From IMG/VR virus record IMGVR_UViG_3300037470_000793, positions 1-50,209 of that record: DNA of 50,209 nucleotides. One strand, given 5' to 3'. This DNA comes from a virus (taxonomy: Duplodnaviria > Caudoviricetes). Positions 1 through 50,209 of the stretch are shown here, one piece after another. Below the pieces are notes generated by a model, which searched no databases, had not been told where the DNA came from, and saw nothing but the letters and a program-made list of their open reading frames with translations. Position numbers and translations under genes: made by a program. How positions within the stretch are numbered: the first letter of the stretch is position 1; the number at the start of each line of letters is the position of its first letter.

Positions 1-157
1 CCATCATCGTAGAGCGCAACGAAGCCGGGTTCAGCCCCACCGAGGTCTACCTCTTCGACCACGAAGAGTTCGGCGGCGTCGAGGGGAACAGCGTCGACCG
101 GGCAGAGGACGCGCTGCGCGCGTACCTCGTCGCCTCGTTCGGCGAGAAGAACATCAG
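1..157. repeat. Terminal direct repeat, left copy (circular assembly overlap)
   Basis: 1-157 matches 50053-50209 except position 31 (t) vs 50083 (a). Confidence 0.97.
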
Positions 158-251
158 AAGCATAAAGCGCTCCGGCTCGGCTCATGTCTTCATGATGCAC
201 AAGCCAGCGGCCCCGGCCGTGGTGGTCCGCGTTCCGCTGGTGGTGCAGTGA
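1..251 (+). CDS. 3' part of a hypothetical early protein that spans the junction (starts at 50040)
   Basis: Frame from ATG 50040 (MSIDAIIVERNEAG...) continues through the repeat to TGA 249-251, overlapping the next start. Confidence 0.8.
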   Translation, partial: IIVERNEAGFSPTEVYLFDHEEFGGVEGNSVDRAEDALRAYLVASFGEKNIRSIKRSGSAHVFMMHKPAAPAVVVRVPLVVQ

Positions 252-499
252 TGGAGCAGAAGAGATTCGAGCCGAGGCGCGTCGTCGGTCGCAAGCTGGT
301 GTCCGTCCCGGAGCGACAGGGGCGCGAGGTGGCCACCGTCACGCTGACGACAGGCGAGCTCATGCGCCGTCCGCCTCTCTCCGTTCTGATGGACCAGCAC
401 GGCGTCATGGTCTACGACGAGGGCAGGGCTGGGAACCGCTCGTACTACCCGTGGTCAGCGGTCAGGGAAATCCGCTGGCACTTCGTCGAGGAGGCATGA
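251..499 (+). CDS. Hypothetical protein
   Basis: TGATG coupling with the upstream gene; GC3-rich codons. Confidence 0.75.
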   Translation: MEQKRFEPRRVVGRKLVSVPERQGREVATVTLTTGELMRRPPLSVLMDQHGVMVYDEGRAGNRSYYPWSAVREIRWHFVEEA

Positions 500-702
500 T
501 GATTACGCTCGAGGAGGGGCACAACGTCTTCCGCTTCGGTGGGCTCGAGGACGGCGTCGAGGTCCACGTGGTCGTGACCTGCAAGCGAGAGGACCACCCC
601 ATCGGGGCGGGCGCGCTGCGGGTCGTGGACATCGCGGTCACCGCTCGACCCAAGCCCATCGCTACGGGGTGGCGCGTGCTCGGCAGACGGGAGCAGCGAT
701 GA
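496..702 (+). CDS. Hypothetical protein
   Basis: ATGA overlap; GAGGAGG RBS. Confidence 0.7.
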   Translation: MMITLEEGHNVFRFGGLEDGVEVHVVVTCKREDHPIGAGALRVVDIAVTARPKPIATGWRVLGRREQR

Positions 703-851
703 CCACGATGGACGAGTTCGGATACGCGCAGTGCAAGACCTGCCACGGTGAGCACCTGGCGTTTTCGCTGCTCGATGGCGAGTGCTACTGGTGCCGCGAG
801 GTACTGCGTCACGACCCGCGCGAGTGCTACGATTGCAACCGGGCGGGCTGA
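699..851 (+). CDS. Small Cys-rich (three CxxC) zinc-finger-like protein
   Basis: CKTC, CYWC, CYDC; ATGA overlap. Confidence 0.65.
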   Translation: MTTMDEFGYAQCKTCHGEHLAFSLLDGECYWCREVLRHDPRECYDCNRAG

Positions 852-852
852 G

Positions 853-1101
853 ATGACGTACACCCGTGACTCGCTCGTCGAGCTCCGCGACCGCGTCAAG
901 CGGATGACCGTGGAAGAGCGCGACGCCCTCGCCGACCGTCTCATCGAGGCAGGGGCAGGAGGCGAGGTCTTCGAGTGGATGCACCGCGGCGGTTGGCGTC
1001 CGCGGAGCCAGCGTGAGCCCGACGGCATCGAGGGCGGGACCCTCGACGAGGTGCCGCCGGCGCTGCGCCGAAGCAGAAAGGGGCAGCACCGTGGCCGCTA
1101 G
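853..1101 (+). CDS. Hypothetical protein
   Basis: MTYTRDSLVELRDRV...; tight operon packing. Confidence 0.7.
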   Translation: MTYTRDSLVELRDRVKRMTVEERDALADRLIEAGAGGEVFEWMHRGGWRPRSQREPDGIEGGTLDEVPPALRRSRKGQHRGR

Positions 1102-1288
1102 GTTCAAGCCATACGAGACCGGCACTCACTCGCCGGTGGGAGAGGTAACTGTGCTCAAGGACGTCCGTGAGCTCCTGTTCCTCATCCTGCATGTGCTCAT
1201 CGCCGCACCGGACCCGGGCGGCGAGCTCACCCCAGTGCGGAAGCGCGTCGAGCGCTTCATCGAAGAGAGGATGGTCAACGATGAGTAG
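1091..1288 (+). CDS. Hypothetical protein
   Basis: GTG start after the AAAGGGGCAG motif. Confidence 0.65.
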   Translation: MAARFKPYETGTHSPVGEVTVLKDVRELLFLILHVLIAAPDPGGELTPVRKRVERFIEERMVNDE

Positions 1289-1586
1289 CCGGTACCTTTG
1301 CGACGCGCGTTTGTTCGCGGTCGATTCTCACAACGAGCCCGGTGTGTCGTACCGGGTGGTCATTCCAACGGACACTGGTCTAGTGTGCACGTGCACGTGC
1401 CCGAACTTCCGTTACCACGGAAAGGATGGCCCGTGCAAGCACATCGACGAGGTCCTCGCCATCATGGCGGACGATGGGTACCCCGAGCTGCTCAGGCGTG
1501 GCGGTGGTGTGCCCGTCGATGGTTCCTTAGTGGCTGAGGCTTTCGAAGCTGGCTTCAAGATGGGGCAGAGAGGATTCGTGCACTGA
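1281..1586 (+). CDS. SWIM zinc-finger protein
   Basis: CTCTCPNF...CKHI (CxC...CxH SWIM signature). Confidence 0.85.
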   Translation: MSSRYLCDARLFAVDSHNEPGVSYRVVIPTDTGLVCTCTCPNFRYHGKDGPCKHIDEVLAIMADDGYPELLRRGGGVPVDGSLVAEAFEAGFKMGQRGFVH

Positions 1587-1882
1587 TGCCAGGGCCCGTG
1601 CTGACTCGCGGCCCGGTCCCCGGCGCTTCGTCAGGCGAGCGGTTCTACACGGCCGAGCAGATGGCCAGGCGGGCCGCCGCGTGGGATTCGACCGCGGGTC
1701 GGAGACGAGCTCACGTCACGTACTGGGATGGCACGCTATGGTGGTGCCTGCGAGCAGGGTGTCTCTGGAACACGAGCTCCTACTCGCGGCACGCCGACGG
1801 GGCGGCCGAGTATCACCAGGCAAGAGACGAGACGCTCGAGGAAGCACTCGAGCATGAGCGACGAGCGAAAGGGGCAGCATGA
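1586..1882 (+). CDS. Hypothetical protein (possible C2H2-like Zn site)
   Basis: TGATG coupling; CLRAGC...HQ motif. Confidence 0.65.
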   Translation: MPGPVLTRGPVPGASSGERFYTAEQMARRAAAWDSTAGRRRAHVTYWDGTLWWCLRAGCLWNTSSYSRHADGAAEYHQARDETLEEALEHERRAKGAA

Positions 1883-2055
1883 TGGGAGTCCCGTCAGAGA
1901 AGTTCATGGAGATGGTTAGAGAGGCTCAGTTCTCACTCGACGAGGCCGTCGACTACGCGTACCAGCAGTCGCTCACTCCGTGGCCGGTGGCCGACGAGGA
2001 TGAGATTGACCTGCTTCGCACGGCGCTCAACCTCGTGAAGAGGGTGACACGGTGA
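1879..2055 (+). CDS. Hypothetical protein (58 aa, below the ORF-track cutoff)
   Basis: MMGVPSEKFMEMVREAQF...; ATGA and GTGA overlaps at both ends. Confidence 0.7.
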   Translation: MMGVPSEKFMEMVREAQFSLDEAVDYAYQQSLTPWPVADEDEIDLLRTALNLVKRVTR

Positions 2056-2603
2056 AGCAGGACGACATCCGCCAGTGGTACGAGGCGCACGGCATGGAGT
2101 ACGTCGCTGAGGACTGGGGCAGCCGCTCGGATACGGGCGAGAGCACGGGGCGGGCGCCAGACGTTCGAGAGCGCCCGCACTCCGGCCGCGTCGCGTCGTA
2201 CGACGGGAAGGCGTTCGAACAGATGGAGGACCTGGGCCTCGTCGGATTCCTCTGGACGCAGCGTGAGGACCACGACACGCTGGATGCCCTCGAGGAGTTC
2301 TTCACGCCCTACCTCGCGACCATGCCGCACGCGAAGCGGCGCCTCATCGACGGATACATCTACAACCGGCGGAGCCAGGCCCGCCTTGCTGAGACCCTGG
2401 GGGTTTCTCAGCAGGCTGTGTCGAAGCGGCTCGCGGCCGCGCTGCGGTGGCTCGTGAAGACCATCGCGGATGAGCAGCGCTTCCTGGCCGAGGTGGCCGG
2501 GGACTACGAGACCATGAGCGCGGAGGACGAGGAGCTCGCATGGCACTCGTTCAACACGTTCTGGGAAGGGAGGTTCGGTACACCATGGCCACTGCGGGGA
2601 TGA
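2052..2603 (+). CDS. Sigma-70 region-4-like HTH transcription regulator
   Basis: MPHAKRRLIDGYIYNRRSQARLAETLGVSQQAVSKRLAAALRWL resembles a sigma r4 HTH. Confidence 0.75.
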   Translation: MKQDDIRQWYEAHGMEYVAEDWGSRSDTGESTGRAPDVRERPHSGRVASYDGKAFEQMEDLGLVGFLWTQREDHDTLDALEEFFTPYLATMPHAKRRLIDGYIYNRRSQARLAETLGVSQQAVSKRLAAALRWLVKTIADEQRFLAEVAGDYETMSAEDEELAWHSFNTFWEGRFGTPWPLRG

Positions 2604-3514
2604 CCCAACCGTACTGTGAGCTCCACGACAAGGGGCACCACACACACCTGCATGACGAGATAGCGCGGCTGCGTGCAGTGGAACAGCACGTTGAGTGGCT
2701 TGAGAGCCAGAACGTGAAGTTTCGCGCCGAGGTCAAGCGGCTGCAAGAAGAAGCAAACGAGAGGTCTGGCTATCTGACCGAGCAATACAACCTAAACGCG
2801 GCCTTGGTCGAGAAGGTAGGGCAGTTGCAAGCTGAGTACGACAAGGTCTTCGACCTGTGGCAGGACAAGGGCGACGAGGTCGAGCGGCTACGGGCGCAAC
2901 TGACCGAGGTCAATCAGCGCTTCGGTACGCAGTACCGCGACAAGGTGGAGGAGGTCGAGCGGCTGCAGAAGAACGAGACGATGCTGGTCGAGACGGCGAA
3001 GAACAGGCTGGCCGAGGTCGAGCGGCTGCGGGCGGAAGTTGAAAACATGGAGCGCGTCGTCGGTCTCGCCCAGCGAGAGTACGCGGACCTGCAGCACGAA
3101 CGTGACACCTACCGCGCGGCCGCGATGGGTGAGGAGAACCTCCGCAAGGAAGTAGAGGCCAATGTCAAGTGGCTGCAGACCGCGTTGGCCGCTGAGACCG
3201 CGGACAAGTTCAAGCACATCGCCGAGGTCAAGCGGCTGAACTACGAACTAGGCGTTGTGGACTACCCGGGCAAAGGTGCTCTCGTCGAGACCAACGAGCG
3301 GCTGCGGAAGAGACTCGACGCCGCCAACAGCGTGTGGCAAGACGAAGAGGCCGCGCTACTGCGGATACGAGACGGTGTCGAGAAGTTCGTCGCCGACTTC
3401 GTCAAGTCGAAGCCGCGTTCCTCCAACACCGTGTCAGCGCTTCGTCACCGCGAACTCGTGGACTGGGCGAAGCGCGACCTTGAGCGAATCCTCGAAGGGA
3501 GCAGCGATGAATGA
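2600..3514 (+). CDS. Coiled-coil protein with internal EV(E/K)RL repeats
   Basis: Five EV(E/K)RL repeats; heptad-rich. Confidence 0.8.
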   Translation: MTQPYCELHDKGHHTHLHDEIARLRAVEQHVEWLESQNVKFRAEVKRLQEEANERSGYLTEQYNLNAALVEKVGQLQAEYDKVFDLWQDKGDEVERLRAQLTEVNQRFGTQYRDKVEEVERLQKNETMLVETAKNRLAEVERLRAEVENMERVVGLAQREYADLQHERDTYRAAAMGEENLRKEVEANVKWLQTALAAETADKFKHIAEVKRLNYELGVVDYPGKGALVETNERLRKRLDAANSVWQDEEAALLRIRDGVEKFVADFVKSKPRSSNTVSALRHRELVDWAKRDLERILEGSSDE

Positions 3515-3752
3515 GGACCGTGACTACGATGCCGGCGGACTCGTTGGCAAGGCGGGAGTGACGAGAGAGGACCAGCTCGAACACCCGGCCAACTTCGTGT
3601 CCAATGGGAAGCTGTACCTCGTGCGGTGCGTGGCCTGCTCGTACAGCGAAAACGGCCGAGCCCGAGAGAACTGGGGCCCGGCCGTCGCGGCGGGTGTGTG
3701 CGCGTGGTGCGGTTGGGGCTCTACCCCATCAGAACTCCCGGCAGAATCCTAG
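3507..3752 (+). CDS. Zinc-ribbon hypothetical protein
   Basis: CVAC...CAWC; last gene of the rightward early operon. Confidence 0.7.
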   Translation: MNEDRDYDAGGLVGKAGVTREDQLEHPANFVSNGKLYLVRCVACSYSENGRARENWGPAVAAGVCAWCGWGSTPSELPAES

Positions 3753-3906
3753 AGCACACCGGGCACTGCCGGTACCACGACTCGCGGTGGGAGAAGTGCG
3801 GATTCGGCTGCTTCATTCCGTACTTCTCCCACGTCTCTCCCTCGTCGAGGTCGTGGGCGACCACCGCTTCGTCGGCGTCCGCTGGGCGGTAGGATGTCGT
3901 GCGCAT
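3721..3906 (-). CDS. Hypothetical protein
   Basis: TGATG coupling; H...CPVC motif. Confidence 0.6.
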   Translation of the reverse strand: MRTTSYRPADADEAVVAHDLDEGETWEKYGMKQPNPHFSHRESWYRQCPVCSRILPGVLMG

Positions 3907-4142
3907 CAGATGTACTCCCCGTTCACGTACATCGTGCCAGGGTCGCGGTCGCCGTAGTGGACGTCGTTCTCGACGGCCGTGACGGCGCCGCTGATGTCAT
4001 CCTCGTCCTTGATGATGGTGCGCGCGGACTTCGGGTCGTCAAGCTTCGCGAGCAGCACCTCGAGGTTGCGCCGCGTCAGCTCGATGCGAACGATGGGGCG
4101 CCCCCCGGTACGCTCGCCGTCAGAGAGCAACTGCACCTTCAT
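3906..4142 (-). CDS. Hypothetical protein
   Basis: MKVQLLSDG...IELTRRNLEVLLAKLDDP; ATGA overlap. Confidence 0.75.
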   Translation of the reverse strand: MKVQLLSDGERTGGRPIVRIELTRRNLEVLLAKLDDPKSARTIIKDEDDISGAVTAVENDVHYGDRDPGTMYVNGEYI

Positions 4143-4543
4143 GCCTTGTCCTCCTTCGTCGCCCACTCGAGCCACTTCACGGCGTTGGCCGCCAGCTTGT
4201 CGGTGGACATCTTGTCGACGAACGGTATCTCGCCGTTCCAGTGCATCGGCCCGACCTCGACCTTCTTCTCGTCACCCCACACGACCCACACGTCGATGCT
4301 CTTCGGGCCGCGCACCAGGTTCTTGAGCATGATGCGCTGACCCATCGGGAGCGACGCGCCGGCGGGCTTGTACTCCATGAAGAGGAAGCGCCCGTTGCGC
4401 TCAAGCACCGAGTCCAGGTCGCTCGGCGCCACGCGTCCAGGCAGGTACGGCGTGAGCCAGCGGTAGTCCCGCAGCCCGAGGCCGACGGCCTGCTCTACGG
4501 GCGTGCCACAGGTCGGACAACCGCGGAGCGGTGCGTTCGCCAT
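4139..4543 (-). CDS. PD-(D/E)xK restriction-endonuclease-fold protein
   Basis: SDLDSVLERNGRFLFMEYK (D...ExK) with N-terminal CPTC. Confidence 0.65.
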   Translation of the reverse strand: MANAPLRGCPTCGTPVEQAVGLGLRDYRWLTPYLPGRVAPSDLDSVLERNGRFLFMEYKPAGASLPMGQRIMLKNLVRGPKSIDVWVVWGDEKKVEVGPMHWNGEIPFVDKMSTDKLAANAVKWLEWATKEDKA

Positions 4544-4692
4544 CAGACCTTCCTCTCGTAACGAACCTGCAGCAGGGCCGCCAGCGCAGTCACGTACCAC
4601 GGTGCGTTGAAGCCGATGAACACGAGCAGGCCTACACGCACGAGTCCCCAGAAGAGACCCCAGCCCGCGGGTGTCGTGACTGTCAGCTTCAT
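4543..4692 (-). CDS. Small membrane protein (49 aa)
   Basis: MKLTVTTPAGWGLFWGLVRVGLLVFIGFNAPWYVTALAALLQ...; coupled at both ends. Confidence 0.65.
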   Translation of the reverse strand: MKLTVTTPAGWGLFWGLVRVGLLVFIGFNAPWYVTALAALLQVRYERKV

Positions 4693-5000
4693 CAGGCCTC
4701 CGCTCGGTGCACGTAGATGCGGATGCCGCCGGTCTCTCGATTGAACTCAAGGTCGAAGCCGAGGCGGAAGTGCCCGGCCGCGGCCTCCTCTTTCGTGATG
4801 ACGAGGGCGCCGCCGAGTCGGTCGATGGCGAACGCGAGCAGCGTCATCGCTTCCTGTGTCTGCGGCGTGAAGAGGTCCGACGCAGCGACCTCAGAGTACT
4901 CGCGCCCAGCGAGTCGTTCTTTCGCGGTCGGCTCTTCGGGAGCGCCGGCCGAGTCGAAGAGCTCTGCGCCCCAGTCGTCGTCGAGCGGGCCCTCAGGCAT
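4692..5000 (-). CDS. Hypothetical protein
   Basis: Acidic N-terminus; tight operon packing. Confidence 0.75.
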   Translation of the reverse strand: MPEGPLDDDWGAELFDSAGAPEEPTAKERLAGREYSEVAASDLFTPQTQEAMTLLAFAIDRLGGALVITKEEAAAGHFRLGFDLEFNRETGGIRIYVHRAEA

Positions 5001-5184
5001 CCGTTGCCGCCTTGCCCTCGAGAGCGTCTGCGATGCGCGCGAGGTTGCTGGCGATTTCGTTGAGTATCAACAGACGCGCGACAGGCAGCGGCGCCGGCGA
5101 GTTGTTCACGTTCACCATCACGTTCATCTCGTTCGGCGCGCCCACCTGTGGCAGGTCGCCCGGTGTCAGCAGCTTTCCACCCAT
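4993..5184 (-). CDS. Hypothetical protein
   Basis: MGGKLLTPGD...LARIADALE; RBS upstream. Confidence 0.65.
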   Translation of the reverse strand: MGGKLLTPGDLPQVGAPNEMNVMVNVNNSPAPLPVARLLILNEIASNLARIADALEGKAATDA

Positions 5185-5185
5185 G

Positions 5186-7255
5186 TCACACCTTCCTCGC
5201 TTCGTCCTCGAGGAGCTCGATGGCCGAGCCCTCGCCCTTCTGCGACCAGTTGTCGCACACGTACGGCTCGAAGATGAGCGGCACGCGCAAGTCGAACCCG
5301 TGGCCTTTCTCCATGCACCACTGCAGAACCTTGAGCTCCTGCGCGTTCGGCGCTCGCAGCAGCCACTCCCAGATGGCCTCGTCGTGAATCTGCGCGAGGG
5401 TGCGCAGCCGGCCACGGAGCAGCGCTTGCTTCGAAACCGCCAGCATGCCACGGCGGATGACGTCGGCCGCGCTCCCCTGGATGATGGAGTTGACCGCCTG
5501 GCGCTCACCGTACTGCCACGCCTTCCACGACGCGAGCTCTTCGAACGAGCCCTTGAGGTGGCGCGTGCGGCCGGACAGCGTCTCGACGTGACCGGTGTCC
5601 TTCGCGCGGAACTTCGTGCGGTCGCCCCACTGGAAGAACTTGCGGTAGAACCCCTGCACTTCCTTGAGGTACGCCTTCGCGTCGCCCGGCGACGTCGGGT
5701 AGCCCTCGACCGAGAGCACCTGCGCCAACTTCTTCGGGCCGGCGCCATATCCCACGCCGTAGTTCACCGTCTTGCCGATGCTCCGGCGAGGGTCGTCGTG
5801 GTCAACCTCGACGCCGAACAGCGCGTACGCTGTCCGTACGTGCGGGTCAAGGCCCTGCTCGAAGATGCGGATGAGCTCGGGGTCACCCGACCAGTGCGCC
5901 ATGAGGCGCATCTCGAGCGCGTCGTAGTCGCCGATGACGAAGTTGCCGGCGAAGAGCGCGCGCACCTTGTCGCCCCACTCGTGGCGGGACGGGATGTTCT
6001 GCAGGTTCGGGTCGGACGAGGACAGCCGGCCGGTGACCGTGCCGCCCTGGTTGTAGCGCCCGTGGATACGCGTGGTGACAGAGGCCTGGGAGGTCGAGGG
6101 GCGGTCCCCATCCTCTCCGAGTGCCCTGTCCGCCGGGGAGCCGGCCTCTGCCACCACGGCTACCCGCGGGAACTTCTCGAGGTACGTGCCGAGCAGCTTG
6201 TCGAGGCGCCGGTACACGAGCGTGAGCTCGTTGACCCACGCGTCGGCGCCGTGCTGGTACAGCAGGTCCGGCGTCGCCGTGCTCGGGTGCTTCCCTTCCT
6301 GTATCTCACCGTTCGGCAGCTTGCGCTTTGTCGGTGGGGTTTTCACCAGCCCGCGGCCGCGCAGCACCCACATGCCGTGGATGTAGAGCCGGCCGACCTT
6401 GCCCACCTCGAAGTTCTTCGGGACCCAGCCCTCGTCCTTCACGTAGGCAGGGCGTTCCAGCTTCGGCACCGCTTTGAGCTCGGCGCGCTGCTCGTCGGTC
6501 AGAGTGAACGTGCCCTTCACCTGGAACCACCGCGAGAAGAGGTAGTCCGAGAGCTGGTCCGGGCTGTTCAGGTTGAAGTCATCGGGCAGGCGCGCGACGC
6601 GGTGCAGGTGCTCTTCCGCCTTGTCGCGCTGCTCAGCGAGCTCCGTTGCGAGCACCGCCGTGGAGTCGAGGTCGATGGGTAGACCGTTGCGCTCCATCTC
6701 GATGCAGATGCTCGTGTACGGCGCCTCTTCCTCGAGGAAGTAGCTGAGCTGCTCCGTCTCGATGAGCGCCCGCCCGAGCTCACGGTACAGCATGACGAGC
6801 GCGTCGACGTCGCGGAGGCAGTAGGCGATGAACGCATCCTGCACGTAGCAGGGCCAGGAGTGGTACATCGCGAGGTCCCACACGGTGCCGTCGTCGTGGG
6901 TGAACAGCACGCGGTTGTCTGACGGCTTGAGCCGCTTGTCCATCTCGACGCCGCAGTAGTGCGCGAGCAGCCACTCGAGGTCGAGGGGCGTGTTCTCGTT
7001 GACGCACCACGCCATCACCCGGGTGTCATGCCACGGGCCATCGTGCAGCACCCACGCCGCGTCGTAGATGGTGTGTGAGACCTTGGTGATTCCGGGGTCG
7101 TCCAGGTATCCCTGCAGTTCGTACCCGGGCTGGCCGAGGTCCATGTGGTGCTGGCCGTCGAACCACCAGCCCGTCATGAGCAGCTCAGTGCCGGGCAGCC
7201 TCGGGTTGTTCCCGATGGTCTCAACGTCGAGCAGCAGCACCTTGCCGTCGTTCAC
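5186..7255 (-). CDS. polA: Family A DNA polymerase with 3'-5' exonuclease domain
   Basis: ExoI LDVET, ExoIII YCLRD, TGRLSSSDPNLQNIP, motif A DYDALEMR, motif B KTVNYGVGYG, motif C IHDE. Confidence 0.97.
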   Translation of the reverse strand: MNDGKVLLLDVETIGNNPRLPGTELLMTGWWFDGQHHMDLGQPGYELQGYLDDPGITKVSHTIYDAAWVLHDGPWHDTRVMAWCVNENTPLDLEWLLAHYCGVEMDKRLKPSDNRVLFTHDDGTVWDLAMYHSWPCYVQDAFIAYCLRDVDALVMLYRELGRALIETEQLSYFLEEEAPYTSICIEMERNGLPIDLDSTAVLATELAEQRDKAEEHLHRVARLPDDFNLNSPDQLSDYLFSRWFQVKGTFTLTDEQRAELKAVPKLERPAYVKDEGWVPKNFEVGKVGRLYIHGMWVLRGRGLVKTPPTKRKLPNGEIQEGKHPSTATPDLLYQHGADAWVNELTLVYRRLDKLLGTYLEKFPRVAVVAEAGSPADRALGEDGDRPSTSQASVTTRIHGRYNQGGTVTGRLSSSDPNLQNIPSRHEWGDKVRALFAGNFVIGDYDALEMRLMAHWSGDPELIRIFEQGLDPHVRTAYALFGVEVDHDDPRRSIGKTVNYGVGYGAGPKKLAQVLSVEGYPTSPGDAKAYLKEVQGFYRKFFQWGDRTKFRAKDTGHVETLSGRTRHLKGSFEELASWKAWQYGERQAVNSIIQGSAADVIRRGMLAVSKQALLRGRLRTLAQIHDEAIWEWLLRAPNAQELKVLQWCMEKGHGFDLRVPLIFEPYVCDNWSQKGEGSAIELLEDEARKV

Positions 7256-7593
7256 GGAGTGACCACCACGAACGGCTTCACCATCGCGCGGGCGTGGTCG
7301 ATGGCGTTCTTCGTACCGCGGCTCTGCCCGTCCCAGAACGCAACGAGTAGGTCCACGGACTCGACGAGCTGGGCGTTTCGGAGCATGCCCGCCCGCCGGC
7401 CATACGTGTCCCAGTCCGCCTTCATGACATCGAGGCCCAGCCCGTGCCGGCGCGCAGATGCCTCAGCCGCGCGGTCGACGCCCCGAGCGCCGCCAGACAC
7501 GACGGTGTACCCCACGGGGGGGAGCTCCGCGACGTACCGCTCAACCTGGTCGAGGTTCGGGTAGTCGCGGCTGCCAACGATGCCAACGCGCAT
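7252..7593 (-). CDS. YspA/DUF2493-like SLOG family protein
   Basis: VGIVGSRDY...VVSGGARGVD...AGMLRN...AFWDGQSRGT. Confidence 0.9.
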   Translation of the reverse strand: MRVGIVGSRDYPNLDQVERYVAELPPVGYTVVSGGARGVDRAAEASARRHGLGLDVMKADWDTYGRRAGMLRNAQLVESVDLLVAFWDGQSRGTKNAIDHARAMVKPFVVVTP

Positions 7594-8261
7594 CAGCGCA
7601 CCTCGTCGAAGAACCCGAGCCGCCACGCGTCGGGCGCCGGCAGCCACCAGTCCTTGTCGCGAGAGCGGCGCGCGACCTCAGCAGCCGAGAGCGTCGAGCG
7701 CTCGGCGATGATGGCGCAGAGCTGTTTGTGGAGCTCTTCGAGCAGCTTGGCCTCTCGCTTGATGTCGCCAGCCTTGCCGAGGATGAACGATGCCGGCTCG
7801 TGAATCATGTACCACGAGTTGCGCGACGCGATGCGGATGTCCCCGGCCTGCGCCAGCACCGAGCCCATCGACGCAGCCAGGCCCTTGACCTTGACCGTCA
7901 CCTCGATGCCGTCGGCCCGCATCTCTTGGAGGATGTCGAACAGCAGGAGGCCGAAGAACACGTCGCCCCCCGGGCTGTTGAGCACGACGGTGATGGGGTC
8001 CAGCGACGCGGCGCGGAGGTCCCGCAGGTACTCGACAGCGTCGTTCACTTCTTCCTGCTCGACCTCCCCCGAAAACACCAGGGTGCGTGACTGCACGATG
8101 GCCTCGCGGCGAAGCAAGATGCGGTTCTCGAGGTCGAGGTTCTTCTTCTCGACGACGAACTTCGCGCGCTCTGCCTTCTCGTTCTCGGTGGCTGCGATGA
8201 ACCACAGCCGCTCAGCCTCGTTGTTCGATGGACCTGACCGGGCCGGCGTCCTCGTCGCCAT
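7593..8261 (-). CDS. clpP: ClpP-like serine protease with N-terminal extension
   Basis: LNSPGGDV, GLAASMGS (Ser), MIHEP (His), DKDWWL (Asp), GFFDEV. Confidence 0.92.
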   Translation of the reverse strand: MATRTPARSGPSNNEAERLWFIAATENEKAERAKFVVEKKNLDLENRILLRREAIVQSRTLVFSGEVEQEEVNDAVEYLRDLRAASLDPITVVLNSPGGDVFFGLLLFDILQEMRADGIEVTVKVKGLAASMGSVLAQAGDIRIASRNSWYMIHEPASFILGKAGDIKREAKLLEELHKQLCAIIAERSTLSAAEVARRSRDKDWWLPAPDAWRLGFFDEVR

Positions 8262-8500
8262 CAGACCACCCCGTTGACACCATCGAACGGGCTCTGTTGG
8301 TCGTACCTCAGCGCGAGCGCAGCGACGCGACCGTCGGCCGTGTCGCCATGCTTCTCGAGATGCCGGTTGCTGCGCATGATTCGTGCGAGCCTGACGCGGC
8401 GGAGCTCGAGGTACACCGGGCACATCTTGTCAACGGGCCCGCGGTTCGAGTGGCCGCCCAGCGTGCAGCGGCGGCTGCTGTGTTCGATGTACCCTTTCAT
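8261..8500 (-). CDS. Hypothetical protein
   Basis: Overlap-coupled at both ends. Confidence 0.6.
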   Translation of the reverse strand: MKGYIEHSSRRCTLGGHSNRGPVDKMCPVYLELRRVRLARIMRSNRHLEKHGDTADGRVAALALRYDQQSPFDGVNGVV

Positions 8501-8652
8501 GCCTTGACCTCCCTCACGCTGATGCCAACGCCCTTGGAGGGCAGACCCAGCGCCTCGAGCTGCTCGAGAGCGAAGACCCTGCCGGCTTCGAAGTCGTCGA
8601 CTTCGGCATAGTACTCGATGCGGATGTTCGAGACGATGATGCGCACCTTCAT
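8497..8652 (-). CDS. Hypothetical protein (51 aa)
   Basis: MKVRIIVSNIRIEY...; ATGA overlaps. Confidence 0.65.
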   Translation of the reverse strand: MKVRIIVSNIRIEYYAEVDDFEAGRVFALEQLEALGLPSKGVGISVREVKA

Positions 8653-9623
8653 CGCGTTGTCCCTTCCTTCGCCCACATGAGGCGGTGGGGTTTGCGTCGG
8701 GCGAGGCAGTCGGGCAGGTTGCAGATGGGCGGGCCAGGGCACTCCCACCCTTGCTCGCCGCCCCACACTTCCTCGGCGGTGTACGTGCGCGGCAGTCCGG
8801 TCTTCTTGTCGACATCACTCACGTCGGTCCACGGCGCCGGCCAGTCCGGGTAGGCGTCGAGCGCGTTCTGGAAGATGTGGATGCGCGGGCGGAAGACCTT
8901 GAGGACGAGCGGGTCCGGCCACACGAACGGCACCTGCACCTTCTTGAACTTCCCGGTCTTCGTGAAGACCTCTTCCTTCTTCTCGACGACGAGCACCTTC
9001 ACGAACTTCGGGCCGAGGTACACGACGGCGACCGACGTCACCGGGCTCTGGCGCGGGTCGAACGGCAGGGACTCGATGCCCTTCGGCAGGTCCCACTTCT
9101 CAGCGTGCCGCGCGACGTACGCGTTGAACTCGACCTGTTCCTTGTGGTGCACGTACGGGTACTGGTACATCGGCGGGACCTCGGTGACCTTGTAGTCGAA
9201 GAGGATGTCCCGTCTCAGCAGGTCGGGCGAGCACGACACCTCGATGCCGTCGATGGTCGTGTAGAACCGAGCCTCGGCGATGGCGTCCGGGTCGGAGTGG
9301 TACTCCATCGTGCGGTGCACCATCGTCCCGCGGAAGGGGACGTACAGCGACTTGAGGTCGTCGACGTAGCTCGTCTTGCGCTTCACGATTTCGGCCCGGG
9401 GACAGGCCGACACGAGCGCGGAGGATGTGATGCGCTCGCCGCGCTCCTGGTACTCCGCGTACATCGCGGCCAGGAGCTCGTAGGTCCACGGCGCCCACTT
9501 CGCATCGCGGCGGACGTGCTCGAGAGACTCTTCGAGGCTCACCCACGGGGGGAGAACGCCGGGCATCCCTCGGTCACGCTCCGCGATTCTATGCGACGGG
9601 TCGACGACTCCGACGAGCGGCAC
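8649..9623 (-). CDS. Cas4/RecB-like PD-(D/E)xK exonuclease
   Basis: SSALVSACPR, RGTMVH, PDLL...DYK, QVEFNAY, C-terminal three-Cys cluster; GTG start after GGAGG. Confidence 0.85.
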   Translation of the reverse strand: MPLVGVVDPSHRIAERDRGMPGVLPPWVSLEESLEHVRRDAKWAPWTYELLAAMYAEYQERGERITSSALVSACPRAEIVKRKTSYVDDLKSLYVPFRGTMVHRTMEYHSDPDAIAEARFYTTIDGIEVSCSPDLLRRDILFDYKVTEVPPMYQYPYVHHKEQVEFNAYVARHAEKWDLPKGIESLPFDPRQSPVTSVAVVYLGPKFVKVLVVEKKEEVFTKTGKFKKVQVPFVWPDPLVLKVFRPRIHIFQNALDAYPDWPAPWTDVSDVDKKTGLPRTYTAEEVWGGEQGWECPGPPICNLPDCLARRKPHRLMWAKEGTTR

Positions 9624-9624
9624 G

Positions 9625-9831
9625 CTATACCTCCACCGTGCAGATGCCCTCGAACTCCTCAGAGCCGAAGACGATGTCGATGTGCGCACCGCTCACGAGC
9701 GGAGAGGTGAGCAGGCAGTCGGCCTTGCGCGTCACATCGACGAGCGCGACCAACACCTCGAGCACGGTCTCACCGGACGCGGCGAACACCCGCGACCCGG
9801 TCTCGGTGATTTCCCAGGCCTCTGCTTGCAT
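9625..9831 (-). CDS. Hypothetical protein
   Basis: GGAGG RBS; operon packing. Confidence 0.7.
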   Translation of the reverse strand: MQAEAWEITETGSRVFAASGETVLEVLVALVDVTRKADCLLTSPLVSGAHIDIVFGSEEFEGICTVEV

Positions 9832-9832
9832 C

Positions 9833-9949
9833 TCAGACCTCCTCGATACTTGACTCGATGACGTCGTACGAGTCGAACGCGGCCTCGATTATCTCGACCG
9901 CTGCCTCTTCGTCACGACACATGATGATGAGGGTCAGCTCGACAGCCAT
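9833..9949 (-). CDS. Small acidic hypothetical protein (38 aa)
   Basis: MAVELTLIIMCRDEEAAVEIIE...; GGAG RBS. Confidence 0.55.
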   Translation of the reverse strand: MAVELTLIIMCRDEEAAVEIIEAAFDSYDVIESSIEEV

Positions 9950-10173
9950 GGTGGTCTCCCGTTCAGCGCCTTGCGGGCGCGCCTCGTCTCCACCCAGATG
10001 CGGAACCTGCTGGGTCTTTCTGTGCTCACGGCGGGGCGGTGTGCCCCGCACGCGCCTTCCTTCGGCTTGAGCAGGTAGCCGAGCGGGTCGAAGGGAATCC
10101 ACACGCGGTAGCCGTGGGGACAGCGCCCCTCCATGACCCAGTCGCCGGGCTTCGGCTCAGACTGAGTACTCAC
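9934..10173 (-). CDS. Hypothetical protein
   Basis: GTG start; CPHG...CGAH motif. Confidence 0.55.
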   Translation of the reverse strand: MSTQSEPKPGDWVMEGRCPHGYRVWIPFDPLGYLLKPKEGACGAHRPAVSTERPSRFRIWVETRRARKALNGRPPWLSS

Positions 10174-10318
10174 GTCGCCACACCTGCCAATCGTGCGGCT
10201 CCCGGTGGTCCTTGGAGAGCTCGCAAGTAGACACCCAGGTCGTCTTCGGGCCGTCGGGCGAATCGTGTCGCCCAGGCGTGCGCGTCTCGACGACCCGCCG
10301 ACCACACTTAGCCACCAT
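10157..10318 (-). CDS. Hypothetical protein (53 aa)
   Basis: MVAKCGRRVVE...CELSKDHREPH; fills the operon gap. Confidence 0.5.
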   Translation of the reverse strand: MVAKCGRRVVETRTPGRHDSPDGPKTTWVSTCELSKDHREPHDWQVWRREYSV

Positions 10319-10640
10319 CCGCGGCCTTCCTCTCCTGGTACGCTCGGAGGTACGCGGCGGCGCGGTCGAAGAGCTCAGGCGTGGCGCCGCGAGCCAGGAA
10401 GTTCTTGTTGTGCCAGTAGCACACGAGCCCGCGGTGGTACCTCCGCTTCCGCTCCGGCTGCATGTCCCAGTAGCCGCGAACGTGCTCGTGGTCGATGTTC
10501 AGGATGCGCGAGGGCGGCAGGTGGCCGGCCGGGCACAGCGAGCACTGCCCGTCCTGACGGTCCAGCATCTCCCGCCACTGCTGCACCGTCAGTCCGTGCC
10601 GCTTGAGCGTTGCCGGCGTCGGTTCCTTGATGCCGGTCAT
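10308..10640 (-). CDS. Endonuclease VII-like (Holliday junction resolvase) protein
   Basis: HGLT...MLDRQDGQCSLC...IDHEH...RGLVCYWHN. Confidence 0.88.
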   Translation of the reverse strand: MTGIKEPTPATLKRHGLTVQQWREMLDRQDGQCSLCPAGHLPPSRILNIDHEHVRGYWDMQPERKRRYHRGLVCYWHNKNFLARGATPELFDRAAAYLRAYQERKAADGG

Positions 10641-11485
10641 CGCTTCCAGGGTTTCTGCAGACCCGCCTCGTACGAGGACCGGAGCGTCTGCCCAACCTCT
10701 TCGCGCTCGAGCCCGAGCCACTCAGCGACGCGCGCGACCTGGAACAGGGCGTTCTCTTTCAGCTCCCCGCCGGCGACGAGCTGACCAACGCGGAAGCCGA
10801 CACGGTTCAGCCGGACGTTCCGCTCGCCGTTCTGCGCCATGGTCAGGAAGCCGAGCTGCTGCTGCAGCCCGTACTCACCGTACGGTGTGCCGAGCTCCCA
10901 AGGGAACGTCGGCTGTGCGAGGTTCTCGTCACTGTTTCCTCGCATCTCGAACACCGGCTCGGCCTTGCGGATGGAGCTCAGCACCCACTCCGGGAGCTCG
11001 GTCAGCCAGTAGTTGAAGTCTCCCGCGGGCCAGTCCGTAGGGCTGTCGGTCTGCCAGGTGTACAGCCGTCCCTCGGCGTTGGCCGAGGGGGGCAAGAGCA
11101 CGTAGCCCTTGCCCCCCGCCTTCACGTCTACCCCCTGCATCCACTTGCCAGAGAGCGGGACCTCGGAGTCGACGCGGAAGTACAGGTGCGAGCCACCACT
11201 GGGTGTTTCCGCGCGCAGCGGGTAGGGGTCCCCCCACCGGAAGTTGTCCGGGTCGGGCGCCCCGTTGCGCGGGTCGAAGTCCAAGACGACGAGGCCCTCG
11301 GGGATGCCGAGGGCCACGTTCGCCTGTGGGTACTGACTCCACCACTCCCGGATGATGCCCGCATGGCACGAGGCGTCCTGGAAGCCGTGTCTGGTCAGCG
11401 GAGCCTTGTCCTGGCCGACCGGGAACACGGGCCATCCCAGCCGCGCGTACGAGAGGGCTGCCTCGAGGATGGTGGAGTCCGCCAT
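10637..11485 (-). CDS. Bifunctional DNA primase/polymerase (prim-pol, no helicase domain)
   Basis: ALSYARLGWPVFP, VVLDFDPRNG, ETPSGGSHLYF, GVDVK...YVLLPPS, GERNVRL. Confidence 0.92.
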   Translation of the reverse strand: MADSTILEAALSYARLGWPVFPVGQDKAPLTRHGFQDASCHAGIIREWWSQYPQANVALGIPEGLVVLDFDPRNGAPDPDNFRWGDPYPLRAETPSGGSHLYFRVDSEVPLSGKWMQGVDVKAGGKGYVLLPPSANAEGRLYTWQTDSPTDWPAGDFNYWLTELPEWVLSSIRKAEPVFEMRGNSDENLAQPTFPWELGTPYGEYGLQQQLGFLTMAQNGERNVRLNRVGFRVGQLVAGGELKENALFQVARVAEWLGLEREEVGQTLRSSYEAGLQKPWKR

Positions 11486-11486
11486 G

Positions 11487-11825
11487 CTAGGCCGCCGTGA
11501 TGAGCGTCGCCCGGCCAGAGGCCACGAGCGTCGCGTTGACGGTGGTGCCAGCGTTGGCGTCGAGGAACTCGGCCATCGCTGCCAGCATGCGGTCGCGGCT
11601 GTCCACCGAGCCGGCCTGGAACGAGAGCTTCCGCTCTTCACCCGCGAGGATGACGTCCAGGACGTAGCGGTCGGCGTTGTCGTAGCCGCCCTTCGGGTCG
11701 AACTTGACCCCGGTGATGGCGAAGGCGTTGCCGCTCGCGAGCAGCGCTTCCTTCTCCTCGCCGCTCACGTACTGTGAGCCGCCACCAGGGTTGTCGTCGA
11801 CGTAGCTGTCGAAGAAGTCGCCCAC
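11487..11825 (-). CDS. Hypothetical protein, possible ssDNA-binding (OB-like) protein
   Basis: First gene of the replication operon; AGGAG RBS; beta-rich; function inferred from position only. Confidence 0.55.
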   Translation of the reverse strand: MGDFFDSYVDDNPGGGSQYVSGEEKEALLASGNAFAITGVKFDPKGGYDNADRYVLDVILAGEERKLSFQAGSVDSRDRMLAAMAEFLDANAGTTVNATLVASGRATLITAA

Positions 11826-11842
11826 CGGCGATTCTCCTCTCT

Positions 11843-11892
11843 CCCCGACTCTGTGTTCGGGGTTCAACTCGGCCCGACTCTATGTCCGGGCC
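11843..11892 (-). repeat. Two tandem near-identical hairpins in the replication operon leader
   Basis: cccgactctgtgttcggg vs cccgactctatgtccggg (18 nt, 2 mismatches); each is self-complementary. Confidence 0.7.
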
Positions 11893-11915
11893 TCCTCGGA
11901 GGATTACTGCCCTCC

Positions 11916-11938
11916 ACTCATACGCGCGGCCCACAACC
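11916..11938 (-). promoter_or_regulatory. Phage promoter motif GGTTGTG-N4-GCGCGTATGAGT (replication operon)
   Basis: Minus strand reads ggttgtg-ggcc-gcgcgtatgagt; one of three conserved copies. Confidence 0.8.
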
Positions 11939-12029
11939 TTTCACAAGCGCACAAGCGGTTGTAGGGGGACCATAGGGGGTTAGGGCGTACGGCGTAGGGC
12001 GCGTGAAACACCCAGGGCTCAGAGGGCGT

Positions 12030-12052
12030 GGTTGTGACTCGCGCGTATGAGT
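12030..12052 (+). promoter_or_regulatory. Phage promoter motif GGTTGTG-N4-GCGCGTATGAGT (nucleotide-metabolism operon)
   Basis: ggttgtg-actc-gcgcgtatgagt; divergent from the 11916 copy. Confidence 0.8.
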
Positions 12053-12057
12053 AGGAG

Positions 12058-12654
12058 GTGAGGATTACGTACAGCGACCCGAACCACGTAGCCGTCGACC
12101 TGGACGACGTCACGGTCGACTTCATGCCTGGCCTGGCTCACTCGTATGAGCTCGAGTTCGGGGAGGCGTTGGACATCAGCGCCGGCACCTGGGCTAAGCC
12201 GTTGTCTCAGTACGAAACCCCCGCCCTTCGCGCGGCCGGGTTCAAGAGCCTGTGGGACTGGCTCCGCCACCGTGAGTGGCTGTGGGCCCTGTTCCCGGCG
12301 GTTCCCGGCGCCATGGGTGGCATCGCTGCTCTGCGTCACGCCGGCTGGTACGTCGAGGCCGTGACCTCGAAGCCGGAGTGGGCCGAGCACAACGTCTGGA
12401 AGTGGCTCGGGAAGTGGCGGCCTCCCTTCAACCGGGTGACCATCGTCGGCCAGGGGCAGGAGAAGGTCGACGTCACTGTTGCGGGCGTCATCATCGACGA
12501 CAAGCTGTCGACGTGCGTCTCGTTCAACGAGGCTGGTCGCAGCGCTGTCCTCTTCGACCGGTACGGTGCGCACGAGGACGAAGCAGCTCCCTTCCTGCGC
12601 CGAGCTCAGGACTGGAACGAGGTCATCGCACACATGGAGGCGTACCGTGGCTGA
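12058..12654 (+). CDS. HAD-family 5'(3')-deoxyribonucleotidase (NT5C-like)
   Basis: VAVDLDDVTVDF (DxD motif I), PVPGAM, VTSK, IIDDK. Confidence 0.85.
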   Translation: MRITYSDPNHVAVDLDDVTVDFMPGLAHSYELEFGEALDISAGTWAKPLSQYETPALRAAGFKSLWDWLRHREWLWALFPAVPGAMGGIAALRHAGWYVEAVTSKPEWAEHNVWKWLGKWRPPFNRVTIVGQGQEKVDVTVAGVIIDDKLSTCVSFNEAGRSAVLFDRYGAHEDEAAPFLRRAQDWNEVIAHMEAYRG

Positions 12655-13162
12655 GGAAGCAGCAGTGAACCCGAAGGACCTCATCGGTGTGACCAAGGCG
12701 CCGCTGCGGCTCGTCCCGCCCGCCCTGACCATCGGGGTCGCCCCGGTCATGGCGCTGGGTGCGAAGAAGTACGGGGCGTACAACTGGCGCAAGTACCCGG
12801 TGAAGCTGTCGGTCTACCTCGAGGCCATCGAGCGGCACCTGCTCGCGGTGATGGACGGGCAGTGGGTCGACCCGGAGTCCGGGCAGCCGCACGTTGCTCA
12901 CATCGCTGCCGGCGTTGGCATCATCCTCGACGCGCTGGCGACGGAAAGCCTCGTGGAGGATTGGCCCATCGCCCACGGCCCCGCGGCCGAGCTCCTGGCT
13001 GCACAGGCAGAGTCGCTCAACGCGCGCAGCATGACGGCCACGGAGGCCTCGCGTCATCCCGACGCCGGCGAGGTGCCGTCGGAGTACATCGACGGGCCCA
13101 TCACAGACCCGCGGTTCCGCAGTCAGGTTCGGACGGACTACTTCGACGGGGATGACCGCTGA
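12647..13162 (+). CDS. DUF5664-like dATP/dGTP diphosphohydrolase
   Basis: NPKD..G..KAPLRLVPP...GAKKYGAYNWR...RHL....G...DPESG.PH.AH. Confidence 0.88.
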   Translation: MAEEAAVNPKDLIGVTKAPLRLVPPALTIGVAPVMALGAKKYGAYNWRKYPVKLSVYLEAIERHLLAVMDGQWVDPESGQPHVAHIAAGVGIILDALATESLVEDWPIAHGPAAELLAAQAESLNARSMTATEASRHPDAGEVPSEYIDGPITDPRFRSQVRTDYFDGDDR

Positions 13163-13431
13163 TGCAGACAGCGCCTCCGCGGTACCGCCACGCCACGCCC
13201 GAGGAGTTGGCAGACGCCGACTTCCCGGTCGCTGAGCGCGAGACGCGTAAGCCGGTTCGACGGAAGAAGGTGTCAGTGCGGCGTACCGAAGTCGCGGAGC
13301 CGGTCTTCGACATCACCCGCTGGCGGTTGTCGAACCGCTGGCGCAACGACAAGAAGGTCGGTGACTCCGTCATCGGCAAGATGCTGCGGGGAGTCGACCT
13401 CGACCGATACGAGGAGCTGGCCAATGGCTAA
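13162..13431 (+). CDS. Hypothetical basic protein
   Basis: TGATG coupling. Confidence 0.7.
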   Translation: MQTAPPRYRHATPEELADADFPVAERETRKPVRRKKVSVRRTEVAEPVFDITRWRLSNRWRNDKKVGDSVIGKMLRGVDLDRYEELANG

Positions 13432-13768
13432 GGTCTCGGAACAGGTGGTAGTACTCGAGGAGCAGCTCAAGGAAGTGCTACACGAGCTCGAGGTCGCTCG
13501 CTCGGAAGTGTGGGCCGGCACCGGTCAGGCTGAGGGTGAGGTCACCTTCATCGGCGGCCCCAAGGACCAGACGAAGATGGTGGTGCGGCCGGAAGACCTT
13601 AGCCGCGGCGAGCTCGCGGTTGCAGTCGCCTCGCCCTCGAGGCTCGGCCACTGGACGTACGGCGCGGTAGACAGCGCTGTCCGCACCGGCTGGTATCAGC
13701 TCATCCAGATGCCCACCCGCGCGTCACACAGGCCGTTCAACATCGGCATCTGGCAGGGTGTGCGATGA
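13424..13768 (+). CDS. Hypothetical protein
   Basis: GAGGAG RBS; FIGGPKD motif. Confidence 0.7.
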   Translation: MAKVSEQVVVLEEQLKEVLHELEVARSEVWAGTGQAEGEVTFIGGPKDQTKMVVRPEDLSRGELAVAVASPSRLGHWTYGAVDSAVRTGWYQLIQMPTRASHRPFNIGIWQGVR

Positions 13769-13929
13769 GCGCAGCCTTCGCTCCCCCGCCGCCCCGCGGC
13801 GGTCTGCTCCAAACGCTCGAGCGTCTGATGCGTGAGGGCGGGCTCCCCGACCCACGCACCACGAGCGGCTCTGTCCTGTACATCGCCTTCGGCCTCGCCG
13901 TTGGCCTTCTCATCGGAGGGATGGCATGA
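13765..13929 (+). CDS. Small membrane protein (54 aa)
   Basis: C-terminal VLYIAFGLAVGLLIGG; ATGA overlaps. Confidence 0.6.
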   Translation: MSAAFAPPPPRGGLLQTLERLMREGGLPDPRTTSGSVLYIAFGLAVGLLIGGMA

Positions 13930-14162
13930 AACTGTACGAACCGGTCGTGAAGCTACGGCAGATGGCCGACGGTTCTTTCAGCGGCGAGCTCTACGCGAAT
14001 CGCCGGAACCGGAAGGGAGACGACGTCGAGGTCATCTTCGAGTTCACGGACCTGTGGGCCAGTGAGGTCGAGTGCATCGCGAGCAGCGCTGTCAAGGCCC
14101 TTGCTAAGCAGCGCGACGCTCTCAACGAGAAGCTCGGTCGGGTCAGGGAGGAAGCGCAGTGA
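13926..14162 (+). CDS. Hypothetical protein
   Basis: ATGA and GTGA coupling. Confidence 0.7.
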   Translation: MKLYEPVVKLRQMADGSFSGELYANRRNRKGDDVEVIFEFTDLWASEVECIASSAVKALAKQRDALNEKLGRVREEAQ

Positions 14163-14617
14163 CGCGCCGAAAGAGCCAGTGGTTGACGAGCGCGCAACGC
14201 GCTACCATCCCGACCGAGGTCCACGACGTCGCGCTGCAGCGGCTCGAGGAGAAACTCCACCGCTGGCTCATGCAGCAGCCGGAGTGGATATACGTCCTCT
14301 CGGCCGACCGCGCGACGCGGAAGCGGTACGAGCGGATGGTGTCCCGTGCGGTCACGAGCATCCCGCCGTACATCACGAACCCACCGCAGCAGCCCAAGCC
14401 GCTGAACATCAACGTGGGCTCCGGGGAGAACGACCCCTCAAAAAGGCAGGCGGATGCCCAGGGTCCCGCCGCCCCGGAGCCCGCTCCCCTCGACCCAGGA
14501 CGCCCTGTGCCGATGGACGTCATCTCTGCTCGAGAGGCGCGGCGGTACGACGAGATACACTCCGCCCCACTCGACCCAGGCGTTCTCGAGCGCATGGTCG
14601 ATAGGGGGGCGATGTGA
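14159..14617 (+). CDS. Hypothetical protein with Pro-rich C-terminus
   Basis: GTGA coupling; APLDPG repeated twice. Confidence 0.6.
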   Translation: MTRRKSQWLTSAQRATIPTEVHDVALQRLEEKLHRWLMQQPEWIYVLSADRATRKRYERMVSRAVTSIPPYITNPPQQPKPLNINVGSGENDPSKRQADAQGPAAPEPAPLDPGRPVPMDVISAREARRYDEIHSAPLDPGVLERMVDRGAM

Positions 14618-15189
14618 TGGAGATGTTCCCATCACCGCCGCCTGAAAAGCCCAGGGCTGCGTCGTTCGAGGAGGCCAAGGAAGCACGCATCGCGTCCGAT
14701 GCCAAGAAACGCAAGCGTGGCGGTATCCTCTTTGCGTTTTTTGCGGCTCTGGCGATGCCAACTCTGCTGATAGCGTCCGGCCTCTTCCTGACCGGGTACT
14801 TCCAGGCCACGGCGAATCACTACGCCGCGCTGAAAGAGGGGAAGACGCCGGTCAGCATCGCCCCGCACATCGACGTGGCTGTCACGCAGGAGGCGGCCGA
14901 CGGGTTCCTGTCGCAGTACGTGACCTTCGTCATGAACGACGACCAGGCGGGAGCTGAACAGGCCTTGGGGCTGTTCCAGACGAAGTACAGCCAGTGCCAG
15001 ATGGCGTTGATGGGCCCGAACGAAGGGTTCACGGCCGGCAGTCCACGCGGCATGGGCTTCCACTTCGACGCGTTCGCTGAGCGAGCCATCGCCGAGGCGC
15101 CGCTCGGCCGTCCCGTGCTGTCGTTCGAGACCGTGAAGTTCGGCGCGGGTGTGTACTACGGCTTCGCGCTGGCGGTGAGCTGCCCATGA
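14617..15189 (+). CDS. Single-pass membrane protein with extracytoplasmic domain
   Basis: KKRKR followed by a long hydrophobic stretch (GGILFAFFAALAMPTLLIASGLFL). Confidence 0.75.
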   Translation: MEMFPSPPPEKPRAASFEEAKEARIASDAKKRKRGGILFAFFAALAMPTLLIASGLFLTGYFQATANHYAALKEGKTPVSIAPHIDVAVTQEAADGFLSQYVTFVMNDDQAGAEQALGLFQTKYSQCQMALMGPNEGFTAGSPRGMGFHFDAFAERAIAEAPLGRPVLSFETVKFGAGVYYGFALAVSCP

Positions 15190-15287
15190 AGTACGCGACC
15201 GGCGCCGTCGCTCTGTACCTCTTCTACCGATTCCTGTGGGCGTTCCTGGTGTCGTACATGCCGGACACGACGCGCGAAGAGGAGTAA
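15186..15287 (+). CDS. Small membrane peptide (33 aa)
   Basis: MKYATGAVALYLFYRFLWAFLVSY...; ATGA overlap. Confidence 0.5.
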   Translation: MKYATGAVALYLFYRFLWAFLVSYMPDTTREEE

Positions 15288-15370
15288 GCTACCCGAGCAC
15301 GCAGAGGCTCAACCTTCGGGTCGGCCGGTATTGGAGAGGCTCCGACCGGGTGAGAGGCCCGGACATAACA

Positions 15371-15404
15371 AAAGCCCCAGGCATTGCGCCTGGGGCTTTC
15401 GTTT
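15371..15404. terminator. Bidirectional intrinsic terminator between convergent operons
   Basis: 12-bp perfect stem aaagccccaggc/gcctggggcttt with T-rich flanks on both strands. Confidence 0.88.
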
Positions 15405-15436
15405 GCGTGGGGTGGGGAGGGCACCCCCCGCGGGCT

Positions 15437-15661
15437 CTACTCGGAGACGACAGCTTCTTCTTCGAGCGCCTCCGCGAAGTTCTGCAGGAACGAGCCGACA
15501 CCGGCGACTACCGCGCCGAGTGCTCCCCACAGAGCTACGACGCCTGCGGTCTTTGCGTCGACGAACGAGCTCACGGCGGGCACTGCTGCGGCCACGCCTG
15601 CGAGGGCCTGAATCGTGGTGCGGACACCACGGAGCAAGGAAAGCTTCAGTGCGTACTTCAT
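15437..15661 (-). CDS. Holin (r1t-like, two TM segments)
   Basis: RGVRTTIQALAG pattern; two hydrophobic helices; in the lysis cassette. Confidence 0.75.
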   Translation of the reverse strand: MKYALKLSLLRGVRTTIQALAGVAAAVPAVSSFVDAKTAGVVALWGALGAVVAGVGSFLQNFAEALEEEAVVSE

Positions 15662-15664
15662 GGG

Positions 15665-16003
15665 TTACGAACCTCCGTTGTTACAGTTGAGGTCTCTGAG
15701 CGCATACAGCGTGTCCTTCTGCGCATCGATTGACCGTTGGATGTCGAGCCTCGAGATGCCCTCGATGCCCTGGGGGTGACGCCTCAAGAACCTCTGCGCG
15801 TTCTCGACGCGCCTCTCGATGTCGTCGACTAGCGTGCACAGCGCGGAGTGCGTCTCAAACGCCACGGACTCCAACCGCCGCTGCGTGCTAGAGTTGGACG
15901 CCGCGTTGAAGAAGAGGAGAATCGCCGCGAGGATGACGATGGTGGCGGGCTTCCACCACTCGCGTATCGCTTCTTCGAGCGCGCTCTTGACTTTCTCCAC
16001 CAT
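15665..16003 (-). CDS. Membrane-anchored lysis-cassette protein
   Basis: One TM helix then a coiled coil with two Cys. Confidence 0.7.
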   Translation of the reverse strand: MVEKVKSALEEAIREWWKPATIVILAAILLFFNAASNSSTQRRLESVAFETHSALCTLVDDIERRVENAQRFLRRHPQGIEGISRLDIQRSIDAQKDTLYALRDLNCNNGGS

Positions 16004-16222
16004 CTACCCCACCCTTCCGCCAAGGAACGCCGCGAGGACCAGCAGTGCTGAGGCGGGGACGGAGAACTTCCACTTCTCCAATGAGCGCATGCGCTTCTCG
16101 TGGTCCCCACGAAACTCGCGGTTCATGGCTATTTCGTTGTTCACCGCGTCGGTCAGTCGGTCGAGTTTCCCTGACATCGACACGCGCAGGAGCTCAAGTT
16201 CGGAACGGTCCACCGCATCCAT
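16004..16222 (-). CDS. Coiled-coil protein with C-terminal TM (lysis cassette)
   Basis: DHEKRMRSLEKWK then a hydrophobic tail. Confidence 0.7.
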   Translation of the reverse strand: MDAVDRSELELLRVSMSGKLDRLTDAVNNEIAMNREFRGDHEKRMRSLEKWKFSVPASALLVLAAFLGGRVG

Positions 16223-16710
16223 TAGCCCCTCCGGTTGTACGAGGCATGCCAGGACTCACCCGGCACTGCGAAGTAGAAGCCCTCAGCGATGAGCGCCTTC
16301 CGCGCCCGCCTGCCGGCGAGCGTGCCGAGGAAGCCCGTGTGGATGTCGACGGCCAGAGCCTCGCAGTGCAGCGACCCGTCGGGGTTCGCGAAGCGTGTGC
16401 CGTTGATGTTCTCCGGGCTGTAGTACAGCGCCTTCTGCGCCGCGTACGACCGGAAGCCCACGCCCGTGAGGATGATGGGCCGAGTCTTGCCCTTCTTCCG
16501 CAGACGCTTCGGTGTTGTACGGACCTCCGCCGCCTTGAACGCGCGCAGCGCCGGTCCTTGCAGCACAACGTCACCGGCCCTCTTGGTGTACACCTTGAGG
16601 TCCTGACGCTTGAGCGTCCGAAGGTTCGGCGGCGCCTCTTTGCGGCCCGGGTTGCGGACCGTGATGACGCCGTACTTGGTTTCGAAGTTGCCGTTCTCGT
16701 AGTTCGACAT
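16222..16710 (-). CDS. Endolysin, M15-family Zn peptidase
   Basis: GFRSYAAQKALY...ANPDGSLHCEALAVDI...ESWH (SxH...D...ExWH). Confidence 0.88.
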   Translation of the reverse strand: MSNYENGNFETKYGVITVRNPGRKEAPPNLRTLKRQDLKVYTKRAGDVVLQGPALRAFKAAEVRTTPKRLRKKGKTRPIILTGVGFRSYAAQKALYYSPENINGTRFANPDGSLHCEALAVDIHTGFLGTLAGRRARKALIAEGFYFAVPGESWHASYNRRG

Positions 16711-16720
16711 GTTCCCTCCC

Positions 16721-19700
16721 CTAGACGAGACTCGGCGAGCTCGTCGTTCGTGGCTCGATACCCAGTCGCATCAGAGCCGTGTCGATGGTGCCAACCGTGT
16801 TCTGGATGTCATCGGTCGTGGGCAGCGGGTAGCCCATCTGCCGCAGGTGCGTGAGTGCGGGGAGCACCTGCGAGTAGTAGAAGTCGAGCTCCGCTGAGTT
16901 GAGCGCGTCCTGGTCGACGGGCCGCATCGTGAAGCCGAACGCTGCTGATGCGAGCGACGTCATGCGCGTCTTCACGCGGTCAGGGTCAGCGTACAGCCAT
17001 GAGCGGAAGCGGCTGAACGCCGGCACCACACCCAAGAGGTTCTGGTTCTTGTCGGTGGTGTAGAGCTGGCCGTCCGCGCCCTTCTCTGCCATGCCGACGA
17101 CATCGAGCACGTCGCGGATGCCGGGGACGTTGAAAACACCAGCGAGGGGGACCTTCTTCCCTTCGATGGGCGCACCGGTGAACGTGCTCTGCTCGTACAC
17201 GTAGTTCTCGAGCAGCGGCCGGATGGCCGGCAGGAAGGACGACACGAACTCACGAGCTCCGATGTGCAGGTCACTCATCGGCAGGTCGAGCATGACCGTG
17301 TCGTACACCGTCTCGCCGTTCTCGGTCCGAGCTCCGAACGGGATGGTGAACTGCTGTCCCATCCACGACGGCATGCGGTAGCGCTCCTCGTCGTAGTCCA
17401 GCCCGGCCGCAGTGAACGCGGCACCCTGGGCCTTCTTCACGGCGAGCAGGGCTCCCGGCGACTCGAGCATCTGGTGGACCTGGAAGGGGACGTTGGTCCG
17501 CATCCACTTGTAGAACGGGATGAGGTCGCGGATGGTGCCGGCCTCGGTGTCGGTGAGGTCGGCGTAGTCGCCGTGCCTCATCATCGTGAAGGTGCGCGCG
17601 TCGATGACGGAGCCGTAGGTGCGCAGGCCCCGCGCGAACGCGGCGGTACGCATCACGTTCTCTGTCAGCGTGCCGGCGCCCCTCGCGCCCTTCGTGTACG
17701 TCGTACCCCCTGGGATTTTCTCGAGCAGCATCTTCTTCGACTGCTCCGCTTCCTGGGTGCCCAGCGGCCGCGCCTCGGCGAACGCCCGGCCGTTGCCGGC
17801 GGTGACGCCCTGCGACACTGTCATCGCGGACAGGTCGCCGTACGTCATGTCCTCGATGCGGCGGCCGTTCATCGAGAACGTACCGTTGCGGCGGAGGGCG
17901 TCGATGAGGTCGCCGTCCTTGTCGAGGATGCGCATGGTTGCCCACTTGCCGGGCTTCCCTTCCACGAGCTCACGCGCCGCGAACCGTGTCCGACCGGCGA
18001 GGATGTAGTCGCTGATGTCGACGCCGCCGAGCATGTTGTTGAAGAATGCGCCGTAGAGGTTGCGAACGTGGAAGCCGGGCCACATCCACGTCGCGTGGCT
18101 CTTCCACCACGCGTTGAACTTGCGGAACTCCCCGTGGATGCCCTCGACTCCGCGGAAGCCGCGCACAGCTTCACGGAACTCCGCGGCCATGAACGACGGC
18201 ATCGCCAGTGTCTCGAACCCTGGGATGTCCAGGCGCTCGAACCCCTCGGCGTTCAGCACGTTCTCATCGGCAGCGAGCAGCGCGGGCTTCACTTGCGCGG
18301 CCTCGGTCTGCAGCCGAGTGGCCAGGCGGTTCGTCTCGTTGATGGCCTCAGCCATCTCGAGGCTCTCGCCTTCGAAGCTGCGCACGGCCTTGTCCTGCGC
18401 GGACAGGAGGCGCTGCTCGATGTCATCGGCTCGCCCGAGCCCGTTGCGCTCGAGCACCTCAGACGCCGCGCGTACCTGGTCCTCGGCGCCGAAGACGCCC
18501 TCGTCCGTCCAGTGGCGGCGCACGAGCGACGCGAGGCTCTTCGGGTCGGCGCCGACGGTACTGACCTCGCCGGAGGCCTTCACGGTGCGAACCGCGCTGA
18601 TGTGCCGGCCCGGCGGCTGGCCGCCCTTGTGGATGGCGACGATGCGCTCGGGGGGCACGGTCTCGTAGAAGCTGACGGCGCCGCTCTGCCCTGCACGAGC
18701 CTGCGCGGGGTCGGCCCAGAACTCGATGAGCACTCGGTCGTCGTCGAGAGCACCGTCGAGCACACGCGCAGCACTCCCGGCAGTTTCGTCGGCCGCGTAC
18801 ACCGTGTTGCGGGCGACGTCGCCGAAGCGGTCTGGCGTTGCGAGCACGCCCTTCTCTTTGTACGAGTCGAGCCGGTTGGCCCAGCCCTCGTGGAAGTAGC
18901 GCTTCGAACCCGCGGGGATGACCGCCGTACCAGGAGCGCCCTCGTCCAGCTTCGTCGACGCGTAGTGAACGTCGCCCCCCTCGTCGACCCAGCGCCAGAT
19001 GCCGTCCTCGAGCTCGTCAGCGTTGCCGGCCTTGACGGCGCTGTTCAGCGAGCGGCGCATCTGGTGGTCCGGGCGTTCGAAGTCCGCGACCTGACGCGCA
19101 GCGTTCTCGGGAACACCCAGGACTCGGCGCATGTCCTTCTCGTCGAGCACGTTCATCGCGTTGCGCAGGGTCTCGTACCCGCCGGCGATGTCGTCAGCCG
19201 CCTGGCGCGCGAGCCCCTCGAGCTCCTTCATCGCCTTCATCTGCATGACGGTGGCGTGCTTCGACGCGGCCGCAACATCCTCACCGAGCTTCTCGATGTC
19301 GTCGAGGAGCTCCTCGTTCACGACCCATCGGTAGCGGTTGAGGCCGACGGCGTTGCCGTTGAACACGGACTTGCCGAGGCCCAGCGTCTCCAACGTGCGA
19401 GCCGCCTGCCCCTGCAGCTTGGCGTGCACGGCGTTCACGTCCTTGGCGACGTGCTGCTTGAGTGCGTGCAGCGGGTCACGGATGAGCACCTGCTCACCCG
19501 GCAGCAGCGCGACACCCTCGGCAGCCATGCGCCGGCGGAGCTCGGTCTCGGCGGCTTCGTAGGGCAGCCGGGACACGTCACGAATCTGACGCTCGAGCCA
19601 CACGCGCGAACCACCGGGGTACGCTTCGCTGACCTTCGACCGGTTGACAGCTCTCCACGCTTCGCCAGTCGCCCACCGCGCGCCCTGCCCCTTCTGCAGC

Positions 19701-22570
19701 GCGAGCCGCGGGGCGCCCTCGGTCAGCCTAGCCGCGGAGAACGAGCGGTCGGCGTTCTTGAACAGGGTGACGTACTCTTCGACTTCGCCAGCTTCGTTCC
19801 TCACCCGAGTGATGACGGAGTCGTAGTCCTGCTCCTGTATCAGACGGGAGACGACTGTGCCGACGGTGTCCTGACGCTCCACGAGCTCGGCCGCCGCGGC
19901 CTTCACGCGCGGGTCCGCGCCCTCAGCCAAGATGCGGGCCTTGCCCTCGATGGCCTCGAACACCGGCCGGTAGCCGTCGGCCATCTCCTTCGCCACGTCC
20001 GTCGGGTAGCCGGCGGCCACATCACCGGCAGCGTCACCAGTGAGGTCGCGGATGAGCGGGTTCCGGGCGTACACGGCCACCTCGCGGTTGCGCGCGGTGA
20101 GAGCGGTGACTTGCTGCCTGGCGGTTACGAGGTCGCCGAGCGCGGCCTTCTTCGCAGCTATGAGCTCGTCGGGGCTGCCAACGACGACACCGGTCTTCTG
20201 GCCGAGCAGCGCGTTCTCAGCGTCGCGGACTGCGGCCTGGGCGGTCACGAGGTCGGCGTTGCGCGCGGCGGCCTCAGCCCCAACCTCGAGGTCACCGGCG
20301 GCCCGCAGATGGAAGCCGCGGAACGCGACCCCACCGTGCTCCATCTCGGTCAGTAGGTGGTCGCCGAAGGCCTCTTTGTCCATGTCGAGGGTGTCGTCGA
20401 CGACGCGGAAACGCTTGCCGTGGAACCGTGAGTTGCCCTCGTGTGTCACGATGCGCTGAGCATCCTCGACGCTCATGTCGTCGGTGTGCTGCCACGGGAA
20501 CTCGTCAAGGTCTGGTGAGAGGCCGTAGTTGGTGCGCATCGTGCGGCCGTTGTTCGAGACCTTGCGCATGAGCTGCAGGTACTCGAACGACTCGTCGCCG
20601 AACTCGGAGCGGAACCAGCTCTCGAGCTCCTTCGCCTCGGCCGTCTTCTCGGCCACGTTGTCGAGGGTGGTGCGGAAGCCCTTGAGCATGTCGTCGGTCG
20701 AGCCGTAGCCGACCTCCTCGGGGAAGAGCCGGAGCCATGAGTCCAGCCTCGATGCGAGGACCTGCTCCTGTGCTTCGTCCAGCTTCCCACTCCTGAACAC
20801 CCGGCCGAACTCCTGCTCGAAGGTCTTCGAGTTGAACATCCGCCCGGTCGAGTCCTCGACGTGGAAGATGTCCTCGGTGAGCGAGGCCTTCATGTGGGTG
20901 CTGAGCTTCTTCGACTCCGCGGCCATGATGCCGGCGAGCGTGTTGGTGCGCATCGCTGCGGCGTGCGGAGCGAAGTGAGCCGTGCCGCGGCCGACCTGCT
21001 CGGACAGCGACATGAGCGGCGACCCGATGGCGCCGAAAGCCCCACCGCTGAGCTCCTTGGCGACCGCGCGGTTCGAGCGCTGCAGCAGCGAGAAGCCGCC
21101 CTCCCAGAACGCCCGGAGGTCGTCGACGGACGCGGCGCCCTTGCCGACCATCTTCTCGAGCCGCATCTCCCCGGACATGCCGGCGAAGAACCGGCGTCCG
21201 ATGGAGAAGTCCAACCGCGTCGTGACGGCCGGCATGAGCCGCCGCGGCGCCAGCCGGAGGCCGAGCACGGGGATGTTGAGCCGCATGCTCCACCCGCCGC
21301 GGAGCGCCTGAGCCGCCCGGGCCTCCTGGTAGAAGCCCTTGAGCTTCCGCGCTTCCTTGCCGAAGCCGGGCCGGAGACCGGTGCCGCGGTTGACGAAGCC
21401 CTTGAGCATCTCGTCGGCCGAGCTCTTGTTGATGCCGAACGCCTTCATCAGCTTCGCGGAGCCCTGGCCCCACTTGCCGCGGTACGCAAGCGTCGCAGCG
21501 TCGTCGGCCAGCGAGGTCATCTCGCGAAGCGCGCGCTGGGCGCCCTCACTCGACAGGGTGTTCAGAACGCCCGGGAGCGCGTCGGTGTGGACCGGGGACA
21601 GCGCGCTCGCGGCCTTGCCCCAGAACCCGGTGCTCGCCCGAGCCGCGGCCGCCTCGGCCACGGACGGGACCTTGAGCACGGCGCCGGCCGCCATCTCGAC
21701 GGTCTCTGCGCCGGCATCCATCGCGACTTGGAAGAGCTCCGCGCGGTCGAGGTTCTTCATGACGACGTCTTCGCCGAGCTCCTTGGCGACCTTCTCGAGG
21801 CCCTCCGAGGCGATGCGGCTCGTGATGGTGGCGGACTCGGTGAACGCGGCGCCGATGCCAGCCTTGGCCCCGGTCTTCGCCAGGATGGACTTGCCGATGC
21901 CGGCGGTGCCGAACGACGCCCACGTCAGGGGGTCGAGCGCGACGTCACCGATGAACCCCAGGGTGGCCGTGAACCAGTTGCGCTCCATGCCCAACTTCTC
22001 GACGAGCACGTCGTCCCACGACACGTCGCTGTTGCCCGTCAGCGCATCGCCCATGTTCTTCCACACGGACTCTTTCCCCCAGTCCATGACTATTTCTGGG
22101 AGAATCTCCGCCGGTCGCGAGATGACCTCGAACACAGTGTCCAGGCCGGAGACGTCGAAGAACTTGCCGATGCCTCCCATGACGGCGTCGAAGAACCCGC
22201 CGCCCTCCTCGACCTGTCGCCCCTGCTCCTCGGCAATCTGCTGCGCGAGCGCGGGGTTCGCCTGGCCGATGCGAGCCAGGGCGCGGTCGGTCTGCGACGC
22301 AGCCTCCTCGGGAGTCCACGCGCGCGGGTCGTTGCCCGGACCGACGGCACCGTTCGTCCATGCCGACATGGCGCTCAGCCCGTTCTGGTACCCAACGGCG
22401 CCGGCGGCCGGAGGAGCCCAAGGCGTCGGTGTCCCCGCCACGGCGGGGTTCAACGCTTGGAGCATCTGGTCGTCGGCGGTGAGGCCGAACGTCGGCGGGT
22501 ACATCGGCTGAGGGAAGCTCAGCGGCATGGGCTGCGGGAACGCGAGTGGTGAGGGTGCGGGAAGCGGCAT
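16721..22570 (-). CDS. Giant internal virion/ejection (polyvalent) protein, 1949 aa, with ART-like segments
   Basis: Size and position after the tail genes; N-terminal GFIGDVALDPLTW; C-terminal PGFHVRN and IPFYKWMRTN motifs typical of podoviral internal proteins. Confidence 0.8.
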   Translation of the reverse strand: MPLPAPSPLAFPQPMPLSFPQPMYPPTFGLTADDQMLQALNPAVAGTPTPWAPPAAGAVGYQNGLSAMSAWTNGAVGPGNDPRAWTPEEAASQTDRALARIGQANPALAQQIAEEQGRQVEEGGGFFDAVMGGIGKFFDVSGLDTVFEVISRPAEILPEIVMDWGKESVWKNMGDALTGNSDVSWDDVLVEKLGMERNWFTATLGFIGDVALDPLTWASFGTAGIGKSILAKTGAKAGIGAAFTESATITSRIASEGLEKVAKELGEDVVMKNLDRAELFQVAMDAGAETVEMAAGAVLKVPSVAEAAAARASTGFWGKAASALSPVHTDALPGVLNTLSSEGAQRALREMTSLADDAATLAYRGKWGQGSAKLMKAFGINKSSADEMLKGFVNRGTGLRPGFGKEARKLKGFYQEARAAQALRGGWSMRLNIPVLGLRLAPRRLMPAVTTRLDFSIGRRFFAGMSGEMRLEKMVGKGAASVDDLRAFWEGGFSLLQRSNRAVAKELSGGAFGAIGSPLMSLSEQVGRGTAHFAPHAAAMRTNTLAGIMAAESKKLSTHMKASLTEDIFHVEDSTGRMFNSKTFEQEFGRVFRSGKLDEAQEQVLASRLDSWLRLFPEEVGYGSTDDMLKGFRTTLDNVAEKTAEAKELESWFRSEFGDESFEYLQLMRKVSNNGRTMRTNYGLSPDLDEFPWQHTDDMSVEDAQRIVTHEGNSRFHGKRFRVVDDTLDMDKEAFGDHLLTEMEHGGVAFRGFHLRAAGDLEVGAEAAARNADLVTAQAAVRDAENALLGQKTGVVVGSPDELIAAKKAALGDLVTARQQVTALTARNREVAVYARNPLIRDLTGDAAGDVAAGYPTDVAKEMADGYRPVFEAIEGKARILAEGADPRVKAAAAELVERQDTVGTVVSRLIQEQDYDSVITRVRNEAGEVEEYVTLFKNADRSFSAARLTEGAPRLALQKGQGARWATGEAWRAVNRSKVSEAYPGGSRVWLERQIRDVSRLPYEAAETELRRRMAAEGVALLPGEQVLIRDPLHALKQHVAKDVNAVHAKLQGQAARTLETLGLGKSVFNGNAVGLNRYRWVVNEELLDDIEKLGEDVAAASKHATVMQMKAMKELEGLARQAADDIAGGYETLRNAMNVLDEKDMRRVLGVPENAARQVADFERPDHQMRRSLNSAVKAGNADELEDGIWRWVDEGGDVHYASTKLDEGAPGTAVIPAGSKRYFHEGWANRLDSYKEKGVLATPDRFGDVARNTVYAADETAGSAARVLDGALDDDRVLIEFWADPAQARAGQSGAVSFYETVPPERIVAIHKGGQPPGRHISAVRTVKASGEVSTVGADPKSLASLVRRHWTDEGVFGAEDQVRAASEVLERNGLGRADDIEQRLLSAQDKAVRSFEGESLEMAEAINETNRLATRLQTEAAQVKPALLAADENVLNAEGFERLDIPGFETLAMPSFMAAEFREAVRGFRGVEGIHGEFRKFNAWWKSHATWMWPGFHVRNLYGAFFNNMLGGVDISDYILAGRTRFAARELVEGKPGKWATMRILDKDGDLIDALRRNGTFSMNGRRIEDMTYGDLSAMTVSQGVTAGNGRAFAEARPLGTQEAEQSKKMLLEKIPGGTTYTKGARGAGTLTENVMRTAAFARGLRTYGSVIDARTFTMMRHGDYADLTDTEAGTIRDLIPFYKWMRTNVPFQVHQMLESPGALLAVKKAQGAAFTAAGLDYDEERYRMPSWMGQQFTIPFGARTENGETVYDTVMLDLPMSDLHIGAREFVSSFLPAIRPLLENYVYEQSTFTGAPIEGKKVPLAGVFNVPGIRDVLDVVGMAEKGADGQLYTTDKNQNLLGVVPAFSRFRSWLYADPDRVKTRMTSLASAAFGFTMRPVDQDALNSAELDFYYSQVLPALTHLRQMGYPLPTTDDIQNTVGTIDTALMRLGIEPRTTSSPSLV

Positions 22571-22621
22571 GTCTATCTCCTAGGCCAGGTGTCGCGCGTA
22601 CGCGCTTCTCACCTGCGCCTG

Positions 22622-23533
22622 CTATGACTCCGAGCTAAAGTTCGGGGTCCAGTCCCAAAAACCAGGGGGCTGCGGCTCGGGGTTCTGTAGCTCCCTCCAC
22701 CGTTTCTGAACAGCGATGGTTGCACGGTCGACCGCAGTGTTAGCGACGGACTCGCCCCACTTCTCGAAGCCTGGCATCTGTCCGTACTGCTTCACGAGAG
22801 CGCTCTTGAACGCCTCGCCGGCGGTCATGCGGGAGCCCATGAGCATGTTGCGTGCCATGTCGAAGGCGAGTGCGCCCTCAGGCTCCTCGCCAGTGAAGCC
22901 GAGGTTCTGCACGATGCTGGTCGCGGTCTCGCCGATGCTCAACCCTTCGTACGCGTTGTCGTTAGCTGCGACGGCGGCGCGCACTCCATCAGCCACTCCG
23001 ACTGCAAGGCTCGGTGCCTGCTCGCTGATGGCTGCAATGGCGGGGGCGTAGGAGGTACGACCGGCCTGTGAGGCAGCCTTGTCCTCCAAGTTCATCTGGA
23101 ACTTCATCATCTCCTTCTGCTCGGAGATACGGCGCTGAGAGTCCAGCTCCGCCATCATGAGCGACTGCGCGAACTGAGCGGTCGCGTCGTCGGAAGCGCC
23201 TGTCGCCTGCTGAACTGCCCTGGCTTTTGCAACGGCCGCGGCTGCGGCCTGCTGCGAGGCGCTCTGCTTGAAGATGGACGTCATGTCGGAGATGGTCTGC
23301 GCGCCGGCCTTGAGCTGCTGCTTCCCGGCCTGCGCCTGAGCCTGGCCTTGCGCGACGGCGGCGCGGAAGGTAGAGGCCTGCAGGTGGATGGACGGAGCGA
23401 GCTCGAGGCCGAACTGCGACGCGAGGGACTTCTCGAATGGCGTGGTGCCACGCCGCTGCCGCGCCGAGCGCTCGCCGTTGCGCGCGGTGCTGAGGGCAGC
23501 CTTGAGTGGGTTGGCGGAGTACTTCGGTGCCAT
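22622..23533 (-). CDS. Putative internal virion (ejection) protein
   Basis: Ala/Gln-rich helical protein between the nozzle and the giant protein. Confidence 0.65.
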   Translation of the reverse strand: MAPKYSANPLKAALSTARNGERSARQRRGTTPFEKSLASQFGLELAPSIHLQASTFRAAVAQGQAQAQAGKQQLKAGAQTISDMTSIFKQSASQQAAAAAVAKARAVQQATGASDDATAQFAQSLMMAELDSQRRISEQKEMMKFQMNLEDKAASQAGRTSYAPAIAAISEQAPSLAVGVADGVRAAVAANDNAYEGLSIGETATSIVQNLGFTGEEPEGALAFDMARNMLMGSRMTAGEAFKSALVKQYGQMPGFEKWGESVANTAVDRATIAVQKRWRELQNPEPQPPGFWDWTPNFSSES

Positions 23534-24358
23534 CTACTGTACCCCCTGCAAGAAGCCGCCGGTCCCGAGCGTTGTACGCGAGCGCGTACGCGCGTCGAGA
23601 ATCCGTTGCCTAAGCTGACTCCGAGACGTGCCGGCGGGGACGTAGCCCACCCCTTCGACGTACGTCTGCGTTTCTCCTGTGGTCGGGTTGACGGCTCCTG
23701 GGATGACCATGGAACCCATGAACCGTGTTGCGGTCTGCTCGGTGCGGCCGCTCTCGCCCAACGCTTCGAGCGCCGCCATCATGTTCGAAGCCCCGGCTTC
23801 CGATGCGGCGAGCTGGGCCTGCGCGATTTCGTTCGCCTGGCGAGCAGCAGCGGCCTGCGCCTCAATCTGCTGCTGCGCTATCTGGTAGTCGAGGTACGCC
23901 TGCTGCTCGGCCACCTTCGTGTCGACGATGCCCTGGCGCATGGCGTTCTTCGCGGCCTTGGTCTGAGACTTCATGTCGGCGATGACGCCGATGCGCTCCT
24001 GCGACACCGAGCTCGCGCCGGTGAGGCCGCGGTCGATGCCGGTGTTGATGACATCGGACATCGCGCCCATGGCGCCGGCGGCGATGCTCGCCTTGTCGGT
24101 GCCGAACTGAGCGCGCAGGCCGACGCGCTTCGCGCGCATCGCAGCGGCGAGCGTCTGGAACTGAGCGTACGCGCCGGCGAGCTGTCCGCCGGCAGAGGCA
24201 GCGCCGCCGTAGTCCGCGCCGAAGCCAGGCAGGCTCGGCGTCCCGACGTTGTTCGGCACACCGGGGATGGCCGGGCCCTTCGATGCGCGGTTCGTCGCCG
24301 TGTTGCGCAAGCGGCCGGCATCGCCCATCCGCTTGTTCGGACCTGCGTTCAGTGCCAT
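23534..24358 (-). CDS. Putative internal virion (ejection) protein
   Basis: Starts MALNAGPNK after AGGAG; Ala/Gly/Gln-rich. Confidence 0.65.
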   Translation of the reverse strand: MALNAGPNKRMGDAGRLRNTATNRASKGPAIPGVPNNVGTPSLPGFGADYGGAASAGGQLAGAYAQFQTLAAAMRAKRVGLRAQFGTDKASIAAGAMGAMSDVINTGIDRGLTGASSVSQERIGVIADMKSQTKAAKNAMRQGIVDTKVAEQQAYLDYQIAQQQIEAQAAAARQANEIAQAQLAASEAGASNMMAALEALGESGRTEQTATRFMGSMVIPGAVNPTTGETQTYVEGVGYVPAGTSRSQLRQRILDARTRSRTTLGTGGFLQGVQ

Positions 24359-24366
24359 GTCGTCTC

Positions 24367-26388
24367 CTAGCTGTTGCGGTGGAACCGCTCGCGGATAGGC
24401 TCGGTGTCGACACCGAACCCCATGATGGCGGGGCCACCCGTGGCGGCGGTCCCAGAAACTTCCAGGGCTGTAGCGTGAGCGGCTCGGCCGAGGGCCTCGC
24501 CCTCGATGTACGTCGCTATCTCGCCGGCCGTGGCGCCACGGGTCTGTGTGTACTCGGCGTCCGTGTCGAAGTCGCGGAAGCCCTTGACCGTCACGGACAC
24601 CGCCGTCTTCATCAGCACCCACGCGCGACGCACGCGGCGCTCCATGCGGAAGAGCCCGAACTGGAACCAGGCCGACCGGTAGCGCCAGGGGATTGCGTCG
24701 GTGGCCGTCGAGGCGCCGCCCTGTGGGTCGTCGTCGGTGTAGACGAGGTCGCCCGGGTCGTCGCCGTACTCGAAGATGCACGGGGCGCCGCCGCGGTGCG
24801 CGGTCGCGAACCACATGCGCCGGGCCCGCTTCTTCGCACCCACCGTCGCCGTGAGGATGGGCATGTCCGTCTTCCACCAGCTCTTCGTTCTCGGGTCGTA
24901 CACGAGCGTGATGTCGTCGGGGGTGCCGGCGCCTTCGGTGTCGGGCAGCGCGATGAAGACCTTCGAGTCGTACTCCCAAATCTGCGGCATCCAGTGCTCG
25001 TCGTCTTCGGCGGGCACGACCTGCAGCAGCCGGTCGATGCGCTCCTTGATGAACTCCCTGGCTTTCTCGTAGCCTTCGACCTCACGCTGAGAAGTACCGT
25101 CGCTGACCCACAGAGTACCGGTGTGCGATAGACCGTAGGCGAGGCCGTCGAGCTCGGTCAGACAGTTGAGTGCCACGACGCCGTAGGAGCCCAGCTTGCG
25201 CACGGACCAGGAGTCCTCGGAACGCCCAGCGAGCACCCACGAGCCCCAGCGCTTCGCCACGACGAGGTAGTTGCCCATGTCCCAGATGCCGCGGATGGCG
25301 TCGCCGCGCCCACCGGTGAACGGAACCCAGCCGCCGCCCTCACCCTTGAGGTCGTCGACCGCCGCCCAGTCCGTCGGGTCCCACTCGGCGTCGGGGATGG
25401 CGACGTTCTTCTCGAGAGCGAGCGGCGCGCTGTACTGCAACTTCGACCGGTCGTCCTCGTTGTCGCGGCGCACGAACGCGCGGTCACCGTAGAAGGTGCC
25501 GACCGAGCTCTTCACGCCGTTGCCGGACGGGGTCCACGCGTCGGTAATCGCGCTGTCGTCGTCGAGGATGTTCGGCAGCCGCACCTTCTTCCAGTACGTG
25601 CTCTGGTAGGTGCCGGTGCCGGGCGCGTTGTTCGTCGCGCTCTTGTGCGGCCGCGTGCACTCGAAGCTCTTCCAGTACGAGCTCGTCGATGCCCACACGG
25701 TCTTGCGAGACACCAGGTCGCCCAGCTTGTACTCGGTGCCGGACTCCCACTTGTCGAAGCGGATGTCGCGCAGCGAGCTGTAGGTGCTGCCGCTGAACGT
25801 GACCTTCTGTCGACGCTTGAACGCGTAGTCGCGGCCGAGCTCGTCTGAGGTGTCGACGCCGTCGTTGATGGCGTCGACCCACGTCTTCGGCGTGTTGAGC
25901 GCCGTGACGTCAGCGTCCCAGCCGTCCGTCGGGTGCCACGAGTAGATGGCATCGCCACGCGCGCCACCGTAGTACGTGCCGCCCACGACGAAGGACCAGT
26001 GCGGGGACTTCGGGTTCGTCCACACGCGGCCGGCAGTGTCGACACGGGAGAACGTGTCGTTGACGAGGTCGTAGCGGTAGACCTGCACGTTGTTGGCGTT
26101 CGCGGTCGCGTCCGACAGGATGACCATGATGTACCGCTTACGAGTCCCACCATCGATGGTCTCGTAGTAGTACATGTTCTTGACCTTGTGCGACAGCGAC
26201 CCGAGACGTCCCGCAGCCAGACGTTCATACCCCTTGCGAACTTCTGGATTGCCGCTGCTGGGCTCCGGCAACAGGTTCAGCACATCGGGCGACGCGTTCA
26301 TCGGGATGGCCGGCTCCGGCGTGTCCGGGGCGAAGCCACCGTCAAGCTTGTCAAGCTCGATGCGGTTCGGTGCGACCTCTGTGGGCAT
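24367..26388 (-). CDS. Tail nozzle / tail tubular protein B-like (beta-propeller)
   Basis: N-terminal GG...NL.P...RKG, Trp-rich beta repeats, LVYDPRTKSWW, YRSAWF. Confidence 0.75.
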   Translation of the reverse strand: MPTEVAPNRIELDKLDGGFAPDTPEPAIPMNASPDVLNLLPEPSSGNPEVRKGYERLAAGRLGSLSHKVKNMYYYETIDGGTRKRYIMVILSDATANANNVQVYRYDLVNDTFSRVDTAGRVWTNPKSPHWSFVVGGTYYGGARGDAIYSWHPTDGWDADVTALNTPKTWVDAINDGVDTSDELGRDYAFKRRQKVTFSGSTYSSLRDIRFDKWESGTEYKLGDLVSRKTVWASTSSYWKSFECTRPHKSATNNAPGTGTYQSTYWKKVRLPNILDDDSAITDAWTPSGNGVKSSVGTFYGDRAFVRRDNEDDRSKLQYSAPLALEKNVAIPDAEWDPTDWAAVDDLKGEGGGWVPFTGGRGDAIRGIWDMGNYLVVAKRWGSWVLAGRSEDSWSVRKLGSYGVVALNCLTELDGLAYGLSHTGTLWVSDGTSQREVEGYEKAREFIKERIDRLLQVVPAEDDEHWMPQIWEYDSKVFIALPDTEGAGTPDDITLVYDPRTKSWWKTDMPILTATVGAKKRARRMWFATAHRGGAPCIFEYGDDPGDLVYTDDDPQGGASTATDAIPWRYRSAWFQFGLFRMERRVRRAWVLMKTAVSVTVKGFRDFDTDAEYTQTRGATAGEIATYIEGEALGRAAHATALEVSGTAATGGPAIMGFGVDTEPIRERFHRNS

Positions 26389-27296
26389 TAGCCGACCCTC
26401 ACTTGAAGCATCGGTGCGATGTAGGAGTACGACGGTCCGTCGAGCTCATCAGGGTCACTGCCGAGGGAGGTGGGAAACCCAGAAGACCCGTCGAACACGT
26501 ACGACAGGGGATGGCTGTAGTAGTTGTCACTCGCGCCGACGCCCTGGTCGTTGTCGTCGAGGTTCTCGACAGGCGTCCAGTCTGGCACGTCAGGGAGTCC
26601 CGAGAGCGCTGCGGTCGTGTTGATGGTCGAGTACTCAACGATGCCGGTCTCGTTCGTCTCGATAACCGCCAGCCAGTTCCACCCGGGGGGTATCTCGCAT
26701 GTGATGCTGACACCGTGGTTGAACTGCGTCAACGTGTTGTCGACGGACAGCGAGCTGTCACCCTCGGCCAAGAGCGAGCCCGGCTGGCTGTTCGGTCCGT
26801 CACCGGCGTAGATGGCGAAGTCGAGTGTCGCGCTCTCGCCCGGCTCCGCGAACGGATTGGCGATGGCGATTTTGTCAACGGCCACCGTGTACGGGCCCGT
26901 CCAGAACGGAACGCAGACGAGCTCTTCATCGGTCAGGCTATCACTCACCGTGTTACCGGGTGACCACACGCTGTACCAGTGGCCGGTGCGAAACTTCTGG
27001 TCGAACATGCCCGCGTGCTCGTGCGGCATCAGGCTGTTCTTCATCCAGGTGGATTCGTCCGAGTGCTCGTTGTGCAGGCCCGCCATGCGCCGGAGCTCGC
27101 CGGCCAGGTGGTCGAAGTTCCCCTGCGACGCGACCTGCATCTGCTCGAGGACGCGGCCAAGCCCTTTGTCTCTGCGGACTTCGGGCATCTGGTCGGCGAG
27201 GAGCTGGACGTCGTGCATGTACGGAAGCTGCCGGAGCTGCATACGCTTCGCCTTGCGGTCGATGCGCCGCCACAGGTCTCCTCTGGTCTCGGGCAC
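26388..27296 (-). CDS. Putative tail/receptor-binding protein
   Basis: C-terminal domain resembles the C-terminal domain of 28251-29858. Confidence 0.6.
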   Translation of the reverse strand: MPETRGDLWRRIDRKAKRMQLRQLPYMHDVQLLADQMPEVRRDKGLGRVLEQMQVASQGNFDHLAGELRRMAGLHNEHSDESTWMKNSLMPHEHAGMFDQKFRTGHWYSVWSPGNTVSDSLTDEELVCVPFWTGPYTVAVDKIAIANPFAEPGESATLDFAIYAGDGPNSQPGSLLAEGDSSLSVDNTLTQFNHGVSITCEIPPGWNWLAVIETNETGIVEYSTINTTAALSGLPDVPDWTPVENLDDNDQGVGASDNYYSHPLSYVFDGSSGFPTSLGSDPDELDGPSYSYIAPMLQVRVG

Positions 27297-27508
27297 TACG
27301 GCCTCCGCTCCAACGCTTCGATACGCCTCTCCAACGCCGCAAGACGCAGCAGCGACGGGTCAGCCTTCTCACGCGCCTCACGGATGGCGCGGTCGCGGCG
27401 CCCCTCTCTGCCCGAGCGGGTCAGCGGCCGGCCGTCCCACGCCTCGAGCTCCTCCGGGGTCATGGCCCACGGCGGCTTGAACGGGTCCTTGTGGCGGGGT
27501 GTGTGCAT
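27296..27508 (-). CDS. Small virion-module protein
   Basis: LAALERRIEALE coiled coil; tight packing. Confidence 0.65.
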   Translation of the reverse strand: MHTPRHKDPFKPPWAMTPEELEAWDGRPLTRSGREGRRDRAIREAREKADPSLLRLAALERRIEALERRP

Positions 27509-27509
27509 G

Positions 27510-28241
27510 CTACGGCCCCAGCGTCAACGGGATGCGGTCACGCAGGCTCGTACGCGCACGCAGACGCGTGGGGGTTTCACGGCCCCACGCCACGTTCTCG
27601 TCCGGGTGAACCTCGAGCACCTTGCGCGCCTGGCGCAGCACTTCGCCGTAGAGGCCGAACTGCTCGGCAGCCTTCTGCGACACGCTGCCCGTTTCCTTGA
27701 GGAACAGGTGGCCGGCGGCCCACGCCGGCAGCGCCGGGTGGAACTCGTCGGGGAGGTCCGGGAAGTCGTCGTTGGCGACCAGGTCGACGGGCACGCGAAG
27801 GTACAGCGCGGAGACGTCGTAGTCGACGTCCGGCGTCGGGACGAACTTCACGACGTACAGAATCTCCGCGACGTCGCGCGTGGAGGCAGTGAGGTAGTAG
27901 TACGCCGGCGTTTGCGGCAGCGTCTCGTACTCGAACCGCGCGCGAAAGCCCGCGGCGGGAGCGAGGCGCTCAAGCATCCGGCCGCGGATGAGCGACCCAC
28001 CCATGACGGACAGGTTGAATGCGCGGTGGATGCTGACGTTGGACGGGAGCTCGAGCTCGTCGACGGCCTCGGCGATGGTGGTCTCCCACTCCGTAAACAG
28101 CCAGGGCCAGAGCTCTTCCGCCGTGAACGTCGTCTGCGCGAGGTTCAGTGCGCGGTCCACTTCGGCGTCGGTGAAGAAGTCGGCGACGTCCTCGCCGATG
28201 CGTTCGCGAACGTCGGTGCGCATCTCGGTGAGTGTGCTCAT
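27510..28241 (-). CDS. Head-tail adaptor / tail tubular protein A-like
   Basis: MSTLTEMRTDVRERIGE...ALNLA...WPWL...PTPD...LPDEFHPAL. Confidence 0.8.
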   Translation of the reverse strand: MSTLTEMRTDVRERIGEDVADFFTDAEVDRALNLAQTTFTAEELWPWLFTEWETTIAEAVDELELPSNVSIHRAFNLSVMGGSLIRGRMLERLAPAAGFRARFEYETLPQTPAYYYLTASTRDVAEILYVVKFVPTPDVDYDVSALYLRVPVDLVANDDFPDLPDEFHPALPAWAAGHLFLKETGSVSQKAAEQFGLYGEVLRQARKVLEVHPDENVAWGRETPTRLRARTSLRDRIPLTLGP

Positions 28242-28250
28242 GTTGTTCTC

Positions 28251-29858
28251 CTACGGGTTCGAGTTGGTGACGTTCAGCAGAATCGTGTACCAGTTGAAGA
28301 CTACCGCTTCCGCGGTAAAGGTATCCCATGCGGGTCCGGGGTCTGTGAAAGCAGCGTATGAACGAGCGACTCGCCAGTTTCTACCGAACGGTGAGGTGCC
28401 CCAAGCTTGGTCGATGTACTGCACCCCTGCGACTTGTCCGCTTAGGGCGCGCCACACAGCGGTCGATGAGGTTGAGTTGATGACTCCGAGGTAACGACCC
28501 TGCGCTGCTGTTAGTATCAGCGGCGTGCTGGGAGTGGCTATCTTTATGCCGGCTGTGAGGAGAGAGATGTCTCCGCTGTCGTAGAGAAGGTTTGTAGGCT
28601 GCCAGTCTTCATCGGCCTCGTACAAACCTATGCGGAAAGCATCACTTCCCCCTGAGGTGTCTTCAGTGACGATGAACGAGTAGAGGTCAGTGACTTCGAG
28701 GTCACCGCCAACCACCCAATATGGCATGAACACATCGTTCTGTGCCTGAGCGAGTAGGTTGCTGACTACGATGGCGGTCGGGTGTGAGAACGAAACACCA
28801 GGAGCAGTTAGAGTGGCCCCGCCAGAAGGTAGAGGGCGGCCGATGTTGGCGAGGGCGCCCGCAGTTCCGTCAGCACCTCTCGGCCCAGGGATTCCGAGGA
28901 GCGTGTCGCCGTCTTCGCCGTCCATGCCCGGTGGACCCATGCCGCCGCCACCGCCGCTGCCGGGGGCGCCTGTGTCACCCGTGGCGCCCTGCGGACCTTG
29001 CGGGCCTGGGACGAGGATGAGCTCGGCGTCTTCGCCGTCGGTGCCGGGCAGGCCCGGAGGTCCCTGCGGCCCCTGAACGCCGGCGTCGCCCTGCGCGCCG
29101 GCTTGGCCATCCTGGCCGCGCGCGATGAAGAGCGGTGCGTCTTCGCCGTCTTCCAGGACAAGGCCAACAGCCGGGCCCTGAGGCCCGGCGGGCCCTGTCG
29201 CCCCTTCGGCGCCCGTTGCACCGGATGCGCCCGTGGGGCCAACGATGATGAGGTTCTCGGCGTCGTCGCCATCGAACCCTGGAACGCCGGCCGGGCCCTG
29301 AGCACCGGGGGTACCGGCCGCCCCTGTCGCCCCATCCTGACCTGGCGTTCCCTGCGGCCCTGGCACGAGCAGGAGCTCCGCATCCTCGCCTGGCTCACCA
29401 GGCGCTCCGGTCGGGCCCTGTAGGCCCTGCGCACCCTGTGACCCTGTCGCGCCCGCCTGACCGTCCTGGCCACGCGCGATGAAGATGGGGGCGTCCTCGC
29501 CATCCTCGGCGACGAGCCCGATGGCGGGACCCTGTGGCCCCGTCGCGCCTTGCGGACCCTCCGCCCCCGGGGCTCCCTGCGCTCCGGGGACGGGATACCA
29601 CTCCCCCTCGTCACCCTGGTCGCCTGGGAGCCCTCGAGGCCCTGCGGGTCCCTGCAGACCCGAGATGCCCTGAGTGCCGACGACGTAGGGAAGGTCGACC
29701 CAGTGGGTGACCCCGTCGCCGACCTTCATGGCACGGGTGTCGTCCTCGTACCCCGGCTCGCCCTTGTACAGGACCGGGTTCTCCTCGGTCCACTGAGCGG
29801 CGGTGCCTCGGGAGAAGCGCGCCTGCCGGTAGTACTGGCGGATGATGCGGTCTGCCAC
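28251..29858 (-). CDS. Collagen-like tail fibre with Mtd-N-like N-terminal motif
   Basis: RGTAAQWTEENPVLYKGEPGYEDDT..MKVGDGVTHWVDLPY; long Gly-X-Y runs; globular C-terminus. Confidence 0.88.
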   Translation of the reverse strand: MADRIIRQYYRQARFSRGTAAQWTEENPVLYKGEPGYEDDTRAMKVGDGVTHWVDLPYVVGTQGISGLQGPAGPRGLPGDQGDEGEWYPVPGAQGAPGAEGPQGATGPQGPAIGLVAEDGEDAPIFIARGQDGQAGATGSQGAQGLQGPTGAPGEPGEDAELLLVPGPQGTPGQDGATGAAGTPGAQGPAGVPGFDGDDAENLIIVGPTGASGATGAEGATGPAGPQGPAVGLVLEDGEDAPLFIARGQDGQAGAQGDAGVQGPQGPPGLPGTDGEDAELILVPGPQGPQGATGDTGAPGSGGGGGMGPPGMDGEDGDTLLGIPGPRGADGTAGALANIGRPLPSGGATLTAPGVSFSHPTAIVVSNLLAQAQNDVFMPYWVVGGDLEVTDLYSFIVTEDTSGGSDAFRIGLYEADEDWQPTNLLYDSGDISLLTAGIKIATPSTPLILTAAQGRYLGVINSTSSTAVWRALSGQVAGVQYIDQAWGTSPFGRNWRVARSYAAFTDPGPAWDTFTAEAVVFNWYTILLNVTNSNP

Positions 29859-29891
29859 TACAGGTTCCTCCCAGTTTCACCGTTCGGTCCT

Positions 29892-29912
29892 GTTTCACCG
29901 CGGCGGTGAAAC
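29892..29912. other. Perfect inverted repeat plus an extra half-site at 29874-29882
   Basis: gtttcaccgc-g-gcggtgaaac. Confidence 0.7.
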
Positions 29913-30247
29913 TACACCACGTACTCGTAGCCCTCGATGGTGATGACGATGGCCGACGCGGCCGATGCGACGCCGGACAGGAACGTGGTGCTCGTCAGCT
30001 TGAGCAGCCCGTACCAGTCGTAAACACCAGCCACCGCGAGGCTGAGGTCCTTGAACAGCTCGGTGCCGCCGGCCGAACCGCCGGTGGCGCCGACGTAGAG
30101 CGAGACCGTCCGAGTAGACGCGTCAGCGTTGACGAGGTGGATGTGGCGCACCTCGCCGTAGATGAGCGCCGAAGACGGCACGTAGATGTCCGCCGCGGCG
30201 TTGGCGACGTACGCCGGCCCCGCGAGCTTCTTGAGTGTTCCTGCCAT
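29912..30247 (-). CDS. Small virion structural protein
   Basis: Beta-rich; in the tail module; GGAGG RBS. Confidence 0.7.
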   Translation of the reverse strand: MAGTLKKLAGPAYVANAAADIYVPSSALIYGEVRHIHLVNADASTRTVSLYVGATGGSAGGTELFKDLSLAVAGVYDWYGLLKLTSTTFLSGVASAASAIVITIEGYEYVV

Positions 30248-30310
30248 GTTGCTGTCCTCCTGCGCCCGCGGGCGCTATCCGTCTCCGGCGGCTGTCGCCG
30301 GCAACTCGAG

Positions 30311-30913
30311 CTACTTGAGCCCGAGGAACTTCGCTACCGTGAGGAGCTTCTGCACGAGCGCGCCGAAAGTGCCAGCGGCTACGTGAGAGGCTGCGGCCTC
30401 GTCCCAGACGGCGCCAGGGTCGCCCGCGGCGCCAGCGTCGTTGAGGGACTCACCGGTGGAGCCGGCGGCCAGGTGGTCAGCCTGGGCCTCGTCCCACACG
30501 GCGTCGGCGACCTGCGCGGCTGTCGGAGCGCTGCCCCCCTCGCCGACGATGAGGCCGGCGGAGTTGGTCGGGATGACCTGCACCTGGTTCTGCACCAGGA
30601 TGCCGTTCTCCACGTCGAAGATGTTGTTGTTGCTCCCCACGAGCCGCACCGTCCACTGCGCGTCCGGGGTGAACTGGACGGTGTACCCGTTGATGATTTC
30701 GAGGGTACGCGCGAACGTGGTACCGGCGACCGTGACCTGGGTGTTGTGTTGGTGGGTGTCGAGGAAGGGCATGCCCTCCACGTCGTCCTCGAGGTTCTTG
30801 AGCGCGAGCCGGAAGACGTCGGTGTCCATCTCGTACAGGGTGCCGCTGATGAACGTCAGGTCCGCCTGCGGCACAGTGATGACCTTCGTATCCCAGTTGA
30901 CGGAGATGGCCAT
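30311..30913 (-). CDS. Virion structural/tail protein
   Basis: AVWDE...H..AG(S/T)G repeated twice. Confidence 0.75.
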   Translation of the reverse strand: MAISVNWDTKVITVPQADLTFISGTLYEMDTDVFRLALKNLEDDVEGMPFLDTHQHNTQVTVAGTTFARTLEIINGYTVQFTPDAQWTVRLVGSNNNIFDVENGILVQNQVQVIPTNSAGLIVGEGGSAPTAAQVADAVWDEAQADHLAAGSTGESLNDAGAAGDPGAVWDEAAASHVAAGTFGALVQKLLTVAKFLGLK

Positions 30914-30916
30914 GAC

Positions 30917-31075
30917 TTAGTTGTCTCCCAGGTGTTGTCTGACGATGACGAGCTCCGCGTTGAGCCTCGCTGCCTCTGCCTTCCAGTAGTCGCGGTCCGC
31001 GGTCATCTCTTTCAGTGCCGCGTCCTCAGCAACCCTGTCCGCGTCCTCAGCAACCCTGTCCTCAGCGGAAAGCAA
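30917..31075 (-). CDS. Possible small coiled-coil protein (52 aa) containing a tandem repeat
   Basis: TTG start after GAGG; (DRVAEDA)x2; fills the intergenic gap. Confidence 0.45.
   Translation of the reverse strand: MLSAEDRVAEDADRVAEDAALKEMTADRDYWKAEAARLNAELVIVRQHLGDN
31018..31066. repeat. 21-bp tandem repeat (2 full copies plus a partial)
   Basis: ccgcgtcctcagcaaccctgt x2 followed by cctcagc. Confidence 0.9.
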
Positions 31076-31080
31076 GGCTC

Positions 31081-31296
31081 TTACCTCAGGTCTTCTGGTG
31101 TCGGGTCAGCAACGGTCGAGCCCCTGCCCATGAGGCGCCCGAGCGCCTCGCCGATGACCTGAGTCTGAGACTGGACGAGACCACGCAGGGTCTCGACGTT
31201 GTTCTCCAACGCCACCAACCGAGCCTCGTTGGAGTCACGAAGGTCGTCGATGGCGGCGGCAAGTGCTATGTCGTTCATCTCTGCGGCCGTTGGCAT
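31081..31296 (-). CDS. Small coiled-coil protein
   Basis: GGAGG RBS; RLVALENNVETL. Confidence 0.7.
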   Translation of the reverse strand: MPTAAEMNDIALAAAIDDLRDSNEARLVALENNVETLRGLVQSQTQVIGEALGRLMGRGSTVADPTPEDLR

Positions 31297-31305
31297 GTGT
31301 CCTCC

Positions 31306-32958
31306 CTACTCGTCCAGAATCATCTGGATGGTGACGTTCGCGCCGTCCGCGGCGGAGATGATGCCCGCCACCGGCCCGGTCTTGTACGGCACCGACGCCT
31401 TGCGTGCCCAGCCCTCGAACTCCTGGTCCGACGCCCACGTCCGGGTGTCGGCAACTTCGCCGTTCACGTCCGTCAGCGCTTTGATGATTTGGGTACCGGG
31501 CGACAGCGGGCCGGTATCGCCGGCCACGATGTAGACGTTGGCGTTTTCGACCGGGGTGCCGCTGATGAGGTCGACGACGGTGATGGTCAGAGTCACGGGG
31601 TTCGCCACGATGGTGAACGTGTCACCCGCTCGCGTCTTCTTCACAGACACGACGCCGGAGGTCCCCTGCGTGTTGATGGTCCAGTCCGTGTCTTCGCCTG
31701 CGTCGGCGAGGAGGATGACAGAGCTGTTCTGTCCATCGGTCGCGCTGAACCCGGTGAACGTGATGCCGCTGAGCGTCACCTCGGCCAGGCCGCCGGAGGC
31801 CAGGTTCGCCCCGAGCGTGATGGCGTGGTGGTCGGCCGTCCCCTTCTCGAACGTCATGTCGTCCAGGTTGCCGAGCGGGTCGTCGGCCACGTCCCAGACG
31901 AGGGCCGAGGCGTCGGCCGCGACCGTTGAGAGCAAGACCTGCGAGCCGGTCAGCGTGGAGCCCGGAGCGGTGATAGCGTTGCACCGGCGGAAGATGCAGC
32001 CCGTCATCACGCTCGTCGACAGGAGCGAGAACGTGTCCATGTCGATGAACTGACAGTCCACGGCGTCGAAGGTGCCGGCCGTGTGAACGAACACTCCGCG
32101 AGCCCGTGTGCCGAGAGCCTGGAAGGTGATGTTCGTCCAGTCGACGTTGCTGCTGGCGTGCAGAACTTCGAGCCGGTTGTACCCAGTTGACACGGCGTCG
32201 TCGGTCTCGTTGTTGCCGCCCGAGTCCCGGATGAAGATGACCTTGTTCTGGTCGCGGAAGTCGACCGCGGTACCCGTCTCACCGAACGAGTGGAACCCTT
32301 GGATGAAGTAGGCACCCTTGTTGAACTCGATGTTGCCCCACCGGTTCGCGATGCTGTTCGCGTCGGCCTCGGCCAGGGCGAACGTGTTGTAGTTGGGGGC
32401 TCCGTCGCCGAGCGTGTACGTCAGCGTGTGCCGTCCGACGCGGATGGCGTCTATGGCGATGGGGTAGCCCTTCGTCGGCCCGGCCACGGTCGGCAGGTTG
32501 GCAAGGATGCCGACCCACCGCTCTGTTCCCGGCGCGCCCACCGTGTCATCAGGCGTCGCTGTGTTGGGGTCGACGACGTACGGAACCCACGACTCGAAGA
32601 TGAGGGTGTCACTCCCACCCACGTAGTAGGCCCAGTAGGCCGTGGTCGCCGAACCGACGATGATACGAAGCCCGCCGGCGGACTTGGCTGCGAGCGACGC
32701 GACGGCGGAGTAGAAGCCCCACGCCACGATAACGCCGTCGGTCGGGATGGTGATGGTCCCTCCGCTGTCGACGATGAAGCCCTTGATGGCGTTCGTCCAT
32801 GCCTGTTTCGAGATGGACGTGGGAGTGCCGCCGCCCTGGACGTAGTAGTCCGGCTCAGGGTTGGAGAGCCCCGCGGCACCGCCGCCGAGTGCAGTGACGG
32901 TAGCGGCGCCGTCCAGGTAGATGTCGGTGAGGTCTGTTGCCCATGCTGGCGCTGCCAT
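31306..32958 (-). CDS. Tail/virion structural protein (beta-helix-like centre, Ig-like C-terminus)
   Basis: Thr/Gly/Asp-rich; C-terminal TLTITVVD..SGTPVENANVY. Confidence 0.75.
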   Translation of the reverse strand: MAAPAWATDLTDIYLDGAATVTALGGGAAGLSNPEPDYYVQGGGTPTSISKQAWTNAIKGFIVDSGGTITIPTDGVIVAWGFYSAVASLAAKSAGGLRIIVGSATTAYWAYYVGGSDTLIFESWVPYVVDPNTATPDDTVGAPGTERWVGILANLPTVAGPTKGYPIAIDAIRVGRHTLTYTLGDGAPNYNTFALAEADANSIANRWGNIEFNKGAYFIQGFHSFGETGTAVDFRDQNKVIFIRDSGGNNETDDAVSTGYNRLEVLHASSNVDWTNITFQALGTRARGVFVHTAGTFDAVDCQFIDMDTFSLLSTSVMTGCIFRRCNAITAPGSTLTGSQVLLSTVAADASALVWDVADDPLGNLDDMTFEKGTADHHAITLGANLASGGLAEVTLSGITFTGFSATDGQNSSVILLADAGEDTDWTINTQGTSGVVSVKKTRAGDTFTIVANPVTLTITVVDLISGTPVENANVYIVAGDTGPLSPGTQIIKALTDVNGEVADTRTWASDQEFEGWARKASVPYKTGPVAGIISAADGANVTIQMILDE

Positions 32959-32967
32959 CTACCCTCC

Positions 32968-34890
32968 CTACGCGTCAGACGTGCGAATGGCCGTCACCGT
33001 CAGGCCACCGGACCCGAAGGTACCGGACGTATCGAACGTCTTGATGGGGGTTGCTCCGCCATCGCGCACTCGCACGAACACGTCGCGGTCGGAGCTGTAC
33101 TTGATGGCGACCGTCTCGAAGGTCGTGGCGGTCTGGATGTCGATGTAGCCGAGGAAGACGTTGCGCGGCGCCGTCGCAGCGTTGCCGCCGGTGAAGTCGG
33201 TTGGGTCGATGGTGAACGTCGAGCCGCTCCACGTCGTGTACGGCACGAGCCGGTAGATGCCTGTGTCGAGCTGGATGCGGAGGTTGCCGGTCAGCGGCGT
33301 GTCGACTGGAATCGCCGTAGTGATGACCACCGCGACCTCGGCCGCGCCGGTCAGCGACGTGTCCAGCGTGAACTGGTCGTAGTCCGGGGCCAGCGCCCCG
33401 CCGTCGTAGTTCGTGACCAGCACGCGGTCGCCGGACACAAGCCCCTGGATGCGAAGCTGCTGTTGGTTCGGAGGCGAGACGGTGGCGTTCCCCAGGGTCG
33501 TGAACACGTCGGCCGCGATGCCGTCGGCAGCGTCGATGCCGATGCCGAACGCGCCGATGATGGCCGCACCTGTGAACACCCCGAGGAACTCGGGCTTGAC
33601 AGTCCTGGGGGTTGCGGCGCCGCTGGCGAGCGCGTAGCTGCCCGTGGTACCGCCGCGCCGCCAGATGGGGTCGTTGTCTCCGAGGATGCTCCCGCTGACG
33701 CTCTGCACCCACAGGGTGCCGTCGGCGCCGTTGTCGTCGTCGGCGAGGACGACGGCTGCACCGCCCAGCGTGGCCGAGACCGGAGCCGTAGCCGCGCCGG
33801 CCTGGACGAACGCGCCGGTAACGCCAGGGGTGATGATGCTGTAGGTGTCGTTGTCACCCCATGCCGGGGTCGCGGCCTCGCGCTGCACGACGATGGTACC
33901 AGTCGCGCCGGCGGCGGCTGAGACGAAGACAACCTTCCCTACCCCGCCTGACAGCGTGTTCTCGATGTAGTGCCCGACGACGGGCACCGTGCCCGTGCCC
34001 CCGTCGTACGCGAAAGACGTACCCCACACGACGGTGTCATTCGTCGCGAAGTTCGTGGACTGCCCGTCGTACGTGAACTCGTGGGTGATGCCGCGGAACT
34101 CCTCGCCGGGAAGGCCATGGAGTGTCTCGCCGGTGCCCTGCCGGGCCAGCCACTTCGTCCGCTCGTACAACTGCTTCTTGGTCCGCGAGGCCTGGTCCCA
34201 CTCGCTGTAGTACGGCTCGTCGGCCGAGCCGTCGCCCGCGATGTCCAAGAGCTGATAGCCCTCGACGTTGACGATGTCGGTCCAGCCGGCGATGGTGGCT
34301 TCGACGGTATCGTTGTTCAGGTCGGCCGCTGTGAAGATGGCCGCGACGTTGTTGCCCGTCGCCAGGGTGACCGAGAACTCCGCGTACGTGTCACCCAGCT
34401 TGCGAGCCCAGACGATGACTCGGCGCCCGTTGATGTCGGCGCCAACCGACCGAGCCTTCACGAGGAACCGGGCGAGGATGGCCGCGGCGGCGTCAGGGTT
34501 GCCGCTGTTCCGCAGGGTCGGCGTGACGATGGCCTCGTCCTGGGTGATGCGTAGGTCGGCGGCCACAGCCCCCGAACCCACGACCACGAGCCCGGCGTAG
34601 ATGTCTGTGCCGCCCTCAAGGGGATTCGTCTGCGTGATGGACCCGTCGTAGAGGTACTGAGCGGCCGTGTCGTCGATGTTGAACGGGGCGAGCAGCGTGA
34701 TGATGTTGTCGGTCGCGCGCTCGGACGGCGTCGTGTACGTGATGTCGATGAAGTCGTCGCCAGCCGCAACCGCGTCGTCGGCCTCGTCCTGCAGCCAGCG
34801 GTGGAGCTCGAGGACGGTGTACGTCCCGGTGCCGGACGTGTGCCGGATGTCACCGTCTGCCTGGATTTCGAAGTCGTCCTGAATCGCCAT
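32968..34890 (-). CDS. Tail/virion structural protein
   Basis: 640 aa, beta-rich, Thr/Gly-rich; AGGAG RBS. Confidence 0.78.
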   Translation of the reverse strand: MAIQDDFEIQADGDIRHTSGTGTYTVLELHRWLQDEADDAVAAGDDFIDITYTTPSERATDNIITLLAPFNIDDTAAQYLYDGSITQTNPLEGGTDIYAGLVVVGSGAVAADLRITQDEAIVTPTLRNSGNPDAAAAILARFLVKARSVGADINGRRVIVWARKLGDTYAEFSVTLATGNNVAAIFTAADLNNDTVEATIAGWTDIVNVEGYQLLDIAGDGSADEPYYSEWDQASRTKKQLYERTKWLARQGTGETLHGLPGEEFRGITHEFTYDGQSTNFATNDTVVWGTSFAYDGGTGTVPVVGHYIENTLSGGVGKVVFVSAAAGATGTIVVQREAATPAWGDNDTYSIITPGVTGAFVQAGAATAPVSATLGGAAVVLADDDNGADGTLWVQSVSGSILGDNDPIWRRGGTTGSYALASGAATPRTVKPEFLGVFTGAAIIGAFGIGIDAADGIAADVFTTLGNATVSPPNQQQLRIQGLVSGDRVLVTNYDGGALAPDYDQFTLDTSLTGAAEVAVVITTAIPVDTPLTGNLRIQLDTGIYRLVPYTTWSGSTFTIDPTDFTGGNAATAPRNVFLGYIDIQTATTFETVAIKYSSDRDVFVRVRDGGATPIKTFDTSGTFGSGGLTVTAIRTSDA

Positions 34891-34899
34891 GTCACTCTC

Positions 34900-35124
34900 C
34901 TATGAGTACGCGTAGCCCAGGCGGCTCGACCAGGCTTTCGAGAACCCGTGCGTGCCATCCGCCCACTTGATGTCCATGTCCGCGCCGACTTCCGTCAGCC
35001 GTTTGATGCGCCACTCTGCGTCGCTCTCACCTGTGCCGACCGCAGCCTCACCGATGTAGATGACGCCGCCACCCACGTCGTCGAGACGCAGGGTGAGGGG
35101 CGGAACAGGGATGCCGATTGTCAT
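34900..35124 (-). CDS. Small virion-associated protein
   Basis: YIGEAAVG..ESDAEWRIKRL...WADG...W..R motif. Confidence 0.7.
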   Translation of the reverse strand: MTIGIPVPPLTLRLDDVGGGVIYIGEAAVGTGESDAEWRIKRLTEVGADMDIKWADGTHGFSKAWSSRLGYAYS

Positions 35125-35125
35125 G

Positions 35126-35320
35126 CTACGCTCCCGGCGTCTGCGGCGCCCACGCGCGACCCCAGGTGACCTGCGGCTGCGGCGGAGCCATGAGCGACAC
35201 CATCAGCTTGAAGAGCTCGAAGGCGAGCAGCTCCCGGTCGACGCCGGGCGTCGGGTACAGCCGGCCGGCGACAGACGTGGCGAGCAAGCGCCCGGTCTCG
35301 TCCTTCATCCAGACTTCCAT
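35126..35320 (-). CDS. Hypothetical protein
   Basis: AGGAG RBS; operon packing. Confidence 0.55.
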   Translation of the reverse strand: MEVWMKDETGRLLATSVAGRLYPTPGVDRELLAFELFKLMVSLMAPPQPQVTWGRAWAPQTPGA

Positions 35321-35322
35321 GG

Positions 35323-35703
35323 CTACGCTCCTACCGCGAACGTCTTCTTCTTCATGTCCGGCCAGTACGGCTTCTTGTTGCCGTCCTTCGGCTTCGTCTC
35401 GTCAGCCCACTTGCGCAGCCCCTTCTGTCCATCGGGGTCGCTGGCGCTTTCGAAGTCCTTCGCCGTCGGCAGGAACATGTCCCGGACAGCAGAACGCCCC
35501 CCAGCTTCCCGCTCGCGCTTGAGCTGGACAACTTGGGGGGCGACGTTCTCTGTGCGGTAGTCGCGCTGCATGGTGACTTCACGAAGAGGCTGCACGTTCT
35601 TCTTCGCCCCAGGCTTCCACGAGTGGAAGTGGGTCGGCGCAGGCTCGCGCACGTTGGTCTCGACTCGGTAGCCGCAATCGCGGCAGACGAAGCAGTACAT
35701 CAT
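35323..35703 (-). CDS. Zinc-ribbon (FmdB-like N-terminus) protein
   Basis: MMYCFVCRDCGYRVE. Confidence 0.7.
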   Translation of the reverse strand: MMYCFVCRDCGYRVETNVREPAPTHFHSWKPGAKKNVQPLREVTMQRDYRTENVAPQVVQLKREREAGGRSAVRDMFLPTAKDFESASDPDGQKGLRKWADETKPKDGNKKPYWPDMKKKTFAVGA

Positions 35704-35719
35704 GGCCGCCCTCCCAGGC

Positions 35720-36121
35720 TTAGTACAACGGAAGCGCGAGTGCGCTGAACGTGACAGAGGCCGTGCCGATGGTGACGGTCATCTGCAGCTTGCGTGGACA
35801 CGGCGAAGAGTACCGCCGGTTGCCGCCGGTGACCTTCTCCGTCAGCTCAGGGAAAATCATCAGGTCGTCGTCGGCAGTTGCGCCGGCATCGAGTAGCGTG
35901 CCGTCCATGGCAACTGCGGCGCCGGACGCGCCGAGCTTGAGGTCTTTCCACGCTCCCACGAGCGTGTTACGGAACTGGAACGACGCCACGAAGGTCGAGG
36001 TAGCGCCACCTTCCGCCGTCTTGTTCACGGCGATGAGAAAGCCGCGAGCGCTGGGCGGAAGCACGATGTCGGAGGTGTAGGCCGCCGGCGTACGGAGAGC
36101 AGAAGCAAAGAGCACAGCCAT
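35720..36121 (-). CDS. Virion structural protein
   Basis: Beta-rich; in the head-tail module. Confidence 0.7.
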   Translation of the reverse strand: MAVLFASALRTPAAYTSDIVLPPSARGFLIAVNKTAEGGATSTFVASFQFRNTLVGAWKDLKLGASGAAVAMDGTLLDAGATADDDLMIFPELTEKVTGGNRRYSSPCPRKLQMTVTIGTASVTFSALALPLY

Positions 36122-36139
36122 GCCGATTCCCTTCGAAGA

Positions 36140-36163
36140 GAGGGGGGCCCGAAGACCCCCCTC
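36140..36163 (-). other. GC-rich UUCG stem-loop between genes
   Basis: Minus strand GAGGGGGG-UC-UUCG-GG-CCCCCCUC; no U tail. Confidence 0.6.
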
Positions 36164-36175
36164 CGCCTCTCGATG

Positions 36176-37084
36176 CTACGTAACTGCGAGCGTTGCGCGA
36201 GCCGACCACGGGCCAACCCCGATGAGGTTGGCGTCGGTGACCGCCTCTTCGCCGGACGATACCTGCCCGGGGTACCGCTTCCGCGCGTACAGCGCGACAG
36301 TGGTGCCGGCGATGTCCGCGTTGGTGTAGGCCGGGTCCAGGATGTCGGTTCCTTCGTCGACCGAGAAAAACGCCAGGAGGCGCCTGTCCTCGTCCGTGTC
36401 ATCGGTGTCTCGCTCCCACACCTGGACTTCGAACCCGGCGAGCCCTGCGGCTCCACCGGTGATGTCGTCAGCGTGGAGGTCGATGTCGATGGTTCCGCCG
36501 GCGCCGCCATCGATGATGCCGATGGTGCCCGCGGCGGGGCCCGCCGCTGCGCCGATGGTCGGAGGCCCGACAGCCTCGGTGACGGTCTCGCCGTCGACGG
36601 TCACGCCGCGGCCGGAACCCAGACCGAACCCATCATCGCCGACCTCAGTTGCACGGCCGTCGAAGTTGGTGTAGTCGTAGGTGCCGAGCCCAGCGCCCTC
36701 GTTTGCGACGCCCTTGGTGCGACCGAACCGGTCCTTGCCCGTGCTGGATGCGCGACCCGTGGCGTCGATGGGCGCCCCAGGAGTCGAGCCACCCTCCACC
36801 CCTGCGCCGGTGTACGCCGTCCTGCCCGTAGGCCGGGTGTTCGACGTAGCGACGCCGGAGGTGTCGTAGGTGTCCGACTCGCGGTAGCCCGTCGAGTCTT
36901 CCACACCGCCGGCGGAGTCGCCAGTGGCGTGTGTTGGAGTCGCCGGGCCCTCGATGACAGCGTCGCCGCCGATGATGGGCCCGCGGTACGTACCCGCGAA
37001 CATCGCACCCTTGAGCCCACGCTTGGGCCCGCCCTTGAGAGCACGGGTGCCGGGGGTGAGGTCTGTCAGAACGACGACAGCCAT
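36176..37084 (-). CDS. Gly/Thr-rich virion protein (possible capsid decoration)
   Basis: Follows the capsid genes; low-complexity N-half, beta C-domain. Confidence 0.7.
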   Translation of the reverse strand: MAVVVLTDLTPGTRALKGGPKRGLKGAMFAGTYRGPIIGGDAVIEGPATPTHATGDSAGGVEDSTGYRESDTYDTSGVATSNTRPTGRTAYTGAGVEGGSTPGAPIDATGRASSTGKDRFGRTKGVANEGAGLGTYDYTNFDGRATEVGDDGFGLGSGRGVTVDGETVTEAVGPPTIGAAAGPAAGTIGIIDGGAGGTIDIDLHADDITGGAAGLAGFEVQVWERDTDDTDEDRRLLAFFSVDEGTDILDPAYTNADIAGTTVALYARKRYPGQVSSGEEAVTDANLIGVGPWSARATLAVT

Positions 37085-37085
37085 G

Positions 37086-37430
37086 CTACACCTCCACGAT
37101 GAAGCTGCCCGTGTAGGTCAGCGCGTTGCCGCCTGATGCCACGACAACGGACACGGGCGACTTCGCGATGACGCCGTTGTACACCAGGGCCGGGTCGGCC
37201 TCGCCGGTGGGCTTGTAGAACGGGCCCTCGGAGATGTCAACTGCGTCGGCCACGTAGACGTCCCGGCCGCGGTCATCGGTGAGCGTGAACACGACGGCCG
37301 CCTCAACCGAGGCCGAGTCGTCGATGACCAGCTCCATGATGCGACCGAAGGCCGCACCCAGACCGACCACCTTGGTTCCGTCGCCGCCGGCGTCCGTGGT
37401 GACGGTGAACGAGCGTTTCTTGTATGCCAT
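37086..37430 (-). CDS. Virion structural protein
   Basis: Beta-rich; downstream of the MCP. Confidence 0.7.
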   Translation of the reverse strand: MAYKKRSFTVTTDAGGDGTKVVGLGAAFGRIMELVIDDSASVEAAVVFTLTDDRGRDVYVADAVDISEGPFYKPTGEADPALVYNGVIAKSPVSVVVASGGNALTYTGSFIVEV

Positions 37431-37433
37431 GAG

Positions 37434-37814
37434 CTATGCCTCCGAGGCAGCCGATGGTGTTTCCGGCCCAGCCTCTCGCTCGTACGCTTCCCGCACGCTC
37501 TGTGCAGGAGCAGGGTACCCCAGGAGAACCGTCTTCCGAGCCTTCCCGAGGGTCTCGGCGAGTAGGTACACCTGTAGGTCCGATGGACTCAGGTTCTCGA
37601 GGAGCTGACGCGCCAGGTTCGCTGGACGGTCGAGCTCCGCCTGTGCCTTCTCGACGCGAGCCTTCACGGACACGTTGACGCCGCGACCACGGTCGGCCCG
37701 CCTGTTGGCGGCTTCCATGGCCTCGAGCATGCGCGCCTCGCGAGCGGCGTTCACGCGGGTGAGTCGCCCCTTCTCGGGCACCTCAACCGTTGCCGTCGAC
37801 GTGATGGTCTTCAT
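37434..37814 (-). CDS. Hypothetical protein
   Basis: GGAGG RBS; immediately after the MCP. Confidence 0.7.
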   Translation of the reverse strand: MKTITSTATVEVPEKGRLTRVNAAREARMLEAMEAANRRADRGRGVNVSVKARVEKAQAELDRPANLARQLLENLSPSDLQVYLLAETLGKARKTVLLGYPAPAQSVREAYEREAGPETPSAASEA

Positions 37815-37923
37815 GCGATTCCTCCCTGGGGCTTACAGATGGGGGTAGCGAGGGGCGCGCGACCAGTGCCTTGTCTCGCCTTTACCGGCCGAAGCGACCC
37901 CCATCCGCAGTGTTGGTCCAGAC

Positions 37924-38868
37924 CTAGACGACGATGGACGTCGCGTAGGCGTGCGAACGCCGGCTGTCGGTGAGGAGCTGCCCCATCGACAGAACGAGCG
38001 CGACCTTCGCGTCCTGGTTCGCCGGGCGCACGAAGTCCGTGGGGCTGACCCACGCCTCCGGGTGCTGGACGAACTCGAGGCGGTCGCTGTTCAGCATGTA
38101 CAGGGACGCCGAGGGGCAGTCCAGGTCCATGATGAGCTCGGCCGTCTTGTGCGCGATGGTCTCGAACCCGAGGTCCGCGGCCTTGAGGTTCTGGAAGCGG
38201 ATGTTCGGAACCGCCAGTGCCTCGTACGCCTCGAACACGGCCTGAGTCGTGAACTCGACGTCAACCTTCGAGCGGTTCAGACGAACCGTGTTGAAGAGGT
38301 TGTTGAGGGTGGTGATTCCGTCGAACGTGGTCAGGTCGACCGCAGCCGACGTCGGCGACTTCCAGAACGTGTACGTGGTCGGGTCGATGCCCGCCACAAT
38401 CCCGGACGCCTTCACCAGCAGTGGAACGCTGTTGAAGTCCTTGCCGCCGTTGCCGACCGACGCAGCCCACAGCATCGCGTTCATGTCGTCCGCGATGGAC
38501 AGCTTGAGCTGGTCGACCTTGGCCTCGAGCAGGTTGATGAGCGCAGCAGCGCCGCGGTTCTTCTTGACCTCCTCACCAGAGATGGTGACGGAGCCAGCGT
38601 GCTGACGCCACTCGTACTCGGCCCAGCCCAGACCTTCCTGGGGGGTCGTGTCGATGAGGTCGTAGCCGCTGTAGGAAGAAACCGTGTCGTTGAACGCGAT
38701 GAGCAGCGGGCGACGGATGACTGTGCCACCGTCGATGGTCACGCGGCTCTTCATGTTCAACCACGCCGTCAGCGCGTTCTCGTTCGAAATCTGGTCGCGC
38801 AGGACAGGGCGAACCTTGTCGAGCGTGGTGGTGACCAGAACGTCGAACTGGTCAGCGTAGATGGACAT
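37924..38868 (-). CDS. Major capsid protein (HK97 fold)
   Basis: TTTL...GG..I..PL...N....YSGYD.....QE....AEYEWRQ....VTISG.E...N.G...LINLL..K; follows the scaffold. Confidence 0.92.
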   Translation of the reverse strand: MSIYADQFDVLVTTTLDKVRPVLRDQISNENALTAWLNMKSRVTIDGGTVIRRPLLIAFNDTVSSYSGYDLIDTTPQEGLGWAEYEWRQHAGSVTISGEEVKKNRGAAALINLLEAKVDQLKLSIADDMNAMLWAASVGNGGKDFNSVPLLVKASGIVAGIDPTTYTFWKSPTSAAVDLTTFDGITTLNNLFNTVRLNRSKVDVEFTTQAVFEAYEALAVPNIRFQNLKAADLGFETIAHKTAELIMDLDCPSASLYMLNSDRLEFVQHPEAWVSPTDFVRPANQDAKVALVLSMGQLLTDSRRSHAYATSIVV

Positions 38869-38879
38869 TTCGTGGTCTC

Positions 38880-39827
38880 CTACTGGGTCTCGGAGCCCTC
38901 AGGAACGATACCCACGCGCCGCTTCACCGCCATCTTCCACGACAGGCCTGTTTCCTTCTGCGCGGCCTTCGCTGCTTCGCGAACGGCCTGGCGGATGGAC
39001 ATGCCCGGCGTGACAGCCGGTGGTTCGGCGGAGCTCGAGCGCGGCTTCACTGCCGCACCCTGCACTCGCTTCTCGGCCTCACGGCGAGCCGCGGCGGCGA
39101 GCCCCTCGACTTCCCGCTTCACGGGAGCCGAGAGCTTGAAGTACAGGTCCGCCGGGGAGGTGATGCTCTCTTCGCCGGCGTAGCGGAGCTGCTGTTCACG
39201 GGTGCCGGGGAGCTTGCCGTAGGTCTCCTCGAGCTCGTTGAGCTCGCGAGTCCACTTCGACTCCACGACGCGCCCGGTCTCAACGGTCCGCAGTTGTTGG
39301 ACCTGGTCTTCCAGAGCGAGCTGGTTCCTCGCCATCAGCAGCATCGAAGCCTTCATCGCTGGCGGTACCGAGAAGTCTTCGGGGTCGACGCCGAGAGCTG
39401 AGAGCAGCTCTTCGTCGGAGACCTCCGCGGACTCCTCAGCCGCCGGCGGTGCGGCTTCGGCCGGAGTGGCGAGTCGTTCCTGTAGCTTTTGGATGGTGCC
39501 GTCCTGTTGCTCGAAGTGCGCGAGGATTTCCGCGCGCTTCTCCACCGGAATACCGGTCAGGTCCACACCCCAGTAGGATTCGGGGACATCGGCTGTGGCG
39601 TTTTCGGCGCCCTCGGCTGCGTCCTCCGAAGCCTGGGTTGCTTGGGCCGTACTGGGCTCCGCGTCACCCTGAGCAGGGGTGTCGGCGGCAGAGTCATCGA
39701 GCTCGCCCAACGTCTCGTCGAGCTCCTCGAGGTCCTCTTCGTTGCTGAACTTCGATGCTTCCAGAGCAGCGGCGATGGCGGCGTTCATGTCGCCTGCGCC
39801 GGCGCCCTTGTTGATGGGCTCAGCCAT
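38880..39827 (-). CDS. Capsid scaffolding protein
   Basis: Acidic disordered N-terminus, coiled coil, basic C-terminus; directly upstream of the MCP; GGAGG RBS. Confidence 0.8.
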   Translation of the reverse strand: MAEPINKGAGAGDMNAAIAAALEASKFSNEEDLEELDETLGELDDSAADTPAQGDAEPSTAQATQASEDAAEGAENATADVPESYWGVDLTGIPVEKRAEILAHFEQQDGTIQKLQERLATPAEAAPPAAEESAEVSDEELLSALGVDPEDFSVPPAMKASMLLMARNQLALEDQVQQLRTVETGRVVESKWTRELNELEETYGKLPGTREQQLRYAGEESITSPADLYFKLSAPVKREVEGLAAAARREAEKRVQGAAVKPRSSSAEPPAVTPGMSIRQAVREAAKAAQKETGLSWKMAVKRRVGIVPEGSETQ

Positions 39828-39972
39828 CGGTGGTGCCTCCCATTCGTTGTACCCCTCGCCTCGGCGCGGATGCGCTGTACTAGGGCCTCGACATCGGGTG
39901 TGTCCGATTGTGCGGACATTCACGTTTTCCGTGAACGTGTGCACATTTGCGGACAAGATTACGGAAAGCGCT

Positions 39973-40248
39973 GAGGGCGGCGGGACTACTAAAGGCGCCG
40001 TGTGACCGCCCTCGCGCTCCGCTACAGGAAGCAGGTGTTTGGAGCAGCGGGACACCTGCGGAACCCGGAGCGGCGGTACGCGCGTCCACGCGCATCGCCT
40101 ATTTCGCCCCCGTGTGCACCTCAACGTCAGGGAGCGGGACGCTGCAATAGCCGGGAGGGGCGGCTGTACAACCGCTGCCCTCCCGCTCGCGCCGGGCGTC
40201 ACCCGGGAAAACCCGTGGCGAGACACGGGGAGGGCTGACTATGCCCTC
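39973..40248 (-). ncRNA. Candidate structured RNA between portal and scaffold genes
   Basis: Series of nested inverted repeats in a long intergenic gap (see findings). Confidence 0.4.
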
Positions 40249-40254
40249 GGTGAC

Positions 40255-42123
40255 CTATCTACGGCTTGCCGCTCCGGGCTGCGCCGACGCTCCGCGGAGG
40301 GAGCTCTTCGCATTCTCGAGCGACTGACCGTACTGGAACATGGCCTGCTGGCTGTTCTGAGCGAGCTGGTCCGCCTGAACCTCTTCCGGCGGCTTCACGA
40401 TTTCGCGGACGAGGTCCTCGTCGAGGCCTGCCTCACGCAACACCCACTGGAAGAGCGATGCGCGGTCGGTCTCCGGCATCGGGGCCAGCATGTTGCTGAC
40501 GAAGATGGCCCGCTGGAACCGCTCCTCACGCGTCATGTTCTCCTTCGGCGTGATGGAGAGCTCGATGTGCGCCTCGATGGCGATGTCCTCGTTCGTCCAC
40601 TTCCACTCGAACTCTTCGCCCGTGTCAGCGACGAACAGCATCATGCGCTCGCGGTTGTAGAACTTCTGCATGAGCTGCAGCGCGGTGCGCGCGATGTCGA
40701 TGTACCACTCCTCGAGCGAGGACCGGCGCTCAGCCTGACGCGCCTGGCCGGCGGTCGTGACGAGCTGCGCCTCGGTCGCGGTGGTGCGCTTCGATGGGAA
40801 GACGCCGCGGGTGACCTCGTTAGCGCCAGTGGCCTCTTCGATTTCGAGCTGGATGTTCTCCTGCAGCCCGTAGATTTCCTGCTGCACGGGCTTGATGTCG
40901 ATGTTGCCGAGCTCCTGGAACGAGTGGCTGTTCTCGAGGCCGACGTACGCCATCCACTCGTCGCTCTCGAGCGCCTGCCGCGCCTGCTGGCCGAGCGCGT
41001 CCTTCGGGCCGAAGACCTTCGGGATGACACGCAGACCGTGCGTCGCGATGTGCGAGCGGTACGCGTCGAGCTCCTCGAGCGACGGGAAGATGATGCGCAT
41101 GTCGCCGAGGCCCTCGAGGTTGTCGGGGTCGTCGCGGATGACGAGCGGCTTGAACGGGTTCCTGTCCTCGAGGTCCACGTTGAACATCAGCGGGTTCACG
41201 CGCTGGTGCAGGATGAGCGTCGTGCTGTTCTTCGGGAAGATGGTGACGAGGCCTGTCTCGAAGTCCCACAGCTCGACGACCGTCACACGCGCGTCATCGT
41301 TCGCGTCGTCGGAGCCAAGGCCTTCGACGTCCGCGTAGTCGATGCCGCCGCTCAGAGTGCTGTCACCCTCGAGCTCATCCAGCATGCGGGTGCCTTCGCG
41401 CTCACCGTATCGGTCGAGCACGAACTTCCGCCACTGGGGGTTGTTCTGCACCTCGGGCCCCGGCATCTTCGTGTACTGCGCGGTCCAGCGCACGTCTTCC
41501 TGTTGCTTCGCGCTGATGTCGTAGCGGATGTCCGAGTAGCGCACGTAGTCGACGCAGACCCGGTCGCGCAACACGATGGGAACCTCGCGCGTGAGCTCGA
41601 CGTACTCACCCATGTTCTCTTCGGTGACCGTGATGCCCTGCGCTTTCAGCTCCATGAGCTGCATCTTGAGCGCGTCTTCCGGCACGTCTTCTACTTCCAC
41701 GTCCTCGACGTAGTCGTAGTACACCTTCACCCAGCCGATGTCCGCGAGGAGCGCGTCCTTGATGGCCTTCTTGGCCCGGCGCTGCATCTTCGTGTCGGAC
41801 ATCGCCATGTTCAGCGCGCGAGAGGCCGCGATGGCCTGCGCCGGCGTGCCCCTGCCGATGCGCTTCGCGATGAACTCAACGTCGACCGCGGTCAGCGAAG
41901 AGAACATCGTGTCGATGGTACCGATGCCCTTCACGACGTTGACGCGGTGCCCGTCGTCGTCAACCTGCTCTTCGTTCGGCTCGTTCTCGTACCGAGCGAT
42001 GAACGCCTTGTACTCGGGCTCGCGCTTCTCGTAGTCCACGTCAGCCATCTTCAACCGACGCTGGTAGACCTTCAACATGCTCTCTTCGTCTTCGTACACG
42101 CGGAAGACGCTATTCTTCGCCAT
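40255..42123 (-). CDS. Portal protein (P22-like podoviral)
   Basis: 622 aa directly after TerL; GWVKVYYD, ATGANEVTRG...TTATEAQL. Confidence 0.9.
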   Translation of the reverse strand: MAKNSVFRVYEDEESMLKVYQRRLKMADVDYEKREPEYKAFIARYENEPNEEQVDDDGHRVNVVKGIGTIDTMFSSLTAVDVEFIAKRIGRGTPAQAIAASRALNMAMSDTKMQRRAKKAIKDALLADIGWVKVYYDYVEDVEVEDVPEDALKMQLMELKAQGITVTEENMGEYVELTREVPIVLRDRVCVDYVRYSDIRYDISAKQQEDVRWTAQYTKMPGPEVQNNPQWRKFVLDRYGEREGTRMLDELEGDSTLSGGIDYADVEGLGSDDANDDARVTVVELWDFETGLVTIFPKNSTTLILHQRVNPLMFNVDLEDRNPFKPLVIRDDPDNLEGLGDMRIIFPSLEELDAYRSHIATHGLRVIPKVFGPKDALGQQARQALESDEWMAYVGLENSHSFQELGNIDIKPVQQEIYGLQENIQLEIEEATGANEVTRGVFPSKRTTATEAQLVTTAGQARQAERRSSLEEWYIDIARTALQLMQKFYNRERMMLFVADTGEEFEWKWTNEDIAIEAHIELSITPKENMTREERFQRAIFVSNMLAPMPETDRASLFQWVLREAGLDEDLVREIVKPPEEVQADQLAQNSQQAMFQYGQSLENAKSSLRGASAQPGAASRR

Positions 42124-43570
42124 GTGCTACTCCCTCGACCACGAAGGTCGGCTTACGAACTCCGCCGCGGTGGCCGAGTAGTCGGCGCGGTGGCTTGAGA
42201 ACCTGCTGGAAGACGTGCCCGTAGGTGTCCGGGTTGTACTCCCTCGCTGCCTCAGGAAGGTCTTCCTTCGGCGCGAACGGAAGAAGAACGGTCGCAACGT
42301 ACCGCAGCGCATCCACGTAGTGCGATGTCCAGTCGTGGACGGGGTCCTTGTGGGCCTTGTTCCCGTCGGCGTCCGTCTTCCACTTGTGGGACGAGAGCGC
42401 CTGAGAGACGATTTCCGCTTCCTTCGACACGAACACGCGGTTGCCGGCCATCATGTTGTTGAGGATGCGGAGCGAGAAGTCCTGCGGCCGCTTCGGCACC
42501 GGACCGACAGGCACGCCCGCCGTGTTCAGGTCTGTGATGACGCTGGTGCCGGTGCTGGGGTTCCGCTGGATGCCGGCGGGGTCGCCGTAGTCGCCGGCGG
42601 TCTTCGCGCCGCCGAAGCGCTCACGCAGCCGGTCGTGGTAGGCCGCGGCCCAGTCCCGTGCGGTCCACTCCTTCTCGCCGATGGCGTCGAGGATGTTGGC
42701 GACCGCGAGGCGGATACGCGGGCCCTTGTACGTCTCGCCGGTGAGCTCTTGCTTGTCGACCCACTTCACCTGCAGGAAGATGCAAACTCCCAGGTCTCCG
42801 AACCCGAAGTCCCAGCCGGTGTAGAGCGGGAGCGCCGGGTCGTACTCGAGGTCGAGGCAGTTCTCCTGGGGGTTCCAGTAGGGGAAGACGCCGCCCTCGA
42901 CGAGGCCGACGAACTTGCCCTCGATTTCCTGCTCGGCCCAGCGGCCGTGGTAGTTCGCCTTGAGGTTGTCGACGTAGCCCTTCGGCAACGTGATGTTCTG
43001 CTCGGTCGGCGCGTTGTACCAGGTCGCGCCGGAGACCTTCGTCAGCGAGTCCTCGTGGAAGACCCGCCACATCCAGTCGTAGCCGTTCGGCGTCGACGAC
43101 GTGAAGCCGGCGATGCGGTAGCCCTGCTGCCGGAGCCGCGCGGTGAGGATGTTCCACGCCGCGTGGGTGCAGTTGCGGCCCTCCTCGATGAAGAACCAGG
43201 CGTACTCCGGGCCACGCATCCAGTCCGGCTTGTCGAGCGAACGGAGCCGGATGACGGTCCCGTTGATGAGCGTCAGCTCCTTGGTCGACTTCTTGTAGTC
43301 CTTCGACCAGTTGGCCAGGCCGGTCTTCTCGACCATGGCCTCGAGCTGCGGAAGGATGTTGTCGTTCAGGACGGGGTACGTGCTCGCCGCGATGACACCG
43401 CGCGGAGCGTGGTACTGCCCTGAGGGTTTCGGCTGCAGCGACAGGCGGAGCCCGCGCGCGATGCCGGCGAACGTCTTGCCGGAGCCGAGGCCGCCGATGA
43501 AGGCGGAGTACAGGTCGTCCCCCAGGACGAACTCTGTCTGTGCCCCAGGGTTCAGGTCGAGCTCAGCCAT
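42110..43570 (-). CDS. terL: Terminase large subunit
   Basis: Walker A GGLGSGKT, Walker B FFIEE, SSTPNG, RNase H GWDFGFGD, HDWTSHYVDALRY. Confidence 0.96.
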   Translation of the reverse strand: MAELDLNPGAQTEFVLGDDLYSAFIGGLGSGKTFAGIARGLRLSLQPKPSGQYHAPRGVIAASTYPVLNDNILPQLEAMVEKTGLANWSKDYKKSTKELTLINGTVIRLRSLDKPDWMRGPEYAWFFIEEGRNCTHAAWNILTARLRQQGYRIAGFTSSTPNGYDWMWRVFHEDSLTKVSGATWYNAPTEQNITLPKGYVDNLKANYHGRWAEQEIEGKFVGLVEGGVFPYWNPQENCLDLEYDPALPLYTGWDFGFGDLGVCIFLQVKWVDKQELTGETYKGPRIRLAVANILDAIGEKEWTARDWAAAYHDRLRERFGGAKTAGDYGDPAGIQRNPSTGTSVITDLNTAGVPVGPVPKRPQDFSLRILNNMMAGNRVFVSKEAEIVSQALSSHKWKTDADGNKAHKDPVHDWTSHYVDALRYVATVLLPFAPKEDLPEAAREYNPDTYGHVFQQVLKPPRRLLGHRGGVRKPTFVVEGVAHGEE

Positions 43571-43614
43571 CCTTTACATCTCCCTCCCGGAAGTCAAGCT
43601 TAGGGCTCGAACCT

Positions 43615-43776
43615 TTACTTCGCCTCGACGAAGATGCCGCCCTGCGGCAGGAGGTCCACGGGCATGTCGAAGAGTCGGTCGACCTCCATGCCCTTCTGGC
43701 GATGGCGCGACGTGCAGAGCGAGAAGCCCGCGGCGCCCCAGGCGGCCGACAGGCAGATGAGCAGGAAGAGCATCAT
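43615..43776 (-). CDS. Small protein with N-terminal hydrophobic segment (53 aa)
   Basis: MMLFLLICLSAAWGAAGFSLC... Confidence 0.55.
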   Translation of the reverse strand: MMLFLLICLSAAWGAAGFSLCTSRHRQKGMEVDRLFDMPVDLLPQGGIFVEAK

Positions 43777-43778
43777 GG

Positions 43779-43919
43779 CTAGAACCCCGGGTCCGCGTCG
43801 GGCACGAGCACCGCGTAGCGGTACGCGTACAGCCAGGCGCAGGAGGCGCAGTCGGCCGCGGCCGGAGCCGCAGCGGGGTCCTGGTCCGGGTGGTCGGTGC
43901 AGTGGACTCGTATGGACAT
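43779..43919 (-). CDS. Small Cys/His protein (46 aa)
   Basis: CTDH...CASC; TGATG coupling. Confidence 0.55.
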   Translation of the reverse strand: MSIRVHCTDHPDQDPAAAPAAADCASCAWLYAYRYAVLVPDADPGF

Positions 43920-44098
43920 CAGTCCCATCCCTCTCGAATCCGCTCCCGGCGGGCGAAGTCCTCGCCGTGGAGCCGGCCCTTGCGGAAGCGCTTCCGCTTC
44001 GCGTTGCCGTGCCAGTGGTATGTCGCCCGACGCCGCTCGCTGTACCAGCAGAGCCGGCCGCAGTGCGGAGTCCGGTGACGGGGTGGAGGTGGCCTCAC
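43919..44098 (-). CDS. Small Arg-rich protein (59 aa)
   Basis: GTGA overlap with the Pup stop; ...[14 protein letters not shown]... Confidence 0.6.
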
Positions 44099-44292
44099 TG
44101 CCCGCCCTTCTGGACGAAGCCCTTCACGAACTCCTCGGCGTTCTCCTCGAGGACGGCGTCGATGTCGTCCAGGATGTCGTCGAGGTCGCGGCGGAGCGCG
44201 TCAGACGAGCGCTTCGGCTGCTTCGACTCGTCCTGATGCACCTGCGTTGGCCGGTGAATCGAGGCCCGAGCCTTGTGGACGCGGCCCGTCAT
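44095..44292 (-). CDS. pup: Prokaryotic ubiquitin-like protein Pup (phage-encoded)
   Basis: C-terminal [30 protein letters not shown] closely matches the Pup consensus DDLLDEIDDVLEENAEDFVRAYVQKGGQ; 65 aa; G-rich RBS. Confidence 0.93.
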
Positions 44293-44539
44293 AGGGCTCC
44301 CCCCTCACGATGAGTGGCAGTACCCTGTCGGCCGCTTTCAGACCGTCGACGAGGCGCTGGTGGGTGGACCGGTGGTGCTTCGCCTCGGCCGTCTGTACGA
44401 GCTCGGTGAGGCTGTCGATGACGAGGGCCAGGAGCGCGCGCGTCGCGTGTTTGGTCGCTAACGCCGGTGTGGGACCGCCCTCAACAGCGCCGGGGCTTTC
44501 TCCCCCTCCCACGGGGGCTCCGGGGCCGCGAGTAGCCAC
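44201..44539 (-). CDS. Hypothetical protein overlapping the Pup 5' end
   Basis: Helical core [15 protein letters not shown]...; 92-nt overlap with pup. Confidence 0.5.
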
Positions 44540-44550
44540 TGCCCTTGCAT

Positions 44551-44877
44551 CTACCCGAACAGCTTGTCAGCCGTCGGGACGTCTTTCGTGTCTTCGGCGG
44601 CCTTGCCCTGAGGCGACGGCCGGCCGACGGAGTACTCGAGCGCCTTGATGGTCGCCTTGAGGCGGTCCGCCGGCGAGAGAGCCGCGAAGGACCCCCTGCC
44701 GAGCGCCGCGTCCAGGAGGGCGCCGGTCAGTTGGTCGGCGGCCGTCTCGAGCTTGCGGAGCGCCCGCTCTTCCGCCGGGAGCGCGGCCTTGGCGGCCCGG
44801 GCCTCCGCGGCCTTGGCCGAGGCCTCGCGCGCGAAGTTCGGGTCTGCGAAGGGCGGCGCTGGTCTGGTGTCGGCCAT
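44551..44877 (-). CDS. Putative terminase small subunit
   Basis: First gene of the late operon; PF...AREASAKAA N-terminus; helical, ...ALEYSVGRP. Confidence 0.55.
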   Translation of the reverse strand: MADTRPAPPFADPNFAREASAKAAEARAAKAALPAEERALRKLETAADQLTGALLDAALGRGSFAALSPADRLKATIKALEYSVGRPSPQGKAAEDTKDVPTADKLFG

Positions 44878-45130
44878 GGTGGCGCTCAAGGTGTCTCCCT
44901 GGTGCTTTCGGGGCCCCCCGGACCGTCCGCGGCGATGCAGTTCCGGTTGGATATACCACATCGGGTATATCGGCGGCCCTGGTCCGGCTCAGAGCCGGAC
45001 GGACGGGTGGCGGGGCGCGGGGGGCGGGGAGCTCGGCGATGGTTGCGGGAGTCGAAACACCCACAGACCCGAGCTCTGAAACCCCCAGGGGCGAAGGTCT
45101 CTGGACCTAGGTCCTTTGACGTAGCCCTCT

Positions 45131-45153
45131 ACTCATATGCGCAGGCCACAACC
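45131..45153 (-). promoter_or_regulatory. Phage promoter motif GGTTGTG-N4-GCGCATATGAGT (packaging/structural operon)
   Basis: Minus strand reads ggttgtg-gcct-gcgcatatgagt; third copy of the motif. Confidence 0.8.
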
Positions 45154-45159
45154 ACTTTT

Positions 45160-45597
45160 GGAAAAGCCCTGGTCAGAGGCCCTTTTCTACATGCAAGGCG
45201 TTGCAGCAAGAATCACACGCTTGTGGTCATTTCGGAGTCCCGCGGGGCCCCCCGGCGGGTCCCATCCGGCGAAATCTGGGTCTACAGGGTAGTCAAGTCC
45301 CTCGTGCGTTCGGCCTAGGGCGGGGTGACCCGTCCCGGTGTGCACGGCCTACGTCCTTCGGCCTGGCCCGCCCGCCCTCAGCCTAGGTCTAAAGGTGTAG
45401 TACATGTACACACTATGTACATAGGTAGGGGGATGGCGCATGGCGTATGGCCTAGGGCGTATGGCGTAGTCAGTGGTGCCCACACACCACCAGTAGGCGT
45501 AGTACGTACGGCAGCGCGCCCCCGCCCTTGGGCCTAGGGCGAGGGCGCGTGAAAGCGCCAGTGCGGGGTGCGTGTGAGCAGCAGTGGGTGAGGCCGG
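45160..45597. other. Non-coding palindrome-rich region: candidate pac site, physical genome end or origin
   Basis: AT-rich core with palindromes gtacatgtac (45400-45409) and ctatgtacatag (45413-45424); several cctagg; lies between the late and early modules. Confidence 0.45.
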
Positions 45598-45936
45598 CTA
45601 GTCCTTCCAGCCTAGGCCTCGGTCACGCCGCTCCATCAGCTCGCCGTAGGCCTCAAGGGCCGCGGCGCTATCCCCGACGGGGAGCTCGTCGCGTGGAACG
45701 TCGGGGTCGCGGTAGGCCAAACGCCCGTACTGCAGGACGTCCGCCACGTACGTGTCGCCTAGGTCATACGACCCTTGGGTGTAGGGCGAGCTCACCGCGC
45801 ACATCCATCGGGCGTAGTCCACGTGGGGGTCGGCGGAGTAGGCCTTGAGGACCTTCCACGTCCACCCATCGTCCGACACGTAGACCGCATACGGCCTATC
45901 CACTGGTCGGGTCTTGCCCATGCTCGTGCGTGCCAT
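45598..45936 (-). CDS. Hypothetical early protein
   Basis: GKTRPVDRPYAVY...GWTWKVLKAY...ARWMCAVSSPYT.GS..LGDTY; AGGA RBS. Confidence 0.8.
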   Translation of the reverse strand: MARTSMGKTRPVDRPYAVYVSDDGWTWKVLKAYSADPHVDYARWMCAVSSPYTQGSYDLGDTYVADVLQYGRLAYRDPDVPRDELPVGDSAAALEAYGELMERRDRGLGWKD

Positions 45937-45953
45937 GTCCTACTCCCTTCGCC

Positions 45954-46787
45954 CTAGCTTGCCTGGTCCGGCTTGACGAACCCATCCCACGCGCCGGCTA
46001 CGCCTCTTGCCGACCCCTTAGCCCGAAGGCCTACGACCACGCCGGCCGGGTCGTCCACCCGACTGTCGGACGTATCGGCGTCGACCACGGGGAAGCCGGC
46101 GAAGGTGGCCGGCAACGGGTGACCCTTGACCGTGGCAAACACCACGGCCACGTTGGCACCCGACCTAAGCCATTCGAGTGCTTCATCCCCCGAACGGGGG
46201 TTCTCGCTCACCGAGAAGACCAGCCTGTCGTAGGCCGTTGGGCCTAGGCTGCGCTGGGCCGCCGGCGCCTTCGTGTAGTCGTACACTCGGACGTCGGGTA
46301 GGTCGAAGAGCCTAGGCGCGATGAGCTCCCACCGTAGGTCACTCGCCACGTTCGGGCGGAAGTCGATGGGCCCGTATCGCCTCACCTGCTCGGCGAGCTC
46401 GTGGGCCAAGAGGGTGACGAACGCCTGGGGCTCTTGGGCTAGGGCTTTCGTCTTGGCCACCCTCGCCCGTCTGACCGATGGCAGCGTCCCCTTGCCGGCC
46501 GTGACCAGGACACACGCACTAGTGCATGCGGCCGTGCGCCACATGCACACGTCGTAGTCCCCGGACATGTCTGCCGGCGCAAGGCTTAGGCCAACCGCCC
46601 TACGCGCACTCATCCCGAGCTTGTGTTGGGCCTCGGGTAGGGTGAGCAGACGGGGGAGGCTCGCGTAGCCCATCTGGCCTACGTAGAACGCTCGGAGTCG
46701 GCGTTTGGCCTCGGCCACGGTCATGTCGGCTGGGTCGAACGGCCCATGCTGCTCGAGCTCGAGGGTTAGGGCTTTCGCCCTACTCAC
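45954..46787 (-). CDS. GP88-like (radical-SAM-related) protein
   Basis: LSLAPA...C-x6-C-x3-C...GKG, RPNVASDL.W, YDYTK, NVAVVF, D..D.R..DP.GVVVGLRAKG. Confidence 0.82.
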   Translation of the reverse strand: MSRAKALTLELEQHGPFDPADMTVAEAKRRLRAFYVGQMGYASLPRLLTLPEAQHKLGMSARRAVGLSLAPADMSGDYDVCMWRTAACTSACVLVTAGKGTLPSVRRARVAKTKALAQEPQAFVTLLAHELAEQVRRYGPIDFRPNVASDLRWELIAPRLFDLPDVRVYDYTKAPAAQRSLGPTAYDRLVFSVSENPRSGDEALEWLRSGANVAVVFATVKGHPLPATFAGFPVVDADTSDSRVDDPAGVVVGLRAKGSARGVAGAWDGFVKPDQAS

Positions 46788-47058
46788 AGTCGACCTCCCG
46801 CTCGCGCCCGACCCACGTCGCTTTGCGGCCGAGCCGGCCGTCGGCCTCATCGGCTGCGACCAGCAGGTTCACGGCGAACTCTCGGACCTCGTCGACCGTC
46901 GCAAGGAACGATGCGCTCACCTGCGACTCGCCCTCATCGTCGCGGCCGACGGCGAGGCCGAAGAACACTTGACCGGCGGTCATGTTCGACGCGAAGGCCA
47001 TCACACCGTGCCGGCCCGTGACGTCGGAGCCTTCGATAGAGGCTGTGTTAGAGGCCAT
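46780..47058 (-). CDS. Hypothetical protein
   Basis: Operon packing; start uncertain (47058 or 47067). Confidence 0.65.
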   Translation of the reverse strand: MASNTASIEGSDVTGRHGVMAFASNMTAGQVFFGLAVGRDDEGESQVSASFLATVDEVREFAVNLLVAADEADGRLGRKATWVGREREVDCE

Positions 47059-47146
47059 CCTTACCATCCCTTCTCGGCGCAACGCGCCCGGTCGGTGTCG
47101 CTTTCGTGCTCATCGGGTCCATGACCACACGGTACCAGGTTCGTCG

Positions 47147-47413
47147 TCACCTGACCACCCTTCCGACTCGGAGCGCTGCCGGCGTCGCCGGCTGGTCCGC
47201 CCTTCGAAACATGACCGTGGCCACCACGCCGGCCCGGGCTACGGCCCAGACCTCGTCGCCGTTCGAGCCGCCGGCCCAACCCTCGGCCCAGCCGCAGAAG
47301 ACTGCGACGTCCGCCGTGGTCGAGCCTACGCGCTCGTCGACGATGGCGCCAACCTCGGCCGGGTCAATCCCCCGGAGCCGGGCTTGCCTGGCTGCGTGGT
47401 CCGTGGTCTTCAT
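47147..47413 (-). CDS. Small protein with T-D-H-A...RGI motif (DUF4258/RelE-like fold, tentative)
   Basis: MKTTDHAARQARLRGIDPAEV...VVATVM. Confidence 0.55.
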   Translation of the reverse strand: MKTTDHAARQARLRGIDPAEVGAIVDERVGSTTADVAVFCGWAEGWAGGSNGDEVWAVARAGVVATVMFRRADQPATPAALRVGRVVR

Positions 47414-47654
47414 GACCTCATTATCGGCCTTGCCGGCCGTCTTGTACAGTCGGCCGTTCGGCCTATCTTGTGGCGAGCGTCGGCCTACGTCCCACGCCAC
47501 GGCGCAGAGGATGTAGGCCGGCGGCCGCCGAAACCCCAGGGCGGGGGAGGGCCTTCGACCTAGTCATGGGGCCGGCCGACCTAGGACAGGGGCAGCGTCC
47601 AGTTCTAGCCTTTCGGCCGATGTGGAACTGGTCGCCAGGGCCGATACTCACACC

Positions 47655-47873
47655 ATGAACCGAGAGGACGAGCAGATGCGAAGCGAAGACCGAGACGACG
47701 TAGAGGCAGGGTACGACGAGGAATCGGCGACCTGCGGGTACTGCGGCGCTCCCGATGCCGAGCACTACACGTTCGGCCGGCAGGGGCGCCGAGAGGACGG
47801 GACCTGGGGCGTCACGAGCACGTACAACCAGGTGATGTGCCTTCGGTGCGCGCGGCAGGCTGGGGCGGCATGA
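47655..47873 (+). CDS. Zinc-finger-like early protein
   Basis: CGYC...CLRC; first gene of the rightward early operon. Confidence 0.65.
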   Translation: MNREDEQMRSEDRDDVEAGYDEESATCGYCGAPDAEHYTFGRQGRREDGTWGVTSTYNQVMCLRCARQAGAA

Positions 47874-48088
47874 TGGCCTACCCGAGCAGGAACGCGCAGG
47901 GCGAGTACGTGTGCGAGGGCACCACGCTCGCAGGGCGGCGGTGCCGGAAGGTCGCCACGGCCCACTGGTTCAAGGGTGATTCGTGCGCCATGCACTACTG
48001 CGCCCAGCACTCGGCTGGGGCAGGAGCCATGCGGATACTGCTCCCGAGGCCGTGGGAGTATGACCGCATCGAGCGAGGGAGGATGTGA
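47870..48088 (+). CDS. Cys/His-rich early protein
   Basis: CEGTTLAGRRC...YCAQH; ATGA overlap. Confidence 0.65.
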   Translation: MMAYPSRNAQGEYVCEGTTLAGRRCRKVATAHWFKGDSCAMHYCAQHSAGAGAMRILLPRPWEYDRIERGRM

Positions 48089-48089
48089 C

Positions 48090-48746
48090 ATGAAGAAGGC
48101 AGACATCGAGGTTGGCGAGACCTACCTTGCGGCACAGGGGCGGGACTACCTGTACTCGAAGAAGAAGGTCAAGGTCATCGAGAACGAAGAGTACTACACC
48201 GTCAGCGAGCGCGACGTCGCTCGGTCCGTCCGACACGAGGACGAGGGATACCGCAAGGCTCACCTGAAATGGGCTCTCACCGAGGCCTTCGCGACGGAAA
48301 CGACCCCGCGCGAGCGCGATGAGGCGAAGTACGCTCTGAGCGCCGCCAGTGCACAGGCCGCGGACCGTTGGCTGAAAGCTGACCCCATGCGGCGCTTCCG
48401 CAAGGGCAGTGCCGGCTCCCGGTCGTCGTGGGACCCCTCGGGCATCCTCGTCTACCTCATCGCCGACAACGGCGAGCGGGTGTTGACGCTCGTGCCTCGG
48501 CGCGAGATTCGGATGACGTGGGTGGAGTACGAGGCCAAGGTCGAGCGCGAGCAGAAGGCTCGGGTCGAGCAGGAGGTTCGGGCGGCCGCCGCTCAGCGTG
48601 AAAGGGACGCCAAGCGACCCCTGGTGGTTGCAGCGCTCGAAGCCATCGGCATCAAGGCCTACCTGCCCTCGTACCAGGACAAGGTCACGCTCACGTTCGA
48701 CCAAGTGCTCGCGCTCGCCGCGAGTGCAGAAGGGGCAGGTGCATGA
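48090..48746 (+). CDS. Hypothetical early protein
   Basis: MKKADIEVGETY...; GGAGG RBS. Confidence 0.8.
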   Translation: MKKADIEVGETYLAAQGRDYLYSKKKVKVIENEEYYTVSERDVARSVRHEDEGYRKAHLKWALTEAFATETTPRERDEAKYALSAASAQAADRWLKADPMRRFRKGSAGSRSSWDPSGILVYLIADNGERVLTLVPRREIRMTWVEYEAKVEREQKARVEQEVRAAAAQRERDAKRPLVVAALEAIGIKAYLPSYQDKVTLTFDQVLALAASAEGAGA

Positions 48747-49072
48747 TGCCGTTGCGAACGCGGATGATTGAGCACGCCGAAGAGGTACACGGGTTCAACG
48801 TACACAGGCCCGAGGCCGACTACGGGGTGGTGGCCGACCGGCACTTCCGCGACCACGCCACGTCGAAATCCCCAGTGTGGGAGCACTCGGTGACGGACCT
48901 GTTCCTCAGCATCGAGGAGGGCGACGAGGACCTGCCCGAGCCGGACCTGCAAGCCGCGTGCGACGCGTGGGTCCTTGAGACCGCCATCGAGCGGGGGTTG
49001 CTGTCCGAGGCCGACGCCATCGCTCTGCAGATGGAGTGGGCGTGGGTGGACCGAACGGAAAGGGGCGAGTGA
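48743..49072 (+). CDS. Hypothetical early protein
   Basis: ATGA overlap. Confidence 0.75.
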   Translation: MMPLRTRMIEHAEEVHGFNVHRPEADYGVVADRHFRDHATSKSPVWEHSVTDLFLSIEEGDEDLPEPDLQAACDAWVLETAIERGLLSEADAIALQMEWAWVDRTERGE

Positions 49073-49353
49073 TGGGGCTCGATACCTTCATGGTCGTGAA
49101 CTCAGCCGGCAGGGTGCAGCTCTTCTTCGACGCTCCGATGGCCGCGTGGCGCGAGGCCCGCGACGCATCGGTCGAGACCGGCTGGGCTCTGTTGACACGC
49201 ACCGGGCCAAGCTGCACTGTCGAGGATGTGGCCCTGTTCGTGGACGGACAGGAGCAGCGGCGGCTCATGCGGAACGGCATCGGCGGCGTCCACCTGCCCG
49301 CGCAGAACCCGTGGAGACCCGGCTGGAACCGCAACGAGGGAGGGTTGACATGA
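49072..49353 (+). CDS. Hypothetical early protein
   Basis: TGATG coupling. Confidence 0.7.
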   Translation: MGLDTFMVVNSAGRVQLFFDAPMAAWREARDASVETGWALLTRTGPSCTVEDVALFVDGQEQRRLMRNGIGGVHLPAQNPWRPGWNRNEGGLT

Positions 49354-49493
49354 GCGAACAGTCTGGTATCATGGACGAGATGGAGCTGTTCGAGCAGGAC
49401 CTACAGGAAGGGCGGGCGTGGGAGGACAAGCTGGCTGAGCTCACACTCGCAGCCCGCATCGGAGCAGCACGAGAGCAGGGAGGGCAGTCATGA
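49350..49493 (+). CDS. Small acidic early protein
   Basis: MSEQSGIMDEMELFEQ...; ATGA overlaps. Confidence 0.65.
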   Translation: MSEQSGIMDEMELFEQDLQEGRAWEDKLAELTLAARIGAAREQGGQS

Positions 49494-49705
49494 GGGAGTA
49501 CAGCGTCGCGGTCACCGTCGACGTGACCATCCGCTACAACCCAACCTCCGCGCCGGAGACGGCCGCAGACCTCCGCGAAGATGCAGCTATGCTGCTCGGC
49601 GGGGCGTGTCTCGACCACGTGTACGGCATCGACGAGGCGTGGGTCGCCAGCGTCGACCAGGTGCGGGTGTACCGTGGACAGTTCGGAAAAGGGGCAGTGA
49701 TATGA
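49490..49705 (+). CDS. Hypothetical early protein
   Basis: ATGA overlaps. Confidence 0.7.
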   Translation: MREYSVAVTVDVTIRYNPTSAPETAADLREDAAMLLGGACLDHVYGIDEAWVASVDQVRVYRGQFGKGAVI

Positions 49706-50043
49706 GCAAGATGACCCAGGTCACACGCAGCGTCGCGTGGCCGACGCTGACACAGGACAACCCATCGCTGGTCGACGACATCATCGTCGAGGCCGAAGGT
49801 GGCAGCATCGTCATCGAGTTCTACCGGTTCCGCGGGGTCGGCGGGCTGAGCGTCAAGGTGTGTGCGTTCACCGACGCATGGAAGACGCTCCGAAACGAGA
49901 AGGTCGCCGGCGCACTCGACTTCATCGCGAAGCTGGCGGAGATGCCGCAGGGCATCGATGTCGAGATGGCAGAGAACGCTCTCCGGGTCTTCGGCATCGT
50001 GCCGGACCCGAAATACCCAACGAGAAAAGGGGCAGTGACATGA
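49702..50043 (+). CDS. Hypothetical early protein
   Basis: ATGA overlaps; AAAGGGGCAG motif upstream. Confidence 0.75.
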   Translation: MSKMTQVTRSVAWPTLTQDNPSLVDDIIVEAEGGSIVIEFYRFRGVGGLSVKVCAFTDAWKTLRNEKVAGALDFIAKLAEMPQGIDVEMAENALRVFGIVPDPKYPTRKGAVT

Positions 50044-50209
50044 GTATTGACGCCATCATCGTAGAGCGCAACGAAGCCGGGTACAGCCCCACCGAGGTCT
50101 ACCTCTTCGACCACGAAGAGTTCGGCGGCGTCGAGGGGAACAGCGTCGACCGGGCAGAGGACGCGCTGCGCGCGTACCTCGTCGCCTCGTTCGGCGAGAA
50201 GAACATCAG
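50040..50209 (+). CDS. 5' part of the junction-spanning hypothetical protein (ends at 251)
   Basis: ATG 50040; open to the window end and continuing at 158. Confidence 0.8.
   Translation, partial: MSIDAIIVERNEAGYSPTEVYLFDHEEFGGVEGNSVDRAEDALRAYLVASFGEKNI
50053..50209. repeat. Terminal direct repeat, right copy
   Basis: Identical to 1-157 apart from one base. Confidence 0.97.

What the first reader, a model, noticed from the sequence alone, without database searches (positions are those of the whole stretch)
44095..44292. Phage-encoded Pup (prokaryotic ubiquitin-like protein) in the packaging operon
Seen: a 65-aa ORF ending [34 protein letters not shown]-coupled to the next gene, between the putative TerS and TerL and downstream of a phage promoter motif. 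Established: Pup is the actinobacterial tag of the Pup-proteasome system. Dop deamidates its terminal Gln, PafA ligates it to substrate lysines, and Mpa/ARC binds its helical region. No pafA, dop, mpa or prcAB is present here, so this Pup must use host enzymes. Its N-terminus is Arg/Lys/His-rich, unlike the Gly/acidic N-terminus of M. tuberculosis Pup, which is the part that starts threading into Mpa. Inference: the phage boosts, redirects or jams host pupylation late in infection, for example to recycle amino acids, degrade defence proteins or act as a decoy. It also points to a host with a Pup system.
Basis: partly seen in the sequence, partly recalled or inferred. Interest (0 to 1): 0.93.

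Follow-up and report, generated by a model that had tools for sequence, protein, structure and literature searches.

The report
Phage-encoded Pup tag beside the terminase
A complete 50-kb phage genome from sediment carries its own intact copy of Pup, the bacterial ubiquitin-like degradation tag, but none of the enzymes that attach or read it, so the virus most likely feeds extra tag into its host's protein-tagging machinery late in infection.

Summary
A 65-aa ORF on the minus strand (44292 to 44095) ends in QKGGQ-stop. It scores 73 bits on Pfam Pup (cut-off 27) and 68 bits on TIGR03687 (cut-off 41). The window is a whole virus record with capsid, portal, adaptor, TerL, DNA polymerase and primase. 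No Dop/PafA, proteasome, AAA ATPase or integrase was found.

It is not misassembled host DNA. Two other viral contigs and contigs from three further metagenome runs show the same junctions. A relative with 71-81% identical core genes keeps pup at the same site.

The conserved C-terminal half is under purifying selection, while the basic N-terminal half evolves fast.

The gene is not unique. 38 IMG/VR loci and the cultured Streptomyces phage Dagobah encode Pups, and 39 of these 40 (window included) end in GG[Q/E]. None has pupylation enzymes nearby, whereas 77 of 80 cellular pup loci do.

Best reading: a ligation-competent tag supplied to host Dop/PafA, raising pupylation. Published passages favour this over jamming. 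The function itself is untested.

I found no paper on phage Pup. This scan has already reported phage Pups on other DNA.

The parts
44095..44292 (-). pup: 65-aa prokaryotic ubiquitin-like protein, ends QKGGQ-stop
   Evidence: ORF. PF05639 E 3.6e-20, 73.1 bits, cut-off 27, residues 3-65 on profile positions 5-69 of 69. TIGR03687 68.4 bits, cut-off 41.45. Residues 30-65 align without gaps to Pup chains of 3M91, 3M9D, 7PX9, 7OXY and 4BJR.
44293..44550 (-). 258-nt spacer between the TerS-like gene and pup, with an SD-like run before the pup ATG. Highly conserved; either non-coding (pac or regulatory site?) or an overlapping small ORF.
   Evidence: Alignment of the window, L002, L003 and L004 has 92% mean column identity, with long invariant runs even against L004. 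One frame on the pup strand is open in both phages, and the two long indels (6 and 18 nt) are multiples of 3. The count there is 7 synonymous against 14 non-synonymous codons, so coding is unproven.
44551..44961 (-). putative small terminase (TerS-like), 136 aa from the first start, perhaps 108 aa from the ATG at 44877
   Evidence: No HMM hit. Conserved at the same site in L002 (98.5%), L003 (84%) and L004 (62%). Weak Atlas structural neighbours are named small terminase.
45131..45153 (-). third copy of the repeated motif GGTTGTG-N4-GCGCRTATGAGT, heading the packaging and structural gene string; candidate phage promoter
   Evidence: 3 copies in the window against 0 in 100 shuffles. Alignment. 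Kept in L002 and L003. Promoter function is inferred.
43919..44098 (-). 59-aa ORF whose GTG overlaps the pup stop; a variable insertion of about 175 nt
   Evidence: Absent from L002 and L003. Run X3 has a joint from 43918 to 44097 at depth 20.3, beside a contig that carries the insert at depth 7.29. No hit in Pfam, NCBIfam, PHROG or PADLOC. Atlas scores are below 0.9.
43779..43928 (-). 49-aa ORF, conserved small gene of unknown function
   Evidence: A 47-aa homologue starts 1 nt after the pup stop in L002 and L003 (91% identity).
43615..43776 (-). 53-aa ORF, conserved small hydrophobic protein
   Evidence: 100% identical in L002 and L003.
42110..43570 (-). large terminase subunit (TerL)
   Evidence: PF03237 E 9.5e-9. 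phrog_2 E 3.1e-30.
40255..42123 (-). portal protein (SU10-like)
   Evidence: PF23899 E 1.2e-10, 40.9 bits, cut-off 30.

Best explanation
The gene encodes a full-length, ligation-competent Pup that belongs to the phage. It is probably expressed with the packaging and structural genes. The phage has no ligase, deamidase, unfoldase or proteasome, so the protein can only act through the host's Pup system. Host Dop would deamidate the terminal Gln. Near-identical relatives already encode Glu and skip this step. Host PafA would then ligate the tag to lysines, and ARC/Mpa would read it where a proteasome is present. The most likely effect is to raise pupylation flux late in infection, in two ways: by adding to a scarce free-Pup pool, and possibly by occupying Dop so that depupylation falls. 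More host protein would then be tagged and turned over, for example to recycle amino acids or reprogramme proteostasis during virion production. Shown: identity, phage ownership, conservation, absence of the enzymes, and recurrence in many phage lineages. Inferred: timing of expression, use by host enzymes, and direction of the effect. I put about 0.9 on 'genuine phage Pup used through host enzymes' and about 0.5 on 'net effect is more pupylation'.
For: Family: both curated HMMs are well above cut-off. 22 of 36 aligned residues match the solved Pup segment; that is my count from the alignment. The terminal GGQ is intact. Phage ownership: the record is complete by CheckV and has MCP phrog_9953, an SU10-type portal and adaptor, TerL, DNA polymerase and primase. 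The same pup context occurs in L002 and L003. In L004, TerL is 81%, portal 71% and MCP 71% identical, and pup sits at the same site. Logan contigs of runs X2, X3 and X13 bridge pup to its phage flanks. Selection: the window differs from L002 by 5 nt in pup, 4 synonymous plus Q65E. Against L004, dN/dS is 0.16/0.61 in the C-half and 0.82/0.56 in the N-half. Ligation matters: 39 of 40 viral Pups end in GG[Q/E]-stop, a feature that docking on Mpa alone would not need. Recurrence: 38 IMG/VR loci plus Dagobah. Of the 38 viral records, 0 have PF03136; of 39, 0 have PF00227. By tblastn, 0 of 40 viral loci have Dop, ARC, PrcA or PrcB, against 77 of 80 cellular pup loci (queries verified). Direction of effect: free Pup is rarely seen in lysates unless overproduced (PMC5358908, passages). 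Pupylated substrates outcompete free Pup at Mpa, free Pup is directed to PafA, and free Pup binds Dop better than conjugates do (PMC6476560, passages).
Against: There are no expression data and no biochemical test. The host is unknown, so the presence of PafA and Dop in it is assumed. The phage's own proteins are not lysine-poor: K is 3.7% of residues, with 26 K in TerL, 28 in portal and 13 in MCP. Raised pupylation could therefore hit phage proteins too. The N-terminal half is far more basic than in any of 79 sampled cellular Pups and evolves fast. That could mean a changed fate at the unfoldase rather than a plain extra supply. The literature passages come from mycobacterial systems and may not transfer to this host. 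Pup sits in different modules in other phages: helicase, ribonucleotide reductase, tail, and lysin/primase neighbourhoods. 'Late' timing is therefore not general.
Confidence: 0.55

Rival explanations
1. Decoy or jam: abundant free phage Pup occupies Mpa/ARC, PafA or Dop. Host pupylation-dependent degradation is then blocked and phage proteins are spared.
For: It is a small protein in a densely packed gene string and could be made in bulk. The phage proteins carry many lysines and so are potential targets. PMC10665810 proposes that mycobacteriophage proteins avoid pupylation through lysine deserts (passages). The basic, fast-evolving N-terminal half differs from all 79 sampled cellular Pups and could engage the unfoldase pore poorly. 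Free Pup has higher affinity for Dop than conjugates do (PMC6476560).
Against: Pupylated substrates outcompete free Pup at Mpa (PMC6476560), so free Pup is a weak blocker there. An Mpa decoy would not need a ligatable end, yet 39 of 40 viral Pups keep GG[Q/E], and close relatives switch Q to E, the ligation-ready form. Blocking Dop would raise pupylation, not lower it.
Confidence: 0.2
2. Re-purposed tag: the phage Pup is ligated by host PafA, but its divergent basic N-terminal half gives the conjugates a new property. That property could be a different fate at the unfoldase, nucleic-acid binding, or a role linked to DNA packaging. The tag might mark particular host defence proteins or phage proteins.
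For: The N-half has net charge +4 in the window, +7 in L004 and +5 in L028, against 0 of 79 cellular Pups at +4 or more. dN/dS in the N-half is about 1.5 between the window and L004. Pup lies 0.45-1.3 kb upstream of TerL in five groups whose TerL proteins fall in different PHROG families: window/L004 phrog_2, L028 phrog_38, L013 and L029 phrog_9, L019 phrog_979. In L024 it lies 2.6 kb upstream.
Against: PafA is the only known source of target choice, and nothing in the phage looks like an adaptor: no conserved partner gene lies downstream across lineages. The position next to TerL may only reflect a permissive insertion site near a genome end. Other lineages place pup elsewhere. A high N-half dN/dS on 32 codons is equally what relaxed constraint on a disordered linker would give.
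Confidence: 0.12
3. Neutral passenger: a host pup picked up by chance and carried without benefit to the phage.
For: Pup is tiny and easily captured. Actinobacterial phage genomes are mosaic. The window's TerL region tolerates small variable inserts such as the 59-aa ORF indel.
Against: Pup is kept at the same site in a relative whose core genes are only 71-81% identical, with purifying selection on the functional half. Of 40 viral copies, 39 are intact to the last residue, in about 17 sequence groups (my own grouping of the sequences printed). Many are translationally coupled to phage genes.
Confidence: 0.07
4. Artefact: host DNA wrongly joined to a phage contig during assembly.
For: The conserved 3' half of pup attracts contigs of many other organisms: the depth spike at 44010-44277 reaches 348 against about 20 elsewhere. 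Short-read assemblers break there.
Against: Independent contigs L002 and L003 carry the same arrangement. Logan contigs bridge the pup 5' half to the spacer and TerS-like gene (X3 44189-44679, X2 44249-45019, X13 44134-44376). Others bridge the pup 3' end to downstream phage ORFs (X2 43776-44143, X3 43815-44143). No host-type neighbours are present.
Confidence: 0.01

Closest known systems
Cellular Pup of Actinomycetota (Pfam PF05639, NCBIfam TIGR03687; solved segments in PDB 3M91/3M9D with the Mpa coiled coil, 7PX9 with Mpa-proteasome, 7OXY/7OY3, 4BJR fused to PafA)
   Same: Same family by both curated HMMs. Same length class. The same C-terminal region aligns without gaps to the solved segments, with 22 of 36 residues identical by my count. 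Same terminal GGQ. As in cellular Pups, close relatives carry either Q or E at the end.
   Different: It is encoded by a phage, with no dop, pafA, arc/mpa or prcBA nearby; 77 of 80 cellular loci have them within 4 kb. The N-terminal half has net charge +4, against a cellular median of -3 and maximum of +1.
Streptomyces phage Dagobah HUN42_00036 / QMP84414.1 (MT711977.1), annotated 'ubiquitin-like protein Pup'
   Same: A stand-alone Pup-family gene in a phage of an actinobacterium (host Streptomyces coelicolor M600). It is translationally coupled to the next phage gene and ends in GGE.
   Different: 78 aa, with an acidic N-half (net -5). The end reads VQVGGE rather than VQKGGQ. It sits between the endolysin and a primase/polymerase, not next to the terminase. 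Only residues 47-65 of the window's Pup match it by tblastn (78.9%, E 0.4). The describing paper's main text holds none of the words ubiquitin, Pup, pupylation or proteasome; its supplements could not be opened.
Orphan second pup copies in Actinomycetota MAGs (L041 in G039, L105 in G041)
   Same: These pup genes lie away from dop, pafA and prcBA. L041 is the closest match in the genome collection (56%) and shares part of the window's N-terminal pattern.
   Different: They lie among cellular genes: a MerR-type response regulator, a KaiC-like ATPase and an adenylate cyclase in L041; SnoaL, a copper chaperone and a radical SAM protein in L105. Their genomes also hold a canonical pup next to dop and pafA.
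Ubiquitin genes carried by eukaryotic viruses such as baculovirus v-ubi (recalled from general knowledge, no call)
   Same: A virus encodes the host's small protein tag but relies on host conjugation enzymes.
   Different: Different fold and chemistry (beta-grasp ubiquitin and an E1-E2-E3 cascade versus disordered Pup and a single ligase) and a different host domain. This is an analogy only.
Earlier notes of this scan on phage Pups in other genomes (e1-3296034, e1-5867291, e1-6161393, e1-6172423, e1-3445471, e1-6001538)
   Same: Stand-alone Pup in a phage genome without the pupylation enzymes.
   Different: Those notes concern other DNA. This window has no proteasome-type ATPase, no conserved partner gene and a full-length rather than shortened Pup. 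It adds the terminase-adjacent position and the basic N-half.

Membership tests
Pup (prokaryotic ubiquitin-like protein; PF05639 / TIGR03687) | Scores above the curated cut-offs of the family models | tested here: met
   PF05639 73.1 bits against 27. TIGR03687 68.4 bits against 41.45. Six-frame search of the record gives 71.9 bits.
Pup (prokaryotic ubiquitin-like protein; PF05639 / TIGR03687) | C-terminus Gly-Gly-Gln or Gly-Gly-Glu as the very last residues (the ligation site) | tested here: met
   Ends QKGGQ-stop. The 98%-identical relatives end QKGGE-stop.
Pup (prokaryotic ubiquitin-like protein; PF05639 / TIGR03687) | Small size (about 60-70 aa), with a variable N-terminal part and a conserved C-terminal part of about 30 aa | tested here: met
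   65 aa. In the alignment of 20 Pups, the invariant columns all lie in residues 38-64.
Pup (prokaryotic ubiquitin-like protein; PF05639 / TIGR03687) | The conserved region corresponds to the segment that folds on Mpa, PafA and Dop in solved complexes | tested here: met
   By sequence only. Residues 30-65 align without gaps to Pup chains of 3M91, 3M9D, 7PX9, 7OXY/7OY3 and 4BJR, at E 1e-9 to 4e-5. Binding itself was not tested.
Pup (prokaryotic ubiquitin-like protein; PF05639 / TIGR03687) | Intrinsic disorder of the free protein | not tested
   No structure or disorder prediction was run. The property is stated for cellular Pup in PMC8223512 (passages).
Pup (prokaryotic ubiquitin-like protein; PF05639 / TIGR03687) | ATP-dependent isopeptide ligation to substrate lysines by PafA, after Dop deamidation for GGQ forms | not testable with these tools
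   Needs biochemistry or in vivo expression. See the decisive next steps.
[quoted passage not shown] | pup lies next to dop, arc/mpa, prcB/prcA and pafA | tested here: not met
   The window has 0 hits for PF03136, PF00227 and PF00004, and none by tblastn with Streptomyces ARC, Dop, PrcB and PrcA. Control: 77 of 80 cellular pup loci are positive. The gene is a Pup but is not part of a PPS locus.
Phage late (packaging/structural) operon gene | Same strand as terminase, portal and capsid genes, tightly spaced or overlapping with them, behind a shared upstream signal | tested here: inconclusive
   Same strand as the TerS-like gene, TerL, portal, scaffold-like ORF and MCP. The pup stop overlaps the next start. 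The repeated motif lies at 45131-45153. There are no transcript data.

The most novel reading that the evidence does not exclude
Supplying their own Pup is a general, convergently acquired takeover strategy of phages that infect bacteria with a Pup system, a prokaryotic counterpart of virus-encoded ubiquitin. In this clade the tag has been re-engineered. Its basic, fast-evolving N-terminal half, and its fixed place just ahead of the terminase, would give the conjugates a fate that host Pup does not give. For example, they might stall on or bypass the unfoldase, or mark specific host defence or phage packaging proteins, rather than merely adding to the Pup pool.
Probability: 0.15. Interest if true: 0.88.

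Novelty: new variant of a known kind. Interest (0 to 1): 0.72.

Why it matters
Pupylation is the only known bacterial tagging system that sends proteins to a proteasome. It has been studied almost wholly as a cellular stress and virulence pathway. A virus-borne tag without enzymes, recurring in many unrelated phage lineages, would show that phages manipulate this pathway.

It also makes several open questions testable. One is whether free Pup limits pupylation in vivo. Another is what the variable N-terminus of Pup does. A third is whether pupylation acts for or against phages. A cultured system exists for this: phage Dagobah on Streptomyces coelicolor, a host with genetic tools.

The finding also gives a host marker for uncultured phages, since the host should carry PafA. 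Natural Pup variants may also be useful for Pup-based proximity-labelling tools.

Tried and rejected
Default tblastn of the Pup against GenBank phages (E limit 1e-3) and megablast of 40000-46000 found nothing. The short, acidic query and the low-complexity filter explain the first result. At E limit 10, two weak hits appeared. Dagobah's own Pup as query found only Dagobah. 'Rare in cultured phages' therefore rests on an insensitive search.

PHROGs holds no Pup family that the protein matches; the best was phrog_4380 at E 0.06.

The maximum-likelihood tree of 106 distinct Pups (70 columns) was the quick tree, because the careful search did not finish. 65 of 103 inner branches are open. The window joins L002 (98) and, weakly (81), L004, L028 and L015. 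No host group can be read from it.

There are no tRNA genes. No integrase or serine recombinase was found. PADLOC gave no hit for 8 proteins.

A sigma-70 promoter and terminator scan of 43500-45500 found none. My k-mer scripts found no further shared upstream motif.

I looked for a conserved partner gene downstream of pup across 43 loci and found none.

I tested whether the orphan pups in MAGs (L041, L105) lie in prophages. Their neighbours are ordinary cellular genes and share nothing with the window.

Lysine content of the phage proteome was computed but has no matched baseline. It is used only descriptively.

The Atlas search for the 59-aa ORF scored below 0.9 and was not informative.

Expression: the look-up of sequencing runs listed no RNA holder. 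This says nothing about expression either way.

The genome search has limited sensitivity. With phrog_2 it missed the window's own TerL, although hmmscan finds it. Its negative results are therefore backed by the tblastn control.

Literature search was badly framed (any 2 of 6 terms) and is uninformative. Searches are the ones that bear on 'not in print'.

I did not run complex prediction. A Pup-PafA or Pup-Mpa pair would pass by likeness to solved structures and would not change my odds, and no open partner candidate emerged. I did not run structure prediction or fold search, because Pup is disordered.

Supplementary files of the Dagobah paper and the other papers were not opened. They may hold annotation tables that mention the Pup gene.
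Full report
OBSERVATION. The ORF lies on the minus strand. Its ATG is at 44292 and its stop at 44095-44097. It has 65 codons and translates to [65 protein letters not shown]. A purine-rich Shine-Dalgarno-like run ends 5 nt before the ATG. Third-position GC is 0.92 in a 66% GC genome. The stop overlaps the GTG of a 59-aa ORF.

FAMILY. The protein matches Pfam Pup (PF05639) at E 3.6e-20 and 73.1 bits (cut-off 27), over residues 3-65. It matches NCBIfam TIGR03687 at 68.4 bits (cut-off 41.45). Against PDB chain sequences, residues 30-65 align without gaps to Pup in 3M91/3M9D (with the Mpa coiled coil), 7PX9, 7OXY/7OY3 and the PafA-Pup fusion 4BJR. By my count from the printed alignment, 22 of 36 residues are identical. 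In the large protein collection, 1036 of 1059 candidates scored E 0.001 or better, and all 120 listed carry PF05639. In an alignment of 20 of them, the invariant columns all fall in residues 38-64. The protein is a Pup by every sequence criterion I could test. Ligation itself cannot be tested here.

IT IS A PHAGE GENE. The window is a whole IMG/VR virus record rated 100% complete by CheckV. It encodes:
- a major head protein (phrog_9953, E 1.7e-56);
- an SU10-type portal and adaptor;
- TerL;
- a family-A DNA polymerase and a primase;
- a ClpP-type 'head maturation protease';
- a protein with a sigma-70 region 4.

No Pup ligase/Dop, proteasome subunit, AAA ATPase, tyrosine integrase or serine recombinase or tRNA was found. 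The closest TerL in 50,697 GenBank phage records is about 26% identical, so the phage has no cultured near relative.

Misassembly is excluded in three ways. First, viral contigs L002 and L003 from other samples carry the same gene order with a 98% identical Pup. Second, 14 of 24 listed metagenome runs hold at least half of the sampled words of 42000-46000. Third, Logan contigs bridge both sides of pup. X3 (44189-44679), X2 (44249-45019) and X13 (44134-44376) join the pup 5' half to the spacer and TerS-like gene. X2 (43776-44143) and X3 (43815-44143) join the pup 3' end to the downstream phage ORFs. The depth spike over 44010-44277 in that call comes from contigs of other organisms whose pup 3' halves are at least 90% alike. 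Their loose ends diverge on both sides.

NEIGHBOURHOOD. The order on the minus strand is:
- the repeated motif at 45131-45153;
- the TerS-like ORF (44551-44961);
- a 258-nt conserved spacer;
- pup;
- the 59-aa ORF;
- a 49-aa ORF and a 53-aa ORF;
- TerL, then portal, a scaffold-like ORF and MCP.

The motif GGTTGTG-N4-GCGCRTATGAGT has three copies in the window against none in 100 shuffles. The copy ahead of the packaging genes is kept in L002 and L003. Its promoter role is inferred. The TerS assignment rests on position and weak Atlas neighbours only.

The 59-aa ORF is a variable insertion of about 175 nt. It is absent from L002 and L003, where a 47-aa gene starts 1 nt after the pup stop. In run X3 the form without it (depth 20.3) coexists with the form that has it (7.29). 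The ORF has no relatives that I could find.

SELECTION. Between the window and L002/L003, pup differs at 5 nucleotides. Four are synonymous and the fifth turns the last residue from Gln to Glu. That is the one change that Pup biology tolerates, and it makes the tag independent of deamidation (PMC8223512, passages). In L004, TerL is 81%, portal 71% and MCP 71% identical, and pup sits at the same site at 56% identity. There, dN/dS is 0.16/0.61 in the C-terminal half and 0.82/0.56 in the N-terminal half. The samples are small, but the contrast is clear.

OTHER PHAGES. A scan of IMG/VR with a Pup alignment confirmed 38 loci out of 375 pattern matches. Reading the frames to their stops, 37 of these 38 end in GG[Q/E]-stop. 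With the window and Dagobah the figure is 39 of 40; L022 ends in AQGQ. The 40 give 28 distinct sequences: 27 were scored, and L025 was dropped there because it is cut at a contig end. I place them in about 17 groups; this is my own reading, not a formal clustering.

None of the 38 records has PF03136 and none of 39 has PF00227. Six of the 39 records are rated at least 90% complete. As a control, I took ARC, Dop, PrcB and PrcA from a Streptomyces pup locus, checked them with Pfam, and ran tblastn against every locus. 77 of 80 cellular pup loci have at least one of the four within 4 kb, and 0 of 40 viral loci do.

In GenBank phages, only Streptomyces phage Dagobah carries an annotated example ('ubiquitin-like protein Pup', 78 aa, ending VQVGGE). 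There is also one weak hit in an unannotated faecal phage record.

Contexts differ between lineages. TerL lies 0.45-1.3 kb downstream in the window clade, L028, the L013 group, L019/L020 and L029. These TerL proteins fall in PHROG families 2, 38, 9 and 979. In L024 the distance is 2.6 kb. A DnaB-type helicase follows pup in the L018/L036 group. A ribonucleotide reductase lies near L005, and tail genes follow L010. Endolysin and primase/polymerase flank pup in Dagobah. In 22 of the 40 viral loci the next ORF starts within 3 nt of the pup stop.

CELLULAR COMPARISON. The N-terminal half (all but the last 33 residues) of the window's Pup has net charge +4 and three histidines. Seventy-nine distinct cellular Pups have a median of -3 and a maximum of +1. 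Among 27 distinct viral Pups, four reach +4 or more: the window, L002, L004 and L028. Start codons were chosen by a rule, so single values may be off.

The tree does not resolve origins. The three cellular loci without pupylation neighbours are two MAGs that also have a canonical pup next to dop and pafA, and one Saccharibacteria MAG with no PF03136 at all. The two orphan copies lie among ordinary cellular genes.

MECHANISM. Three things are established for cellular Pup (PMC8223512, passages). GGQ forms need Dop deamidation. PafA ligates the terminal Glu to lysines. Pup folds as two short helices on PafA/Dop and as one long helix on the Mpa coiled coil. The phage protein keeps all of that region and the ligatable end, so I take it to be processed by host enzymes. 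This is inference.

For the direction of the effect, I rely on three passages. [quoted passage not shown] Pupylated substrates outcompete free Pup at Mpa, so free Pup is directed to PafA. Free Pup binds Dop more tightly than conjugates do (both PMC6476560). Extra free Pup should therefore raise pupylation and be a poor blocker of the unfoldase.

The near-universal GG[Q/E] end also argues for ligation rather than mere docking. Against a simple 'more tag' model stand two points: the lysine-rich phage proteins and the atypical N-terminal half.

NOVELTY. Full-text searches gave no paper whose title or abstract concerns a phage-encoded Pup. The searches were: pup + pupylation + phage (67 papers, 25 listed); 'prokaryotic ubiquitin-like protein' + bacteriophage (30 papers, 25 listed); pupylation + actinobacteriophage (0); and phrases such as 'phage-encoded Pup'. 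I saw search listings and abstract starts only.

The Dagobah paper's main text holds none of the four words ubiquitin, Pup, pupylation or proteasome, and its supplements were closed. The nearest published idea is that mycobacteriophage proteins avoid pupylation through lysine deserts (PMC10665810, passages).

This scan has noted phage Pups on other DNA several times. Those notes agree with mine but are not independent evidence.

LIMITS. There are no expression data and no host assignment, and all function is inferred. The viral survey depends on two peptide patterns and is a lower bound. The genome search can miss true matches.

Noticed in passing
window 7593-8423 (-): A ClpP-family protease (PF00574 E 2.4e-30; phrog_94 'head maturation protease' E 7e-45) with an N-terminal extension of about 105 aa. 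It sits beside the DNA polymerase in the replication gene string, about 30 kb from portal, scaffold and capsid genes, where prohead proteases normally lie. It could be a displaced prohead protease or a second proteolysis function.
   Followed up: partly
window 44293-44550: The 258-nt stretch between the TerS-like gene and pup is better conserved between the window and L004 than the pup N-terminal coding half. It has long invariant runs, its two long indels are multiples of three (a 1-nt gap also lies in the 5' part), and one frame is open in both phages while overlapping both neighbours. It may be a pac or regulatory site, or an unannotated overlapping small gene.
   Followed up: partly
window 43919-44098 and the pup 3' end: The 59-aa ORF is an insertion of about 175 nt that begins inside the last codons of pup. 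It is bounded by imperfectly repeated sequence, so the insert supplies the present GGQ-stop end. Forms with and without the insert coexist in run X3. It could be a tiny mobile insert or a recombination scar.
   Followed up: partly
window 11916-11938 (-), 12030-12052 (+), 45131-45153 (-): A three-copy 23-nt motif, GGTTGTG-N4-GCGCRTATGAGT, with 0 copies expected by chance. Two copies face away from each other around 12 kb, and one lies ahead of the packaging genes. The phage also encodes a protein with a sigma-70 region 4 (2052-2603, PF04545 at its cut-off), which is a possible reader of the motif.
   Followed up: partly
L067 (Candidatus Saccharibacteria MAG contig, Pup at about 4001-4243): A 0.8-Mb Saccharibacteria MAG holds a Pup (65.6 bits) but no Pup ligase/Dop anywhere in the assembly. 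Saccharibacteria live on Actinobacteria (recalled knowledge). An orphan Pup there could be a misbinned phage or host contig, or a tool aimed at the host bacterium.
   Followed up: no
L041 (G039:C4:153479-153634) and L105 (G041:C175:8548-8727): Two Actinomycetota MAGs each have a second, orphan pup far from their canonical dop-pup-pafA locus. The orphans lie among ordinary cellular genes: a MerR-type response regulator, a KaiC-like ATPase and an adenylate cyclase; and SnoaL, a copper chaperone and a radical SAM protein. L041 is the closest Pup to the window's in the genome collection.
   Followed up: partly
L004, L013, L019, L024, L028, L029 and the window: Pup lies 0.45-2.6 kb upstream of the large terminase in phages whose TerL proteins belong to different PHROG families (2, 9, 38, 979). 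This could be a permissive insertion site near a genome end or a functional link to packaging. It was not tested against a null model.
   Followed up: partly
window 16721-22570 (-) and 27510-28241 (-): A 1949-aa ORF has no PHROG hit. An SU10-type adaptor and portal suggest a podovirus-like particle with a giant internal or ejection protein, in a phage presumably of an actinobacterium.
   Followed up: no
window 44010-44277: In four metagenome runs, summed contig depth over the pup 3' half is 3-15 times that of the flanks. The pup genes of many other community members are at least 90% alike at DNA level there. Short-read assemblies break at this point, which may hide phage pup genes in other data sets.
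   Followed up: no
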